NCBI GenBank assembly: GCA_038245785.1
Contig: JBBRSB010000002.1
Coordinates: forward strand, 1-64,000
Length of the DNA stretch: 64,000 nt
Direction: 5' to 3'
DNA from: Gloeobacterales cyanobacterium
GTDB taxonomy: Bacteria > Cyanobacteriota > Cyanobacteriia > Gloeobacterales > PMM-0068
The notes under the pieces are model-generated. The model was not told where the DNA came from. It did no database searches and saw only the letters and a program-made list of their open reading frames with translations. This document shows positions 1 to 64,000 of the stretch, in pieces (position 1 is the stretch's first letter; every line of letters begins with the position of its first letter). Both the position numbers and the translations under genes were made by a program.

Positions 1-150
1 GACTGTTGAGCAAAGGGAAGAACAAGATGCAGGTGATTGTGGCAGCGATGCGGAAACTAGCCCATCTCATCTTTGGGGTCCTCAAGTCTGGGAAGCCCTT
101 TGACCCTAATTATTTGAGTACTACCCCTTGACTCCCAAGACAGCATCTAA
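1..150 (+). mobile_element. 3' end of an IS110-family transposase (stop at 129-131) and probable element right end
   Basis: Frame from nt 3 reads LLSKGKNKMQVIVAAMRKLAHLIFGVLKSGKPFDPNYLSTTP*, the typical IS110 C-terminus (K..A.MRKL...I...LK...PFD). Followed by CTTGACTCCCAAGACAGCATCT, with a TTGAC -35-like end. Confidence 0.8.
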
Positions 151-255
151 TCACCCAGTAGAGCATGCTAGGCAGAAAGACTGTCCGTATATTACCCCTA
201 TTTAGGAGGATTAGGCAGACAACCTCGGTATAAATTCCAGTAGATAACCAAAGAT

Positions 256-294
256 TTGCAGCCTAATATCCAATTTTAGGCAATTAGGCTGCAA
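256..294. repeat. Perfect 12-bp inverted repeat just upstream of intI (possible attI/regulatory site)
   Basis: TTGCAGCCTAAT (256-267) and ATTAGGCTGCAA (283-294); further TAGGC(A) motifs near 168, 212 and 277. Confidence 0.6.
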
Positions 295-300
295 CTTCTC

Positions 301-1266
301 ATGGAACCCCGTCCAAAGAAACTTTTAGACCAAGTCCGCGACGCTATCCGGCTCAAACACTACTCCTTTCGAACAGAAGAGAGCTACGTACAGTGGATTC
401 GGCGCTACATACTATTTCATGGCAAACGTCATCCTCTGGAAATGGGCGGTGCCGAAATTGAAGCTTTTCTGACAGATTTAGCGGTGAATCGGCAAGTTGC
501 AGCCTCGACCCAGAACCAAGCGCTGAGTGCTCTACTATTTCTATACCGGGTAGTTCTTAAGCAAGAACTCGATATCTCTATAGATGCAGTCCGTGCCAAG
601 CGTTCCCGATATTTACCTACGGTGCTCACCAGAGAAGAAGTGCTGGCAGTTATCCAGAATCTCTCAGGAGTGCACCAACTTTTTATTCAGGTCCTCTATG
701 GCAGTGGCTTGAGACTGACAGAGGGATTGCAATTGCGTGTCAAAGATATAGATTTTGCTCAGCGCCAAATTTTAGTACGCGACGGCAAGGGAAAAGAAAG
801 TCGTGTGACGATGTTGCCCTTAAGCCTGATTGAGCCTCTGAAACATCAGATGGAAAAAGCAAAAATTACCCATCAGCAGGATTTGGATAAAGGTTTGGGT
901 TCGGTGTACTTACCGTTTGCACTGGAGCGCAAGTACCCTCACGCAGACCGCCAATGGATCTGGCAGTTTATTTTTCCGTCCGATCGGTTCTCGCAAGATC
1001 CCCGCAGTGGTGTGACCCGGCGTCACCATTTGCATGAGACTGGTATACAGCGGTCAATAAAGCAGGCAGTTCATTTAGCAGGCATCCAAAAACGAGTAGG
1101 TTGTCACACCTTCCGTCATTCCTTTGCTACCCACCTGCTCCAAAATGGCTACGACATCCGCACCGTTCAAGAACTATTGGGGCATAAAGACGTCAAGACA
1201 ACGATGATTTATACCCATGTGCTTAACCGTGGTGGGCGAGGGGTCCGCAGTCCACTTAATTTGTGA
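301..1266 (+). CDS. intI: Integron integrase (tyrosine recombinase)
   Basis: N-terminal SAM-like domain ([14 protein letters not shown]), [31 protein letters not shown], and the integron-specific insert [14 protein letters not shown]...WIWQFIFPS. Confidence 0.95.
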
Positions 1267-1305
1267 TGATCGAGTACCAATTTTAATCCATCTACCGGAA
1301 CGATA

Positions 1306-2652
1306 TCACGCAAAAAATTTCAAAGCGATAGAGATTAAGGAAAGGAAAATCATAAAACCGATACCATCTAGCAGAGTGGTTAATAGAGGGCCACTAATAA
1401 GGGCCGGGTCGAGATTGAAGCGTTTGAATCCCATCGGTAGCAAAGCACCCAAAGTAACAGCCACCATCGTATTAATCGCCATTACCAACCCGGCAACTCC
1501 CGCCACCCAACGTTGCTCCGGGGGAGTCCAAATCAGAGACAGTAGGACAAGCGTAAGACCCAAGGCCAAAGCTGTCCCTAGGCCTGCCAGTACTTCCTTG
1601 CGCAGAATACGGAAGGTATCCAGTACTGTGATTTCGCCAACGCTGAGACCGCGAATGGTTACCGTCAAGGCTTGGATGCCAACGGTACCGCCTGTATTGG
1701 AGAAAATTGGCATAATGACCGCCAGGACCGGAACCAGGGCAATCACCGACTGAAAAGGAGCAATCGCACTGGCAGAGGCAATATAAAGCCCCATCACACC
1801 CAAGAGCCAAGGTAAACGCTGACGAATGGTAACGCCAGGATCCGCTAAGGTTGACTCTTCGCCGCCACTGACCGCCGCCAATTTGAGGATGTCTTCTGTC
1901 GCTTCTTCTTCCAAGATGTCAATCACATCGTCAATGGTCACAATGCCTACCAGACGCTGCTCTCGGTCCACCACAGGCAAGGCCAAGAGGTCGTGACGCT
2001 TCATCAAACGAGCCACTTCTTCCTGGGGCGTGTGGGTCGTGACAAAGACCAGGCTTCGACAGACCAAAGTCCGAATTTCTGTATTAGGGTCCGCGAAGAT
2101 CAGTTGCCGCAGAGATACTACTCCTTCCAGGGCTCGATTCGTGTCCGTGAGATAGGTATAGTAAATCGTTTCCTTGTCAGCATCCAGGCGACGAATCTTT
2201 TGAATGGCCTGAGCCACCGTCAGGTCATTGCGTAGACGCACATACTCCGTGGTCATCACCCGACCAGCCGTTGCTTCGGGATAGCCCAAGAGCAGTGCCG
2301 TTGCTTCTCGCTCACTGGGGCTCATTTGCGCCAATAGACGCTTGACCACGCGGGCAGGCAATTCATCAAACAGCTCAGCCCGGTCATCAGGAGACATGGC
2401 ATCCACTAGAGCCCGCACTTCCCGGTCATGAAGGTTGTTGATTAGCTCTTCTTGGACTTCGAAGGGCAAATATTCAAAAACTTCGTTCGCTTGTCCTTTA
2501 GCCAACAACCGGAAGGCAATACCTTTTCTGACCTCTGGCAGGGCAGCAATATATTCCCCTGCATCTGCAGGATTGAGGTCTTTCAGTTGAGCCTTTAACT
2601 GCGTGAAGTCATCAATAGACATCAGGAAGTCGCGGCGGTCTTGGGTGAGCAT
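1306..2652 (-). CDS. mgtE: Magnesium transporter MgtE
   Basis: MgtE N-domain (MSPDDRAELFDELP), CBS pair, five-TM region. Start set at ATG 2652 (MLTQD), after a GGAGGAGGGG RBS. Confidence 0.93.
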   Translation of the reverse strand: MLTQDRRDFLMSIDDFTQLKAQLKDLNPADAGEYIAALPEVRKGIAFRLLAKGQANEVFEYLPFEVQEELINNLHDREVRALVDAMSPDDRAELFDELPARVVKRLLAQMSPSEREATALLLGYPEATAGRVMTTEYVRLRNDLTVAQAIQKIRRLDADKETIYYTYLTDTNRALEGVVSLRQLIFADPNTEIRTLVCRSLVFVTTHTPQEEVARLMKRHDLLALPVVDREQRLVGIVTIDDVIDILEEEATEDILKLAAVSGGEESTLADPGVTIRQRLPWLLGVMGLYIASASAIAPFQSVIALVPVLAVIMPIFSNTGGTVGIQALTVTIRGLSVGEITVLDTFRILRKEVLAGLGTALALGLTLVLLSLIWTPPEQRWVAGVAGLVMAINTMVAVTLGALLPMGFKRFNLDPALISGPLLTTLLDGIGFMIFLSLISIALKFFA

Positions 2653-2782
2653 CTCTCCCCTCCTCCATCTTCTTATGGGTCTGACTAAACCTCCTCCAGA
2701 AGATGGAAATCCCAAAAACCGAAGGAGCTAGGTACTCGGACCGTTGCTACTACTCAAAGCTGAGCCTCAAAATCAACATCAT
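2653..2782 (-). promoter_or_regulatory. Candidate structured mgtE leader with RBS-overlapping hairpin and short uORF
   Basis: 10-bp perfect inverted repeat, 2664-2673 with 2698-2707; one arm overlaps the purine-rich RBS region. uORF MMLILRLSFE** starts at 2782. Confidence 0.35.
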
Positions 2783-3082
2783 AGGGAATGTAAACCAGTA
2801 GGTTTAATTTCCCAGACAAAACATATTGTACGCCATGAACAGAATGGTTGTGCATAAGCTCACAAAGGCTACATATTCTTTGCTGCATGACTCTTCTCTG
2901 CTGCTATCGGGCTTAATCTAAAGCTAATGATTGAAAAGAAGAGTATTTCTCTGTTTTCGCGATACGGAAAATTTGCAGCTACCTTGCTCCAGATCTTCAG
3001 TATTTTTTTTAGCATCTAGAGATGATCTGTTTAACCGATTCTGCTCGTACGGTAGCAGGCCTAATGCCTTATCATTCCTAGC

Positions 3083-3412
3083 ATGACCTATACTGCGCAC
3101 ATTCAGCATGGTGGCCAAGAGCACACCATCACCATCACTTCCGATGAAACAGTCCTCGTCGCGGCCTTGCGTCAAGGCGTGTCACTTAATTCTTCTTGTG
3201 AAGCCGGGGTATGTACCACCTGTGCATCGCTCATTAAATCCGGCACGGTGGATCAAAGTGAGGGAATGGGTATTGGTCTGGAATTACAGGAAAAAGGCTA
3301 TGCGCTCCTATGTGTTTCCTATGCCAAGTCTGACCTCGTGATTGAATCCGATAAGGAAGATGAAGTGTACCGCGAGCAGTTCGGGAAGAAGTCCGGCAAG
3401 CAGTTCGGCTAA
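3083..3412 (+). CDS. Plant-type 2Fe-2S ferredoxin
   Basis: SSCEAGVCTTC...LLC cluster motif. Confidence 0.92.
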   Translation: MTYTAHIQHGGQEHTITITSDETVLVAALRQGVSLNSSCEAGVCTTCASLIKSGTVDQSEGMGIGLELQEKGYALLCVSYAKSDLVIESDKEDEVYREQFGKKSGKQFG

Positions 3413-3416
3413 AGGC

Positions 3417-4049
3417 ATGTCAGTAGACTGGGGATTGGCACTGCATACCACTACGGATATTCTTGGCTTAGCTCTTGTAGATGCTGGGCAGGAACCTCGC
3501 GAACATCAAGAACGCTTAGGTCTGGATTTATCTAATCTATTACTGACCAGAATGCGGGATTTTCTACCCCCTCAATCTTTAAAAGACTTGGCTTTTGTTG
3601 CTGTAGCCAGTGGACCCGGCAGCTTTACGAGTACTCGTGTTGGTTTAGTGGTCGCGCGCACCCTAGGTCAACAGTTAGACGTTCCCATTTTCACCATTTC
3701 TTCCCTTGCTTTGTGGGCTTACCAGACAACAGGCAGTGGCCTGATCGCCGCCCATTTGGATGCTCGCAGGAATGAACGCTATGGAGCGATCTATCAAGTG
3801 GTCAAAGGAACTATTAAGCCTATCGTTGCTGAAGATATTTTTGATGGGTCGCAATGGCAAGCACTGCTTGACAAACATCAGCCCGAGCAAGTGATTGATG
3901 GAGGGACACAGACCACTGTTCCTGTCAGAGCTTTAGCGCAAATGGCCTGGCAGCTTTATCAGCGGGGAGAACGGCCTTCTTGGAATGAGGCTATAGCCAA
4001 CTATATGAGACAGCCCCTGATTAATAATCAATCAACCGCTGGTTCGTAG
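3417..4049 (+). CDS. tsaB: tRNA threonylcarbamoyladenosine biosynthesis protein TsaB
   Basis: LALHTT, VASGPGSFTSTRVG and DARRNE motifs; ATG at 3417 just after the ferredoxin stop. Confidence 0.9.
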   Translation: MSVDWGLALHTTTDILGLALVDAGQEPREHQERLGLDLSNLLLTRMRDFLPPQSLKDLAFVAVASGPGSFTSTRVGLVVARTLGQQLDVPIFTISSLALWAYQTTGSGLIAAHLDARRNERYGAIYQVVKGTIKPIVAEDIFDGSQWQALLDKHQPEQVIDGGTQTTVPVRALAQMAWQLYQRGERPSWNEAIANYMRQPLINNQSTAGS

Positions 4050-4393
4050 AGGAATTCGAACAGATTGCCATCAGGATCTTTGGCGTAGAAAGAACGGGTG
4101 CCATCCCGATGATCTAGGATTTTGCTGGCGGTATAACCTTGAGCCTGTAGCTTATCGTAATAGGGCTGGATCTCGTTGGGGTCGTGGAATACAAAGCCAA
4201 AGTGAGGTCCTGCATGTTTGTAGTCAGGTCCAAGCAAGGCCAATCCATCATCACCCGCTTTCACATAGGCCCAGTCGGAGTCTTGCCAAGCCACTTCCAT
4301 ACCTAGATCGGCGTAAAAGGCTACGGCTTTGGCAACATCTTGGACCTGGACGGCTACGTGACCGAGACGACTAAGTTTTGTCTGAGTAAGCAT
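4028..4393 (-). CDS. VOC/glyoxalase family protein
   Basis: LGHVAV, HFGF and FYAKDPDGNLFE motifs. Confidence 0.88.
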   Translation of the reverse strand: MLTQTKLSRLGHVAVQVQDVAKAVAFYADLGMEVAWQDSDWAYVKAGDDGLALLGPDYKHAGPHFGFVFHDPNEIQPYYDKLQAQGYTASKILDHRDGTRSFYAKDPDGNLFEFLYEPAVD

Positions 4394-4500
4394 GAGCGTA
4401 AGATTGAGAGGCTACTTCCAGGGTACTGGATAGGAAGTATTCACTCCAGTCCAAACTTAGAGATCCTTAGACTCTTAGTAAACTGTATAAGATTCTGATA

Positions 4501-5169
4501 TCAGTTTATGAATGACTGTTCCCCTGCTTCAAACGCTTTTATTTCTTCAATAACCCAGGTAAATATTTCAAGAAACTGTTTAATAGCAGATTCATTATTC
4601 AACACAAATAGGCTAATTTTAGGTCGCCCATCAATAGAATCAGGAGGCATTAACAGACCTTCAATAGAATTTAACCAATTAAGAAGTTCAACTCTCTTTT
4701 CTCTAGAGTCAAATGGTGGCTGGCTTATATCCTGAAAGAAGATCTCACATACACCCGATGCATTGACTGAAAAGAGCTGATCACTCTTTCCTTGATGAAT
4801 GAGTATTAGGGTAAACGATCTGATTTCAACTTGTCTTGGCAAAATAAAAAGCTTGTGATTATCTGCCCATCTAAGAATAGCCCTGACAACATTAGATAGA
4901 TGGTCACCATATTTTTCTTCGAGTTCCTGAAAAAATGCGTTTGCGCTAAATTCATCCCATTCACGCTGTATTCGACAAACAGAAGATTTCTTCTGGTCCT
5001 CATATATTCTTCGGCCCTGCAATCGAGAGATCAGCGTTTTAAGTTCCTGATCAAGGCACTGTTTAACTTCAAGTATTAGTATTTTTACTAAATCTATCTG
5101 AACCTTTAAAGAGTTAACGATTACTTCAAGTTCATTTAGAGTTTCATCTTTCATAAAAATCATGATCAT
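4501..5169 (-). CDS. Hypothetical protein (AT-rich, accessory)
   Basis: 222-aa ORF; no motif recognised; start uncertain. Confidence 0.5.
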   Translation of the reverse strand: MIMIFMKDETLNELEVIVNSLKVQIDLVKILILEVKQCLDQELKTLISRLQGRRIYEDQKKSSVCRIQREWDEFSANAFFQELEEKYGDHLSNVVRAILRWADNHKLFILPRQVEIRSFTLILIHQGKSDQLFSVNASGVCEIFFQDISQPPFDSREKRVELLNWLNSIEGLLMPPDSIDGRPKISLFVLNNESAIKQFLEIFTWVIEEIKAFEAGEQSFIN

Positions 5170-5497
5170 TCTACCTGCTTGTAGATTAACTTTTACTATT
5201 TATAAGAATTACTCTTAATCAATATTTAAGTCCATTCAGAACTATCCCTGAATTATGACCATCAGATAGACCATTGGGCACAAATTAAGAATGATTCTTC
5301 TCAACGGGCTGATAAGTAATGCCGCTAGTTATATGGCCAAACATTTGGATGGTCACTTCTCATTGGATACATGTAAAAGTAGTATATTTAATTCTTGTTA
5401 GGATGCTCCCGATTCAGACAGTTCTAAGGGTTTCTACGGAGAGTTTAAACATTACATATTTTGACTGACTGATCTGTGGCAAAACGTACAAAATCTA

Positions 5498-6190
5498 TCA
5501 GAGCATATAGGTTCGTTCCAGATACTTCTGAATGTCCGCACTTTCAAACATTTCCGTCCCTGTGTTTGGATCTGCAAGATAAGGAAACATCATCTTGCCA
5601 GAGCGTTCCACGAAGGCTGTACGGCTGGGGCTATCCTTGCCCATGTTGTGCAAGAGATAAGGAAGTTCCAGTTCGCAGAGGGTTTCTCGGACCATGCGAC
5701 TAAACGGTGAACTTTCAAAGCTCCACAGTTCGAGAGACTTTTCGGGTAGGCGAGATGGACGCACGTTTTGGCCTTTGTTCAGCCTAGCCAAAGTAGCAAA
5801 TCCAAGACTGGCCATTACTACAGGGTTATCTAAGGTCACAGGCACCTGGTCATTGCCATAGGTAGCAAACAAATAGCGAACGATATCGCTGGATTCATAC
5901 ATAGCCTCGCCTGTATTCGGGTCTACCAGATAAGGAAACATCAAACGTCCACCCTTTTCTTGGACCACGGAACGATAGCGAGTACCTCCCTTGGGGCAGG
6001 GATAAACCTTCACTTCTAAGTCAAGGATGGTCAGCGCTTCGCGCACCTTACGGCAGAAAGGACAAGCTTCAAATTCATAGAGCTGTAAAGGCTCCTTGGG
6101 CCGAGGACCGAGCGGACCGACCCAGATCCCACTTCCCAGCCGAGCAAGCGTTGCCAAAACCGAAGTGCCTAAATCAAGAACATCCGCCAT
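5498..6190 (-). CDS. Tandem glutathione S-transferase N-terminal (glutaredoxin-like) domain protein
   Basis: YEFEACPFCRKVRE and FESSPFSRMVRE repeats, each with PYL.DPNTG..M.ES. Confidence 0.9.
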   Translation of the reverse strand: MADVLDLGTSVLATLARLGSGIWVGPLGPRPKEPLQLYEFEACPFCRKVREALTILDLEVKVYPCPKGGTRYRSVVQEKGGRLMFPYLVDPNTGEAMYESSDIVRYLFATYGNDQVPVTLDNPVVMASLGFATLARLNKGQNVRPSRLPEKSLELWSFESSPFSRMVRETLCELELPYLLHNMGKDSPSRTAFVERSGKMMFPYLADPNTGTEMFESADIQKYLERTYML

Positions 6191-6419
6191 TGGTCATCAC
6201 CTGAGTACTACCCACAGGATGTCACAGCATTCCCTGATTGAGCTTAAACAATGTGATTTGCACCTAGAAGAGAAAGCTAGGGAATAAAGTGAGTTCGGGT
6301 TAAGAAGGCCCATAGGTCAAGCTTAGGAAGGAAGTGCTTTCAGACTTTAGAGCTCAGATTAGCTAGTGCAAAATGAAACCTTTTGTCAAGCTTACCTTCA
6401 CTAGCTATCAAATCTTTTC

Positions 6420-6791
6420 TCACGGGAGAGAGAAAATTGCTCTGAGCCCCACTTCGATAGGGCTGTATTGCTCTGCTGTCAGTTGCCCTCTCCGCTTGTG
6501 CACCCTTGTGGTATCGATGCTCACCACCTGATCAAGAAGGACGATGGAATCAGACCTTAGCCCTGCTGTCCCTGACGGGATATGCGGATACAGACTAGGG
6601 GAGATTTTAGCCCAAGACTGTCCTCGGTCTGTGGTCAGCGGAACCACCATTATCAAATCGAAACGGGGAGTCCCTGCCTGACGTGGAAGTCCTACAACAA
6701 TAGCGGGGCGATACCCTTCTTGCTCATGACCCTGGGGATTTTTTTGCGGGAAGCGGATGGTCAGGATATCTCCAGGATGGAGTGTAGTCAT
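6420..6791 (-). CDS. PemK/MazF-family toxin
   Basis: GD..., GHEQEGYRPAIVV, VVPLTT, SIVLLDQV motifs. Confidence 0.9.
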   Translation of the reverse strand: MTTLHPGDILTIRFPQKNPQGHEQEGYRPAIVVGLPRQAGTPRFDLIMVVPLTTDRGQSWAKISPSLYPHIPSGTAGLRSDSIVLLDQVVSIDTTRVHKRRGQLTAEQYSPIEVGLRAIFSLP

Positions 6792-7156
6792 TGAGCTTCA
6801 CTGACGATGAAGGGTTCCCCTTCTTCTAATTCTCCCGGCTCCCAGTCGTAGGGCTCATAGTCTTCTAATCGGGAAAGGTCTGCATTAAGCCAGTCCCTAT
6901 CTTCCTGGGTCAACCCTCTTGCGTCTTCTGGAAGCGTTGGAGGTGCTGGAACCAGAAGAATCTCTCCACTACTCACCTTGGCCAGTAAAGTCCCAAGATG
7001 TGGTTTGCCTGCATAAAAACATCCATACTGAGTCGCCAAGACTTCCAGAGCCTTGCGCGTTTGTTTACTCATCCGCATAGTTACTGTCTGGTGATCTAGC
7101 CGGGGTCGCTTTCCCCGTTTTTCAATGAGTCCTTTGACGTTACGCTGATGAGGCAT
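6788..7156 (-). CDS. Probable antitoxin of the MazF toxin
   Basis: ATGA overlap with the toxin; basic N-terminus with an RHH-like segment (TVTMRMSKQTRKALEVLA); acidic C-terminal tail. Confidence 0.6.
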   Translation of the reverse strand: MPHQRNVKGLIEKRGKRPRLDHQTVTMRMSKQTRKALEVLATQYGCFYAGKPHLGTLLAKVSSGEILLVPAPPTLPEDARGLTQEDRDWLNADLSRLEDYEPYDWEPGELEEGEPFIVSEAQ

Positions 7157-7430
7157 TATGAATTCAGCAAATTACACTATCATATTAGTGCTTAGCGTAC
7201 GTAAATACACTAACTTTATTAGTCTTCTCAATATTTTTGCAAGTCCAGAGCACTCCAGTAGACTAGTAGGTTAGGAGCCTACAAAAATGTATTGAAAATG
7301 TATTGAATATGTGGAGATTTACCAGCAGGAAGGTCGTGCCCTTTCTAACCCAGTCGCTCTTCAACTGGTTAGACTTCTACTCCTGCACCCGTGCAGCTTT
7401 ATTGGCGGACATTGAGGATATCAAAATTCC

Positions 7431-8120
7431 CTAACGTTTAGGTCGTTGTTCCCATATATATTTGTATAGTTGATCGATGTCTTCTTTGTCCTTGCGCGAG
7501 CAACATTCTGAGTCATCCCATCCTTGAGAAGTATTATTTTCGACCTTTATAGGAACTGGATATCGTCCCTGCCAGAAAATAAAACGGGTTAATTTCTTGA
7601 GTAACGACTTTTCTTCTTCAGAAATACGAATATTAGTTAAATCCAGTAGCTTTTCGAGGTCATGCCTTGCAAAGGCTCGACTGAGGCTCCCATCTGGTTG
7701 TACATGATGAGAATGCTTAGCGATAATGATGCCTTTGAGTAAAAGTTCGATGGAAAGACCTGACATGTAGAAATACACTAACTTCAAATTCATTTCTGAA
7801 ATTGCTTGATTTAATTGTTCTCCAGTGAAAGGGAGTGGTAAGTCTAGTCCAACCGTATTTGTTATTACTCTTGAATACAAAAGTTGATCTACTTGGTCCC
7901 AAAAGCTCCGTCCTTTATCAAGCTTCTCAAAAATAACGCTTGCCGCAAACCTATAAACTTCTGAAATTTCGTACCAACTTTCTGGTAGGGAGCCAGCATG
8001 TATAAACGCTTGCTTATGATAACGTGCCGAAAAAGTGTACCAGCTAGCGGGAAGTTGTTCTGGCTCCAGTTCTTCCAAAGGATATTCAGGCAAGGTAACC
8101 TCTCTTTTCGCAAATTTCAC
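7431..8120 (-). CDS. HEPN-like domain protein
   Basis: SIELLLKG...HDLEKL...RYP pattern of the HEPN superfamily; AT-rich. Confidence 0.5.
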   Translation of the reverse strand: MKFAKREVTLPEYPLEELEPEQLPASWYTFSARYHKQAFIHAGSLPESWYEISEVYRFAASVIFEKLDKGRSFWDQVDQLLYSRVITNTVGLDLPLPFTGEQLNQAISEMNLKLVYFYMSGLSIELLLKGIIIAKHSHHVQPDGSLSRAFARHDLEKLLDLTNIRISEEEKSLLKKLTRFIFWQGRYPVPIKVENNTSQGWDDSECCSRKDKEDIDQLYKYIWEQRPKR

Positions 8121-8475
8121 AAAAGGGCTAGCCCTTTATAGTTCCCGCTATAGCCCTAAAAATAACCCGCTAAATTGATTAATTTTGAATAATACAGTAG
8201 GTGCCAACAGAGACGTATTTTTGTCATTAAAAAATTCTTAGCCCAAAGAAAATCAGCATGCCGTAGATCCTTCTGCTCAATGGAATGTGTCCCGGCAAGT
8301 TGCGCCAGACAGGCTTTTGGAGAAAAGTATAGGTCTGTGCCTCGGTGAGTTAGTTCATTAGATCTCTTCTTCAGACCTTTGACACAAACTTATTTGCGCT
8401 CCCAGTGACGATCAGACTATTTAGATTTGGCCATTCCAAGGGAAAAATAACCTTACACGCTATTGAAGATTAACT

Positions 8476-8790
8476 ATGTTAGCCCAGATTACTGCAACGA
8501 TTAGCGCCATCGTTATTGCACTTGGAGGCCAAGGAGTTAACCCATGTACTAGCAAAACTGGTACTGAGGGAACTAAAGGTTTTATCTGTTTTGAAAAAAA
8601 TGCCGATATTGCCTGGGGTGGAGATATTAATGGAGATTTTATCGAACGTGTAGATTTCCGAAATAAGAACCTAACCCTTAAACAAACAATGGATAATCGT
8701 GAAGTTAAATCCCTTAAAGAATGGAAAGCCATGGCTAAGCGGGCTGAAGATAAGCGCGAAGCCGGTAAAGCTTCTATCTGGCAGTTCTAG
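8476..8790 (+). CDS. Small hypothetical protein, paralog of 10075-10389
   Basis: Shares ITATISAIVIALGG and VK.L..WK..AKRA...RE with 10075-10389. Confidence 0.65.
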   Translation: MLAQITATISAIVIALGGQGVNPCTSKTGTEGTKGFICFEKNADIAWGGDINGDFIERVDFRNKNLTLKQTMDNREVKSLKEWKAMAKRAEDKREAGKASIWQF

Positions 8791-8896
8791 TTGTTATTCT
8801 CTAACAACCAATGGGCACTATATACCAGAACAAACTAATCCCCCCTGAGGGTTGAAACTTTTTCACATGCTCCTGCACCCATCTCTACATACATAA

Positions 8897-9862
8897 ATGG
8901 CGATAGAGTACAAACCTTGGTCATTTGATTATTTTTGGAATAAAGCTGTTGTCTATGCTGCTCGCGCACATAAACAAGACCGAGAAGGAGAAGAATTCCC
9001 TTTTTGGTCACTGCTCACGTTGGAGCTTATTGGACGAGCCGCTCTCGCGCATACTCATCCTGCTCTTCTTGCTGATAGTAAGAGTGATGATAATGTGATG
9101 ACAGCATTTGGCTTTAGAAAAGATAAAGAGCCACGTTCGATAGCAGCTAATCTCGTCTTCCAGCGCTGTTCAGTCATTGTGGAAGCATTTTCAGATACTG
9201 ATGTTAAGAGATGCATTGGCTTAATGGAGTTCAGAAACCGGGAGGTTCATACAGGTGAACCTGTTTTTGCCGGATGGTCAACCTCAGAATGGTTATCTGA
9301 CTATTACCGAATTCTTAAGATTTTGGTAACACATGTCGGAAAGACTCTTGAAGACCTTCTCTTAAGGAAAGAGGACATTGCTCATGCTGAAGAGCTAATA
9401 ATCGCAGCTGAAGCAAAGAATATCACCGAAGTTACTCAACGAGTTAATAACGCTAAAACATGTTTTGATGCACTATCAGATGATGAACATGAGCAGAGAC
9501 GTGCTGAGTCAGCTCGTCATAAATTTGTAAAACCAAATGGACGAATAGTAAGTTGTCCTGTTTGTTCATCTGATGCAGGTTTGTTTGGCAATCTTTTACG
9601 GAGAACCGAAGATCACTTAGATGAAGGCGAGCTAGTGAGTGAACTTACCCTTCAACCATCAGCCTTCATATGTACAGCATGCGGTTTAAAGCTTGGCTCT
9701 CTAGCAGATCTCTTCGCCGCATCAAAAAACAACAATGCATTCGCGTCTATGATAAGCCCATTTACACTCACGGAAAGAACTTCAATAGAAGAATATTTTG
9801 AGGAGTATTTTGAAACTGACCGATCAGATTACCTAGAGTCTAACTACCCGTCTAACCGCTAG
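8897..9862 (+). CDS. Putative HEPN (R-x4-H) plus Zn-ribbon protein
   Basis: LELIGRAAL helix, FRNREVH motif, C-terminal CPVC...CTAC. Confidence 0.55.
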   Translation: MAIEYKPWSFDYFWNKAVVYAARAHKQDREGEEFPFWSLLTLELIGRAALAHTHPALLADSKSDDNVMTAFGFRKDKEPRSIAANLVFQRCSVIVEAFSDTDVKRCIGLMEFRNREVHTGEPVFAGWSTSEWLSDYYRILKILVTHVGKTLEDLLLRKEDIAHAEELIIAAEAKNITEVTQRVNNAKTCFDALSDDEHEQRRAESARHKFVKPNGRIVSCPVCSSDAGLFGNLLRRTEDHLDEGELVSELTLQPSAFICTACGLKLGSLADLFAASKNNNAFASMISPFTLTERTSIEEYFEEYFETDRSDYLESNYPSNR

Positions 9863-10074
9863 GTCGCAATTGTTACAAGCATACTTTCAAGATAGTTAAC
9901 AGCACTTATTCCCTCCTGGAAGATGGCTGCTCAAGAATAAAAACCCCTCTTTGACCAGTGCATTACAGGACCCTACGGCATAGTCTCTAGTCCTGCCCTC
10001 GCGCCAAACGGTAAAGCAAGTTTTGGAATGGATACCGAGCTGTTGTGATTGAATAGCTTGGTGGGGAAGGCTGT

Positions 10075-10389
10075 TTAGAATTTACTACTTTTGGGTTCCC
10101 AGCCTTGCTGCTCACGCCTCTTCTGTGCCCGCTTGGCTAAAGTCTTCCATGCTATGAGTGTTTTCACTTGATGCTCTTCTGGGCGCTTACTTACACCGTC
10201 ACGGTATACAAGTCTGCCATCAAAAGTACCCATCCACGATGTTCCATTCCGATAATTGTCGCTCCCTTTCTCCCAGCACAAAAAATATCCTGGGGTAGAC
10301 AAAGATTGTACGCATCCGGGCTCAGTAAGACCATATCCACCTAAAGCAATAACAATAGCCGATATGGTTGCTGTAATTTCTTCAAACAT
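10075..10389 (-). CDS. Small hypothetical protein, paralog of 8476-8790
   Basis: Shared N- and C-terminal motifs and two central Cys. Confidence 0.65.
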   Translation of the reverse strand: MFEEITATISAIVIALGGYGLTEPGCVQSLSTPGYFLCWEKGSDNYRNGTSWMGTFDGRLVYRDGVSKRPEEHQVKTLIAWKTLAKRAQKRREQQGWEPKSSKF

Positions 10390-10742
10390 AAATGACTTCA
10401 GGGCAAGTTAAGAACACTACTGTATGCACATCAACACGGCTTGAAGCTTACCTCGCACATTGAAAAGATAGCTTTGCGCTTTCCTCTCAAAGGTGAGCAA
10501 CAACTGCTCTAATTAATATTCCCGGACGCGGCAAGAGTATAACTAAATTTGTCTCAGTCGCCGCAATCGTAAGACCGCAGCCGTATCAATATCAATGCTC
10601 AGTTTTGTAATGGACGCCGATGGTCCGAACCGTTGTGGTCATAGTCTTAGTGTCGATAGTAACCGCTGGTGTTCTGGCACTCTTGTAAATGTAGTATATG
10701 CGACAATTAGTTACATTTCCTGAAAAAGGGGGTGATTAAAAG

Positions 10743-10865
10743 ATGACAAAGCAAGGCAGACAGTATAGAGATGCTGATTCAGGTCGGTATATCCCTAAAA
10801 AGTATGCTGACCAGCATCCCAAAACAACTGTCTCTGAACCACGACCAAAACCAAAGGGTAAATAA
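10743..10865 (+). CDS. 40-aa basic microprotein (not in ORF track)
   Basis: MTKQGRQYRDADSGRYIPKKYADQHPKTTVSEPRPKPKGK*; GGGGGTGA RBS upstream; downstream hairpin CCGACTG...CAGTCGG near 10898-10918. Confidence 0.65.
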   Translation: MTKQGRQYRDADSGRYIPKKYADQHPKTTVSEPRPKPKGK

Positions 10866-11193
10866 CACACGTTTGGCTGCTTAAATGCATGAGATGGACC
10901 GACTGCGCTAACAGTCGGCCCTTATTGTACACACGGAAGTGATCAGATCAATTCAATGCTCGGTGTTTAGGCGAGCTCACCGATTAGTTAATAACAAATG
11001 GAGTGGAGAGGCGAAGGCCGCAGTAGTGGGCGCTACGTTCAAGGAAAGTAAACCCTGCTTACTCCTTCCAAACAGGGCTACGCAAGGTATGAGAACTTTT
11101 TTTGGATCGGTGCATCACGGGTCCCCGTCAGCGTAGTCTTTTGCCCTACCCCTGTATCTTGTCCATATGTACAACTGTGCATACAATAAAGCT

Positions 11194-11460
11194 ATGGCGT
11201 ATCAATGGGACAGAGATAAAGCTGCAACCAATCTCCTCAAACATGGAATTGATTTTGCTGATGCTGTCTCTGTTTTCTCTGATGATCGAGCGATAACAGT
11301 ACCTGATGAGCGCTTTGACGAGGAGAGATTCGCCACGATGGGCATGGATGCTTCAGGCCGAGTGCTTGTGGTGGTGTACACCTAGCGTGGAAATGAGATT
11401 CGCTTGATTTCCGCTCGACCTGCGAATCGTCATCAACGCAAACAATATGAAGAGGGATAA
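11194..11460 (+). pseudogene. BrnT-family toxin with in-frame amber stop
   Basis: WDRDKAATNLLKHGIDFADA...VVVYT-[TAG 11383-11385]-RGNEIRLISARPA...EEG*; the frame continues past the stop. Confidence 0.85.
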
Positions 11461-11463
11461 ACG

Positions 11464-11718
11464 ATGGAAACAGAATATGACTTCAGCAAAGGGAAACGGG
11501 GTGCTATTGACCCCGTGGGTGCTGGGAAAACGCGCATCACTATCCGCCTGGATGATGAGGTATTAGCCTGGTTTCGAGAGCAGGTTCATTTGACGGGAGG
11601 TGGAAACTATCAAACCCTAATAAACGAAGCACTAAAAGCCTATATCCAACAGACCCACGAGCCTTTAGAAGCGACGTTGCGGCGTGTATTACGAGAGGAG
11701 TTGGGCAGTTATGAGTAA
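11464..11718 (+). CDS. BrnA-family antitoxin
   Basis: EYDFSKGKRG, KTRITIRLDDEVLAWF, YQTLINEAL motifs; directly follows brnT. Confidence 0.9.
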   Translation: METEYDFSKGKRGAIDPVGAGKTRITIRLDDEVLAWFREQVHLTGGGNYQTLINEALKAYIQQTHEPLEATLRRVLREELGSYE

Positions 11719-11896
11719 CTGAGAAACAAAACCGAATTTAGTTAACAAAGTTTAGGCACTTAAAGATGAAAGTCCTCTGGATCCCTATCAGTGTGACCTT
11801 TTGCTCTGCCATCGTATCCCAAAGCAGAGGCTTTCTTGCCCTTCGATCGATAATAAAATAAAGAATAAAGGCATGCCCCTTAGTTGGAGAAGCAGG

Positions 11897-12145
11897 ATGA
11901 CTAAAGAAACCGTTTTACTCGAATGCTGGAGAGAACTAACGCCTGAAGCTCAGGATCGGGTTTTGGAATTCGTCCAAGCATTGAATCCACACAAAGAGTC
12001 TACGGAGTTCATACCTCAAACTCCTCTTGGCAATAAACTCTGGGAGATTCGGCAACGGGCTATTTCAAAAGGACTGCAACTACTTTCTGAAAAGGAGCTA
12101 GAGGAAGAACTGGCAGACCGCAGAGGCGGGTATCGTGAGGCTTAA
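11897..12145 (+). CDS. Probable antitoxin of the PIN toxin
   Basis: ATG at 11897; WRELTPEAQDRVLEFV...TPLGNKL...EELADRRGG; overlaps the PIN gene. Confidence 0.65.
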   Translation: MTKETVLLECWRELTPEAQDRVLEFVQALNPHKESTEFIPQTPLGNKLWEIRQRAISKGLQLLSEKELEEELADRRGGYREA

Positions 12146-12545
12146 GAAAACCTATATTGATTCAGGTGTACTGATAAACGCCTTTCGTGGAACCACAGAA
12201 GTCAGCCTTAAAGCCACTCAAATCCTTGATGACCCGATAAGAGAATTCGCTTCCAGTCCGTTTGTCAAGCTAGAAGCCTTACCCAAAGCCATCTATCACA
12301 AGCAGCAAGAAGAGACTGAATTCTATGAAGTCTTCTTTGCAGCTACCAACCATTGGGCATATGACCTAGAACAGATTTTCAAGACAGCCGATCACATTGC
12401 CCGTACCTATGGACTGGCTGGTATGGATGCCTTACATGTTGCGGCTGCTCTCTCTATTGGAGTAGATGAGTTAGTGACAACGGAAAGAACTACCAAACCT
12501 ATGCATCGGGTAACTGAGGTTCGGATTGTTTCAATAGCAAACTAA
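12135..12545 (+). CDS. VapC-like PIN-domain toxin
   Basis: YIDSGVLI, conserved E, and MDALHVAAA acidic residues. Confidence 0.88.
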   Translation: MRLKKTYIDSGVLINAFRGTTEVSLKATQILDDPIREFASSPFVKLEALPKAIYHKQQEETEFYEVFFAATNHWAYDLEQIFKTADHIARTYGLAGMDALHVAAALSIGVDELVTTERTTKPMHRVTEVRIVSIAN

Positions 12546-12697
12546 AGGAGCGAGGTTGTGATGTATGAGCGTTAAGGCATCAGCAGCTTTACTCGAAAGT
12601 TCGGAGGCAAGCGGGTAGGGACAGAATAGGTTTCAGCGAGGGTTTGGCCAGAAAGAACGCCAGATAGTCCACCGTATAACGCTTTGCCCTCTGCAGC

Positions 12698-13153
12698 TTA
12701 ACTCGAACTCACATTTGTATCTTCATTCGTCTCGCGAACTTTGGCATGAGAGCCTGGCCAAGAGTCGTGTTGTGGTAGACCATCGGTGATCTCAAACCAG
12801 GGGGACTTCGAGCCAACGAAAATGTGCCCTTCTGGTTTGTTGTTCGGTGCTTGATCCAATCCGCCCAATGGAACTCCAATCTTGGTGGGATCGTTGTCGT
12901 AGGTGCTTATCAAATTTGAGCCGCAAACGGAGCAGAAGTGCTTTACAACACACTCCGACGAGTGATAGCGGGACAACAGTTCTTCGCCCTTAGTCCACTT
13001 GAACTGCGAGACCTTGATCGTGGCGCGGCTTCGGAAGGCGGAACCGTGCCACCGTCGACATTTTGAGCAGTGGCAATGAAAGATTGGGCCAAGTTCGCCC
13101 TCAATTTCGTAGGTAATTCCCTCGCAAAGGCAGCGACCCGTAAGTAGTTGCAT
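12698..13153 (-). CDS. GFA/CENP-V family protein
   Basis: GRCLCEG, CHCSKCRR, FCSVCGS Zn motifs. Confidence 0.92.
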   Translation of the reverse strand: MQLLTGRCLCEGITYEIEGELGPIFHCHCSKCRRWHGSAFRSRATIKVSQFKWTKGEELLSRYHSSECVVKHFCSVCGSNLISTYDNDPTKIGVPLGGLDQAPNNKPEGHIFVGSKSPWFEITDGLPQHDSWPGSHAKVRETNEDTNVSSS

Positions 13154-13218
13154 CGGCTCCCCTTTTGTAGGCTGCTCTTCTTTCTAAGCTCCCAGATTTT
13201 CGACAGTAGGAGTTCTTT

Positions 13219-14625
13219 CTAGAGCTTATGGTAAAGATTATAAATGCGGCGCACTTGCTCTTGAAAAGCGGCTCCTTTTGCTGGGTCTACCATACAAACG
13301 AAATTAGCAAAACCAGATAGGGAGGCCAAGAGGTCTTGCGCATGGCCCCAATGTTTGCCTTCTAATCCGTCCCGTTCGATTTGATAAAGGGTGGCTCGGA
13401 AGCGTTTGAGCTCTTTGCGGTCAATGCCTAGTCGGTCATTCACTACAATTCCAGTCACTTCCTGCTGACGACCCTTGCGTAGAACACGGGTTTTGTCGGG
13501 ATGAATGATAAAGCCTTCCTGCTGGACAAGGAAAGCCACGCGTCTGAGGAGCGTGTTTACCTGCTGGATAGGCCCACCAGAAGCAGAGAAGGTGAGGTCA
13601 TCGGCATAGCGCGTATAGCGAAATCCCAGCTTCGTTGCCATCGTGGTTAGGCTCTGGTCTAGCTTGCGACAGAGCAGATTGGTAATCACAGGACTGGTCG
13701 GTGCGCCTTGGGGCAAATGACGTTCGGTGTGGGCAACGAAGTACTGTTTACGGTCTAGTTCAAGGGCTGTGATCTCTGGTTCTGTGCAGAGGAGAGCAAA
13801 GACCGTAGCGGCTGCCTCTGAATAGCCAAAGGCCTTGAATAATCCTTTGACCCGGCGATAGGTAATGGTGGGAAAAAAATTCTGGAGGTCTAGATTGATA
13901 ACCACATCAGACCCAACATGAGGCTGGGCATTGGAGACAATAGAGCGACCGGGACGAAACCCGTGGGCGGCTTCATGGAGCTGAACTTTTTCTAAGATGT
14001 TGTGCATCACCCAGTACTGGGCTTGCTTTAAGCGGGGCATCGGAGCTGAGATCGTGCGCTCACCGCCTGTCTTCTTGGGAATCGTGAAGCGGACGTAGTG
14101 AGAGACAGTGGACGTCCGACGGGCAAAAGCTAGAAATCGCAGGGCTCCGAGCGCAATGTCCATCGCCTGGGCAATTTCTTCTGCGCTGCCATAGGGTGGT
14201 AAACCGTAGCTGGCTAGGCGTTCTCGGTCGCATTCCATGGCATTGAGGCCAGCGGAGACGCCTTCGCCTAGATAGAGCAGTGCATATTGTTTACGTTGTT
14301 GCCAGACTTGAGCCCGTTCTATGCGTTCTTGTTCACGCCGTTCTTTATTCTCTTTTTGCTTCTGGCGGGAAGCTTCTAGTCTAAGTTTGCGGGCCTCTTT
14401 GCGGAGCTGCTCTTCATTGTTTAGGCGGCGGCTTTCAGCGTATAGGTCGTTCAGTTCTCTTTGCAGTTCTGCCCGACGGCGAATCTCATCCGCTGGGTCT
14501 TGAGGCACTTCTCCCTGACGAGGCCAAAAGCCAAGCCGGATCATCTCTTCCAGGATGAATTCATCTTTTGAGGTCTGACGAATCCGGTCGTATAGTTCTT
14601 GGCGGGTTCTGGGTTGTTCAGACAT
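13219..14625 (-). CDS. Retron-type reverse transcriptase with long N-terminal extension (type XIII-like)
   Basis: IPKKTGGER.I, AHGF, retron region X NAQPH (NAxxH), LPQGAPTSP, RYADD, region Y QEVTGIVVN. Confidence 0.95.
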   Translation of the reverse strand: MSEQPRTRQELYDRIRQTSKDEFILEEMIRLGFWPRQGEVPQDPADEIRRRAELQRELNDLYAESRRLNNEEQLRKEARKLRLEASRQKQKENKERREQERIERAQVWQQRKQYALLYLGEGVSAGLNAMECDRERLASYGLPPYGSAEEIAQAMDIALGALRFLAFARRTSTVSHYVRFTIPKKTGGERTISAPMPRLKQAQYWVMHNILEKVQLHEAAHGFRPGRSIVSNAQPHVGSDVVINLDLQNFFPTITYRRVKGLFKAFGYSEAAATVFALLCTEPEITALELDRKQYFVAHTERHLPQGAPTSPVITNLLCRKLDQSLTTMATKLGFRYTRYADDLTFSASGGPIQQVNTLLRRVAFLVQQEGFIIHPDKTRVLRKGRQQEVTGIVVNDRLGIDRKELKRFRATLYQIERDGLEGKHWGHAQDLLASLSGFANFVCMVDPAKGAAFQEQVRRIYNLYHKL

Positions 14626-14671
14626 TTAAACAAAACCTCAAGGGCATTGGTAGTCTGCCCTTAAAAACATG

Positions 14672-14902
14672 ACGCACACCAGATGGAAGGAGGCCCTTCG
14701 GAAATGGCCCAGGACTGGGTCGCTCAACTCAAGCGGGGACCCTACTACCCGTCTGGAAGCTGTGCAGGAGCCACCCCGTGAAGGATGGGTAGTAGGGTCC
14801 CCGCACAGTTAAGAGTGAACCAGTGATGCGTGGTTGGACAGAGTGCATGGACGGCGATTCACCGCCCGGATTGCAAGGTCTAGCCCCTTCCACCGGATGC
14901 GC
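14672..14902 (-). ncRNA. Retron msr-msd ncRNA
   Basis: Terminal arms 14883-14902 and 14672-14694 pair over about 20 bp with GU pairs and bulges. UAG follows the 5' arm (candidate branch G at 14880). msr hairpin GGCGG-UGAA-UCGCC. msd stem has a perfect 18-bp inverted repeat (14733-14750 with 14787-14804), extended by 14714-14725 with 14813-14824. Confidence 0.85.
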
Positions 14903-14908
14903 AACGCA

Positions 14909-14914
14909 GTTATA
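14909..14914 (-). promoter_or_regulatory. Candidate -10 element for the retron ncRNA/RT transcript
   Basis: TATAAC on the minus strand about 7 nt upstream of the ncRNA 5' arm (14902); no well-spaced -35 seen. Confidence 0.35.
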
Positions 14915-15028
14915 ACCTATCACGGTCGCAATTTCGCATTTATCAAGATTTTGTGAAACCTGAGACTATAAAAATTACAGCTTTTGGTCTCGTCTATAGA
15001 TGCTTCCTAGAAGCACTTAGTTTTCGAG

Positions 15029-16537
15029 TCAGCCGAAAAATTGGTCATATGCTGCTTGTAAAAACTTAGATTTAGGCTTGATTTCACTAAGCGCTATTTT
15101 TTTATATTCTATTAATGAATTGTGAAAATCATCAGTTCTACGAACAGGATCGCTTAATTTATACTTCATGAATTCAATTAATTCATCTCTTGTATAGTAT
15201 TTGGCAATTAGCTCTAAGGTCTCTACTGATAAGTTTTGCACTCCTTGACAGACTTCCTCTAAGTCATTGAATTCTTTTTTTGCAAACTGGAGCAAGATAT
15301 TTGTATTGCCAAAGTAGAAATTGCCAAGTGTTATAGTCAATGGAAAAACTTTAGCATCAGATGAGAATCCAGGAATAGACCAGACATTATTTTTAAGGTG
15401 ATTGATGTTCTTTTTAAGTTGCTTCATAGCATCACGAAGCGTAGTGTTTATATTGCTTTTTATGTCTTGAATATTATTACGTGTTTTAGTTTTCAACGTC
15501 AGCATAGATTTTTTGCACTCTATAAGAACTAAATCTTCTCCTTTAAGCCAAAACCAATCAGCAGGTCCTTTTGTTTCTGACTTATTCACCTTCCCAGGCA
15601 TCTCAGCCATAAGCTCTGTGCTGCCCGTCATGTCCCTCAAAAGTTCTCCAACATATTTCTCAAATATCTTGCCAAATTCATTAGTGAAAGTCTGTCCATC
15701 AGCACTTAGCAAAGTATAGTAGATACCCCAAGTGATTTTCTGTTGAAGCATCTGAATCACAGGTACTACAAGTGTACCGTCCTGACACTTGATAATTGGT
15801 TTTTCATATAAAGGGTTATAAGCATAACGTTCCTGCTCAGGAACACCAGTTTCTCTAGCCCTGCTCTCGGCAATATTACGAAATTCATTATAGTCGGATT
15901 GAGTTTGTGCAAGAAAAAGTTCAACCTTGGATCTGTTAAATACTTCATGACCGTCTATTAGCAAATTTTCTATTGAGACAGTTCTGTTTTCTACTGCTTG
16001 AATATAAAGACCAAATCCAATGGTCATGAAATCACTGATGGAAAGATTTGTAATCTCCTGGAATCTTGAAGAGGGAGAATAATTTAAGTTTTGGATCGTT
16101 GGAGGTAGCATCTCCATCAGGGCATAGAAACGAGCTAGCTGATCTTTAAATTGTTTTCGAAGAGTATCTTGATCTGCCAGGAGCCTAACTAAATGAAGTA
16201 AGTGATTTTCATTAAAGAGATTCTCATCAGCAGTTACTGTACTATTCAAAAGGGGAGTGAAAAGATCCCAAGCCCCCATGCAGGAAATATTACTCCTCGC
16301 AAAAATTTGTTTGGGTTTATGGTCATTTGCTGTCAGGATACTGGTCTTACATATAAATGCAAGCTTTGAATCCTCAGAAAGTTTAGTGTCTAATACAGCT
16401 TGCTTAAACTGGATGTCACTACTCTTAAACAGAGGACTTCGGACTGAACTAAGGAGATTACTCATCATCAACACATCCTTAGTTTTGTACCTGCGAATCG
16501 AGTCAATAGACTCACTTAGACTCATATATTTATCCAA
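15029..16537 (-). CDS. AT-rich hypothetical protein with C-terminal PD-(D/E)XK-like nuclease motif
   Basis: GKIFEKYVGELL...GPADWFWLKGEDLVLIECKK; visibly more AT-rich than flanking genes. Confidence 0.6.
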   Translation of the reverse strand: MDKYMSLSESIDSIRRYKTKDVLMMSNLLSSVRSPLFKSSDIQFKQAVLDTKLSEDSKLAFICKTSILTANDHKPKQIFARSNISCMGAWDLFTPLLNSTVTADENLFNENHLLHLVRLLADQDTLRKQFKDQLARFYALMEMLPPTIQNLNYSPSSRFQEITNLSISDFMTIGFGLYIQAVENRTVSIENLLIDGHEVFNRSKVELFLAQTQSDYNEFRNIAESRARETGVPEQERYAYNPLYEKPIIKCQDGTLVVPVIQMLQQKITWGIYYTLLSADGQTFTNEFGKIFEKYVGELLRDMTGSTELMAEMPGKVNKSETKGPADWFWLKGEDLVLIECKKSMLTLKTKTRNNIQDIKSNINTTLRDAMKQLKKNINHLKNNVWSIPGFSSDAKVFPLTITLGNFYFGNTNILLQFAKKEFNDLEEVCQGVQNLSVETLELIAKYYTRDELIEFMKYKLSDPVRRTDDFHNSLIEYKKIALSEIKPKSKFLQAAYDQFFG

Positions 16538-16567
16538 TCAAGAGTGGTGCCACATGTTCTACTCAGC

Positions 16568-18217
16568 TTAGGGTTGCACAAAGCTCTGGCCATGTTTGCG
16601 GCGTAGCGCCAGAATATGCTCACAGGGACCTTTAAATAGCTTATTCTGCTGGTGCCAGTTGCAGGTGCATTCGGCACTGACGATCCGCTCATCCGCATCA
16701 ATGATCAACGTTGGAAGATAGGTTTGTCTAGTGGTACGAACTTTGCCTTGGAGGAAAAGTACGGCATTGACTTCTGTGGCGGAGGTGACCTGAACGCCAT
16801 CGGACTGTTCGAGGAATCGTTCTGCGGCTTCTTCCCGAGGATTGGCAAAACGCAAGCTTTCTAAAGGCAGCGGGTCTTGGCTCAATTCCCGTACCCGATA
16901 GACCCCTTTATTGAGGTCATAGATCACGCGTCCGGCTTGAGTGTAGGCTCCGAGGGCCCCAAGCACGAGAGAACGGTCTAGTTTCAGCCGTTGGGCAAGA
17001 CTGTCTGCACTTTCGGCCCAGTTTTGTTTCAGAGCATTAAAGATTCCTTTCTTGGTGAGGTCATCAACCTGGGTGCGGGGAGCCAAGAGGTCAAAATTTC
17101 CGGATTTAGACCAGTCGTTCGTGGTCCAACCGGAGAGACCCAAGGTGAAGGACAGATCCCCTAGATCGGCCACGTAGAAAGAAGGAAGCCCCGTGCCTAG
17201 CAGATGGACCGTAAACTTGCGGGCGACTGGGATTAAACGTTCGAGGATATGAATACGGCGGCGGCCCCAGACCCGAATTGTCTGAGCGGTGCGGCCTTGA
17301 TAAATTGAGCGAGGACAGACCACTTCTAAGTCCCAAGGGTCAAAGACAATCCGCACAGGCTCTCCCGGCACCAAGTGATAGCGCATACTGCGGGGGCCTT
17401 TTTTCTCTTTATGACGACGGAGGATAAAGCAAAGGTTGTAGACATCCATCGGTTCTAGATCAAAGGACACCAGGGGTAAGGACATCGCGGAACTGACTTG
17501 AAGAAAGCCTCGAACCCAACTGTCCGGCAGATCAATTTTGACTTCTTTGTACTCTTCTTCGCCCGTAGTTTGCACCTCGAAGCCAGAAGGGTCTACTTCG
17601 AAGCGGGTCTGCTTATAGGTGCGGATTTTTTGGAATTCGTCATAGAGAGCAGCGGAGTAGTCAATGTTGGTTGTCCCGCAGGAAAAGTCACCGACGTTTT
17701 GGAAGACTTCATAACTGGCTCCCAAGCGCCCATAGCTCGATTCATCCTGGCTGAAGCACTCAAAGAACACTTCATCGGGATGGACCGTAATCACCGGGTC
17801 TAAGACGAACCAGGCATCCCGGTCTTTCTGATAGAGATAGTCGAAATACCGCTTCTGAGACCGATAGTAACCACTCATCCGTTCAGAACTGCGCTTAGTT
17901 AAGACATTCAAGTCCTGCTGAAGTTCACGGATACGGTCAGCCGTTTGTTGGCGTTGGGCGGCCACCAGTTGCCAATCAATCTGTTCTTGGCGAACGGCCC
18001 ATTCTAGATAAGCGGTTCGGTCTTTCGGCTTGAATCGCAGGTCTGAGACTACTACATCATGAAGGGCACTGATTGCTTCCCGGAAAGCAATATTCTGCCT
18101 GAGGTTCCCCAGGAAATAGACAGGTGCGCGCTTAAGGTCGGGGGCAAAGGACATCCGGGTATCACCGCCCCGGTCTAAGACGGCGCTATTCCCTTTGTAG
18201 GCGTAGTTAAATTCCAT
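16568..18217 (-). CDS. SWIM zinc-finger protein (retron type XIII-associated)
   Basis: C-terminal CTCNWH...GPCEH (CxC...CxH); N-terminal coiled-coil; DPVITVHPD..FFECFS. Confidence 0.85.
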   Translation of the reverse strand: MEFNYAYKGNSAVLDRGGDTRMSFAPDLKRAPVYFLGNLRQNIAFREAISALHDVVVSDLRFKPKDRTAYLEWAVRQEQIDWQLVAAQRQQTADRIRELQQDLNVLTKRSSERMSGYYRSQKRYFDYLYQKDRDAWFVLDPVITVHPDEVFFECFSQDESSYGRLGASYEVFQNVGDFSCGTTNIDYSAALYDEFQKIRTYKQTRFEVDPSGFEVQTTGEEEYKEVKIDLPDSWVRGFLQVSSAMSLPLVSFDLEPMDVYNLCFILRRHKEKKGPRSMRYHLVPGEPVRIVFDPWDLEVVCPRSIYQGRTAQTIRVWGRRRIHILERLIPVARKFTVHLLGTGLPSFYVADLGDLSFTLGLSGWTTNDWSKSGNFDLLAPRTQVDDLTKKGIFNALKQNWAESADSLAQRLKLDRSLVLGALGAYTQAGRVIYDLNKGVYRVRELSQDPLPLESLRFANPREEAAERFLEQSDGVQVTSATEVNAVLFLQGKVRTTRQTYLPTLIIDADERIVSAECTCNWHQQNKLFKGPCEHILALRRKHGQSFVQP

Positions 18218-18236
18218 AGGTTGCGTATTCCATAGA

Positions 18237-21200
18237 TTACCGGGGAGTAGAAGATAGCTGGGGTGAGCGCCGTATCGGAGGGATAACCCGAATCGGCGTG
18301 GAAATTTCTGGGTACGTCCGGTGAATCTGGACCATTAGTTCCAGGGCGGTTGCCTTATCCCCGATGGCGATGGTCAAGGATTGGCGGGTCAGAATCTCAC
18401 TGACAATACGGGCCGCTGTTTCATGCTTGAGCGCTTCTTGGCGCAGGAAATCAAAAATCCGGGCCTTGGCTACCCGTCCCCGATTAACAGCCGAAAGGAC
18501 CCGCACAAAATAGGGAGCCAATTCTGCTAGACGCTCCGGGTTATCAGCGGCGTAGTCTGCCAGATAGTTGGTAGCAAATAGCTGCAGTCCCGCCGAAGGA
18601 TGCTCGCTCAAGCGCATCAGGTAGTGCTGACCATGCCCACCCTGGAAGTGCTGGGTAATCAGCTCACGGCCAAAAGCCTGCACCTCTTCCCGTACGCTGT
18701 CGCAGATGCTGATCAGTAGGTCTGGCGTACATTCTTCTGGCTGGAGGTGGGTGGTAAGTAGCTCCCGACCAAAGGCTCTGGTGTCTTCCCATCGACCATC
18801 CAGAAAACGGGCAGCAATCAGCAATTGCTGGGGGTCTTGGCGGAGCTGAGGGAATTGCTGGAGGAATAGAGAACGGGCTGCCTCGCGCACCGCCAGAATT
18901 TCATGATTAGCTAGTTTGACCAGTTCTATCGGCTCAAAGGCAGAAGCCCAATCGGTGTAATGAGTTTGGAGGGCGATACCGCCAAGTTCTTGGGCGGCAG
19001 AAGACTTCGCTTTGAGCAAGCTTAAAGCGAGATCCGGAGAAGCCCCGATTATCCACTGAGGGATGTCCTCGTTCAGAACCCTAAGCAGATCGTTATGCAC
19101 GCCTTGATGTTGTTCACGGCGCAAGAGGACCTGAATCAGCGTTTGGGCAAGTCGTAGGGCAAAATCTGGGTGCTGACTGCCTAATTGACGGATTACGGGT
19201 CGAATGGCACTGCGGAGGTCTGGCTGTTCATGACTGGCGAGGACGGCGAATAACTCTTCTTGATTAAGCAATTGTTCCTGAGAGAGTTGGCTGAAAAGAC
19301 GAATGCCCACGGCCCGAATCGCTTCATGGGCTGAATTAATCAAGCTTGCCATCAGACCTAAGGGCAGCTGTTCTACGGGCGTTTCATGATTGAGGAGGAT
19401 ACGCCCACCCAGTTCTTGCACTTCTAAAAGCGGATGATGGAGCAGGTCAAGGACTATATCTAAATTCAAGCGGCGCATCTGTGGACTAAAAACGGTGAGC
19501 AGTAAATCCCCAATCTCTTTTACGCTTTGGACCGTCTCTGGGGTCGCAGCCATCAGACTAGCGACAAGGCGCATGACCAAAGCCTCACTCACCTCAGGGT
19601 TTAGAACTGAAGCCGTGAGCAAACGACAGGCAAAGGCACGGGTGTCGGCAGAGGAACTGTTAATCAGGGCGGATAGGAAGTGGGTATTTGCCAGAAAAGC
19701 TTCGCGATTCTGCTCTACCCAGCGATAGGCGGTAGTGCGAGCGGTTGTATCAATACAATGGGCTGCCGCCAGGACCAAATCCAGGTTAGGGGCTGTGGGC
19801 TGATAACGTGCTTGGGCGAGTTCAAAAATGAATTGAGCGGTTCCTTCGTAGGGTGTGCCTAAAAGGCGAATGAGCACGGAGAGTTCTACCTGAACCCAGA
19901 AGGCCGGACACTCCTTAAACACTTTGACTGCGAACCGATGGACTTCCTGACACGTGCTTTGCTCTAAAAGGCCCACAAGCGCTTGAGGCTGCTGTTCCCA
20001 CAAATGAGGAAAGGCTTCTTCTCGCTCAATGGGGACAGGACCTCCCGGTCTATAGGTCGGACGGCAACGCCAGGTCCGACCATTATTTTTCAGAAAGTAG
20101 CGGGGACTATGGGTATAGAGGATGTGATTGAACGGCAGATAGTTCGCCCAGCTATCCCAACGGGTCGTCTCTGTGATGCTCCGTCGCTGTCGGGAGTCAT
20201 AGCGATGGATGGTGTTCTCTTTCGGCGGCAGGGCATCCGCATCGCTGTAGGCCAGCAATACGCCCGCAGCCATCGGTACATAATCTGAGCTTTCTAAGAT
20301 GCCTAGTTTGCGGAGGGTGCGCCAGGTCCGACGACGCAGATATTCACGGGTGCCACTGCTGTAGGCATAGGTAGCCTCTGGCGTTTTTAGATATTGCTTA
20401 AATTCTTCATTAGAAAAGTAGCGGTAGCCTCGTCTCTGGCTTGCATCTTCCATGTACATGCCGTAATCAGGAGAAGGACTCTTGTACGCTGCTCTTTCTT
20501 TTTCAAACCGATAGGATAAAAGGCCGAAGACTTCTCCATCTCTTCGGTACTCTGCCACTTTGAAGATGTGACGTACGTGCCGAAAGGAGCCATGTTTCAG
20601 GGAGATAGTCCGGAGCAGTTCAAGCAAGGCTGGACGGACGGTGCTATCGCCAGAAATATATAGAGTTTCTAAGAGTGCGAAACCCTGGGTTGGGTTCTCT
20701 GCCAGCTCTGTGCGTAGGTTGGTAACCTGTTCCTCCGTTGAGCTAAAGGAGCCAGAATCCATCAGGGCTCGTACCCGCTCAGGCCAGAGGGATAGATTTT
20801 GCTGTTGTCCTTGGCTGCGGATGTCAGGAGCCAGTTTGAAGATAGCTTCCAGGCTAATCCGCTGTACCGCTTCGGTCGTATTAGCCTGATTTAGTAACTG
20901 CTGGAGGGCAGGGACCGCGCTGGGGTCTCCACACCAACCTAAAGCCCAGGCAAGACAGTAATCTCTGAGGGCATCACCACTGCCGATCAGCCGGACTAAT
21001 AAAGGGGCCGCTTCTCCAATCTGTAGTTCTCCGGCCCGCCAGATAGCTCGCTCTAAGGGCCATTTACTCTTGGCGGCAGTTTGTCTGGAACTGAGGACAT
21101 TTTGGACAAAGCGATTGAGCTGCCCGGTCAGGGTGGAAACTGCTCCCTCTTCCTCCAATCGTTTGAGAACGTTACACTTACGGGCTTCTGGGTCTATGAC

Positions 21201-21485
21201 GGATATGCGCTTAGGGGTTGGAACAGGGGCAGGTGCGCTTGGTGCATCGCCTTCCTGATAGCCCTTTTTGACTTTGGAGGCAACCAGTTTGTCAAAGGCC
21301 CGCTGGGCTTCATTCAAGGGAAGGGCCTGTACGGTTTCTACGCCCTCTCTCAGGTTGGAGCCTCTACGCCCATAGCGGAAGTTAACCACATAGCGCCCAG
21401 GACTGACCTCACAAAGGTCTACTTCATAGACTTTGTCTGAGCTGCCTTCGCGGTAGTAGAGGCTGGTCCGTTTAATCAGTTGCAT
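18237..21485 (-). CDS. WGR-domain plus HEAT/ARM-repeat protein (retron type XIII-associated)
   Basis: N-terminal SDKVYEV...FRYGRRG...FDKLVASKVKKGY (WGR); long helical repeat region (WALGWCGDPSAVPAL). Confidence 0.85.
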   Translation of the reverse strand: MQLIKRTSLYYREGSSDKVYEVDLCEVSPGRYVVNFRYGRRGSNLREGVETVQALPLNEAQRAFDKLVASKVKKGYQEGDAPSAPAPVPTPKRISVIDPEARKCNVLKRLEEEGAVSTLTGQLNRFVQNVLSSRQTAAKSKWPLERAIWRAGELQIGEAAPLLVRLIGSGDALRDYCLAWALGWCGDPSAVPALQQLLNQANTTEAVQRISLEAIFKLAPDIRSQGQQQNLSLWPERVRALMDSGSFSSTEEQVTNLRTELAENPTQGFALLETLYISGDSTVRPALLELLRTISLKHGSFRHVRHIFKVAEYRRDGEVFGLLSYRFEKERAAYKSPSPDYGMYMEDASQRRGYRYFSNEEFKQYLKTPEATYAYSSGTREYLRRRTWRTLRKLGILESSDYVPMAAGVLLAYSDADALPPKENTIHRYDSRQRRSITETTRWDSWANYLPFNHILYTHSPRYFLKNNGRTWRCRPTYRPGGPVPIEREEAFPHLWEQQPQALVGLLEQSTCQEVHRFAVKVFKECPAFWVQVELSVLIRLLGTPYEGTAQFIFELAQARYQPTAPNLDLVLAAAHCIDTTARTTAYRWVEQNREAFLANTHFLSALINSSSADTRAFACRLLTASVLNPEVSEALVMRLVASLMAATPETVQSVKEIGDLLLTVFSPQMRRLNLDIVLDLLHHPLLEVQELGGRILLNHETPVEQLPLGLMASLINSAHEAIRAVGIRLFSQLSQEQLLNQEELFAVLASHEQPDLRSAIRPVIRQLGSQHPDFALRLAQTLIQVLLRREQHQGVHNDLLRVLNEDIPQWIIGASPDLALSLLKAKSSAAQELGGIALQTHYTDWASAFEPIELVKLANHEILAVREAARSLFLQQFPQLRQDPQQLLIAARFLDGRWEDTRAFGRELLTTHLQPEECTPDLLISICDSVREEVQAFGRELITQHFQGGHGQHYLMRLSEHPSAGLQLFATNYLADYAADNPERLAELAPYFVRVLSAVNRGRVAKARIFDFLRQEALKHETAARIVSEILTRQSLTIAIGDKATALELMVQIHRTYPEISTPIRVIPPIRRSPQLSSTPR

Positions 21486-21488
21486 AAC

Positions 21489-22913
21489 CTACACCAGTTT
21501 TTTAATCGTGCCGTACGTCCGATAGAAGTCGCCTCTGGCCGCTTGACGTACTTCTTCTACGAGATAGCGTGCCCCAGCTTCCCGGATATCCTTAGGAAAT
21601 TGAATCCTCCAGTCCCGGTTATAGCCTGGCGCGATCACCCGCATTCTTAATCGGCCTTCTTCCTGGAAGCACTCAAGGATTACACCCTGCTCGCTATCCG
21701 TCGTCGTTTCCAATTCAGCCGTGAGCGGCAGAGATTCTACGCTCTTCGGTGCCTTGATATCCACGGCCAGCGGTACGGTGCCCTCTTGGGCCTGTTGAAT
21801 CGCTTGTTCGCTAGCATCGATACAGGTGAGCATGCCTTCGGTGGTGACGATATAGAGTTTGTGATCGAGAAACTGCATCGATAGAGCAGAACCACAGCCT
21901 GTTCCTAGTTTCCAGAGACGCTTTCCATCATGGTCGAAGCAATAAATAGAAGAGCTACTGTCTCCGGCGAAGACATAGGCGCCCTCTTCCGCACTGGCAC
22001 AGGAATAGACCGTGTCATCGCAGTTATAAATCGCTTCTAGTCTGCCTTGCTTGGTAAAGCAATAAACCTTGTTATCACTGGTCCCGGCATAAACCGTAGC
22101 TTCTTCCTGCCAGCCAAAAAGTACGCTCCCCTGCGTAGGTTGATGCCAGATTTGACGGCCATCTTCCCAGTCATACATGGTGACGCCACTGCTGTGACCG
22201 TGGAAAACGCCAATCTCGTCACAGCGGACCATCCAACCGGAGGAGCCTTTACTCCGCCGAGACCACTGGGATTCATCTTCATGGTTAATCGTGGTGATAT
22301 TGCCTTCGGAATCGGAGACCCCGAGAATGCCGTCTTTAATATCGAGCCAGTAAATATCCACATCGCGCGCAATTTTATAGGCCACACGAGGGACTTTACC
22401 GCCTAAGTCGTACACTTTACCGTCGTCACATCCTGCATAGATCCAGCTATCGTCGGCTACCAGGCATTTGACGCCATCGGCGAGACGAAACTGGTTACGC
22501 ACCTGCCCCTGGTGGTCCACCGCAAAGATATGCCCCGCCTGGTTGCCGACCCAACAATATTTTTGGTTAATAAAAATCCCAAAGGTTGGATGGCCCGAGT
22601 TAAAACGCCAGAGAACGGGGGCCTGCTTCGCCGTGGAACGCTTACTGGTCACTTGCCTGCGGGTGATCGCTCGCTTGGCGCGTACGCCTGCTACCGCATG
22701 TTCATAGCCTTTGCGCAGCTTTTCATTAATCTTTTTGGTCGCATCCGCTTGCGCTTTCTCAGCCGTAGCAAAGCTGCTCACCTTAGTCTGCCCCGCGTCT
22801 CCGATACGGCCATAGCGGAGGGTCACCTGCGTTCCGGCAACGATGATTTCATAGAACTTGTGGGAACCGCCCTCTTCTTCCGAGAGCTCCAGATAGGTTT
22901 TTGTCTCTTCCAT
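21489..22913 (-). CDS. WGR-domain plus beta-propeller protein
   Basis: SHKFYEI...LRYGRIGDAGQ...KLRKGY (WGR); repeated YAGCDDGKVY/YAGTSDNKVY/FAGDSSSSIY blades. ATG 22913 preferred. Confidence 0.85.
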   Translation of the reverse strand: MEETKTYLELSEEEGGSHKFYEIIVAGTQVTLRYGRIGDAGQTKVSSFATAEKAQADATKKINEKLRKGYEHAVAGVRAKRAITRRQVTSKRSTAKQAPVLWRFNSGHPTFGIFINQKYCWVGNQAGHIFAVDHQGQVRNQFRLADGVKCLVADDSWIYAGCDDGKVYDLGGKVPRVAYKIARDVDIYWLDIKDGILGVSDSEGNITTINHEDESQWSRRSKGSSGWMVRCDEIGVFHGHSSGVTMYDWEDGRQIWHQPTQGSVLFGWQEEATVYAGTSDNKVYCFTKQGRLEAIYNCDDTVYSCASAEEGAYVFAGDSSSSIYCFDHDGKRLWKLGTGCGSALSMQFLDHKLYIVTTEGMLTCIDASEQAIQQAQEGTVPLAVDIKAPKSVESLPLTAELETTTDSEQGVILECFQEEGRLRMRVIAPGYNRDWRIQFPKDIREAGARYLVEEVRQAARGDFYRTYGTIKKLV

Positions 22914-23049
22914 GGGCCAGGGATTTTTACAGTGGGATAAATAAGTATGTCCCACCAGGCTTTGCTTTTTATCACGAGGCCAGGTTATCCTTCAAAATCT
23001 TCAATTGAAGGTATGATGTCAAGCCTAGTTTTCATAGGGCAACATTGCT

Positions 23050-23619
23050 TTGAGTCAGATTCAAGTCTTAAATTTACAGAGTCTTAACCAAGGACTTCCT
23101 GCTATTACACCCGCATTTGGAACCGCGATCGCGGAAGCAGGTGCGATTTGTCTAACTGATGAAGCTCATGAACCAGGAGTGGTACTCAAAGTTGAAGGAG
23201 AATTTTCCACTACATTCAAATTAGATTGGCAGCCAGTCACCGAGCAAATACGGCGATGTTGGAATGACAAAGAATACACAACCGAGCAAGCTGCTTATGG
23301 AATCGCATTGCTGCTGATTTTACAGCTAACGAATCTCACAGTCATTGAGCGTTCTCGCAAAGGTACTGGATTTGACTATTGGTTAGGAATCAAAGATTCA
23401 GCCGCCGTGTTGCCATTTCAACGGATGGCACGGTTAGAAGTCTCTGGAATTCGCAAAGGCAATCAGAGCCAAATCAACGCCAGAGTCAAGCAGAAAGTTG
23501 AACAAACCCGTCCATCAGACACGCAAGGGTTGCCAGCATATATCATCGTAGTAGAGTTCAGCCGACCAATTTCTATCGTTCATGCAAAGCATAATCCCGA
23601 AGGAACCGTACTCCAATGA
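23050..23619 (+). CDS. Hypothetical protein with PD-(D/E)XK-like motif
   Basis: GTGFDYWLG...ARLEVSG; ATGA overlap with the next gene. Confidence 0.6.
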   Translation: MSQIQVLNLQSLNQGLPAITPAFGTAIAEAGAICLTDEAHEPGVVLKVEGEFSTTFKLDWQPVTEQIRRCWNDKEYTTEQAAYGIALLLILQLTNLTVIERSRKGTGFDYWLGIKDSAAVLPFQRMARLEVSGIRKGNQSQINARVKQKVEQTRPSDTQGLPAYIIVVEFSRPISIVHAKHNPEGTVLQ

Positions 23620-24005
23620 GCCAGATTCAAGTGCTCCACCAACAAGCAATGGATTTAGCTGAAGCAGCAGCCGTTGCCCTTTTAAGAGGTGCTTCAGAAC
23701 AGGCTGCACAATTCACACGCCAAGCCTTTGAACAAGAAACTCGCGCCGCAGCCTTAACCGCTAGCAGCCTTGATGCCGAACCCACTCGTTCTGTTCTCCA
23801 CCGCAGTGCCGCATCTTTAGCGATCGAATGTGGCGAATTACAAGCCGCAGAACGCCTAATCGCAACCGCATTGTCTGGAAATCCGCCTCCAGAGATTGCT
23901 GAAGAACTCAAAGATTTATTCATCCAAATCAATTTAAGCCAATATCTGAAACGTCAAGGAATTCACCTTGACATCAATGAACTGCGGGGACTGGTAAGTC
24001 AATAG
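23616..24005 (+). CDS. Small all-helical (TPR-like) hypothetical protein
   Basis: Ala/Glu-rich helices (LHQQAMDLAE, RSVLHRSAASLA); translationally coupled to the upstream gene. Confidence 0.65.
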   Translation: MSQIQVLHQQAMDLAEAAAVALLRGASEQAAQFTRQAFEQETRAAALTASSLDAEPTRSVLHRSAASLAIECGELQAAERLIATALSGNPPPEIAEELKDLFIQINLSQYLKRQGIHLDINELRGLVSQ

Positions 24006-24131
24006 CTCAGATGCAAGAACCAATTTTTCAAGTTGTTCTCAAACATGGGTTATATAGACAGCTTTCCTTCTGAATTTGAGTTGGTTGGCAGCACATTTTA
24101 ATATCGCTTGGAGCGGACTGACGAAAGATCT

Positions 24132-24186
24132 TGGTGGTCCACTGCAAAGATATGACCCGCCTGGTTGCTGACCCAACAATATTTTT
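24132..24186. repeat. 55-bp copy of an internal segment of the WGR-propeller gene (22510-22564)
   Basis: Manual alignment gives 3 mismatches in 55 nt, same orientation. Confidence 0.85.
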
Positions 24187-24369
24187 CGGCCTGCGCATGA
24201 CCTAATGCTCGCACTTGCGGGTCTGGTAGTTGAAGCTACCGCCGTCATCTAGACAGTCATCGACCTGAACAAAGCGGTAGCACCACACAGCCATGATTCC
24301 AACAGCCACCATGCAGACAATAGCAATGGTCCTACGTTGCATGAATGATGGTCCAGCATTTGTATAACT

Positions 24370-24659
24370 CTAATTAGACCGTTTTTCTCGTCCATGGTAA
24401 ACCCTTAAAATCACGACCTCATCCTCGATCATGGCGTAATGAATCATAAATCCGACTTTGCCGAAAGTGACTTGCAGCTTCCGCAACCCTGCGGCTTCAT
24501 GAACAATCGCACCTCGTCGAGGAAAGGTTTCTAAACTATCTCCAGCTTTACGAATCGCTTGGACGGCTCGAAGTGCAGTCTTGGCACGATCAGCGCTATC
24601 GTCTCGTAGTGCCGTTGGATGTCTGTGAAAGCTGCCTCAGTCCACGTTACTTGGGTCAT
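24370..24659 (-). pseudogene. Frameshifted ParE/RelE-family toxin
   Basis: MTQVTWTEAAFTDIQRHYE then, in another frame, LETFPRRG...LRKLQV.FGK..FMIHY...VVILRVYHGRE*; span of 290 nt is not a multiple of 3. Confidence 0.8.
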
Positions 24660-24985
24660 GAGTGCGGCTGGTCGGTTCCCAAGCTGTCGAGCCACTCGCT
24701 AACCCGCTCATGAGATACTCCATTGCCTGTCCGTTTGTATTCCCCTAACACGTGCAAGCTGCTCTCAACCATCCCTGCATCGGTCATTGGCTGGAAGGTT
24801 AGCGTTTCGTCGAGCTGACCATACTCTAGGGCCGCTGCATCCGCATTTTGGGGTTCGTTCTCCAGCAGACGCTCGAAATCGCTCAGACTTCCACTGGTCC
24901 TCGAAAGCCAGTCCAAAACGAGTGCTTTGACTCGCTCACTGTCTAGCGCTTCTATATGATGGGCAATCGCTTGCTGATGAGTCAT
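24656..24985 (-). CDS. Probable antitoxin of the ParE pseudogene
   Basis: C-terminal GNGVSHERVSEWLDSLGT resembles ParE-partner antitoxins; ATGA overlap with the toxin. Confidence 0.65.
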   Translation of the reverse strand: MTHQQAIAHHIEALDSERVKALVLDWLSRTSGSLSDFERLLENEPQNADAAALEYGQLDETLTFQPMTDAGMVESSLHVLGEYKRTGNGVSHERVSEWLDSLGTDQPHS

Positions 24986-25151
24986 GGCTGTTTCTCAGAG
25001 TGCATAAAACAAACATTCATCGTTCTATCTATAACCTTAACATTCTGGATTCTGTCGCAAAAAGTGGTGTGCTTTGCTGGATAGGCAGATGAAAGCTCAC
25101 CCTGGTAACTAAGTTAGGATCGGTCGTGTCATTCTGTAGGACGCTCTTACT

Positions 25152-25478
25152 ATGATTCCCATAGCAAAAAACTATACCAGCTACACCCAGGCCCGAGACA
25201 ATTTCGTTAAAGTCTTGGAGCAGGTTGAACAGGGCGATTCCATTGTTGTAGTTCAGCGCCGTGGGCATTCCGATGTGGCCATGATTGCAGCCGATGAGTT
25301 GTCCTCCTTATTGGAGCAGGTTTATTTGTTGAGGTCGCCTGCCAACGCTAAGCGCCTGTTTGCGGCGCTGGAATGGTCGCAGCAGCGGTTGAGTGAACCT
25401 GCAACCCAGACCACCGTCGAGCAACTTCGCTCTGAACTGGAGGCTGAACTTGACCAAAAAGAAGCCTCCCAAACCTGA
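25152..25478 (+). CDS. Phd/YefM antitoxin
   Basis: SYTQARDNF...VVQRRGHSDVAMI...YLLRSPANAKRL. Confidence 0.9.
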   Translation: MIPIAKNYTSYTQARDNFVKVLEQVEQGDSIVVVQRRGHSDVAMIAADELSSLLEQVYLLRSPANAKRLFAALEWSQQRLSEPATQTTVEQLRSELEAELDQKEASQT

Positions 25479-25755
25479 AACTACTGAAATCATCCGCATT
25501 GTTCCAGAATTTATCCCACAGTTTCGAGAAGACTTATTGTGGTGGGCCAAGACAGAGCCCAGATTATGGGAACGACTTTGGGATTTAATTGAGTCTGTTG
25601 TTCAAGACCCTTTTTCGGGCATTGGAAAGCCGGAACCTCTCAAACACCTCAGTTCTAATCTATGGTCAAGACGCATTAATTTAGAACATCGCCTTGTCTA
25701 TCGGGTAGAGCACAACCGTATTCTGTTTGTGCAAGATCGATATCACTATGAATGA
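25450..25755 (+). CDS. Txe/YoeB toxin
   Basis: FREDLLWW, DPFSGIGKPEPLKH, WSRRINLEHRLVY; TTG start at 25450 assumed. Confidence 0.9.
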   Translation: MTKKKPPKPETTEIIRIVPEFIPQFREDLLWWAKTEPRLWERLWDLIESVVQDPFSGIGKPEPLKHLSSNLWSRRINLEHRLVYRVEHNRILFVQDRYHYE

Positions 25756-25766
25756 GTAGCACCTAA

Positions 25767-26786
25767 TCAACCAAATATATCTGCTGACTCGTTAGAAAAT
25801 TTTTTTTGCTGTTGACGCATAGCGCAGACCGCTGCGCCCCAGAGAGCCGTTTTATCATTCATAATTACTTGAACAGGTACTGCTTCCAGAAGCGAACGCA
25901 TCCGACCTTTTGTCAAGAACGCATCCATAAACCTTGTGGAGCCTTTTAGTTTCTCGATCAGCTTGGGAGCAATACCGCCCCCAACAAAGAGCCCTCCCGT
26001 TGACCTCATTTTTAGCGCCAGATTGCCTGCTTCAGCACCATAAAGTGAAATGAATTGATCCAAAGCTAGCTCACACAGAGAAGACGCTCCAGCTAAAGCG
26101 GCTTGAGTAATCAGATAGGGTAGATTCTGTTGCTGGAGCTCCTCTGCAAACCAGGCTGGTTCTGCAGCTCGACCCGTATCCCGGAAGAATTTGTAGATGT
26201 TGTATAGTCCTGGGCCAGAGAGGACTCGTTCCCAACTGACCCGTTCAAACTGATTCAAAAGATATTGCAACAGTTCGATTTCTAGATCATTGCGGGGAGC
26301 AAAATCAGCATGACCACCTTCCGATGCGATCGGACGATAGCGTTGTCCATCCCAGAAAAGCCCCGCTTCCCCCAAACCGGTTCCGGCAGAGATGAGTGCC
26401 GCATTGCCCTCAGCATTGGGTTCTCCTGGATTGAGGGTAACAAAGTCGGTGGGTTTAAGGACAGCAATACCTTCCGCGTTTGCTTCCAGGTCATTTATTA
26501 AGCCGACAATGGTTAAACCCAATCTGCTTGCCAAAACCTGGGCATCGACTACCCAAGGCAGGTTTGTGGCCTCACAGCGGCCATGTTTGACTGGACCCGC
26601 CACCCCAAAACACGCCTGAGTAATGCTCTGGGCATAAGCTGAACGAAACTTGTTGACGATCTCCTCCAGATTGGCATGTTCGCGGCTAGCAAAGGTTGCT
26701 TCTGCAAACGCAGTCAGCGCTTTCCCTTCTAACTCAAACAGTGCTAGTCGAGTATTTGTCCCGCCAATATCACCTGCAAGAATCAT
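25767..26786 (-). CDS. glk: Glucokinase
   Basis: LAGDIGGTNTR, INDLEA, SAGTGLG, ASEGGH. Confidence 0.95.
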   Translation of the reverse strand: MILAGDIGGTNTRLALFELEGKALTAFAEATFASREHANLEEIVNKFRSAYAQSITQACFGVAGPVKHGRCEATNLPWVVDAQVLASRLGLTIVGLINDLEANAEGIAVLKPTDFVTLNPGEPNAEGNAALISAGTGLGEAGLFWDGQRYRPIASEGGHADFAPRNDLEIELLQYLLNQFERVSWERVLSGPGLYNIYKFFRDTGRAAEPAWFAEELQQQNLPYLITQAALAGASSLCELALDQFISLYGAEAGNLALKMRSTGGLFVGGGIAPKLIEKLKGSTRFMDAFLTKGRMRSLLEAVPVQVIMNDKTALWGAAVCAMRQQQKKFSNESADIFG

Positions 26787-26975
26787 AGTTTAATCCTCCG
26801 CCACTGCTGACTATCGCGTGCTAACAAGGCATCAGCATTGGTTAGTCTCCAGGTTCCAACTGTGTAGTTAGGAAAGTCTGGGATTACTGACCAAATATCA
26901 AGCATGGGTGCAACTACACTCCAACCCAGCTCCACATTATCCGATCGCTGAAATAGTGATCTAAATAGCTAACAG

Positions 26976-29300
26976 TTATATTTTCTCTAGAGCTGCAGTG
27001 CGTGGGTCTAGAATCTTTTTGCCCAAGCCAGGGAAGTTAACAGCAATATAGAGTTTTTCTCCTGTTCCTAGAACATGGGTAATTTGCCCTTGCCCAAAGG
27101 AGGGGTGAAGGACCACTTCACCCACGTCCCATGTTTGATTGGCAACAGGTTTGACCGCTGTTTTTGTCGCTGACGTACGATAACCTGGAGAAAAAGATTT
27201 GCGGGGACTATCCCCAGAGAGGAGTTCAGAAACTTCTTCTAAGAATTGGGAAGTAATCGCAGGTTCGCGGTCGCCATAGAGTCTTCGTTCTTGAGCATGG
27301 CTGAGGAACAATCGCTCTTGGGCACGAGTGACCCCGACATAGCAAAGTCGTCTTTCTTCTTCCAAAGATTTTGGATCATCCAAAGAACGAAAATGGGGAA
27401 GCAAACCTTGCTCCATACCGCACAGAAATACGACCGGGAACTCCAGTCCTTTGGCGGAGTGGAGGGTCATCAAAGAAACTCGGTCTCCTTGCTCTCCAAG
27501 TTGGTCTAAATCAGAAGCTAAAGCAATATTAGCTAGAAAAGCATCAAGGCTTGGGTCATCGGTTTGTTCTTCAAACTGGCGGGCTACCGAGAGCAATTCA
27601 TGAACATTTTCTGCACGGTTTAGTGCTTCGTCCGTCCCTTCTTCTACAAGAGCGCGGGCATAGCCTGATTCCTCAATCACCTGTTCAAGCAGTTCGGCAA
27701 CCGTTAACTTCGTACTCGCTTCTTGCCATTGCTGAAGTAAGGCTACAAATTCTAGAATCGGGCGGGCTGTACGTCCAGCAATCGTCTTCACGCTTTCCGG
27801 CGAACTCAAAACCTGCCATAAAGACATCTGAGCCCCATTTGCCACTTCCATCAATTTGGTGAGCGTAGAATTACCAATTCCGCGTCGAGGCGTATTGATA
27901 ATTCTCTGGATACTCATCCCATCGTCAGAGTTATGGATGGCTTTGAGATAACAGAGAATATCTTTTACTTCTCTGCGGTCATAGAATTTCAAACCACCAA
28001 TCACGGTGTAGGGAATGCCCCATCGCATCAGTGTTTCTTCTACAACTCTAGATTGGACGTTGGTTCGGTAGAGGACCGCAAAATCTTTCCAGGAGCGTTT
28101 AGCTTCCGTTTCTTCCTGATGACGAATTTGACCGACGATAAAGTCAGCCTCTTTGATTTCATCTTCAGCTTTTTTGCTATAAACCGGAGCGCCGTTATCC
28201 CGCGTTGGCTTCAGGACTTTGTCTAAGCGGCCTGAATTATTCTCAATCAGGGTATTCGCTACCGAGAGGATATTGGCACAGGAGCGATAATTCTCTTCCA
28301 ACTTGATCATCGTCTTGGTTTCATCATCGGGCAAACCATCCCCAAAATCCCGCTGAAAATCGAGAATGATCTGGACATCGGCCCCCCGGAAAGCATAGAT
28401 AGACTGGTCTCCATCTCCTACGACAAAAAGAGAACGATTTTTCCAATCCAGATCACGAGTTGTCAAACTATTAGTAGCAAGCAATCGAATTAGTTGGTAT
28501 TGAGCACGATTTGTATCCTGATATTCATCCACCAAGATGTGATTAAAGCGATTATGCCAATAATTTAGAAGATTAGGATTTTGTTGAAATAAAAGGACCG
28601 GAACCCAGATTAAATCATCAAAATCCAAAGTGTTATTTTGGGAAAGGCGCGTTTGGTAGCGCTCATATACTTCTGCAATTCGCTGAGAACGAATCGTTCC
28701 CCCTTCTTGCATTTTAAACTGTTCAGGAGTAAGTCCCTGGCTTTTTGCACCGCTAATCGTAGAGCGCACCCCTCGTGGGTTATAGCGCTTGTCATCCAGG
28801 TTCAACTCTTTAGTGACAATCTCTTTAATCAGGCTTTGCACATCCCCTTCATCGGCGATGTTGAAATTTTTTTGCCAGCTGCGTCCTTGCCAGTCTTTAT
28901 AACGCTCAATATCGAATCGAAGAATCCGCCCACACAGCGCATGGAAAGTTCCTACCCAGAGCGGTTGGGTAATCGTTTTATTAACCATTGCCCGCAAAGC
29001 ATACTGACGCTGGGGCGGAAGGTCTTCATATTTCCGCTGGTCTATCTCCAAGGCCCGACGTTCCACAAAAAATTGCTGGATACGCTCTTTCATCTCGCCT
29101 GCAGCTTTATTGGTGAAGGTGACCGCAAAAATTTGGGAAGGGTCTATCCCATGGCGCAGGATCAGGTTCGCAATCCGTAGGGTAAGGGTCCGTGTCTTGC
29201 CTGATCCCGCTCCAGCGACCACCAGCATCGGGCCTTCCTGGTGTTCGATGGCTCTGCGTTGCTGACTATTGACAAGTGGAAATAAGAGGGGCGTTGACAT
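26976..29300 (-). CDS. pcrA: ATP-dependent DNA helicase PcrA/UvrD
   Basis: AGAGSGKT, TFTNKAA, DEYQD, LMTLHSAKGLEF, YVGVTRA; C-terminal tudor-like HPSFGQG. Confidence 0.95.
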   Translation of the reverse strand: MSTPLLFPLVNSQQRRAIEHQEGPMLVVAGAGSGKTRTLTLRIANLILRHGIDPSQIFAVTFTNKAAGEMKERIQQFFVERRALEIDQRKYEDLPPQRQYALRAMVNKTITQPLWVGTFHALCGRILRFDIERYKDWQGRSWQKNFNIADEGDVQSLIKEIVTKELNLDDKRYNPRGVRSTISGAKSQGLTPEQFKMQEGGTIRSQRIAEVYERYQTRLSQNNTLDFDDLIWVPVLLFQQNPNLLNYWHNRFNHILVDEYQDTNRAQYQLIRLLATNSLTTRDLDWKNRSLFVVGDGDQSIYAFRGADVQIILDFQRDFGDGLPDDETKTMIKLEENYRSCANILSVANTLIENNSGRLDKVLKPTRDNGAPVYSKKAEDEIKEADFIVGQIRHQEETEAKRSWKDFAVLYRTNVQSRVVEETLMRWGIPYTVIGGLKFYDRREVKDILCYLKAIHNSDDGMSIQRIINTPRRGIGNSTLTKLMEVANGAQMSLWQVLSSPESVKTIAGRTARPILEFVALLQQWQEASTKLTVAELLEQVIEESGYARALVEEGTDEALNRAENVHELLSVARQFEEQTDDPSLDAFLANIALASDLDQLGEQGDRVSLMTLHSAKGLEFPVVFLCGMEQGLLPHFRSLDDPKSLEEERRLCYVGVTRAQERLFLSHAQERRLYGDREPAITSQFLEEVSELLSGDSPRKSFSPGYRTSATKTAVKPVANQTWDVGEVVLHPSFGQGQITHVLGTGEKLYIAVNFPGLGKKILDPRTAALEKI

Positions 29301-29442
29301 GCGATAACGTACAGACGAGTGAGCTGAGTCCCCAAGGTAACACCACAGACGCTCCTACTGGACCCTACATCGAATTTAGAGACTAGCGACTGTCTGGGCA
29401 AGGCATCGCTATAATGAAGATTGGTACAAAAGGAGTGGCTCA

Positions 29443-29772
29443 GTGAGCAATCCCTTAATTCGCGCATTTTTTGTCGGTAGGGCTACAGCGGACCTTTTGG
29501 TGGAGCGTCTTGAGGATGTTGTCACGGATGTTCTAAGCGAGATCGGTAAATTTGAGTCAGAGCAGCGGGAAAACCTCAAGGAATTCACAGAGCAAGTTCT
29601 GACACGGGCTAATGAAGAAGAATCACGCGTGATGGATGACTTGGGCCGCACAGGGGGTACCAGCAACTATTCCCGCCCTGCTAACGATGTCCAAGCAACA
29701 GTTGACGATATTAGAGCTGAGGTAGCTCAACTGCGTTCAACTTTGCAGCAGCACCGTAACGACGACAGTTAA
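29443..29772 (+). CDS. Conserved cyanobacterial protein upstream of the ABC1 kinase
   Basis: MSNPLIRAFFVGRA...EQRENL...IRAEVAQLR; typical neighbour of this kinase. Confidence 0.75.
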   Translation: MSNPLIRAFFVGRATADLLVERLEDVVTDVLSEIGKFESEQRENLKEFTEQVLTRANEEESRVMDDLGRTGGTSNYSRPANDVQATVDDIRAEVAQLRSTLQQHRNDDS

Positions 29773-29809
29773 GTCTCTAAATTTAGTCCTACAACCCACC
29801 ATAGAACCT

Positions 29810-31504
29810 GTGTCACCCCCACCCGCCCAAAATTCCTATCGTTGGAGTAGAGAGAACTACTCCCGCCCACGTCGCGTTATCGATGTTTGGCGCTTTGTTC
29901 TGCTCTTTTTGTTTTATCGCTGGATGGATGACAAGGCCTGGTCCTACAAAAACGGGGCAACGGAGGAGCACAGAATTGAGCGTCGTAGAAACCGCGCTAT
30001 CTGGGTTCGTGAAACCATGCTGGACTTGGGCCCTACCTTCATCAAAGTAGGACAGCTGTTTTCTACACGGGCGGACCTCTTTCCCAAAGAGTATGTGGAA
30101 GAGCTTTCTAAGCTTCAGGATGAAGTTCCTGCCTTTGAGTACAGCAAGGTCGTTTCGACGATTGAGGCTGAATTCGGCAAATCTTTAAAGGAGATTTTCC
30201 AATTCTTTGACCCGACCCCGATGGCGGCAGCTTCTTTAGGGCAAGTACACCGAGCCCAGTTGAGTACCCAGGAAGAAGTGGTTGTTAAGGTTCAGCGTCC
30301 CGGTTTAAAAAAGCTATTCGATATCGATCTCGAGATTCTCAGAGGCGTAACCAGCTATCTGCAAAACCACCCTCGCTTCGGCAAGGGGCGAGAATGGCTC
30401 CCGATCTATGATGAATGCGCAAAAATCCTCTACGAAGAGATTGATTACCTGAACGAAGGGCGCAATGCTGACACCTTCCGCAGAAATTTCCGCAACGATG
30501 ATTTGATTCATGTCCCCAAGGTTTACTGGCGCTATTCCTCTCCGAAAGTTTTGACCTTGGAATATTCACCAGGGATCAAAATCAGTAACTACGAGGCGAT
30601 TGAAGCCGCAGGCTTGGACCGTAAGATGATAGCTCGGATTGGGGCTCGCTCCTATCTCCAGCAGCTCTTAGAAGATGGCTTTTTCCACGCAGATCCACAC
30701 CCAGGAAACTTAGCCGTTAGGCCCGATGGTGTCGTTGTTTTTTATGACTTCGGCATGATGGGCTCGATTAAGCCGGGCACGAAAGAAAAACTGATGCAGA
30801 CTTTTTTGGGAGTAGCCCAAAAAGATGCCGACAAAGTAATTGCTGCGTTGACGGATCTCGGAGCGATCAAGCCAGGTGCGGATCAGGCTCCAATCCGTCG
30901 CTCCGTAGACTTTTTATTGACCAACTTCTCAGACCAGCCTTTTGAGCAGCCACAAAACCTTTCGATTGGCGATCTATCGGATGATATCTATGAGATGGCC
31001 TACGACCAGCCTTTTCGCTTCCCGGCTACGTTTACCTTTGTCCTGAGAGCCCTCTCCACCCTGGAAGGCTTAGGAAAAGGACTAGACCCTAGTTTCAACT
31101 TTATGGAAGTTGCCCAACCTTTTGCGACGCAATTTGTAGCCGATGCCTCTCGCAGCTTGGGCGGACCCGTAGGGATCATCAATGAATTTGGACGCCAAGC
31201 TGTACAGGCAGGATCTACAGCAGCCAATCTCCCCAAGCGTATTGAAGAAACCCTCAATCGGGTAGAGAAAGGGGATATCCGCATTCGGGTGCGGGCCAAT
31301 GAAACCGACCGTCTATTGCGCCGTTTAAACATTGCTGCCTTTGGCTTGATGTACGCCATTCTCCTATCAGGACTTTTAGTCTCCACCGCCGTACTTTACA
31401 GCACGGGACATCCCGTAGAAGCTTCGGGAGGATTAGCCTTTTCTGGATTTACCGCCTTGGCCATGGGTAGAGTGCTCGTTAAACTACAGCGCGCCGTTTT
31501 GTAG
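29810..31504 (+). CDS. AarF/ABC1/UbiB family kinase
   Basis: LGPTFIKVGQ, AAASLGQVH, VKVQRP, HADPHPGN, DFGM. Confidence 0.95.
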   Translation: MSPPPAQNSYRWSRENYSRPRRVIDVWRFVLLFLFYRWMDDKAWSYKNGATEEHRIERRRNRAIWVRETMLDLGPTFIKVGQLFSTRADLFPKEYVEELSKLQDEVPAFEYSKVVSTIEAEFGKSLKEIFQFFDPTPMAAASLGQVHRAQLSTQEEVVVKVQRPGLKKLFDIDLEILRGVTSYLQNHPRFGKGREWLPIYDECAKILYEEIDYLNEGRNADTFRRNFRNDDLIHVPKVYWRYSSPKVLTLEYSPGIKISNYEAIEAAGLDRKMIARIGARSYLQQLLEDGFFHADPHPGNLAVRPDGVVVFYDFGMMGSIKPGTKEKLMQTFLGVAQKDADKVIAALTDLGAIKPGADQAPIRRSVDFLLTNFSDQPFEQPQNLSIGDLSDDIYEMAYDQPFRFPATFTFVLRALSTLEGLGKGLDPSFNFMEVAQPFATQFVADASRSLGGPVGIINEFGRQAVQAGSTAANLPKRIEETLNRVEKGDIRIRVRANETDRLLRRLNIAAFGLMYAILLSGLLVSTAVLYSTGHPVEASGGLAFSGFTALAMGRVLVKLQRAVL

Positions 31505-31595
31505 CGAAACATTACATCTAGGGATAAAAATCATTAGATCAGTGCTTTAAGAACTAGATATAGTAGATGGATTCATCCAAGAGCTAAAAACCTCC

Positions 31596-32069
31596 TTGAT
31601 TGCTCTCTATCCAGGCAGTTTTGACCCGCTGACCTACGGCCATTTAGACATCATCGAACGCGCTACCCATCTTTTTGAGAAGGTAGTGGTTTCTGTAGTT
31701 CGCAATCCTCGGAAAACCTCTCTGTTTAGTGCAGAGGAGCGCATGGAGCAGATCCGTATAGCCGTGGCCAATCTCAGTACTGTAGAAGTGCAGTTTTTTG
31801 ATGGATTGACCTACCAATATGCCCATGCGCTAGGAGCCAAGTTTTTGATCCGGGGCCTACGGGCGGTATCTGACTTTGAGTACGAACTGCAGATGGCCCA
31901 GACCAATCGCACCCTCGACCAAGAACTCGAAACCATTTTTCTTGCCACCGCGACGGAGTACAGTTTCCTGAGCAGTTCTGTAGTCCGTGAAATTGCTCAA
32001 TTCGGAGGACCTGTGGACCATTTGGTCCCAGCTCACATTGCCCAAGCTTTAGCCCATAAATTTACCTAA
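31596..32069 (+). CDS. coaD: Pantetheine-phosphate adenylyltransferase
   Basis: [31 protein letters not shown]. Confidence 0.96.
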
Positions 32070-32090
32070 GGCCGTTGCCAAGGAGGAGCA

Positions 32091-32720
32091 GTGATCATGG
32101 ATCTCAAGCAGGAACTGGACCGTCTAGAGAATTTGATTCTGGACAGTGCCCGTGTGCCAATCACGGGGAAAGTTCTGGTTTCTGAAGACCAAGTATTGGA
32201 CCTGCTAGACCGCGTTCGGGTGAGCCTGCCGGATGTAGTGACCGAAGCGGCTTCGCTGGTAGCGCGAAAGCAAACCTATATGGCTCAGGCTCAGCAGGAT
32301 GCAGACCGGATCATGATGCAGGCCCAGCAGGAGGCTGACCGACGGATTGCTCATGCTCAGCAAGAACGGGAGCGCTACCTCAACGAATCAGACCTGATCC
32401 GCACAGCCCAGGCCCAGGCTCAATCTATCCGCGAACAGGCCGACCAAGAGTTAGACCATCTTCGGCAAGAAGCAGCTCGCCTAGAACAGCAAACCCGCCA
32501 ACAGGTTGAGCAACTGCGGCAAGATGTTTTTGCTGAGATCCAGACAATCCGCGAAACAAGCATCAGCGAAGCCCAATCCGTCCAGCAAAAAGCGGTAGCC
32601 GAAGCACAATCGATCCAAGCTGAGGCCGATCGCTATGTCGGAGAAATCCTAGAAAATCTAGAGAATAATCTCGTCAACATGCTCCAAATCGTACGGAATG
32701 GCAAACAGAATATACAGTAA
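32091..32720 (+). CDS. cdv3: DivIVA-like coiled-coil cell-division protein (Cdv3-like)
   Basis: LDRLENLILDSARVPITGK N-terminus, long coiled coil, position after coaD. Confidence 0.7.
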   Translation: MIMDLKQELDRLENLILDSARVPITGKVLVSEDQVLDLLDRVRVSLPDVVTEAASLVARKQTYMAQAQQDADRIMMQAQQEADRRIAHAQQERERYLNESDLIRTAQAQAQSIREQADQELDHLRQEAARLEQQTRQQVEQLRQDVFAEIQTIRETSISEAQSVQQKAVAEAQSIQAEADRYVGEILENLENNLVNMLQIVRNGKQNIQ

Positions 32721-33423
32721 CGACGCTGAGACCCCCACAGCTCAGGACATCCAAGCACTGTTTAACCGTATTGCTCCGGTATATGACCGAGTCAATAATG
32801 TCATGAGTTGGGGCCGTCATCTGGCCTGGAAAAAAATAGCCGTCGATTGGGCCAAGCCACCTGAGGGGGGCATGGTTTTAGATATTTGTTGTGGAACGGG
32901 AGACTTAGCCCGCCTTTTAGCTCGTCGGGTCGGACCTCGGGGCAAGGTGGTGGGTTTAGATTTTTCAGAGCAGATGCTGACCTATGCTCGCCGTAGTACC
33001 TATGAGCCGCTACAAAGCCGCATAGACTGGATTGAGGGAGATGCCCTGGCACTACCGTTTGCGGATCAGAGCCTGGATGCAGCGACGATGAGCTTCGGAT
33101 TGCGAAATCTCACCGATATTCCCAGAGCCTTCCAAGAAATCCAGCGGGTGCTCAAGCCGAAGGCCAAAGCGGTAGTCTTGGACCTCAACCGTACAGAGGA
33201 TCCAGGCCAAGAGCAATTTCAGCAGTGGTATCTGAATACAGTGGTGCCGCAAGTGGGCCGTTGGCTAAAGCTAGAAGCGGAATACGCCTATCTCGCTCCG
33301 AGCCTGGAACGTTTTCCTAAGGGAACGGAGCAGGTGCAGATCGCGCTTGATCAAGGATTTAAACAGGCTGTTCACCGTACAGTAGAACAAGGGGCCATTG
33401 GTTTCTTAATTTTGGAAGCCTAG
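32698..33423 (+). CDS. menG: Demethylmenaquinone/phylloquinone methyltransferase (UbiE/MenG)
   Basis: FNRIAPVYD..N, VLDICCGTGD, FGLRN; adjacent to menA. Confidence 0.88.
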   Translation: MANRIYSNDAETPTAQDIQALFNRIAPVYDRVNNVMSWGRHLAWKKIAVDWAKPPEGGMVLDICCGTGDLARLLARRVGPRGKVVGLDFSEQMLTYARRSTYEPLQSRIDWIEGDALALPFADQSLDAATMSFGLRNLTDIPRAFQEIQRVLKPKAKAVVLDLNRTEDPGQEQFQQWYLNTVVPQVGRWLKLEAEYAYLAPSLERFPKGTEQVQIALDQGFKQAVHRTVEQGAIGFLILEA

Positions 33424-33432
33424 AGAAGATTT

Positions 33433-34314
33433 ATGTCTGAGCCTTTTCCCTGGAAAGTGGCGCTTAATCCAGCCATCTATACCGCTGCGGTTATTCCCGT
33501 CCTCGTAGGCACGGCCATCGCTTGGCATGAAGTCAGTCAAATCGATATCCTGCGTTTTGGGCTTTGCCTAATCGGTCTAGTCTTAATCCAGTTATGGATC
33601 AATTTCACCAACGATGTTTTTGATGCCCAGACGGGAGTAGACCGCAATAAAGCGGACTCGCTCGTAAATCTAACCGGCAACCCCTCGCTGATTTTCTGGT
33701 TAGGCACTCTTGCTTTGGGGCTAGGCTATCTCTGTTTCATGGGGATCAATAGCTTTTTTCCAAGCTATGACCTCTTGATCACAGGCACAATCGGCATTCT
33801 CCTCGGTTATAGCTACCAAGGGCCACCCTTTCGTCTGGCCTATCGGGGATGGGGCGAATTGGTTTCTTTTACGTGTTTTGGTCCAATTGCCGTTTTAGTT
33901 GCAGACTATAGCCAGCGAGGAAGCTGGTCACTGACGGCCTTTAAAGCCTCTTTGGTGGTTGGCTTTTTCACCAGTTTGATCCTGTATGTCCACCATTTTC
34001 CCCAAGTGGAAGATGACCGAGCCTTTGGCAAACAGACCCTTGTGGTTCGTTGGGGAACGCTGAGAGCCGCCCGCAGGATCATTTTCTTGGTCGCAGTCCC
34101 CTATCTACTGTGTATTTGGTTCGGTTTGCAGGGAGATTTTCCGCTGTGGACGGGATTGGTGTTTTTCACTCTGCCCTTGACAGTGCAGTTAGTCCAGCGC
34201 GTGAATGATTTTCATGACCAGCCTAGTGAAGTAGCAAAAGCCCTACCCATGGCTGTGGGCATCCATTTCTTGAGTGGGGTTTTGCTGGCCCTAGGATTTG
34301 TGCTGCCTGGCTGA
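33433..34314 (+). CDS. menA: 1,4-dihydroxy-2-naphthoate prenyltransferase
   Basis: UbiA fold: NFTNDVFD..GVD, YQGPPFRL, QVEDD...GK.TLVVR. Confidence 0.9.
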   Translation: MSEPFPWKVALNPAIYTAAVIPVLVGTAIAWHEVSQIDILRFGLCLIGLVLIQLWINFTNDVFDAQTGVDRNKADSLVNLTGNPSLIFWLGTLALGLGYLCFMGINSFFPSYDLLITGTIGILLGYSYQGPPFRLAYRGWGELVSFTCFGPIAVLVADYSQRGSWSLTAFKASLVVGFFTSLILYVHHFPQVEDDRAFGKQTLVVRWGTLRAARRIIFLVAVPYLLCIWFGLQGDFPLWTGLVFFTLPLTVQLVQRVNDFHDQPSEVAKALPMAVGIHFLSGVLLALGFVLPG

Positions 34315-34392
34315 TAATTTCCGTATCAAAATACTTTATAGACTGGCTAAATTGGGGAACGCTAGAGTAGTAGGGTGTTTTCCTCGTGTGTG

Positions 34393-35358
34393 ATGCGTAC
34401 TTCTCCAATCCTCAAAGAAGCTCAAACCATTGCTCCTAAAGTAGCGATTCAGGCCAATAACCTGAGTAAGGAATTCCGTACCGGTTTTTGGCTCAATCAG
34501 CGGGTACATCCGCTCAAAGGCTGCAGTCTCCATGTAGAAGAAGGGCAGACTTTTGGTTTACTAGGCCCGAATGGGGCCGGTAAAACGACGCTGCTGAAAA
34601 TTCTATTGGGGATCATCCGTCCTTCCGGGGGAGAGGCCTACATTTTAGGCAAACCCTTAGGGGATCAAGACGTTAAGCAATGGATTGGCTATCTGCCTGA
34701 AAATCCTTACTTCTATGACTATCTCACCGGATTCGAGATCCTGACCTTGATGGCTCGCATCTTCGAAGTCCCCACAGAAGTGAGCCGGAAGCGTATTCCA
34801 CAACTGATTGAGACGGTAGGACTGACGGACGAAGCGGCACGTAAGCCCTTGCGAAAATATTCAAAAGGGATGCTTCAACGCATTGGCTTAGCTCAAGCCC
34901 TGATCAACGACCCAGCACTTGTATTTCTAGATGAACCGATGTCTGGATTGGACCCCACGGGTCGCTATCAAATGCGGGAGTTAATTCTTTCGCTCAAAGC
35001 TCAGGGCAAAACCGTATTTTTTAACAGTCATATCCTCTCTGATGTGGAATTGGTTTGTGACCAAGTAGGAATCCTTGTCAAAGGAGAACTCGTTTGTTGT
35101 GGGACTCTGGAACAACTCTTGGGCACTTCCAGCCAATACGTTGCTCGCGTGCAAAGCTTTAGCTCAGAACCGCTGACTCATTGGCTAGGAGACCTCAAAA
35201 GAGAGGGAGAGCAATGGACCGGAATACTGCAGAAAGACCCGGCACAGTTCATGGCCTATCTTCAGAGCCAAGAAATCCGTCTTTTATCTCTGAATTTAGA
35301 GCGAAAAAGTCTAGAAAGACTCTTTTTGGAAAAAGTACAACCGAAACCAGAAGCTTAA
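34393..35358 (+). CDS. ABC transporter ATP-binding protein
   Basis: GPNGAGKTT, YSKGM, FLDEP, NSH. Confidence 0.93.
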   Translation: MRTSPILKEAQTIAPKVAIQANNLSKEFRTGFWLNQRVHPLKGCSLHVEEGQTFGLLGPNGAGKTTLLKILLGIIRPSGGEAYILGKPLGDQDVKQWIGYLPENPYFYDYLTGFEILTLMARIFEVPTEVSRKRIPQLIETVGLTDEAARKPLRKYSKGMLQRIGLAQALINDPALVFLDEPMSGLDPTGRYQMRELILSLKAQGKTVFFNSHILSDVELVCDQVGILVKGELVCCGTLEQLLGTSSQYVARVQSFSSEPLTHWLGDLKREGEQWTGILQKDPAQFMAYLQSQEIRLLSLNLERKSLERLFLEKVQPKPEA

Positions 35359-35429
35359 ACATATTAATTTTGCGGTTTACCCCTAGCCTAGATTACCTAT
35401 TGCAGTAGAGTATTGAATGCAGTCATGGT

Positions 35430-37226
35430 GTGAGGACTGTATTGAAGCGGGTATTGGCACTACTGCTAGTGTTTTTCTGGGGCTGGATTCTTCCTGCCAT
35501 TCCTTTCGGAGTTACTCCGGCTTGGGCCGCTCCTGGAGGGATAGAACGTCCTCGCCTACTCTCTTGGACCTATGACCCCAACAGTCAGCTGCTCGTGATC
35601 ACGACCAGGGGCGTGACCATCCCGATTCTCTCCACAAAACAGGGACCGAGTCGATTAATTATGGACTTACCGGCAGCCACGATCGAGCGTTCTGAAAGTC
35701 AACGCTTTCCAAGTGGCCTTGTGGAAGAAATCCGTATCGCTCAGTTCACCCCAGAAATCACTCGTCTCGTCATTCAGTTGCGCACAGGCGAAGAACTTCG
35801 TCCAGACCAATACGAACTGGAGAATCGAGGATTTAACCGTTGGCAGGTGCAGTTGGGACAGGGAATCCCTTCCACCGCTCCGCCTCAAGCAACCCTTCCC
35901 CCTCCTGTTCCAAATCCAAATCCTGTACCTAACCCGAACCCAGTTCCAAATCCGAACCCGGTACCTAACCCCAATCCTGTTCCAAATCCAAATCCGCCCG
36001 TATCTCCGTCACTGACCCGTCAAGAGCTAAGAAACGCAGTCCGCTTTGAACGCATTGATAATACTGCCCAGGGGTTTATCATCCGCACCAGTGGACCAAC
36101 CGATGCTTCGGTACGTCGGGTAGATAGCCCTGATCGTTTAATCGTAGACTTGCCAGGAACGATCATTTCCACGGCCACCAAAGAGCGTTCCTTTCCTGCA
36201 AATCGCCTGGGGATCAAACAAATTCGGATTGGACAATTCCAAAATCGTCCTCCGATAACGCGCATTGTATTGGATATTGACCAAGAGGTCTCCGACTGGG
36301 AGACAGCCTACGATCCCACTGCTAAGGGAGTACGCTTGGTCCCTGCAGGCCAGCTAGCGATGGTACAAAAAAAAGCGGGCAATCTGCTGGCGGTGCGTTT
36401 AGTCGGGGATCGTTTGCTATTTATCGCCGATGGTCCCTTACAGGCTAGAGCTGAATTTACAGGTAAGGATTATCGAGTAAGTTTTCCAGGAGTTTCTTTG
36501 CCTACGCAGCCCATCAGCGGCCCTAAATTGACTAGTACGGGGCCTTTAGACCGTCTTAGGGTATTCCAAGACCCAGACAGTGAAGTCTCTGCTGTATTGT
36601 CTTTAGGACCAGGTATCCAGGTGATTAAAACTGAATCTAAGGACAATCAGTTTGTAATCCAGTTCAACAAGGGCCAAATCGGTCAGCCGAAGGGAGAAGG
36701 ACCTCTAGTCGTGATTGACCCAGGGCACGGAGGCACGGACCCAGGAGCTTTAGCAGGAGGCCGCAACGAAAAAACGTTGAATCTCCAAGTGGCTCAGTTT
36801 CTAGGCCAAATTCTCGCTCAAAAAGGGTATCGGGTTGTATTTACCCGCGATGATGATCGATTTATTCCGCTACAGGGCAGAGTAGATATAGCGGAACAGG
36901 TAAATGCGAGTATTTTCGTGAGTATCCATCACAATGCCAGTGAGAATACAGAAACCGACGGCCTACAGACCTACTATATTAGGGACAACAGCCGCGTATT
37001 GGCCAGAATCGTTCATCGCAACCTCATTAGCAGGGTTGGTCAGCCGGACCGTGGTCTGCGGACTGCCCGCTTCTATGTAATCCGGAAAACAACAATGCCT
37101 GCTATTCTTGTGGAAATGGGCTATATGACCAACTCGGCCGAACTAGCTATCGTCTCCCAGGCTCCTCACCAACGTCTCGCTGCAGAATCCATTGCCCGTG
37201 CTTTGGATGAATACTTCCGAAAGTAA
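35430..37226 (+). CDS. amiC: N-acetylmuramoyl-L-alanine amidase with AMIN domains
   Basis: Signal peptide, AMIN repeats (IRIAQF...RLVI; IRIGQF...RIVL), Amidase_3 motifs DPGHGG, EK..NL, SIHHNA, LVEMGY. Confidence 0.9.
   Translation: MRTVLKRVLALLLVFFWGWILPAIPFGVTPAWAAPGGIERPRLLSWTYDPNSQLLVITTRGVTIPILSTKQGPSRLIMDLPAATIERSESQRFPSGLVEEIRIAQFTPEITRLVIQLRTGEELRPDQYELENRGFNRWQVQLGQGIPSTAPPQATLPPPVPNPNPVPNPNPVPNPNPVPNPNPVPNPNPPVSPSLTRQELRNAVRFERIDNTAQGFIIRTSGPTDASVRRVDSPDRLIVDLPGTIISTATKERSFPANRLGIKQIRIGQFQNRPPITRIVLDIDQEVSDWETAYDPTAKGVRLVPAGQLAMVQKKAGNLLAVRLVGDRLLFIADGPLQARAEFTGKDYRVSFPGVSLPTQPISGPKLTSTGPLDRLRVFQDPDSEVSAVLSLGPGIQVIKTESKDNQFVIQFNKGQIGQPKGEGPLVVIDPGHGGTDPGALAGGRNEKTLNLQVAQFLGQILAQKGYRVVFTRDDDRFIPLQGRVDIAEQVNASIFVSIHHNASENTETDGLQTYYIRDNSRVLARIVHRNLISRVGQPDRGLRTARFYVIRKTTMPAILVEMGYMTNSAELAIVSQAPHQRLAAESIARALDEYFRK
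35904..35993 (+). repeat. 5 x 18-bp coding tandem repeat (PVPNPN linker)
   Basis: CCNGTNCCNAAYCCNAAY x5 with synonymous variation. Confidence 0.9.
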
Positions 37227-37243
37227 GAAAGGATCTTGAGCCT

Positions 37244-38077
37244 GTGTACGAATCTATTGGTATTTTTGATAGCGGTGTAGGGGGGCTAACCTTTCTAAAC
37301 CAGCTCCAAAAGTTGCTCCCGAAAGAGAATAAAACCTACTTTGGTGATACTGCCCGAGTGCCCTACGGCAATCGCTCTCCTGAAGAAATCCAGCAGTTTA
37401 TGCGCCAGACCATGACTTGGATGGAAAGCCAAGGGGTTAAGCTGGTAGTAGCTGCTTGCAATACGAGCTGTGCCCTGGCCTTAGAAGTGGTCCGTCAGGA
37501 ATTTCAAACGCCGATTGTAGGCTTGATTCTTCCTGGAGCTAGAGCAGCCGTCCAGCGAGGCCGCAGAATTGGCATTATTGCGACCCAAGCAACGGTGCGT
37601 AGCCGAGCCTACACCAGCGCCATGAAGGAATTGGACCCTACCGTAGAAGTTTTTGAAGTAGCCTGCCCAGAATTTGTTCCTCTTGTAGAATCCGGACAGG
37701 TCCACAGCCGCCAAGCAAGAAAAATAGCAATGAGCTATCTGGAGCCTCTGCTCAATGAAGGCATTGATACTTTAGTCTACGGCTGTACCCATTACCCCCA
37801 TCTTGAACCCTTATTCAAGAGTTTTCTACCGGACTACATCACTCTTGTAGATCCCTCTGTAGAGACAGCCTTAGCCGTAAATCGAGAACTTAAACTCTTA
37901 GGACTCTTGAGCACCAGCAGCAAGCCAGGAAAAACAAGCTTCTTTGTTTCTGGAGAACCCTCTTCTTTTTCTCATTTAGCTAAACGCTGGTCAAGCAGCA
38001 CTACTTCCATAGAAACCGTACATATTGACGCCCTTGCTGTTACTTCTAGCTTAGAAGAGTCTTCCTCAACCAGCTGA
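37244..38077 (+). CDS. murI: Glutamate racemase
   Basis: FDSGVGG, PYG, ACNT, GCTHYP. Confidence 0.96.
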   Translation: MYESIGIFDSGVGGLTFLNQLQKLLPKENKTYFGDTARVPYGNRSPEEIQQFMRQTMTWMESQGVKLVVAACNTSCALALEVVRQEFQTPIVGLILPGARAAVQRGRRIGIIATQATVRSRAYTSAMKELDPTVEVFEVACPEFVPLVESGQVHSRQARKIAMSYLEPLLNEGIDTLVYGCTHYPHLEPLFKSFLPDYITLVDPSVETALAVNRELKLLGLLSTSSKPGKTSFFVSGEPSSFSHLAKRWSSSTTSIETVHIDALAVTSSLEESSSTS

Positions 38078-38090
38078 ATTCTTCCATGAA

Positions 38091-39140
38091 CTACAGCAGG
38101 TGACTCAGAGCCTCAAGAAGAATCTGATTTTGCTCATCGGTGCCTACGGTAATCCGAAGTTTATCCTCTAGGCCCGTTTGCTTAAAATAGCGCACCAGAA
38201 TCCCTTGGTCTTTGAGGGCTATATAAATTTGTTCGGCCTTAGCGCTGGGCGGTTGGGTCAACAGAAAATTTGCTTGGGAATCCCATAGTCGAAAGCCCAG
38301 TCGATTGAGATCCAAGGCAAGTTTGGTTCGTGAAGCCTTTACTTTTGCCGCACACATATTCTTATAAGCTTGATCGCTCATGGCTGCTGCACCGACAGCA
38401 GCGGCGATGGCATCAACGTTATAGCTATCCTTAACCTTAAATAGCCCTGCTAACAGCTTGGGATGTGCAATCCCAAAACCTAAGCGCAAACCAGCCAGAG
38501 CATACCCTTTGGATAAGGTTCGGAGGATCAAGACATTCTCAAATTCTTGAACCAAAGGCAAAGCCGTTTCTTCCGCAAAATCGACATAGGCTTCATCGAT
38601 CACCAAAACCCCGGATAAGCGCTGTGCGAGTTGTCGAAGTTCATCTAGGGCAACAACATGTCCGGAAGGACTATTGGGAGAGGCAATAAAGGTGACTGCG
38701 CCATCAGTAGCTACGAGTTCTTCCAAGGGCAAACCGTAGTCTTCTGCATAGGAAATTTCAACCCGTGCCGTGGGCTGCATCTCTGTCAGCGTTCGATATA
38801 AGACATAGGTTGGCATTGGATAGACGACTTTGCGTTCTGAGTCGGTGCAGGCCCGCACGAGTACACTCAGCAACTCATCGCTGCCATTGCCGACCATAAT
38901 CCAATCTGCGGGAATGGCGAGCACTTCGCTGACGGCCTTTCGGAACTCATGGGCAAAGGGATCAGGATAGCGCCGCAGATACTCGCCATCTAAATTCTGA
39001 AGAACTCCCAATGCCTTTGGGGAAGGAGGATAGGGATTTTCGTTTGAGTTTAGTTTGACAATCTTTGTACCAGGCTTGGGCTGCTCACCGGGGACATAGC
39101 CTGTCATGGCGTCAACGCTAGCGCGGAAGTAGCTGCTCAT
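38091..39140 (-). CDS. hisC: Histidinol-phosphate aminotransferase
   Basis: KLNSNENPY, GNGSDE, DEAY, RTLSKGYALAGLRLG. Confidence 0.94.
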   Translation of the reverse strand: MSSYFRASVDAMTGYVPGEQPKPGTKIVKLNSNENPYPPSPKALGVLQNLDGEYLRRYPDPFAHEFRKAVSEVLAIPADWIMVGNGSDELLSVLVRACTDSERKVVYPMPTYVLYRTLTEMQPTARVEISYAEDYGLPLEELVATDGAVTFIASPNSPSGHVVALDELRQLAQRLSGVLVIDEAYVDFAEETALPLVQEFENVLILRTLSKGYALAGLRLGFGIAHPKLLAGLFKVKDSYNVDAIAAAVGAAAMSDQAYKNMCAAKVKASRTKLALDLNRLGFRLWDSQANFLLTQPPSAKAEQIYIALKDQGILVRYFKQTGLEDKLRITVGTDEQNQILLEALSHLL

Positions 39141-39157
39141 AAAATATTTTAAAGATC

Positions 39158-39240
39158 TGGGCGAGGTCAGACTCGAACTGACATGGTATCTCTACCGCCA
39201 CATTTTGAGTGTGGTGCGTCTACCATTTCGCCACTCGCCC
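39158..39240 (-). tRNA. tRNA-Leu(CAA)
   Basis: GGGCGAG/CTCGCCC acceptor stem, anticodon arm CCACA-CTCAAAA-TGTGG, long variable arm, GTTCGA T-loop; CCA not encoded. Confidence 0.95.
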
Positions 39241-39451
39241 AAGAGCCTCACGATTATACCCCAGAGCCTACCGATTCTTGAACATAGAGAAGCATTCAAT
39301 TCACGGTACGCAGCGCTCTTGCGTTTGAGAGAAGCAGTGTTATTACATCTCTCAATGGGTCTAATAGTTTCTTGAAGGCGGCTCCATAATCACGGGTTCA
39401 TTTCCAGATAGATAATGTCCCAATATAGTATGACATCCAGATTATTGAAGC

Positions 39452-39727
39452 ATGTCCCAGCTGGCAAAAGATACAGGTTTTAGCCGTGAGAGCCTGTATC
39501 GCGTACTGAGTGCAGAAGGGAACCCCAGCTTTGCCACTGTGCTCAAGGTTGCAAAGGCGCTTGGCATTCGACTTCAAGCGCAGGCAGCTGTAAGTGGTGA
39601 GACAAAGTCACTGTCCGCTCAACCGTTTGTTTTTGCAGCTACAAAATTTTGGCTCAACTATCTTTCGCTAGGCAGATTTCAATGGGTAAAGAAAATCTGC
39701 ACAATTGTCTCTATTAAGGAATTTTAA
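39452..39727 (+). pseudogene. Orphan, N-terminally truncated addiction-module antidote (HTH) fragment
   Basis: MSQLAKDTGFSRESLYRVLSAEGNPSFATVLKV; family N-terminal half and cognate toxin not seen. Confidence 0.6.
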
Positions 39728-39796
39728 GTTTCAGAGTTCTAATGAAGACACTCCATTTTTCTTTGAGATCAAGCAGGGATTTTTGCGAAGCCTGGA

Positions 39797-41023
39797 GTGC
39801 AAATCGCTATGCAGATTAAGAATTTGCAGGTTGCTGCTGCACCTTTTGTTTCAGAACCAGAGGATTTTTCTAAACCCTTAGTCCAAACGTCCCCTATGTC
39901 GCAGTGTGAAGTCTGTGTGATTGTTCCTGTCCGCAATGAAGCGACGACGCTAAGATCAACACTCAGTGCATTGGCGAGCCAAATTGATTTAAATGGTCAA
40001 CGACTAAATCGCGATCGCTACGAGATTATTTTTTTAGTGAATAACTGTAGTGATGCTTCAGCAGCAATTGCGCGTCAATTTGCACAACAACATCCAGATT
40101 TGAAGCTGCACGTCGTCGAAAAAACTTTACCGCTCCAGGAAGCTCATATCGGTCGAGTTCGGCAAATGCTGATGGATGAGGCCTATCATCGTCTCAAGCC
40201 ATTAAGACGCAAGCATAGTGTCATTGCTTCAACCGATGGAGATTCGCAGGTTAGTCCAACCTGGATTGCTGCAACCCTTCAGGAAATTGCTCTTGGTGCC
40301 GATGCAGTGGGTGGAAGGATTCTGCTTGATCGGGCAGGACTATCTCGTTTAGCGCCCTATGCCAGAGCATGTCATTTGCGGGAAGTGGGTTATCGATTGC
40401 TCATTGCTGAGGTAGAGAACTATCTTGATCCTGATGCCTATGATCGCTCTCCCCGGCATTTTCAGCATTATGGAGCAAGCTTTGCCGTGACTGTCGAGAT
40501 GTATGCGCGCGCAGGCGGATTGCCCTTAGTGCGAACGGCTGAAGATGTGGCACTCTACCGTGCTTTATTACGGGTAAATGCACGATTTCGTCATAGTCCC
40601 AACGTCCGGGTGACAACCTCCGCGCGGCAAATTGGCCGTACAGAACTTGGGCTGGCAAATCAGTTGAGTGTTTGGACCGAGATGGGGCAGCAGCAGCAGC
40701 CGTTTTTAGTCGAATCTGGCGCTACGCTCGCGGTTCGGATGCGCTCGCGGCATCAACTCCGAACGCTGTGGCGGCGAATTCTATGTGGCTATCAACCGAC
40801 CTTGATCGACATTCAGTTAATTGCTCACGAATTGGGAATTACGCCGAATTGGCTACAGCAAAAACTTGCGAAACCGGAGTCGCTTGGATTGTTGTTAGAA
40901 CAAGTAGAACAACGACAGGAAAACACTCGGACACAGCCTTGTTCTCTGATCCCAATTGAGCAGGCCATTCAGGAGTTACGAATTTATCTACAGGAGATTA
41001 AAAGATACAGCAGAGCCTCTTGA
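39797..41023 (+). CDS. Glycosyltransferase family 2
   Basis: VIVPVRNE, NNCSD, STDGD, GG...ED. Confidence 0.88.
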   Translation: MQIAMQIKNLQVAAAPFVSEPEDFSKPLVQTSPMSQCEVCVIVPVRNEATTLRSTLSALASQIDLNGQRLNRDRYEIIFLVNNCSDASAAIARQFAQQHPDLKLHVVEKTLPLQEAHIGRVRQMLMDEAYHRLKPLRRKHSVIASTDGDSQVSPTWIAATLQEIALGADAVGGRILLDRAGLSRLAPYARACHLREVGYRLLIAEVENYLDPDAYDRSPRHFQHYGASFAVTVEMYARAGGLPLVRTAEDVALYRALLRVNARFRHSPNVRVTTSARQIGRTELGLANQLSVWTEMGQQQQPFLVESGATLAVRMRSRHQLRTLWRRILCGYQPTLIDIQLIAHELGITPNWLQQKLAKPESLGLLLEQVEQRQENTRTQPCSLIPIEQAIQELRIYLQEIKRYSRAS

Positions 41024-41072
41024 ACTCTCCTTCTGCGACCGGAACGAAGACATACAGATAGAGAAAACAAGG

Positions 41073-41666
41073 CTATGGACAACGTTCAAATAAATCAAGG
41101 CGATACTCTGCTTCACGTCGTCCTAGTAGATGCTTGAGATGAACGGGGGACAGATCAAAAAATGCATTATGGACCTCATCGCCGCTCAATGGATAATCCT
41201 TCGCATACAGCGTCCAGTGCACTAGAAGCAAGTGTCCACCGGGTTCTAAAGATTCTAAAATATGCTGCTGGGTTTTTCTTAAATCTTCCCGATTCCAGTA
41301 ATATCCCACTTCAGACACGATAATTAAATCAAATTTCTGCTTAGGAAACTCCTTTGGAACCTGCATGATTTGAAACTTAATATGAGATAAGTGCTGGCAT
41401 CGCTGACTCGCTCGAGCTTGAGCCAGTCTAGATACATCTATCGACAGCAATACCTCAGTCCGATCCGCTAACTTCTCGGTCAACACGCCAATCGAGCCGC
41501 CAATCTCAAACGCTGAGCGATAGCGGGATTTAGGCAAAGCAGCAATCGTGGCTGCGTATTTATGCGCCTCATATTCACTAGTTTCAAACTTCCACGGATC
41601 AGGATCATCCTGATAAAGCGCGTCAAAATAGTTTGGTGGCAGCGAATTAGACTGTAAAGGATTCAT
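41073..41666 (-). CDS. NodS-like SAM-dependent methyltransferase
   Basis: DPDPWKF..S.YE..K, FEIGGSIG, SEVGYY. Confidence 0.88.
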   Translation of the reverse strand: MNPLQSNSLPPNYFDALYQDDPDPWKFETSEYEAHKYAATIAALPKSRYRSAFEIGGSIGVLTEKLADRTEVLLSIDVSRLAQARASQRCQHLSHIKFQIMQVPKEFPKQKFDLIIVSEVGYYWNREDLRKTQQHILESLEPGGHLLLVHWTLYAKDYPLSGDEVHNAFFDLSPVHLKHLLGRREAEYRLDLFERCP

Positions 41667-42430
41667 TGGATTTCCTCAAAGTAGGGCTCCCAGGAATGTG
41701 CAAAACTTGCCAGCATCTCAGGCGTTAGTCGAAATCCTTCCGGATCGTCATCAATCAAGTTTGTGGTTTGAGAAAGATATTGTGTGATCGCCTGTTGTTT
41801 CAATGAGGCAACTGCTGTAATATCCAATCGCCAGCCTGTAATTTTTGCAGCAGTTTCCGCAGTTCCACGCTGCACTGGATCCCAATCCCAAACTGGGTAT
41901 TCAATCATTCGAGGGGCAATGAGTAGACTAGAGATCACTTTGTTGATCAATTGCCAAGTCGCTCGGTGATCTGGATGAGGGTCATAGCGCCAGGGCAGAA
42001 AAATTGTTTTTGGTAAGGCTGCTCTGAAATGAGCACTACAAGCGGTATAAATCTCTGAAGCCATGAAGTCTGAGATTTTGCCATCTGGAAGCTGTAAAAA
42101 CGTTATTGCTGTTTCCTCAACTCCGAGGATTTGCAAAGCAGCAATTGTTTCCTGTTCACGTACCTGCTGCAGAGCAGGGGCAGGATATTTTTGAGATCGC
42201 GGATGAGACTGTGTACCATCGCTAATCACCAAAATATGCACTGGATAGTTTAATGATCTTAGCAAAGCAATGGCACCTCCACATCCCAGCGTTTCATCAT
42301 CAGGGTGAGGTGCAACGATCCAAACACAGCCAGCACTGATGGTAGAAATCGGTCGTAGTGGTAAAAAAGTTGCATGCTCAAGTGGCAACGCAAATGTAGA
42401 TGAACTATTCATATCGCCATAGCTGCTCAA
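41663..42430 (-). CDS. PIG-L/LmbE family deacetylase
   Basis: APHPDDETLG, SDG..SH, DPHPDH. Confidence 0.9.
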   Translation of the reverse strand: MSSYGDMNSSSTFALPLEHATFLPLRPISTISAGCVWIVAPHPDDETLGCGGAIALLRSLNYPVHILVISDGTQSHPRSQKYPAPALQQVREQETIAALQILGVEETAITFLQLPDGKISDFMASEIYTACSAHFRAALPKTIFLPWRYDPHPDHRATWQLINKVISSLLIAPRMIEYPVWDWDPVQRGTAETAAKITGWRLDITAVASLKQQAITQYLSQTTNLIDDDPEGFRLTPEMLASFAHSWEPYFEEIQ

Positions 42431-43616
42431 CAGAATCGGTTTGAGTCAAAGCGTACTGTCCGACGTTGGCAAGCGCAGCATCAAAAGCAGGTTGACGCAA
42501 ATACAAGGTTAGATCTCGAACAATGCGTTCAATCGGATTCGGGGGCAGCAATCCACGAGTTCCAATCGAGCGTTGAGATAGTTGCATCACATCAAGACAA
42601 ATCTGCTCGATCGTCGATCGCACCATATTTGCATAAGCCACTAGCTTTTCTGATGCAGGATGAAGTATCTTCGGAGAGCCAGCAAACACCGATCCATAGT
42701 TCACGAGCAAGTCTGCGGCGCCACGAAGCCAGAGCTGACCACTTTCAATGGCAATCGCCATTCTCCCTAACCGCTCTTCTTGATAGGGATCTTGAGTTCG
42801 TCCCAAGCTATATAAGAACCGTCGAGTCTCATCAAACAAGGCTTCGGCTCCACCCAACTGCACTGCAGCGAATCGAACTACACCTGCCGTTAACCAAGGC
42901 TGTCGATAGTAATCGCCGGGTTGACCCAGCAACGCGTTTGCTCCCAATTCGACTCCACTAAAATCGACTTTATAGCTTGCGGTTGCCCTCATTCCCGATG
43001 GCTGCCACCAGGACGGATCGCTCACGGTTGCTACTTCATCCATGGGAACAATACACATCTGCCAACGACCATCGGGCAAGGTTCCATTCACAAACGGTCG
43101 ATCAACATAACCCGAACCTGATGCAAACGTTTTGCAGCCTTCTAACCGATAGCGTCCATTAGCTAGCGGAATAATTTTGACGCCATCGGCTGCTTCTGCA
43201 TTCCAAACGCCAAAAATTTTGTGTCGATCACGAGCATCTTCTGCGTAAGCCTCGATTTGAGCAGGTGACCCAAACGTTTGAATTAGCTGTAGGGCATTGA
43301 CGTGCCCTTCATAGATTCGTCCAACCACTAGGTTGCCTTGCCCAATAGCTTTCAATAATTTCAGCAGATCAGGGGTGGCACTCGCCTCAATACCCAATCC
43401 TAATCCGCCAAGCGAGGTAGCAAGCGGTGCGGCCAACAAACCCGCCGCCGCCATATGCTGAAACTCATCAATGGGGAAAGCTCCTATCTGATCAATTTTC
43501 GCAGCATTACGGGCAGCATACTTTGAGATTTCAGCCGTACGAGCTAGCACTTCTTGAATTGATAAGTTGATTTGATTTCTAAGTAGAGGTTGAGTTTCCA
43601 CGACAGTCTGTTTCAC
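42405..43616 (-). CDS. Acyl-CoA dehydrogenase-like flavoprotein
   Basis: GRIYEGHVNA, GCKTFASG, GMRATAS, RDLTLYLRQ. Confidence 0.85.
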   Translation of the reverse strand: MKQTVVETQPLLRNQINLSIQEVLARTAEISKYAARNAAKIDQIGAFPIDEFQHMAAAGLLAAPLATSLGGLGLGIEASATPDLLKLLKAIGQGNLVVGRIYEGHVNALQLIQTFGSPAQIEAYAEDARDRHKIFGVWNAEAADGVKIIPLANGRYRLEGCKTFASGSGYVDRPFVNGTLPDGRWQMCIVPMDEVATVSDPSWWQPSGMRATASYKVDFSGVELGANALLGQPGDYYRQPWLTAGVVRFAAVQLGGAEALFDETRRFLYSLGRTQDPYQEERLGRMAIAIESGQLWLRGAADLLVNYGSVFAGSPKILHPASEKLVAYANMVRSTIEQICLDVMQLSQRSIGTRGLLPPNPIERIVRDLTLYLRQPAFDAALANVGQYALTQTDSVEQLWRYE

Positions 43617-43902
43617 AATTTGTTTAGATAGGTAGCTTATAACAATAGTGAAATGAAGGTGTGTTAAGCGCCTCTGTCTATAGAGTGACGGTACCGAATG
43701 GATTTTCTAGCAAACTGCTCTATCTAGGCAGCAAGATGGTTAGCCCATAACCCCATAGGAATGGTCTGACGACAGATCAGGAATATCTCTGGTTACGGCT
43801 GATATTGCCGATAGTTGTCCGCGAATATCCAACGAGCGTATCGCTGGGAGGGGACATAATCTTTTTAGCTCAAATCCAGACCCATACTACAGAACGAGGG
43901 GT

Positions 43903-44574
43903 TCAAGTAAATCGCTGACCTAGTTGAACGGGATCGCAAACCGTAATCTTCTTCTTGTGAATAGAGATAAGATCCTTCTTCTTTAGCTCTCCCAGCAGTC
44001 GAGTAATGGTCACCCGAGTAGAACCAATAGCTTCCGCAATGGCCTGGTGAGAAAGTCGGAGGTCGATAGTGATCCCCTCGCGCCCAGGGACACCAAAATC
44101 CCGACAGAGAATCAAGATAAAGCTCTCTAAACGAGAACCCATATCCCTGTGAGCCAGCGTTTCAATCATCATCTCGGTTTGGAGGATGCGAGAGGCTAAG
44201 CCCTTGAGCAGAATGGAAGAAAGTTCTGCATCATTGCGAAGAGCCTTTTCCACTTGGTCAATGTTGGCAGCCAATAACTCCACAGGCGTGATCGCTACGG
44301 CATGATAAAAACGGTCAGAGCGATGGCCTGTGATGATCGAGAGAACACCGAAGACACTGTTCTCCCGCAGCAAAGAGACTGTAATTTCTTCGCCGTTGTC
44401 AAAGACTCGAGAAAGCTTTACCGCTCCCTTGACCAAGAAATAGACCCGCTCTGCAGGGTCTCCAGGGAAGAAAATAGTTTTTCCCCGGTCATAATGTTCC
44501 ACAACGGGTGGAACCTGTCCGTTTTCAAACTTTTGAAACAGGACACCTAATCGCTGATCTGTTGTTAGGACCAA
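43903..44574 (-). CDS. ntcA: Global nitrogen regulator NtcA
   Basis: [44 protein letters not shown]. Confidence 0.97.
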
Positions 44575-44625
44575 TAGTTCGCCCCAAACGTTTTAATTTA
44601 TGTATACGTTCCACTCGGATCAAAA

Positions 44626-44641
44626 TGTATTTTTCAATACA
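44626..44641. promoter_or_regulatory. NtcA box upstream of ntcA
   Basis: TGTA-TTTTTCAA-TACA matches TGTAN8TACA, about 50 nt upstream of the ntcA start. Confidence 0.75.
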
Positions 44642-44746
44642 GAACTATAGAGTTTGGCACATAAAAGACTCTGTTTGTGTAACAGTCTAGTCTTCAAAGC
44701 CATAGGCACTAAGGCCTAAGCACCATTGGTGCGTGAATATACGTAA

Positions 44747-45529
44747 TCAAGGTAATTTCCAGGAAGCCAGGAGGGTTTGGTAGGTTGTTTTTGGTAATTG
44801 GATGAGCAACGGCTGAGCTTTTGGATCAAGCCATAACAGCACTTCCTCTAGATTTTTCTGAGCCATCGCGGTACAACCCACAGTTGGGCTGGTCTCTCCT
44901 CTCCAGACATGAAGAAAAATACAGCTGCCTTTTCCAGGGGTCGCTGGCTGCTTGTTATGGTCCACATCCACGACCCAGGTATAGAGGACATCTGAACGAC
45001 GCATGACCTCTGCCGAGTCCCAACTATTCACTTTCTCCAGCAAAATCTGATTGTAGAAACTGGACTTCGCATCATCTACGCAGCGCAAATCTTGGGTGCT
45101 GGCTTGATAAGGCCATTTCATCCGCGATAGAGGACTGGCGGCATAACCATAAGCCGAGCCTAATTTAAAGATTCCTGCTGGCGATTTGCCATCTCCTTCC
45201 TTCTTGAGTGGTTCTGCGGTGCCCTCAGGAGTCTCCTGAGAATCGTTAGGGGCGTTGTGCAGTCCCAGACCCCAGCCCAAACCCCCTCTACCCAGGACTA
45301 CAGCTATGGGCTTACCCACAGGCCGCCAGGCGCTTTTTCCTTTCGTCTTGGGGACTCTGGCGTAGCGCTGTAAGGTCGCTTGAGGACTGTCCCAAGTATC
45401 AGCTTTGACTACTAAAGCTTGACGACTTTGTACAGGAATAGGAGTAGCATAGCTCTTCCCAGTAGCAAGTAAGATAGATACTGCTCCAATCAGAACAGTC
45501 TTGAGTATTAGGTTCATTAATCTTGCCAT
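44747..45529 (-). CDS. L,D-transpeptidase (YkuD-like) family protein
   Basis: Signal peptide, KEGDGKSPAG, GSCIFLH...TVGC; start shifted to MARL. Confidence 0.82.
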   Translation of the reverse strand: MARLMNLILKTVLIGAVSILLATGKSYATPIPVQSRQALVVKADTWDSPQATLQRYARVPKTKGKSAWRPVGKPIAVVLGRGGLGWGLGLHNAPNDSQETPEGTAEPLKKEGDGKSPAGIFKLGSAYGYAASPLSRMKWPYQASTQDLRCVDDAKSSFYNQILLEKVNSWDSAEVMRRSDVLYTWVVDVDHNKQPATPGKGSCIFLHVWRGETSPTVGCTAMAQKNLEEVLLWLDPKAQPLLIQLPKTTYQTLLASWKLP

Positions 45530-45596
45530 TGGTAAAGATTCACTCGCTTTAGTTTGTAGCATATTGAAGAGCATACTAGATGGAAGATAGGGAAAG

Positions 45597-46271
45597 ATGG
45601 CAGATGACAATTCGAGAGCAGGACTAGGATATTCAAATCCTGCCATAAAGGCCTACTTAGAGAAACTCTTTAGTCCCCATGATGCTGCCTTAGAAGATGC
45701 AGTTCATCAGTTGGATGTAACAGACATGCCCCGCATTCAAATCGCACCGACAGAGGGAAAAATTCTCCAGGTTTTACTCTCAATGATTGGAGCGAGAAAA
45801 GTTGTGGAGTTTGGCACCCTTTCTGGCTATTCTGCGCTATGGATCCTAAAAGCGTTGGGAAAACAAGGTCATCTATGGACCTGTGAGTACAGTCCAAAGC
45901 ATGCCAAAGTCGCCCAAGGCGTGTTTGAACGAGCTGGTTTAAGTACACAGGTAACCATTCTTGAAGGTCCAGCGCTAAACGCCTTAGACAAGTTGGCTAC
46001 TGAAGCGCCTTTCGATGCCGTATTTATCGATGCAGATAAGAAAAACTACATTCATTATGCTAGATGGGCCTTTGAGCATCTGCGTTCTGGTGGTTTAATT
46101 ATCGGCGACAACACCTACCTATTTGGCTATCTGAAGGGTAGAGCTCCAGATGCAAATTGGAATCAAGAAGCCATAGAAGGAATGACTCAGTTTCATGAAC
46201 TTCTCGCAGAACACTGTGTGGCTGTATGCTTGCCAACTCCTGATGGACTGAGTGTAGGTATTAAGCCTTGA
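45597..46271 (+). CDS. O-methyltransferase (COMT/CCoAOMT-like)
   Basis: VEFGTLSGYS, FIDADK, DN. Confidence 0.9.
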   Translation: MADDNSRAGLGYSNPAIKAYLEKLFSPHDAALEDAVHQLDVTDMPRIQIAPTEGKILQVLLSMIGARKVVEFGTLSGYSALWILKALGKQGHLWTCEYSPKHAKVAQGVFERAGLSTQVTILEGPALNALDKLATEAPFDAVFIDADKKNYIHYARWAFEHLRSGGLIIGDNTYLFGYLKGRAPDANWNQEAIEGMTQFHELLAEHCVAVCLPTPDGLSVGIKP

Positions 46272-46435
46272 GGCCAAGGCAAAGCACTCTCGAGGCCTAT
46301 TTTGTGCTTATAGGTCGACAACCAGAGTTAATGCATGCATAAACAGCAGTCTATGTAAAGCATTTATTTACAAAAAGTTGTAATACTTAAAAAGCCTGTT
46401 ACATTGGTGAGTATCGTCCACTTGGAAGAATACTC

Positions 46436-46798
46436 ATGAAAAAGCTTTTAGGTCTGTTCCCAATTCCCTCTACACTCAAAAATCAGTCTAACGTTTCTGA
46501 CCTTAAAGGTCGCTTGGATTGGGGTGAACCTGCTCTTACCATTGTTGATATTCGCAACTCGAACGTCTTTGATCAGGGTCGCGTTCAGGGTGCCGTTTCT
46601 ATTCCTGCACTTGGCTTGATAGATTACGCACTAGCGAATCTTGAATCTATTCGCGATTTATATGTTTATGGAGAAACGGACGAAGAAACCAATGTGGCAG
46701 TAACTAAGTTGCGTGCGGCTGGATTTCAGTATGTATCTATGCTGCAAGGTGGTTTCGAAGCCTGGAAAGCTGCCGAGTATCCGATAGAAGCCGCGTAA
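46436..46798 (+). CDS. Rhodanese-like protein, copy 1
   Basis: LKGRLDWGEPALTIVDIR, GAVSIP, LQGGFEAW. Confidence 0.88.
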   Translation: MKKLLGLFPIPSTLKNQSNVSDLKGRLDWGEPALTIVDIRNSNVFDQGRVQGAVSIPALGLIDYALANLESIRDLYVYGETDEETNVAVTKLRAAGFQYVSMLQGGFEAWKAAEYPIEAA

Positions 46799-47054
46799 AG
46801 ACAAACAGCCCTCTGTTTTATGGGGGTCTTGTTTGTTCAGCACCATAAGTCTGGCTCTAAATGCTCTAAACAAGTCAGAAGCTAATTCTTTTTCTAGCAA
46901 AAATTATTATCTTTATGCTCCCTGGTTAGGGCATCCTCTATTCCTAAGGGACTACGTAAATGCCTCAACGAAATATTTTTTATGCCTATGGACTAATTAT
47001 CAGGCTCAGTCAAGGCAGGTACATTGGCAGTATCACGCACTTGAGAAAATGCCA

Positions 47055-47426
47055 ATGGAAAAGCTTTTTGGAATAATCCCTATCCCTTCTCAGCTACACG
47101 AACAGTCCAATATTTCTGAACTCAAAGGTCGTCTAGACTGGGGCGAACCTGCACTTACCATTGTTGATGTTCGAAACTCAAACTTATTTAATGAAGGCCA
47201 TATCCAAGGGGCAGTTTCTATACCTGAACCCGGTTTGGTAGAACATGCCTCTGAACATCTCGAACCAACTCGGGACCTCTATATCTATAGCGAAACAGAC
47301 GAAGAAACCAATGCAGCAGCAAATAAGCTTCGTGCCGCTGGTTTCGAACGTGTGTCTATGCTCCAAGGAGGCTTCGAAGCCTGGAGAGCCGCTGAGTACC
47401 CAGTCGAGCCTGCGCCCTTGCTGTAA
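47055..47426 (+). CDS. Rhodanese-like protein, copy 2 (tandem paralog)
   Basis: Co-linear with copy 1 from MEKLFG; start 47049 or 47055. Confidence 0.88.
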   Translation: MEKLFGIIPIPSQLHEQSNISELKGRLDWGEPALTIVDVRNSNLFNEGHIQGAVSIPEPGLVEHASEHLEPTRDLYIYSETDEETNAAANKLRAAGFERVSMLQGGFEAWRAAEYPVEPAPLL

Positions 47427-47440
47427 ACCTTTACACGCGT

Positions 47441-47470
47441 AAAAAAAGCCCCCTGAAGAAGGGGGCTTTA
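47441..47470. terminator. Intrinsic terminator between the convergent rhodanese and psaB genes
   Basis: AAGCCCCCT-GAAGA-AGGGGGCTT with an A-run (U-tract on the minus strand). Confidence 0.8.
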
Positions 47471-47492
47471 ATTTATATAGCAACTAACTTAG

Positions 47493-49673
47493 CTAGCCGC
47501 TCGATAACCCTGCCGTTGAGGCAATGACAAAGGCCGCATAGGTAAGGACATACCCCACCGTGAAGTGGGCGAGACCAATCAAACGACCTTGGACAATGGA
47601 CATAGCCACAGGCTTATCTTTCCAACGAACCAATTTAGCTAGAGGCGTGCGCTCATGAGCCCATACCAGAGTCTCAATTAGTTCCTGCCAGTAACCACGC
47701 CAGGCGATCAGGAACATGAAGCCTGTTGCCCACACCAGGTGACCAAACAGGAACATCCATGACCATACCGATAGGTTGTTGCTACCCGTACCCGGTGTAT
47801 AGCCGTTGATCAGGGTGTTTGAGTAAGCCCACAGATAGTTGTTGAGCCAACCCATGATCGTTACCGACTTCTCGTTAAAGACAGATTCTGTACCCGTCCA
47901 GATCGACAGATGCTTCCAATGCCAGTAGAAGGTAATCCAACCAATGGTATTAAGCATCCAGAACATAGCCAGGTAGAAGCTATCCCAAGCAGAGATGTCG
48001 CAGGTACCACCACGGCCAGGACCATCGCAAGGGAAGGCAAAGCCGAAATCTTTCTTATCGGGCATCAACTTGGAACCACGAGCATCTAGGGCACCTTTAA
48101 CGCCAATTAAGACGGTAGTGTGAATCCCTAGGGCAATCGCATGGTGGACAAGGAAGTCACCAGGACCAATGTTCAGGAAGGGATTTGCATCCCCAACTGC
48201 ATTTACTGTCTGGGTCCAACCACTCACAAAGGCCCCTGGAGCTGTGGCAGATATCCCACCAAAGATGGCAGGAATGCCAGCGATAATCTTTCCGGACTGG
48301 GCCTGAACGAACTGTGCGAACACAGGCTCAATCAAAATCTGGTCTTCAGGGCGACCGAAGGCTTGCATAACATCGTTGTGTACATACAAACCAAGGGTAT
48401 GGAACCCGAGGAACAGAGAAACCCAAGATAGGTGAGAGATAATCGCTTCTTTATGCTCCAGAACCCGAGCAAGAACGTTGTCCTTATTCGCTTCAGGATC
48501 GTAGTCCCGCACAAAGAAGATCGCACCGTGAGCAAAGGCTCCTACCATCAGGAATCCAGCAATGTACTGGTGATGGGTGTAGAGCGCCGCCATCGTGGTG
48601 TGGTCTTCATGCATGTAGAAGTACGGTGGTAGCGCATACATCTGCTGTGCCACCAGAGAAGTCACCGTTCCTAAGGAAGCCAAGGCCAAACCCAACTGGA
48701 AGTGCAGTGAGTTGTTCACGGTGTCATAGAGATTGCGGTGACCTGCTCCCAAGCGACCACTGGGTGGGCTATGGGCATCCAAGATTTCCCGAATGCTATG
48801 TCCAATACCCCAGTTGGTCTTGTACATATGACCAGCAATGATGAAAATCACGGCGATGGCCAAATGATGGTGAGCAATATCCGATAGCCACAGTGAGTTG
48901 GTTGCCGGATTCAATCCCCCGTAGAAGGTCAGCATTGGCCAGCCAGTGCCGTCAGCAGCGGGTTGCGAATACACGGCCCAGTTGCCCGTAAAGAAGGGCA
49001 AAAGTCCACCTGGGTGGGGGGCAAACTGAGCTTGGGTAAAGTTAGTCCAGTTGACTTCCCTGCCATTTAAGCGAGGAATAGCAACGTGAACCATGTGTCC
49101 TGTCCAAGCCAGGGAAGAAACCCCGAACAGTCCAGACAAGTGATGGTTCAAACGAGATTCTGCGTTCTTGAACCAGGCCAAAGAAGGACGGAAACGAGGC
49201 TGTAGGTGTAGCCAGCCTGCCGCGAGGAACAGAGTAGCCAACACAATCAAGAAAATAGCGCCCTCGAAAAGTTCCGAGTTATGACGCATACCGATGGTGT
49301 ACCACCAGTAATAGAGGCCGGAGTACATAAAGTTCACCGGACCAGCTGCACCTTCTGGGGTGAAAGCTTTCATAGCTCCAGGGCCGAAATGGGGGTCCCA
49401 AATCGCGTGAGCAATCGGCTTCACTTTCGTGGGGTCTAAAATCCACTGTTCAAAGTTGCCCTGCCAGGCCACGTGGAATAGGTTGCCTGAAGTCCAGAGA
49501 AAGATGATGGCAATATGACCGAAGTGAGAAGCGAATATCTTCTGATACAGTACTTCTTCAGTCATACCGTCATGGCTTTCAAAGTCATGAGCCGTAGCAA
49601 TCCCATACCAAATCCGACGAGTAGTCGGGTCGTTGGCTAGGTCCTGGCTGAATTTCGGAAAACGAGTTGCCAT
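47493..49673 (-). CDS. psaB: Photosystem I P700 apoprotein A2 (726 aa)
   Basis: [13 protein letters not shown] start with [25 protein letters not shown]. Confidence 0.98.
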
Positions 49674-49684
49674 TGCTATCTCCT

Positions 49685-52003
49685 TTACTGAATCGCCAGG
49701 AAGCGAGCCAGGAAGAACGCCCACGTAGTGACGATTCCTCCGAGCAGGTAGTGAGCAACGCCCACTGCACGACCTTGGGTGATGCTCAACGCACGCGGCT
49801 GGATAGCAGGAGCAACATTCAGCTTGCTGTGAGCCCAAACAATGGACTCAATCAGCTCTTGCCAGTAACCACGGCCACTGAACAGGAACATCAAGCTAAA
49901 TGCCCAGACGAAGTGAGCACCCAAGAAGGCCAAACCATAAGCAGAAGCAGAGCTACCGTAAGAGTTAATTACGGGAGCGGCTTGCGCCCACAGGAAATCA
50001 CGCAACCAACCATTGATGTCCACAGAGCTAGCTGCAAACTGATTGAAGGGTGCGGTAGCGCCCGTGACGCTGTTGGTAATGACATTAATTTGGTCAACAA
50101 TATGTGTGACCTTACCAGAAGCATCTACTGTGCCATAGACGTCTGATTGCATTTTCCACGAGAAGTGGAAGATGACGATGGAGATGCAGTTGTACATCCA
50201 GAACAAGCCAAGGAACACATGGTCCCAAGCAGAAGCCTGGCAGGTACCTCCACGACCTGGACCATCGCAAGGGAATCTGAATCCCAGGTTGGCCTTGTCG
50301 GGGATCAAGCGGGAAGAACGAGCAAAAAGCACGCCTTTTAGCAAGATCAAGACGGTGACGTGAATGGTCAACGCATGGATATGGTGGATCATGAAGTCCG
50401 CAGTTCCCAAAGGAATGGGAGACATGGAGACTTTACCCGCTACAGCCAAGGTTGCTCCGCCCCATACAGGAGAGGTAGTACCTGTGAGCCAAGGAGCGGT
50501 AGAACCAGCACCAGCCGCTGAAGCATGGATATTTTGTACGGCCTGAGCAAATATTGGCTGCAGGTTTATTGCCCAATCCGCAAACATGTCTTGAGGACGG
50601 CCCAAGGCTTGCATAGTATCGTTATGGACATAAAGACCGAAGCTATGGAAACCCAAGAACAAACAGACCCAGTTCAGATGGGAAATAATGGCATCCCGAT
50701 GCCGCAGCATCCGGTCCAGTAGGTTGTTTTGGTTCATAACAGGGTCGTAATCCCGCACCATGAAGATGGCCGCATGGGCACCGGCCCCAACAATAAAAAA
50801 GCCACCAATCCACATGTGATGGGTGAACAAATTGATTTGGGTCAAGTAATCAATGCCCATGTAGGGATAGGGATTCATCGCGTACATATGATGCGCCACG
50901 ATGATAGACAGAGAACCAACCATGGCTAGGTTAATCGCCAATTGAGCATGCCAGGAGTTGGTGAGCACTTCATAGAGACCCTTGTGGCCTTCGCCCGTGA
51001 GGGGACCCTTGTGGGCTTCCAACATTTCCTTAATGGAATGACCAATACCCCAATTCGTGCGGTACATATGTCCCGCAATGATGAACAGGGTAGCGATAGC
51101 CAAGTGGTGATGGGCAATGTCCGTCATCCACAGAGAACCAGTCTGAGGATCTAGGCCTCCCTTAAAGGTAAGGAAGTCCTTATAGACACCCCAGTTCAAG
51201 GTAAAGAAAGGCACTAGTCCCTGCTTGAAGCTCGGGAAAAATTCACCCATCTTTGCAGCATCGAAAGCATATTCATGAGGCAGAGGAATATCAGCAGGCT
51301 TCATCCCCCTGTTGAGCATTTGGTTCACAGGCAGAGCCACGTGAATCTGGTGCCCAGCCCAAGAGAGGGAGCCTAAGCCTAAAAGCCCAGCCAAGTGATG
51401 GTTGAGCATCGATTCCACATTTTGGAACCACTCCAGCTTTGGAGCCCGGACGTGGTAATGGAACCAGCCAGCAAACACCATTAAGCCAGCCATGGCCAAA
51501 CCTGCTACTGCAGAAGCCATGAGCTGAGCTGAATTGGTGTAGCCAGCAGCCCGCCAAACATAGAACAAACCGGAGGTGATTTGAATTCCTCCTTCAAAGC
51601 TCTTAGTGACGGTGCCAGGATCTCTCAGGATCTCCTGACCAAAGATTGGCCAGATAGCGTGAGCGGAAGGCCTCACCTTCGTGGGGTCAGCCACCCAATC
51701 AATATAATTGGAGAACTGCGCACCATGGAAGAACATCCCACTAGCCCAAACAAAAACGACGGCCAGGTGGCCGAAGTGGGCAGCAAAGATTTTGCGAGCG
51801 ATGTCTTCCCGGTCGCTGGTATGTGTTTCAAAGTCATGGGCGAGAGCATGAAGGTCCCAAATCCAGGTAGTGGTTTTGGGCCCACGGGCTAAAGAACGCT
51901 CAAACCAACCCGGCTTGAACCACTTCTCGGTAGAAGTAGGAACCGGATTGGTATCAACCGTTACTTTGACCTTATCCTCTCGCTTCTGCGGCGTGATGGT
52001 CAT
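49685..52003 (-). CDS. psaA: Photosystem I P700 apoprotein A1
   Basis: [33 protein letters not shown]. Confidence 0.98.
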
Positions 52004-52323
52004 AAGAGACGATCTCCTCTAGACGTAGACGCACATCTTTTACAAAATGCACGCGGACTACATACAACGGAACGAGAACACATCTGAGACGCTACCGCTA
52101 AACGAATGATGAAATAATGGCGTAGCTGCATGACTCAGAGTTATCGAGCATTATAGGCCAGAGTTTTAAGCAAATAGAGCACTCCGTAACAGTTATTAAA
52201 AATTCGCAAAACAAGCTAGAGGCATGGGATACAAGAACTCAGGATTTATTTTGAGCAACACGGATTATGTAATTTTTCAAAGAAACTTAATATATGTAAA
52301 CAATAGTTTTCAGTGATTAATCT

Positions 52324-53280
52324 TCAACCTGCCCCCAAAGCCAATCCCGTAACCAGCATTCCGATCACGAGGAAGGGCTGGGAACTCGCTTGGTACTTAA
52401 CATCATTGGCAATTGGATCTTTTAAAAGCTGGGTTTGGAAAAACATTTGCGGCAAAATCAGGCCAGCGAGGATAGCTCCATACCAGTAGAACTTACCTGT
52501 ATATATAAGGTAAGCAAGGATGCCCAACTGGAAGAAATCAATCATAAATACGCAGATCCAGGCGGCTTTCTGCACACCAAATATCACTGGCAAAGACTTA
52601 AGTCCCAGTGCCCGGTCCCCTTCAATGCTTTTGAAGTCATTGACAATAGCGATTCCCAGGCCGGCAAAGCTATAGAACAAAGTCAAAATAACGATCGTAG
52701 GGTTTAGCGTGCCAAAAAGGGCATGGCCGCAACACCAAGGCAAGGCAATATAGGAAGCGCCTAAAGCATAGTTCCCTAACCATCCGTTCTGCTTTAGCTT
52801 AAGCGGGGGCGCTGAGTAGATATAGGCGAGGAAGGTTCCGCCTAAAGCCAAACAGAAAATAATTGGGAAGGTATGACCAGCCCATCGGTCAAGAGTGTAA
52901 GAAACAGCTAAACCTAAAAACAGGAGCAAGTAGATCTGTTGCTCCACTTGAGCCAGAGCAATAGCCCCTGAAGGAATCGGGCGATAGGGTTCGTTGATCG
53001 CATCGATATCCCGGTCATAGTAGTCATTGATAGTTTGTGTAAAGCCTGCCAAGAGCGGGCCAGACATGACCATAGCTAGAACAACCATTAAAGTGTTCGA
53101 CACTGACCAGGTAAAGCCCCCTGAGGCAGCTCCACAGATGACGCCCCACATCAGAGGAATCCAGGTCACAGGCTTCATCAGCTGCACCCGAATTTGGAGC
53201 AGGGAGCGCTCTTGGACATCGCCGCCCTTCATGCCAAGCATTTGGCGTTTGCGACGATTACTCTCTGATGTTTCTGCCAT
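52324..53280 (-). CDS. chlG: Chlorophyll synthase
   Basis: LMKPVTWIP, NDYYDRDIDAINEPYRPIPSG, NDFKSIEGD. Confidence 0.96.
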   Translation of the reverse strand: MAETSESNRRKRQMLGMKGGDVQERSLLQIRVQLMKPVTWIPLMWGVICGAASGGFTWSVSNTLMVVLAMVMSGPLLAGFTQTINDYYDRDIDAINEPYRPIPSGAIALAQVEQQIYLLLFLGLAVSYTLDRWAGHTFPIIFCLALGGTFLAYIYSAPPLKLKQNGWLGNYALGASYIALPWCCGHALFGTLNPTIVILTLFYSFAGLGIAIVNDFKSIEGDRALGLKSLPVIFGVQKAAWICVFMIDFFQLGILAYLIYTGKFYWYGAILAGLILPQMFFQTQLLKDPIANDVKYQASSQPFLVIGMLVTGLALGAG

Positions 53281-53390
53281 GGCTAGCTCAGATATAAATG
53301 GGGAGATGGAACATAGCCGGATTATACGGCTCCTGGGACTCGCATCATTTCTAGTGGATAATCATAAAAAGCCAAACGAGGCAAATAAAT

Positions 53391-56300
53391 TTGAACCTCT
53401 CTGAGCGGCTATCTTTGATCATCACCAAGCTGCAGCAGAATGCTGCTGTGGATATTCTCCCGCTTTGGCAGCAGAAGATTGGGGAAGATTGGCAACCAAT
53501 TACGTTGAATGAACGGTCTCTCTTTCCGTGGGAAAAGGGTGGAGCAGAAGTCCGTCTTCGGCAAACATGGAAAATTCCCCAGACGCTGAACGAGACTAGC
53601 CAGCTAACGTTGGGAGGAAGTACTCAGAGACTGCAGCTTGTCTGGTGGGCTTCAGCGGCAGAAGTTTTTATAGATGGACAGAAGGTACAAGAGGGAGATT
53701 TATTTGACCCTAAATGCCGTTTGCTCTTAGGGACAAACCTGCAACCGGGACAAACTTTTACCTTCGAACTTAAACTCAACAGCCCAAAGCATGACTTTGG
53801 TGCTCTGCAGACCTCAAAAGTATTGATCGAATATCCGCAGGAGCCCTGTGATCCGGGTAAACTAGCCGACGAGTTAGCGATTATCCATGCCTATCTAGCA
53901 GAGATTTCTAAAGGAGGATTTGAACTAGAGCCGATTGTTACTCGTTTAGAAGATCTACTTAAAACTCCGCTTAGTCAACAGTCTCTCGGCCCACTGCAAG
54001 AAACTAGAGCTTTACTACTACCGCTTAAAGAGTTTTTTAAAGAAAGAACGATTCACATGTTAGGAAATGCCCATATTGATATTGCTTGGCTTTGGCCAAT
54101 CAAAGAGACTAAAGAAGTTTTAAAAAGAACTTTTCAATCGGCATTGAAGCTACAAAAAAATTATCCAGGTTTAATTTTCAATCAGAGTAGTGCCCTGACC
54201 TATGAGTGGATAGAGCAAGAAGAACTCAAACTATTTTCAGAAATCCAAGATGCCGTAGCACAGAATCGGTGGGAATTGACAGGTGGCATGTGGATAGAGC
54301 CAGACCTGAATTTACCGAGTGGAGAAGCGCTTATCCGACAAATTCTCTATGGCAAGCAATATTTCCAAAAAAAATTCAATAAAGATATAAAAATAGCCTG
54401 GAATCCAGACAGTTTTGGCTTCTCATGGCAGTTACCTCAGATCTTAGTAAAAAGTGGATTTGAAGCTTTTATTACCCAGAAACTAGCCTGGAATGATACG
54501 AACAAGTTTCCCTATAAAGCATTCCGATGGCAAGGACTCGATGGCACTCAAATACTCACCTATTTCTCGAATGAGATTGGTCAAGGATTTGAACCAATGT
54601 CTATTGCCAAAGATGCTGCAGAATTAGAACAAAAGCATGGAATAAGGCAAGCGCTTTGGCTCTATGGAGTTGGGGATCATGGCGGAGGACCTACCGCTGA
54701 CATGTTGGACATCGCCGAAGAATGGCAACAGTCAGCTTTATTTTTCCAAGTGAAACCGCAAACAGCGGAAGGCTTTATCCAAAAGCTAAAAGAAGAGATT
54801 TCAACTCATCCACTGCCCGTCTGGAAAGACGAACTTTATTTAGAGTTTCATCGGGGGACCTTCACAACCAAAGCAGATCAGAAGCGAAAAAATCGGAAGC
54901 TAGAAGTACTCATATCCAATACAGAAAAATTTTGCTCTCTTGCAAGTATCAGCCAAAAAACAGCTTACCCGAAGCATGAGTTAGAAAATACTTGGAAGCA
55001 CTTACTGCTCAACCAATTCCACGATATTTTACCTGGTTCCTCTATCCCTGAAGTTTTTGAGGATGCCAATTTGGTTTGGCAACAGGCAGAACAATCCTGT
55101 CGATCCATTACTCAAAAGATTGGCACTAAGGTAGAAGATTCTATAGATCTATGGAACTTTCACAGTTTTCCTTTCACCGGGATGATTGAAATTCAAAAGG
55201 ATGAGTTACCATCAGGCAATAGTCTATTTATCCAAGGTAAAAGTTCATACAAAGCGATACCTTTCCAGAGAACAGAGGCAGGAATCATTTTCTATGCCAG
55301 TACTGTTCCAAGCTTAGGAAACGTTCGATACAAATACACAGACATTAGCTTTCCCCACACGAAGATTCCTGCGTTAAAGGTAGAACTTGGCACCTTAGAG
55401 AATCAGTATCTAAACGTAACCCTCGATCCAAGTACGGGGGATATCAATCAAATTCTCGATAAGCGAACGAATACAGAACTTTTAAGCAGCCTAAGCACGC
55501 TCCAATTTTTCGAGGATAGTGGTCAGTATTGGGATGCATGGAATATTGATCCCCAGTATGAGCAAAAGCAGTTGTTTGGTCTAACGCTTCAATCCTGGTC
55601 TATTCAAGAAGAAGGTCCTCTTAGAGTCTCGATCAGGAGCACGCGAAAATTCAGAAACTCAACCTTCAATCAAGAGATTCTACTAGATGCCTATAATCCT
55701 AAAATTACGGTTAGAAACTGGGTGGACTGGCAAGAGGAGCATATTTTAGTAAAAGCCTGCTTCCCCCTTACTTTTTCGGCCTCTTTCGCTAGCTATGAAA
55801 TTCCGATGGGTGTTATTCATAGAAGTACCGAGGGTGAAGAAGCAAAAGTAAAATTTGAGGTGCCTGCCCAAACATGGGCGGACCTAAGTGGAGCTAAAAC
55901 TGGATTTAGCATCCTTAATGATTGCAAGTATGGTTACGATGCCAAACCAAATCAACTCAGACTGACTTTATTACGCAGTCCAACCTGGCCTGATCCAAAT
56001 TCGGATCGGGGTTTTCATGAATTCACCTATGAGCTAGTCCCTCATCAGGGCGATTGGAGAGAAGCCGCTATTGTTCAGCAAGCCCATTTTCTGAATAATC
56101 CAGTACAGATTTATCCCTCTATCGGCCATGATCCAACTCATAGCTTCCTCTCTACTGCATCCCAAAAAACGATTCTGACCGCTTTCAAAAAAGCTGAAGC
56201 TGGAAAAAGCTGGATTATTCGGTTATATGAGTCCTTAGGGCAAGAAGTTCAAGAGACTATCCACTTTCCCTACAAAATTAGCAAAGTCCATGAATGCGAC

Positions 56301-56408
56301 CTCATGGAACATAATATCCAGGCTCTCCCTCATGATGAAAAACAATTTGATTGCTCCTTCAAACCTTATGAGATTAAAACATTCAGTGTGGTCTTCCAAA
56401 ATATTTAG
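53391..56408 (+). CDS. Alpha-mannosidase (GH38)
   Basis: AHIDIAWLW, WNPDSFG, GDHGGGP, YLEFHRG, NQFHDILPG. Confidence 0.93.
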   Translation: MNLSERLSLIITKLQQNAAVDILPLWQQKIGEDWQPITLNERSLFPWEKGGAEVRLRQTWKIPQTLNETSQLTLGGSTQRLQLVWWASAAEVFIDGQKVQEGDLFDPKCRLLLGTNLQPGQTFTFELKLNSPKHDFGALQTSKVLIEYPQEPCDPGKLADELAIIHAYLAEISKGGFELEPIVTRLEDLLKTPLSQQSLGPLQETRALLLPLKEFFKERTIHMLGNAHIDIAWLWPIKETKEVLKRTFQSALKLQKNYPGLIFNQSSALTYEWIEQEELKLFSEIQDAVAQNRWELTGGMWIEPDLNLPSGEALIRQILYGKQYFQKKFNKDIKIAWNPDSFGFSWQLPQILVKSGFEAFITQKLAWNDTNKFPYKAFRWQGLDGTQILTYFSNEIGQGFEPMSIAKDAAELEQKHGIRQALWLYGVGDHGGGPTADMLDIAEEWQQSALFFQVKPQTAEGFIQKLKEEISTHPLPVWKDELYLEFHRGTFTTKADQKRKNRKLEVLISNTEKFCSLASISQKTAYPKHELENTWKHLLLNQFHDILPGSSIPEVFEDANLVWQQAEQSCRSITQKIGTKVEDSIDLWNFHSFPFTGMIEIQKDELPSGNSLFIQGKSSYKAIPFQRTEAGIIFYASTVPSLGNVRYKYTDISFPHTKIPALKVELGTLENQYLNVTLDPSTGDINQILDKRTNTELLSSLSTLQFFEDSGQYWDAWNIDPQYEQKQLFGLTLQSWSIQEEGPLRVSIRSTRKFRNSTFNQEILLDAYNPKITVRNWVDWQEEHILVKACFPLTFSASFASYEIPMGVIHRSTEGEEAKVKFEVPAQTWADLSGAKTGFSILNDCKYGYDAKPNQLRLTLLRSPTWPDPNSDRGFHEFTYELVPHQGDWREAAIVQQAHFLNNPVQIYPSIGHDPTHSFLSTASQKTILTAFKKAEAGKSWIIRLYESLGQEVQETIHFPYKISKVHECDLMEHNIQALPHDEKQFDCSFKPYEIKTFSVVFQNI

Positions 56409-57867
56409 TTCTCTAGGCGTAGGATTGGCTCTGCTCCTTCCCTTGAAGGTTCAGGCAGAACCGCTAAGAGAATCTTTTTGTCCAGTCTCTTCATCAGTCG
56501 CTGAGCAACTCACCGCAGCCAGGAACTCAGCACTACCTGAGTTGAAAGCAAAATTTTCTTCTGCAGACCAAATAATAGCATCAACTAATCAGGAATCAGG
56601 GAATATTCCTCAATACCGAACGGTCCTCCAGCAGTCTATGCAATTAGTCAAGCAGTCATGTCAAGGCAATAGAATCCCCAAAGAGCGAGGTATGTGGGTA
56701 CGGGCTTATCCCAACGATGGAAAAAATTTGGAAGTCTTGGGTGTTCTAGATCAGATGCTTTTGGCGGGGGTGACAGATATTTATTTGGAATCTTTCTACG
56801 AAAGTAAGACTCTTTTTCCTACAGATGACAGCACTTTTTCCAGTTGGCTTAGTCCAGATCAAGGAAACCTTCTAAGACTCTATACAGATCTGGCGCATCA
56901 ACGGGGGATGCGGGTACATGCTTGGATTCGGGGAGCTGATTTTGGTCCAGCCTATGCGGTCAAATTTCCTGAAAGATTAATACGAAACGCCTTTGGTCAA
57001 GTGTCTAACTTAAAAGGTTCCGTTCAAGATCCGAAACCTGCGTTTAATCCAACTGTGAGCATTCCTGATTTTAAAATTGCAGAGGCAGGCCATTGGTTTG
57101 TCGATCCTTCCCATCCGCAAGTGCAAAAAGACCTGCAAACAGTTGTCATAGGAGCGCTCAATCAAGGAGTAGATGGAATTGCTTTAGACTATATCCGCTA
57201 TCCCGTTGCCCAATGTTCTGAGCAAAAAGGGTGTCTCCAAAAAGACCCTCGCCTTCTCTGGCTCTTTGCCGAAGACAAAGGATTTGCTCGATTCCTTTCT
57301 TTCATGGAAAAACAGGGAATCGAACCAAAGGTAATCGATCAATGGATCAACAAAAGAAACACCTTAGATACACAAACCACCGAGACTCTGGCACGTCTTA
57401 CAGACCAATATCTACGCAGCAATGTATTAAATCTAGTCCAGCAGACAGCGCAGAATATTCCCCGAAATAAAGTGATAACGGCTGCAGTTTGGAGTGAAGG
57501 CAATCAGAAAACCGATGGTCGTATGCAGCCCTATGACAAATTTCCTTTGACTAGGGGTCCCAATTTTATGAATTATAGCTATGATCCCGTGTGCAATCCT
57601 GCTACTCCAGAACGTAGCTGCATTACCGGAGAATATGACCGAGCGCTGAGTTTCTTCCCTACAGGAAATTTTTGTACTATTCTTGCGCCCGATCCTCCCT
57701 ATCGTGTAGGACAACCAGACGGAGACCACCATGTTGCCCTTAGTGAACAAGTGAAGGTTTTACAAGAACATGCCCAACAAAAAGCACAAACCCTTGACTG
57801 TTTAAATTACTTTGCCTTTGGTTGGATTTATCCAGAGAATGACCAGCGTCGCAAAGTGGAAAAGTGA
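56368..57867 (+). CDS. Secreted glycoside hydrolase-like 10 (DUF187-like) protein
   Basis: Signal peptide; ERGMWV, AHQRGMRVHAW, VDPSHPQV, DGIALDYIRYP; start uncertain. Confidence 0.75.
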   Translation: MRLKHSVWSSKIFSSLGVGLALLLPLKVQAEPLRESFCPVSSSVAEQLTAARNSALPELKAKFSSADQIIASTNQESGNIPQYRTVLQQSMQLVKQSCQGNRIPKERGMWVRAYPNDGKNLEVLGVLDQMLLAGVTDIYLESFYESKTLFPTDDSTFSSWLSPDQGNLLRLYTDLAHQRGMRVHAWIRGADFGPAYAVKFPERLIRNAFGQVSNLKGSVQDPKPAFNPTVSIPDFKIAEAGHWFVDPSHPQVQKDLQTVVIGALNQGVDGIALDYIRYPVAQCSEQKGCLQKDPRLLWLFAEDKGFARFLSFMEKQGIEPKVIDQWINKRNTLDTQTTETLARLTDQYLRSNVLNLVQQTAQNIPRNKVITAAVWSEGNQKTDGRMQPYDKFPLTRGPNFMNYSYDPVCNPATPERSCITGEYDRALSFFPTGNFCTILAPDPPYRVGQPDGDHHVALSEQVKVLQEHAQQKAQTLDCLNYFAFGWIYPENDQRRKVEK

Positions 57868-57915
57868 AACTTGATGCCCTATCAGTAAGATGGATAAAGA
57901 CTTAGATTTAGCCCT

Positions 57916-58221
57916 ATGACCACCCTCACGCCAGAAGAACAGAAAATGCAACGTGCGCGGTTGCGTGCAGAAATGAAAGCGCCTACTCGGATTCTGCGCT
58001 TGGGAATCTATGGAACTTTTGCAGCGATGGGATTAATTGGAACCTTAAGTTTTCTATCTCGAACGCTGGCGAGTATCGGAGAGGCAACCTTCTTCACCAA
58101 TTTTTTCTGGACGCTAGCCCATGTGGGATTGATTGCAGCCATGGTTAGCCTATATCGTCTGGAAAAAGGGAAAGACCAGGCTTTGTATGAGAAATTTCTC
58201 GCGGAAGAACAGCGTCGCTAA
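57916..58221 (+). CDS. DUF3493-like small membrane protein
   Basis: RLRAEMKAPTR.LRL followed by two TM helices. Confidence 0.6.
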   Translation: MTTLTPEEQKMQRARLRAEMKAPTRILRLGIYGTFAAMGLIGTLSFLSRTLASIGEATFFTNFFWTLAHVGLIAAMVSLYRLEKGKDQALYEKFLAEEQRR

Positions 58222-58253
58222 CGTCCCTATTTGATCTAAAAACGACTGTGCAT

Positions 58254-58282
58254 ACCCCGTCCGCTTGCTACGGGGGTTTTTT
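58254..58282 (+). terminator. Intrinsic terminator
   Basis: CCCCGT...ACGGGG hairpin followed by a T-run. Confidence 0.7.
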
Positions 58283-58325
58283 ATTTATTCTGGAGATTCA
58301 CAAGAACAGGAAATGGCTCTGTGCG

Positions 58326-58766
58326 TCAATCCTTTAGTTCAATCGGCTCATCGAAGATTTCAAACGCTGAGAACGGGCAGACTTGGGGAAGTTGGTCTGG
58401 GTCGAGGGGCGTCTCTTTACCCAACAAGTCCAATCCTTGTTCATAGCCGATTTCAATTGCCTCTGGCAGATAGGGTTTGAGGCTGGGGTTTTCTTTCAGG
58501 TGACGTTGAATCTCCCGACGCTGTTCACGGATAGTGTAGAACCAGCTTTTAGAGCGTTCCTCTGGTTGATAACGCCACTTTAACAGATGCCCCAAGAGCA
58601 CCCCAAGGCGGTTGCGCAGCTCTTGGCGTTGTTGCTTACCCAAGGACTCGATCTCCTCAATTAAGTTCTCAATATCGACTTGCTTCCACTGCCCCGTTTT
58701 CAGTAGTTCAGCTTGTTGCTGCGTCCAGGCGTAAAAGTCTTGATCATAAAGTGTTGTGGTTTGCAT
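58326..58766 (-). CDS. DUF29 family protein
   Basis: LYDQDFYAWTQQQAELL, NLIEEIESLG, HLLKWRYQ, NPSLKPYL. Confidence 0.9.
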   Translation of the reverse strand: MQTTTLYDQDFYAWTQQQAELLKTGQWKQVDIENLIEEIESLGKQQRQELRNRLGVLLGHLLKWRYQPEERSKSWFYTIREQRREIQRHLKENPSLKPYLPEAIEIGYEQGLDLLGKETPLDPDQLPQVCPFSAFEIFDEPIELKD

Positions 58767-58972
58767 TTGGCACCTCGGTAAGGAGATCTTGCTGGAGGAA
58801 ACTGATTCCATTATCTACCATTGAAGATTTTGGAAATTTGAAAATAGCATGGGCGATTCAAAATGCCATCAGTTTCTTGGCGGGACACTATGTTGATTGG
58901 GAATATCTTCTGGATTCTGAGCCATTGTTGCTTCTAATGGAATGCTAGCTCTTTATGAAAATAGAATTGAAT

Positions 58973-59281
58973 TTATGCACCCATATCATGTTCTTGGACT
59001 AGAACGAAAGGATCAACAATAACAGCCATATATTTTTGGCTTTCCAGTTTACTACGACGTGAAATCTCATCATTCTCAGGCTTGTAAATCAATCCTTCAC
59101 TAAGCCAATGAGCAATTTTTTGGGTTGAATCATTAGCGAGTGCTATTCCAACCTCGATCAGCTCTAGAGGTGTTTGGACCATAACCACTCTTCCATCTAC
59201 AGCGGGCAATGCAAGAATTTCCCAAGTAGCTTCATCTAGCGTACTTTCGATGCGTGTTCTAACATCAGGTTCTGGGTTCAT
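58973..59281 (-). CDS. DUF2288 family protein
   Basis: LIEVGIALANDS, W...G.I.KP, AVIVDPFVLVQ. Confidence 0.8.
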   Translation of the reverse strand: MNPEPDVRTRIESTLDEATWEILALPAVDGRVVMVQTPLELIEVGIALANDSTQKIAHWLSEGLIYKPENDEISRRSKLESQKYMAVIVDPFVLVQEHDMGA

Positions 59282-59418
59282 TTAGAATCCTCAAGCTCTT
59301 ACTAGATTAGCATAACCCCCGGCTATCGCCGTCCCCCACCCTCCGGGAAGGCTACGCCTAATGCCAAGGGGGACTACAGGGGGGTCTTCTATTTAATTCC
59401 ATTCAGTTACTTAGGCTT

Positions 59419-60765
59419 CTACATCAGATGCCGTTGAACAAAATCAGTATAAACCTCACCTCGATTGAAGTAGGGATTGTCTAGGATACGCAAATGAAAT
59501 GGAATGGTAGTAGGAACTCCTGTGATTGCATATTCTTGTAACGCTCTGCGCATTCGTCGAATCGCTGATGCCCGGTCTGGTGCCCAAACAATCAGTTTGC
59601 CAATCAAAGAATCATAATAGGGAGGGATATGGTAGCCCGTATAAAGATGAGAATCTACGCGCACTCCGGGGCCACCCGGAGGTAAATAGGCACTCACCAA
59701 ACCAGGACTTGGACGAAAATCTTTTTCAGGGTCCTCTGCATTGATCCGACATTCAATCGAATGGCCGCGAATTTGAATATCTTTTTGGTGATAACCAAGC
59801 TTTTCACCGGCGGCGATGCGTATTTGTTCTGCTACTAAATCTAAGCCCGTAATCGACTCTGTAACCGGATGTTCTACTTGAATCCGGGTATTCATTTCCA
59901 TGAAATAAAATTCACCCGTACTGTCTAATAAGAACTCGACGGTTCCTGCTCCCACATAGCTGATATGTTTTGCGGCTTTGACCGCAGCGTCTCCCATCTT
60001 GGTCCTTAGTCTGGGAGTTAAAGCTGGACTAGGAGCTTCTTCGAGGAGCTTTTGGTGACGGCGCTGAATGGAACAATCCCGTTCGCCTAAGTGGACGACA
60101 TTGCCAAAGCGGTCTGCCAGGATTTGGAACTCGATATGACGAGGTTCTTTCAGATACTTTTCCAGATATACGCCCTGATTCCCAAAAGAGGCTCCTGCCT
60201 CTGCTTGAGCAGTTTGGAGCATCTTCGCCAATTCACTTTGACCGTTTACGATGCGCATCCCTCTGCCACCACCGCCTGCAGTCGCTTTGATGATCACGGG
60301 ATAGCCAATCGTTTCTGCGGCTTCCAGGGCTTCTTCTTCTGATGCCAACAAGCCTTTAGAGCCTGGGACCGTCGGCACCCCGACTTTTTGCATCGTGCTC
60401 CGGGCCGTGGACTTATCGCCCATAAGATTGATCGCTTCGGCTGGGGCTCCGATGAAGGTCAACTGATGGTCGGTACAAATTTCGGCAAAACGGCTATTTT
60501 CAGAAAGGAAACCATAGCCAGGATGGATCGCATCACAATCTCTGACTAAAGCAGCGGAGATGAGATTGGGGATATTCAGATAGCTTTGACTACTGGAGGG
60601 AGGACCGATGCAAATCGCTTCACTAGCCAGCTTGACATGCAGTGAATCCTGGTCTGCGGTGGAATGGACTGCCACCGTTGCTATACCTAGCTCTTCACAG
60701 GCTCGAATAATTCTGAGGGCAATTTCCCCCCGATTGGCAATCAAAATCTTACGAAAATAAGCCAC
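59419..60765 (-). CDS. accC: Acetyl-CoA carboxylase biotin carboxylase
   Basis: [37 protein letters not shown]. Confidence 0.97.
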
Positions 60766-60893
60766 AATATTTTCCGCCGTGGTTCCAAAGGAGTTAGGGG
60801 CGGTGCTGATCCTAGCACTTTCACGGGGCAGAACCGACCGATAATAAGGATACGGTCTGTGCTCTTATGGTTTCTTGAACCCACCCAAACTCA

Positions 60894-62903
60894 ATGCCTA
60901 CAACCTCTCCCCCTAATCTCCAGTTCCCGATTACCGCTGTCATTGGTCAGGAAGCTATTAAATTAGCCTTGCTTCTTGCGGCCGCAGACCCCGGCCTAGG
61001 GGGGGTGGCGATCAGTGGGCGTAGAGGGACGGCTAAATCAGTCTTGGCTCGCGGCATCCATAGCCTGCTGCCGCCGATTGAAGTGGTGAAGTCGAGTTGG
61101 TGTAATGCTACGGTTCAAGAGTGCAAGGAATATCCGAGCATCTGCACCAATAAATCTCACACCCTCAAAGTAATTAAGCCCACTTTTGTCCAAGTCCCGC
61201 TTGGCGTGACGGAAGACCGCCTGCTCGGAGCCGTAGATGTCGAGCAATCCGTCAAACAAGGACAACCGATTTTTCAACCAGGGCTTTTGGCTCAAGCGCA
61301 CCGAGGCGTTCTCTATGTAGATGAACTAAATCTGCTTGATGAGGGGATCATCAACACCCTGCTCAATGTTTTGACTGATGGCGTGAACCGGGTGGAGCGA
61401 GAAGGATTGAGTGTGGTCCATCCCTGTCGTCCTCTTTTAATTGCTACCTTCAACCCAGAAGAAGGAGCAGTACGTGAGCATCTCCTCGACCGCATAGCCA
61501 TCACGCTCTCTGCCGATGAAGTTCTAGGGCTGGATGAACGGGTAGATGCCGTACAGCAGGCTCTCAAGTTTAGTCGGTCGCCAGAGGCTTTTTTAGCCCA
61601 GTACGACCAGGAGTTAGAAGAACTGCGCCTCGATATTATTTTGGCGCGGGAACGACTCAAGGATGTCCAGCTTTCCGAAGAACAAATGGCCTACCTCGTA
61701 GAAGAAGCAATCCGGGGTGGAGTGATTGGTCATCGGGCTGAAATTTTTGCCGAACGGGTGGCTCGTGTTCATGCTGCACTTGATGAACGGACCCGCGTAG
61801 AAGCAGAAGACCTCAAGCGGGCCGTGGAATTGGTCATTATCCCCCGGTCTACCTTGGTAGATTCACCCCCGGACGAACCACCGCCGCCGCCCCCACCACC
61901 ACCACCTCCTGAGGATGACCAGGAGGATGAGGAAGAAAATGATCAGGACCAAGACGAAGAGCAAGAGGAGAATGAGCAGGAAGACGAAGAGGATGACACA
62001 CCCCCTCCCATTCCCGAAGAATTCGTCTTTGATGCAGAAGGCGTGCTCCTAGACCCCAATCTGCTCTACTTTGCCCAGTTGGCTAAACGGAAAGGGAAAG
62101 CAGGGGCGAGGAGCAAGATTTATAGCGAAACGCAAGGCCGCTATATCAAACCGATGCTGCCCAAAGGGAAGATCACCCGAGTTGCAGTCGATGCCACCTT
62201 GAGAGCCGCCGCTCCCTATCAAAAAATGCGCAGGGAGCTACATCCAGGCCGAAAAGTGATCATCGAGAAAGGGGACCTCCGGGCCAAGCGCCTAGCACGC
62301 AAGGCAGGAGCACTGGTGATCTTTGTCGTCGATGCCTCCGGTTCTATGGCCCTCAATCGGATGCGTTCTGCTAAAGGTGCGGTGTTGCGTCTCTTGACAG
62401 AAGCTTATCAAAGCCGCGATAAGGTCGCTTTGATTCCTTTTCGGGGTGAACGGGCCGATGTCCTCTTACCGCCTACCCGCTCTATCGAACAAGCTCGTCG
62501 TCGTCTCGATGCTCTGCCCTGTGGTGGCGGCTCTCCGCTGGCCCATGCGCTGATGTTGGCGATGCAGGTCGGCACCAATGCCCAAAAATCTGGGGATGTA
62601 GGACAGGTGATTCTGGTCGCTATTACCGATGGACGGGGCAATATTCCGCTAGCCCGCTCTTTAGGAGAAGTCCAGGAAGAGGGTGAGAAGGTGGACGTGA
62701 AAGAGGAACTGCTGGAGGTGGCGAAACAAGTGCGCGGGGTTGGCTTCAAGTTCCTGGTCATTGATACGGAAAATAAATTTGTCTCAACGGGCTTGGCGAA
62801 AAAGCTAGCAGAAAATGGTGGAGGCCGATATTTCTACCTGCCACGAGCGGACGACCGTACGATCGCAGCTACAGCACGCCAAGCGATCCAAAGCCTGAAA
62901 TAA
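60894..62903 (+). CDS. chlD: Magnesium chelatase subunit D
   Basis: AAA+ N-domain, poly-Pro/acidic linker, vWA motif DASGSM. Confidence 0.96.
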
Positions 62904-62908
62904 ATAAA

Positions 62909-62938
62909 TTGACAGGTGTGTTAGAAAGAGAGTAAGTT
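62909..62938 (+). promoter_or_regulatory. Sigma70-type promoter for tRNA-fMet
   Basis: TTGACA-18 nt-TAAGTT just upstream of the tRNA. Confidence 0.6.
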
Positions 62939-62951
62939 GTAAGACTGACGT

Positions 62952-63028
<77 letters not shown>

Positions 63029-63030
63029 AT

Positions 63031-63070
63031 AAAATAGAGACTGGGAAAATATTCCCGGTCTCTATTTTTT
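63031..63070 (+). terminator. Intrinsic terminator after tRNA-fMet
   Basis: AAAATAGAGACTGGGAA...TTCCCGGTCTCTATTTTTT. Confidence 0.85.
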
Positions 63071-63159
63071 AGCTATATGTAATGGATACAAATTTAAAGG
63101 GTGATATCGCTGGGCAAATTCTCTAGTAGAAGTAACAGACAAAGGCAGAGGTTAACAGT

Positions 63160-63978
63160 TTGACGGCTCGATGGGACGAGACATGGCATAGGCTGCGAGA
63201 GTGGACAAATGGTCAGGCTCAGTCGGAGCGACTAGCAGCGCAAATTTTGGTCGAAGAGGGCTATAAAGATTTAGATCCCATCCATCCATTAGGTGGAAAA
63301 GATGGAAGAAAAGATGCTACTTGCGAGAAGGATGGTAAGAAATGGTTAATGGCTGTTTACTTTCCAAGTGGACAACAACCGTTTTCTCAAATTAAGAAAA
63401 AGTTTCTTGGCGACCTTGACGGTGTAGGGCCCAACAGTGCAGATGGGCTAGCCTTCGTCACTAATCAGAAACTTACTCAAGGAGAGCGTAAGACTCTTAA
63501 GAAATCTGCTGGAAAAGGTTATATTGAATTATTTCACTTGGAGAGAGTCACTGCAATCCTCGACAAGCCTGGGATGAGTAGTGTTCGGAAGCAGTTCCTC
63601 GGGGTAGATTGTAAGGAATGGCCTAATATTAAAATACGGTTCCATCAGGTTTTTTCTCGCTACAGTAAAGCAGGCCCATTTCTACGAGAGCTTCCGATAT
63701 TCAATAATTTACTGCCTGAAGACTATGCCTATAGTAAAATTTGTATCGACATAGAAAACACTGGATTAGTGCAAGCAAAAAATATTAAGTTAACTCTATA
63801 CCCACAAGAATTTGAAAGAGGCGTTTCTATTTCACCAAAAGAAAAACATGTGACTGCAAATTTTTATTCTTCATACTCTTACTTAAACTTTGAATTCTCT
63901 AATCTCAATAGGGATGAACGCAGAATATGTGCTGATTGGTTTCATATAAATTTCAGTAATGGAGCTATGAACTATTGA
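63160..63978 (+). CDS. Protein with N-terminal restriction-endonuclease-like domain and AT-rich C-terminus
   Basis: SERLAAQIL..EGY...GGKDGRKDA...AVY...FVTN pattern. Confidence 0.55.
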   Translation: MTARWDETWHRLREWTNGQAQSERLAAQILVEEGYKDLDPIHPLGGKDGRKDATCEKDGKKWLMAVYFPSGQQPFSQIKKKFLGDLDGVGPNSADGLAFVTNQKLTQGERKTLKKSAGKGYIELFHLERVTAILDKPGMSSVRKQFLGVDCKEWPNIKIRFHQVFSRYSKAGPFLRELPIFNNLLPEDYAYSKICIDIENTGLVQAKNIKLTLYPQEFERGVSISPKEKHVTANFYSSYSYLNFEFSNLNRDERRICADWFHINFSNGAMNY

Positions 63979-64000
63979 TGGTAATTTTGAAGCGGTAAAA

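Follow-up and report, generated by a model that had tools for sequence, protein, structure and literature searches.

Background

Type XIII retrons, to which the first retron ever discovered belongs, form a class that is not known to have gained an assigned function or a solved structure since 1984. In the classification of Mestre et al. (2020; PMC7736814), type XIII corresponds to reverse transcriptase (RT) clade 10 and includes Mx162 (Retron-Mxa1), Sa163 (Retron-Sau1), Mx65 (Retron-Mxa2) and Ne144 (Retron-Nex2). The gene set given there consists of a clade 10 RT, a SWIM protein (cluster 114_1, with the motif CxCx12CxH) and, preceding it, a WGR-like protein with HEAT/ARM repeats (cluster 216). 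Supplementary table 1 of the census of Khan et al. (PMC10849725) holds 17 type XIII rows, including Mestre-1731 of Calothrix sp. NIES-4105 and Mestre-1732 of Tolypothrix sp. NIES-4075; the same paper names clades 2, 9 and 10 as the top RT-DNA producers, with a high yield for clade 10 in E. coli. In the account of Simon et al. (PMC6868368), the priming G is either the last base on the msr side of the closing stem or the base directly after it, usually in a TAGC context, the contexts being CAGC in Mx162 and Sa163, GAGC in Mx65 and CAGA in Ec67, and the RNA and DNA of Mx162 overlap by 8 bases. Khan et al. add that the priming G is often preceded by TTA and that the first copied base is most often G (PMC10849725).

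The window, that is, the whole stretch of 64,000 nucleotides analysed here, belongs to a cyanobacterial genome (13 phycobilisome-family matches). It contains a complete type XIII retron, an ordinary member of its class. Like Mx162, Sa163, Mx65 and Ne144, it combines an RT carrying an N-terminal extension with SWIM/DEDE and WGR-HEAT/ARM partners, and in its non-coding RNA (ncRNA) the a1/a2 stem and the msd hairpin are long and the msr hairpin is short. The transcript would be about 240 nt long, compared with 241 nt for Mx162, and the msDNA, predicted in the window, exceeds 100 nt in both. The likeness to the myxobacterial Mx162, Mx65 and Sa163 was judged by the gene set and the RNA layout. The window differs from these four retrons in its cyanobacterial host, in its predicted priming context (UAGA instead of CAGC or GAGC) and in a GapS1-like gene within the operon. 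Retron-Eco1 (Ec86) has the closest solved RT (4.9e-43), and there too a G after the a1 stem primes synthesis and the msd is copied towards the msr. However, the Ec86 RT is shorter and lacks the N-terminal extension, its partner genes are different, its msDNA is much shorter and its RNA has no sequence similarity to that of the window, for which an Rfam scan was empty. The type, the partner genes and the ncRNA layout have already been published, relatives have been tested for RT-DNA, and the discovery is a modest one; the locus offers a compact, well-delimited and directly clonable example with a predicted start, stop and branch site.

Gene content of the operon

The operon lies on the minus strand in the order WGR/HEAT, SWIM, GapS1-like, ncRNA and RT. 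Its protein-coding genes are as follows.

18237..21485, minus strand: WGR and HEAT/ARM repeat partner, 1082 aa, first gene of the operon (PADLOC WGR_XIII, E = 0, 1154 bits, protein residues 1-1070)
16568..18217, minus strand: SWIM zinc-finger partner, 549 aa (PADLOC SWIM_XIII, 2e-241)
15029..16537, minus strand: GapS1-like gene, 502 aa, inserted after the SWIM gene and ahead of the ncRNA; no canonical part of a retron (NCBIfam NF047931)
13219..14625, minus strand: retron RT, 468 aa, with a long N-terminal extension (PADLOC RT_XIII, 3.1e-192, 637.7 bits)

The RT matches the RT_XIII model with residues 1-464 on positions 7-426 of 469, the next best model scoring 321.9 bits. Pfam RVT_1 covers residues 182-393, and the motifs NAQPH (at 232), YADD (at 340) and VTG (at 390) are present; NAXXH and VTG are among the retron RT motifs named in PMC7736814 and PMC6868368. 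The SWIM protein carries the CxCx12CxH motif (CTCx12CEH) at residue 517, and its Pfam SWIM match (19.4 bits) falls just under the cut-off of 19.6. In the 1082-aa protein, Pfam recognizes WGR at residues 14-79 and HEAT_2, and three PADLOC HEAT-ARM_XIII models also match. A WGR gene likewise stands upstream of the SWIM gene in 12 of the relatives' loci (L001, L003, L006-L011, L046, L047, L049 and L054) and is cut by the edge of the locus in L002. Thus the RT clade, the RT motifs, both partner proteins and the adjacent ncRNA layout of type XIII are all found at this locus. The earlier note on this DNA had described an unannotated msr-msd RNA from the letters alone, and the complete gene set around it bears out that identity. 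A PDB sequence search returned no solved relative of the SWIM protein or of the 502-aa protein, and the Ec86 RT was the only solved relative that such a search found for the type XIII proteins.

The 502-aa protein matches the NF047931 model (the GapS1 anti-phage family) at E 4.1e-40 over residues 110-428 (model positions 84-397 of 455), with 138 bits against a curated cut-off of 320, and is hence called "GapS1-like" only. Neither Pfam nor PADLOC gave a match for it, and tblastn found the gene in its own locus only (contig C2 of the genome, and L024, which represents the window itself), all the relatives' loci fetched being without it. The 3' end of this gene is also covered by a related strain in a public sequencing run (X2).

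The same genome contains a second, different retron-type RT on the minus strand of another contig (G000:C29:50649-51656; RT_XIII model, E 9.5e-65). It is 32.5% identical to the window's RT over 280 aa, and no copy of the ncRNA lies near it.

Structure and ends of the ncRNA gene

By sequence reading and folding, the ncRNA gene occupies minus-strand positions 14907-14667 in an a1-msr-msd-a2 layout, with the RT gene 41 nt downstream. Its parts, in the direction of transcription, are given below.

14909..14922, minus strand: candidate -10 region, TATAAC (14914-14909) or TGaTAGGTT (14922-14914), inferred from sequence reading
14882..14907, minus strand: a1, 5' arm of the closing stem (RNAduplex; helix 1 compensatory in 9 of 9 pairs of the family model)
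14879..14881, minus strand: linker A-G-A with the candidate branching G14880 in a UAG context, the only G between the a1 stem and CCUUGCAA
14844..14878, minus strand: msr core (helix 3 99.3% paired, 4 of 8 pairs compensatory; register test)
14825..14843, minus strand: msr-msd spacer, single-stranded (unpaired in single-sequence and alignment folds)
14714..14824, minus strand: long msd hairpin (helices 4-10, 92-99% paired, 33 of 40 pairs compensatory)
14696..14713, minus strand: conserved 3' block of the msd, ending in CGAAGG (invariant alignment columns)
14667..14695, minus strand: a2, 3' arm of the closing stem (RNAduplex and covariation alignment)
14663..14667, minus strand: U-run directly after a2, a terminator-like 3' end inferred from sequence reading

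We consider it highly probable that this stretch encodes the msr-msd ncRNA of an intact cyanobacterial type XIII retron. Positions given earlier for the arms, the UAG, the msd core, the outer stem and TATAAC all proved correct when the minus strand was read again, and the fold matches the structure described there. A 246-nt stretch folds at -117.4 kcal/mol, compared with -88.7 ± 4.2 kcal/mol in 200 shuffles (z -6.81), none of which folds as well. The gene is single-copy in its genome (nhmmer). An Rfam scan of positions 10000-20000 gave no match at E up to 1, and the exact coordinates given here locate an RNA gene that will escape Rfam-based pipelines. An open reading frame of 64 aa (14729-14923) overlaps the ncRNA; a coding role was rejected, the variation there being compensatory pairing.

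The closing stem was claimed in the earlier note to contain GU pairs and three single-U bulges, as RNAduplex now confirms. The 5' arm, GCGCAUCCGGUGGAAGGGGC (14902-14883), faces a 3' arm at 14694-14672, and the duplex comprises 21 bp (14902-14882 with 14695-14672), including four G.U pairs and exactly three single-U bulges (U14691, U14683 and U14678); four further pairs are possible, to 14907/14667. Its energy is -37.0 kcal/mol, which none of 500 shuffles of the 3' partner reaches (mean -20.4, sd 3.6, best -36.8).

Transcription would start from the gene's own promoter just upstream of 14907 or arise by read-through of the operon. TATAAC does lie upstream of the 5' arm, with 6 nt between them, but a promoter role for it is unsupported: the conserved last T is missing, and a promoter scan of 14550-15150 called no site on the minus strand. 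A terminator scan of the same interval also called nothing on this strand. Because a U-run follows a2 in the window and a T-run is common to most of 36 copies of the gene, the closing stem may double as a terminator; a 7-bp hairpin (14662-14640) lies between the U-run and the RT start.

Conservation and covariation in relatives

A scan of one genome per species yielded 15 loci whose RT is 55-71% identical to that of the window. They come from a Gloeobacterales MAG, Calothrix species, other cyanobacteria, Planctomicrobium, Fuerstiella, an acidobacterium and one bin labelled Enterobacterales. Of 401 genomes of the window's phylum, 47 matched in a family search at E <= 1e-50; the weaker of these matches are probably other retron types. 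Wider stretches were taken for 17 of the relatives' loci.

Alignment of ten upstream regions has 57 invariant columns, and RNAalifold places 65 pairs in it, 39 of them compensatory. The covariance model that the earlier note had suggested building from homologous loci was made from 10 relatives (model R1) and run over the window plus 52 loci (53 sources; ten loci duplicating others or the window were left out). Its 39 matches (36 distinct) fall in cyanobacteria, planctomycetes and acidobacteria, and the window's ncRNA matches over its full length with 205.6 bits. In the resulting alignment (A2), 94.2% of cells are paired, compared with 33.3-41.1% when the partners are slid by 1-3 columns, and 47 of the 65 pairs change on both sides. 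The covariation score is 0.546, as against 0.066-0.092 for slid partners, and none of 500 shuffles reaches the observed values, although these shuffle counts overstate the significance, because A2 was fitted to the model structure and many of its rows are kin. The ncRNA co-occurs with RT_XIII across the three phyla. For the branch of type XIII ncRNAs found in cyanobacteria, planctomycetes and acidobacteria, R1 offers a model supported by covariance.

The locus of Calothrix sp. NIES-4105 (L007) is one of the relatives listed in the census. Its RT is 64% identical to the window's and its ncRNA scores 230.6 bits with R1; unlike the window, it has two ncRNA genes 1.5 kb apart, and the RT-proximal one has no linker G.

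The msr and the candidate priming site

Within the msr core, an invariant CCUUGCAA (14878-14871) is followed by a hairpin enclosed by the helix UGCA/UGCA (14875-14872 with 14847-14844). The presence of this hairpin and its UGCA/UGCA flank were rightly seen in the earlier note. However, the register read there, GGCGG-UGAA-UCGCC (5 bp), pairs in only 86.1% of cells in relatives, with a covariation of 0.186 and 3 compensatory cells, whereas a register shifted by 3 pairs in 98.9%, with a covariation of 0.600 and 26 compensatory cells. The hairpin is therefore drawn here with 8 bp and a 3-nt loop, GGGCGGUG-AAU-CGCCGUCC (14867-14849). In all four sequencing runs examined, window position 14859 is C, not T, on the plus strand, which gives a GAU loop instead of AAU, as in many relatives.

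G14880 was proposed earlier as the branch G, and we consider it the best candidate and a reasonably probable one. UAG directly follows the 5' arm, and besides G14880 the 4-nt linker has no G and the a1/a2 stem no adjoining unpaired G; the context of G14880 resembles the TAGC and CAGA contexts of known priming sites. In most relatives it aligns with the last G before CCUUGCAA, found as GAG|CC in 7 copies, CAG|CC in 4, UAG|CC in 1 and CGG|CC in 1. One A follows the linker G in the window and in L001 and two in six copies, and in the remaining copies the G is farther from CCUUGCAA. What did not hold up is a fixed position: no alignment column common to the branch G was found in 24 and then 36 copies, the G standing 0 to 7 nt before CCUUGCAA, and five copies have no linker G (L007 proximal, L008 proximal, L007 distal, L005 distal and L038).

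These exceptions leave room for a second explanation, in which the ncRNA is a genuine type XIII ncRNA primed elsewhere, for example at a G of the a1 stem end (14884-14887), with a correspondingly shifted DNA start. In the five copies mentioned only stem Gs are left, the a1-to-CCUUGCAA linker varies from 2 to 10 nt in relatives, and a possible CCUU/AAGG helix closing the junction (95.2% pairable, 3 of 4 pairs invariant) would place the linker in a bulge and not at the end of the stem. On the other hand, most relatives have NAG and then 0-2 A before CCUUGCAA, and the G-less copies may be decayed, L005 distal scoring 97.2 bits and L038 29.4 bits with R1. Priming at a stem G is a realistic possibility, but we rate it clearly below priming at G14880.

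The msd hairpin and the predicted msDNA

The long msd hairpin is as described earlier: an outer stem pairs ACUGG (14824-14820) with CCAGU (14718-14714), a perfect core of 18 bp joins 14804-14787 to 14750-14733, and the apex measures 36 nt (14786-14751). Both the reading of the sequence and the covariation of helices 4-10 confirm it. An invariant UCACU ends the spacer between msr and msd on its 3' side. Helix 11, which belongs to the 3' block, reaches only 75% pairing and a single compensatory pair; no conclusion is based on it here.

A helix that exists only as RNA tolerates G.U pairs, whereas a helix that must also pair as complementary DNA does not, G.U becoming C.A there. G.U accounts for 16.9% of the paired cells (120 of 710) in helices 1-3, which make up a1/a2 and the two helices of the msr, and 16 of 21 pairs there wobble at least once. 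In helices 4-10, the seven helices of the long hairpin including its ACUGG/CCAGU base, only 9 of 1192 paired cells (0.8%) are G.U, and wobble occurs in 6 of 40 pairs. The hairpin is thus constrained on both strands. Because G.U is avoided in the long hairpin, unlike in a1/a2 and the msr, positions 14714-14824 are marked as reverse transcribed by this contrast, which is our own indirect test and not a published criterion; the msDNA would span at least this interval. Needing the sequence alone, such a contrast is a cheap way of telling the reverse-transcribed helices of a retron RNA from the others.

The earlier proposal that the msDNA is the plus strand from about 14696 to about 14825 is independently supported by this avoidance. 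G14696 is the first unpaired base 5' of a2 in RNAduplex and would be the first templated base. The spacer is the expected zone for the RT to stop and for a short RNA-DNA overlap; by analogy with Mx162, the stop may be placed at about 14825-14835, and because of this placement the predicted length of the msDNA is about 130-140 nt. The plus-strand DNA of 14695-14830 folds at -35.7 kcal/mol (z -5.8).

We envisage that the two ends of the transcript, a1 and a2, pair, that the RT binds the conserved msr hairpin, and that the 2'-OH of the unpaired G14880 primes DNA synthesis. Copying would begin opposite G14696, pass through the 3' block and the long hairpin and stop in the spacer, host RNase H removing the copied RNA. 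The product would be a branched RNA-DNA molecule, the DNA part being the plus strand from about 14696 to about 14825-14835. To judge from other retrons, the complex of msDNA and RT might act with the SWIM and WGR/HEAT proteins, possibly in defence.

Across the phyla, the msd apex shows a sequence motif of about UUCCGGUGUGACUUC..UAAAGU and two small covarying helices (A2 columns 140-313). The apex of the window departs from these two small helices at several pairs (UC, CU and CC cells).

Sequencing runs and integrity of the locus

Public sequencing gives a weak hint that the ncRNA is expressed. Twenty-two runs were listed, all as contigs, which carry no ends, strand or depth profile, and 4 were examined. 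Both of the metatranscriptome runs examined (of 6 listed; freshwater, from different studies) contain whole short contigs inside the ncRNA, one of 201 nt at 14664-14864 and one of 189 nt at 14705-14893. Neither has a comparable contig on the RT; one contig of 151 nt touches 36 nt of the RT, the rest being unlike it. Gaps in RT coverage in X15 and X19 do not count as evidence. Contigs of two runs of unspecified kind (X2 and X5) cover both genes, with an identity of about 91% for the RT and about 98% for the ncRNA. The hint is therefore confounded, since the ncRNA is far better conserved than the RT and may alone pass the 90% filter, and DNA or msDNA can enter RNA libraries.

An improbable explanation is that the ncRNA is a conserved but unproductive relic, the GapS1-like insertion having uncoupled ncRNA and RT from their partners so that no msDNA is made. 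Loss of this kind has parallels among the relatives, in which the RT-proximal ncRNA copy may be cut after CUUGCAAC (L006, L010 and L011) and lone RTs occur without partners (L048 and L050-L053), and the empty promoter scan would fit it as well. However, the four genes of the window are full length against their models, the catalytic motifs of the RT are intact, the ncRNA matches R1 from end to end, and a near-identical ncRNA is present in the four sequencing runs examined. An intact retron remains by far the better reading. Some other structured element, such as an RT leader or attenuator, a terminator or a palindromic repeat, could be suspected from the U-run after the closing stem and the absence of an Rfam family, but this is extremely unlikely given the full a1-msr-msd-a2 layout beside a retron RT, the co-occurrence with RT_XIII in three phyla, the single copy in the genome, which speaks against a dispersed repeat, and a strand-symmetric constraint on the hairpin that is unexpected for an RNA-only leader.

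Additional ncRNA copies and cargo genes

Eight relatives have two ncRNA genes per RT. In four the copies are in tandem (L002:3901-4419, L003:5052-5567, L004:1004-1546 and L005:4163-4709), and in the other four (L007, L008, L009 and L054) they are separated by 0.7-2.4 kb of other genes. A search of the literature for natural retrons with such a pair of ncRNA genes turned up nothing relevant. What the copies of one genome have in common is msr, hairpin base, apex and 3' block (in L002, 56/59, 25/26, 29/29, 24/25 and 20/20); they diverge in a1/a2 (14/26, 16/24) and in a mid-stem box of about 9 bp whose changes are compensated (9/17, 8/16).

The space between the SWIM-proximal ncRNA and the RT is occupied in several relatives by cargo genes. 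These encode an NYN nuclease and an RNase III, in the orientation of the retron (L046:7024-9009 and L047:2935-5377), two PIN proteins (L049:2977-4759), an alpha/beta hydrolase (L054:3248-4489), TPR and peptidoglycan-binding proteins (L007:6216-7693) and a Tudor/Agenet protein (L008:5254-7633). The ncRNA-RT junction looks like a hot spot for insertion.

Decay is also visible in this region. The Calothrix RT-proximal ncRNAs of L006, L010 and L011 end abruptly (at about 7880-8000), and an intact second copy lies beside the SWIM gene in each of these loci; in L012 and L013, only the upstream sequence on the a1 side of the RT-proximal ncRNA is left. The lone type XIII-like RTs of five genomes (L048 and L050-L053) are 52-67% identical to the window's RT, and no SWIM gene, WGR gene or ncRNA lies in the sequence around them (about 9 kb on the upstream side, about 1.5 kb on the downstream side).

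Over the three phyla, variation is confined to a1/a2 and the mid-stem box of about 9 bp in the msd, where it is always compensated; msr, hairpin base, apex and 3' block are near-fixed. The boxes also favour a CTACC/TACTAC-type word, whichever its orientation. A speculative and rather doubtful proposal is that this box is an exchangeable specificity element of type XIII msDNA and that the ncRNA-RT junction is a preferred landing site for defence or nuclease genes. If so, the mid-stem duplex would be a surface read by a phage factor or by the SWIM/WGR partners, one RT could arm two sensors, and the cargo of the junction would be the GapS1-like gene in the window and NYN plus RNase III or PIN genes in relatives.

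The words CTACC, TACTA and ACTAC occur in the mid-stem, on either arm, in 9, 9 and 8 of 26 arms (26 distinct copies), compared with a mean of 4.2 arms and a maximum of 7 for the commonest 5-mer in 1000 shuffles, an enrichment that is inflated by the kinship of the copies. In the window, the mid-stem at 14797-14787 has CCCTACTACCC.

Follow-up and report, generated by a model that had tools for sequence, protein, structure and literature searches.

GAPS1, a Vibrio protein, defends against phages as a single protein: the T7 capsid protein triggers it, and dormancy results (Mahata et al., bioRxiv 10.1101/2023.03.28.534373, accessible in part). According to the same partial source, mutation of either D313 or K328 abolishes defense, and three E. 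coli GAPS1 homologs (24–29% identity) protect without a partner. A second phage-protein sensor, Upx, has one domain at its N-terminus (NTD, amino acids 1–515) and one at its C-terminus (CTD, amino acids 715–1272) that includes a catalytic core (residues 1121–1272), and both halves cleave single-stranded DNA (PMC13099982, accessible sections). Two papers disagree about its trigger, which is given as gp16 or as terminase, the latter being a predicted N-terminal binder (PMC13099982 and PMC13601566, accessible sections). Type XIII retrons consist of a WGR-ARM protein, a SWIM protein, an ncRNA, and a clade-10 reverse transcriptase (RT) (Mestre et al. 2020, PMC7736814, accessible in part). Our literature search lay mostly outside subscription journals; in it, we found no functional study of type XIII retrons (including the accessible part of PMC13712802), and no paper on the insertion of a GAPS1-like gene in a retron. 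Here, we describe a GAPS1-like gene that lies within a type XIII retron.

An AT-rich gene in the SWIM–ncRNA slot of a type XIII retron

The window analyzed here, a 64,000-nt stretch of a Gloeobacterales cyanobacterium genome (contig JBBRSB010000002.1, positions 1 to 64,000), carries a complete type XIII system (WGR-ARM, SWIM, ncRNA, and RT) on its reverse strand. The gene run begins with a 488-aa protein containing WGR and beta-propeller domains (positions 21489–22955; Pfam), a type of gene that is also found near SWIM in some other type XIII loci. It continues with the type XIII WGR-HEAT/ARM protein (1,082 aa, 18237–21485; PADLOC WGR_XIII and Pfam) and the SWIM protein, which is the system's own associated protein (549 aa, 16568–18217; PADLOC SWIM_XIII, E = 2e−241) and whose closest relatives are cyanobacterial, and it ends with the ncRNA and a 468-aa RT (13219–14625; PADLOC RT_XIII, E = 3e−192). 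The ncRNA (msr-msd, approximately 14667–14907) was recognized from conserved sequence blocks and from folding, with an a1/a2 closing stem and a long msd hairpin. The blocks are conserved across 49 regions upstream of related RTs, and the closing stem had a fold z-score of −5.85, with none of 200 shuffled sequences as stable; no Rfam family corresponded to this ncRNA.

Between the SWIM gene and the ncRNA, on the same strand, lies an ORF of 502 aa when read from a TTG codon (15029–16537). The ATG of Met5 is the start in four of the eight aligned homologs, so a protein of 498 aa starting at 16525 is equally likely. An earlier sequence-only reading of this DNA had placed a 502-aa ORF on the operon strand 30 bp after the SWIM stop (16568) and had called it more AT-rich than its neighbors, and both descriptions agree with our coordinates and composition: the GC content of the ORF is 0.363, compared with 0.520–0.535 for the RT, SWIM, and two WGR genes of the operon, and it falls in the 0.8th percentile among the genome's 1,724 long ORFs. 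Alignment with close homologs showed that the frame ends in FFG-stop-LEN-stop (15017–15031), where the homologs read FFSWLEN or FFGWLDY; the late stop thus removes the four C-terminal residues of those homologs. There is no direct repeat longer than 8 nt bracketing the gene and no second copy of it in the source genome. An opposite-strand ORF of 104 aa (16257–16571) was regarded as a shadow of the coding frame.

The 30-nt spacer behind the SWIM stop (16538–16567) contains neither a sigma-70-like site nor a terminator. The spacer between the nuclease gene and the ncRNA (14908–15028) is short, as had been noted, although it is approximately 121 nt rather than 125 bp long; it has a low GC content down to about 14920, a small hairpin at 15001–15015, and, directly before the ncRNA, a TATAAC hexamer (14914–14909) that was recognized by eye and was missed by the consensus scan. 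Around the nuclease gene, promoter and terminator counts showed no excess over shuffled sequences.

Because an integron integrase is encoded at the start of the window (301–1266, forward strand; TIGR02249, 480 bits, above the cut-off), an integron-cassette origin of the gene was considered. It was rejected, since neither junction has an RYYYAAC or GTTRRRY box; a simple scan without a positive control found no attC site in positions 1–30000 of the window. Several other features of the genome were observed. The GC content is lower in positions 4500–12700, a patch in which the genes are small and include MazF-like, BrnA, and PIN toxin–antitoxin parts and several orphans, and two 104-aa ORFs (8476–8790, forward; 10075–10389, reverse) have a common N-terminus. 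A 55-nt direct repeat (22510–22564 and 24132–24186, 95% identical) places a piece of the WGR-propeller gene outside the operon. Contig C29 of genome G000 (approximately 50784–51551) encodes a second RT, which shares 32% identity with the type XIII RT across 280 residues.

Sequence relationship to GAPS1

The product of ORF 15029–16537 matched no Pfam family and no PADLOC family (0 families at E ≤ 1), whereas the flanking genes matched RT_XIII, SWIM_XIII, and WGR_XIII, so the earlier view that the nuclease does not belong to the type XIII core holds. Its sole NCBIfam match was GapS1 (NF047931; E = 4e−40, residues 110–428), with a score of 138 bits that is below the curated cut-off of 320 bits; because the cut-off was missed, we call the protein GAPS1-like and not GAPS1. 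GapS1 was also the only family match of all 34 sampled homologs, at 36–154 bits, all under the cut-off. A profile search showed that the family is large, with 2,868 representatives at E ≤ 0.001. In the ESM Atlas, the protein falls among clusters without a name, with a NERD lead covering 34% of one cluster; JGI annotates the cluster of the homolog P0002 as "polyhydroxyalkanoate synthesis regulator phasin," which was dropped because no matching family was found.

The protein has a helical N-terminal part (approximately residues 1–285) and a nuclease core (approximately residues 286–445) with E293, D327, E340, and K342. The segments FEKYV...GPADW...LVLIECKK had been read as an E...(P)D...ExK nuclease pattern, and the alignment of 131 homologs bears this out: E293 is conserved in 84 rows, D327 in 126, E340 in 128, and K342 in 115, with Gln at position 293 in 39 rows. 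The residue preceding D327 is Ala in place of the Pro that occurs in 59 of the 131 rows. D327 and K342 are 15 residues apart, as are D313 and K328 of GAPS1. Seven homologs with 49–91% identity have open frames of 483–513 aa, and in the three most distant of these, residues 286–350 are the best-kept stretch. Among the more distant of the close homologs, the helical N-terminal part shared 38–56% identity and the catalytic region 62–85%. Judged from its sequence, ORF 15029–16537 thus encodes a distant relative of the stand-alone anti-phage nuclease GAPS1.

Ten close homologs (P0002–P0007 and P0158–P0161) appear to be mosaics, in which blocks occur in differing combinations between alleles, and these alignments suggest that recombination may have taken place within the close nuclease clade.

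Predicted structure and resemblance to Upx

The AlphaFold model of the protein (pLDDT 92, pTM 0.93) has a predicted PD-(D/E)XK fold, that is, a restriction-endonuclease alpha/beta core carrying the E...D...ExK residues; modeling and structural comparison thus returned the nuclease fold expected from the motif. For the whole model, the best structural match was Upx (PDB 9WUF, residues 35–527; Z = 13.0, rmsd 4.3, 362 residues, 8% identity), and the matches beyond Upx were BspD6I (Z = 10.1), FokI (8.8), and Can2 (7.9), the last of which also gave a sequence match spanning the motif (E = 0.0015). When residues 1–285 were modeled separately, they matched a different part of Upx (residues 775–1115; Z = 11.1, rmsd 4.6, 225 residues), with the next match at 3.8; in Foldseek, Upx again ranked first for these residues, but with an E-value of 0.39. 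The segment at 775–1115 leads straight into the Upx catalytic core (1121–1272).

These matches suggest that Upx may be composed of two GAPS1-like units in tandem, a reading that comes from predicted models and a mostly helical fold. The identity in the structural alignments was 8–9%, and we found no link to Upx at the sequence level; no fused, Upx-like long relative occurred among 7,999 candidates, which is weak evidence. The term "GAPS1" appears 0 times in the main text of either Upx paper, the accessible parts of both papers (PMC13099982, PMC13601566) contain no mention of a duplication, and we found no paper that names both GAPS1 and Upx. A tandem arrangement would link two separately described phage-protein sensors and would predict the trigger-binding site of GAPS1-like proteins.

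The SWIM–ncRNA slot in other type XIII loci

We compared 84 other SWIM_XIII loci: 80 belonged to the best-scoring of 391 SWIM relatives, and 4 came from related genomes. None of the 84 contained a homolog of the nuclease, either by tblastn or by a profile search over 1,808 ORFs. The slot between SWIM and the ncRNA could be scored in 64 of these loci (of the 20 dropped, 19 had no ncRNA match within the DNA covered and 1 was inverted). It was shorter than 150 nt in 52 loci (median, 35.5), longer without an ORF in 4, and occupied by ORFs in 8. Half of these eight are inversions or rearrangements carrying the WGR-ARM gene itself, and the genes found in the other four bear no relation to one another, so describing the slot as a hotspot, as the sequence-only reading did, is too strong. 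Two genomes of the same order differ in this respect: in one (G011) the slot is empty, and in the other (G012) it holds an unrelated 679-aa protein. This protein (L011:5601–7640, reverse strand) had no Pfam, PADLOC, or NCBIfam match, and its N-terminus looks signal-peptide-like by eye. SWIM_XIII also occurs in two small genomes (G080 and G170; 1.7–1.8 Mb, complete).

The gap between the ncRNA and the RT is filled more often than the SWIM–ncRNA slot (17 of 43 loci). In 9 of the 43 collinear type XIII loci (L019, L020, L021, L022, L023, L024, L030, L068, and L086), an RNase III gene in this gap immediately precedes the RT and shares the strand of the operon, frequently together with NYN (five loci), as a Swt1-HEPN-RNase III fusion (two), or with HNH (one). 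An RNase III before the type XIII RT is therefore recurrent, whereas the GAPS1-like gene is not. It could be a dedicated RNase for ncRNA processing or an effector, or its recurrence could reflect common ancestry; we found no paper on RNase III beside a type XIII RT.

Homologs of the nuclease away from retrons

Twenty-six other GAPS1-like loci were examined: 20 are cyanobacterial and had wider flanks, 3 are from metagenomes, and 3 had 1.5-kb flanks; several are cut by contig ends, and five are of a distant 555–729-aa type. No SWIM, WGR, or ncRNA-core match occurred beside any of the 26, the neighbors were varied, and the homolog was usually more AT-rich than the surrounding DNA. The single RT match among them (L122) was of the group II intron type, as was the RT beside a plasmid match (H4; 2 of 28 plasmid matches viewed). 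Because the homologs with readable wider flanks are distant (approximately 20–28% identity), these loci are silent on the close clade. Four members of a cyanobacterial group of 720–729 aa (L131, L132, L134, and L135) match the nuclease part weakly, and they have a short C-terminal motif in common with the PADLOC PDC-S12 and E2 models.

Within the same 400 genomes, 20 had a nuclease homolog and 22 had SWIM_XIII; two had both, on different contigs (1.1 expected; Fisher p = 0.30, with kin not independent). SWIM_XIII was absent from 18 of the 20 homolog-bearing genomes and from all 11 of those with the strongest matches. These counts and the 26 loci agree in showing homologs that occur without type XIII retrons. 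In a tree of 55 sequences, the clade of the window was apart from three other cyanobacterial homolog groups, with weak deep support. When close homologs were sought with pattern scans, genome contigs and viral contigs yielded no locus, and metagenomes yielded just three, all distant, of which two are apparently one locus, and a search of 60 related genomes with a single protein as the query yielded no homolog.

Alleles in close relatives

Sequencing runs from three studies were compared with the window at 80% likeness, leaving out one run that is a possible source (X1). In these studies, the identity of the nuclease gene (90–93%) was inside the range of the retron genes (84–94%). Since the nuclease gene is about as diverged as the retron genes, it has resided in this lineage for some time and is not a one-off insertion. 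A single contig of run X3 spans positions 14240–15622 in one piece with 90.6% identity, joining the RT, the ncRNA, and the nuclease gene, and in run X2 a contig with the nuclease gene tracks the window to 14941 and has 392 more letters that lie outside the matches listed.

Run X8 contained two further arrangements, each seen in one contig among the matches listed. In the first, 16574 is followed after 27 letters by 14921, so that 1,652 nt are skipped (depth 49, short side 32 letters); here, SWIM apparently runs straight into the ncRNA leader, leaving an empty slot. The second joins 16632 to 14993 (depth 96, short side 53 letters), which suggests that the SWIM 3' end is repeated 36 nt behind the nuclease gene. 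The two joints would fit either the coexistence of alleles with and without the gene or a cassette that has SWIM-end repeats on both sides. Neither the slot of the window nor any of 15 other slots measuring at least 90 nt contained such a repeat of the SWIM 3' end, so the arrangement in X8 is not general.

Origin and probable role of the gene

We consider it probable (about 0.78) that ORF 15029–16537 is a horizontally acquired, self-contained GAPS1-like anti-phage gene that became lodged in a type XIII retron, where it separates the SWIM stop from the ncRNA. The observations behind this reading are the foreign composition of the gene, its GAPS1-like sequence, the intact E-D-ExK motif, the predicted nuclease fold, the absence of the nuclease from other type XIII loci, and the homologs that stand alone. 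Since related retrons lack the gene and its relatives in other places occur without retrons, it is most likely a passenger and not a new retron toxin. The earlier reading had left a choice between an independent defense gene and a swappable effector; the former is retained here, and the latter is disfavored by the 84 loci without a homolog and by the relatives without type XIII parts.

By analogy with GAPS1 and Upx, one polypeptide would act as both sensor and effector, and the likely sensor would be the helical N-terminal part, which varies more than the catalytic region does. The protein would stay quiet until it is bound by a phage structural or packaging protein, such as the capsid protein in the case of GAPS1 and terminase or gp16 in the case of Upx. 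The E293/D327/E340/K342 center would then cleave nucleic acid, and growth would be arrested. As no promoter stands out, transcription would probably occur by read-through from the WGR-ARM-SWIM operon across the gap of 30–42 nt. The gene may have arrived through recombination at the 3' end of SWIM, where one relative has a SWIM-end copy right behind the gene, and the insertion would have left the ncRNA and RT undisturbed. We propose that the RT and msDNA are dispensable for restraining the nuclease.

The alternative that survives best, though an unlikely one, is a neutral or decaying foreign gene, that is, a nuclease-fold protein with no current defense role in a tolerant gap. The loss of four residues through the late stop, the family score under the cut-off, and the non-defense appearance of other gap genes (peptidoglycan-binding, dehydrogenase, and VWA) would suit such a gene. 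However, all four motif residues are intact, the fold prediction is confident, the seven homologs keep open frames of 483–513 aa, and conservation in the three most distant ones is highest at residues 286–350.

More improbable still is a lineage-specific capture, in which the nuclease became a retron effector that is inhibited by RT-msDNA, or for which msDNA is a substrate mimic, and that is freed when a phage disturbs the msDNA. The gene is within the operon on the same strand, and its position is retained in a relative at approximately 91% identity. Moreover, retrons are modular and acquire effectors (PMC7736814, accessible part), and both of the Upx halves that resemble the model cut single-stranded DNA, which is the nature of msDNA (PMC13099982, accessible part). 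On the other side, a homolog occurs in none of the 84 further type XIII loci, SWIM_XIII is missing from 18 of the 20 homolog-bearing genomes, and a close relative apparently runs from SWIM directly into the ncRNA. Furthermore, the SWIM and ARM proteins that are conserved in type XIII are intact in this retron, as is the ncRNA, and GAPS1 and its three E. coli homologs protect without a partner (10.1101/2023.03.28.534373, accessible part). The proposal of a toxic effector neutralized by RT-msDNA, which would have defined a new subtype, is thus not upheld by either the loci or the one-protein nature of GAPS1. The predicted complex of the RT and the nuclease scored 0.00 and is evidence neither way. 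If a capture had nevertheless occurred, a stand-alone defense gene would have been caught in the course of becoming a retron effector, and, in this one lineage of cyanobacteria, a type XIII retron would have tamed a GAPS1-like "half-Upx" single-strand nuclease as a swappable nuclease effector.

Least probable is that the nuclease partners the SWIM or WGR-ARM proteins, and not RT-msDNA, as an add-on recruited by that scaffold: the gene is directly behind SWIM, and the X8 joint suggests that part of the SWIM 3' end travels along with it, but no SWIM or WGR gene adjoins the 26 other homolog loci, and no homolog is beside the 84 other SWIM genes.

If the gene is a passenger, it adds one more distant GAPS1-like gene and cautions that a place inside a retron operon does not make a gene an effector. 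The by-products of the analysis, namely, the tandem link to Upx and the natural slot variants, outweigh the finding itself. Because filled and apparently empty slots both occur in close relatives, the question of passenger or effector is easily testable.

Comparison with known systems

Type XIII clusters as described in the accessible part of PMC7736814 lack a PD-(D/E)XK gene, and the gene did not recur in the other loci examined here; the present locus differs from them in this respect. GAPS1 and the product of ORF 15029–16537 are both single proteins of approximately 500 aa with a C-terminal PD-(D/E)XK domain and equal D-to-K spacing, and the profile match covers 320 residues including the N-terminal part. 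The distant relatives of ORF 15029–16537, which have varied neighbors, appear solitary and horizontally mobile, whereas the close clade retains the retron site in at least one relative. The differences are the score of 138 bits against a cut-off of 320 and the location, which is inside a retron operon and, as far as seen, not in a GMT island. Upx, to which we liken the protein, is a single-gene defense triggered by a phage protein, and the two have in common a helical region, a nuclease core, and a fold, as predicted by modeling and at low identity. In contrast to Upx, which comprises approximately 1,270 aa with an NTD, a middle domain, and a CTD, the 502-aa product of ORF 15029–16537 would correspond to one unit.
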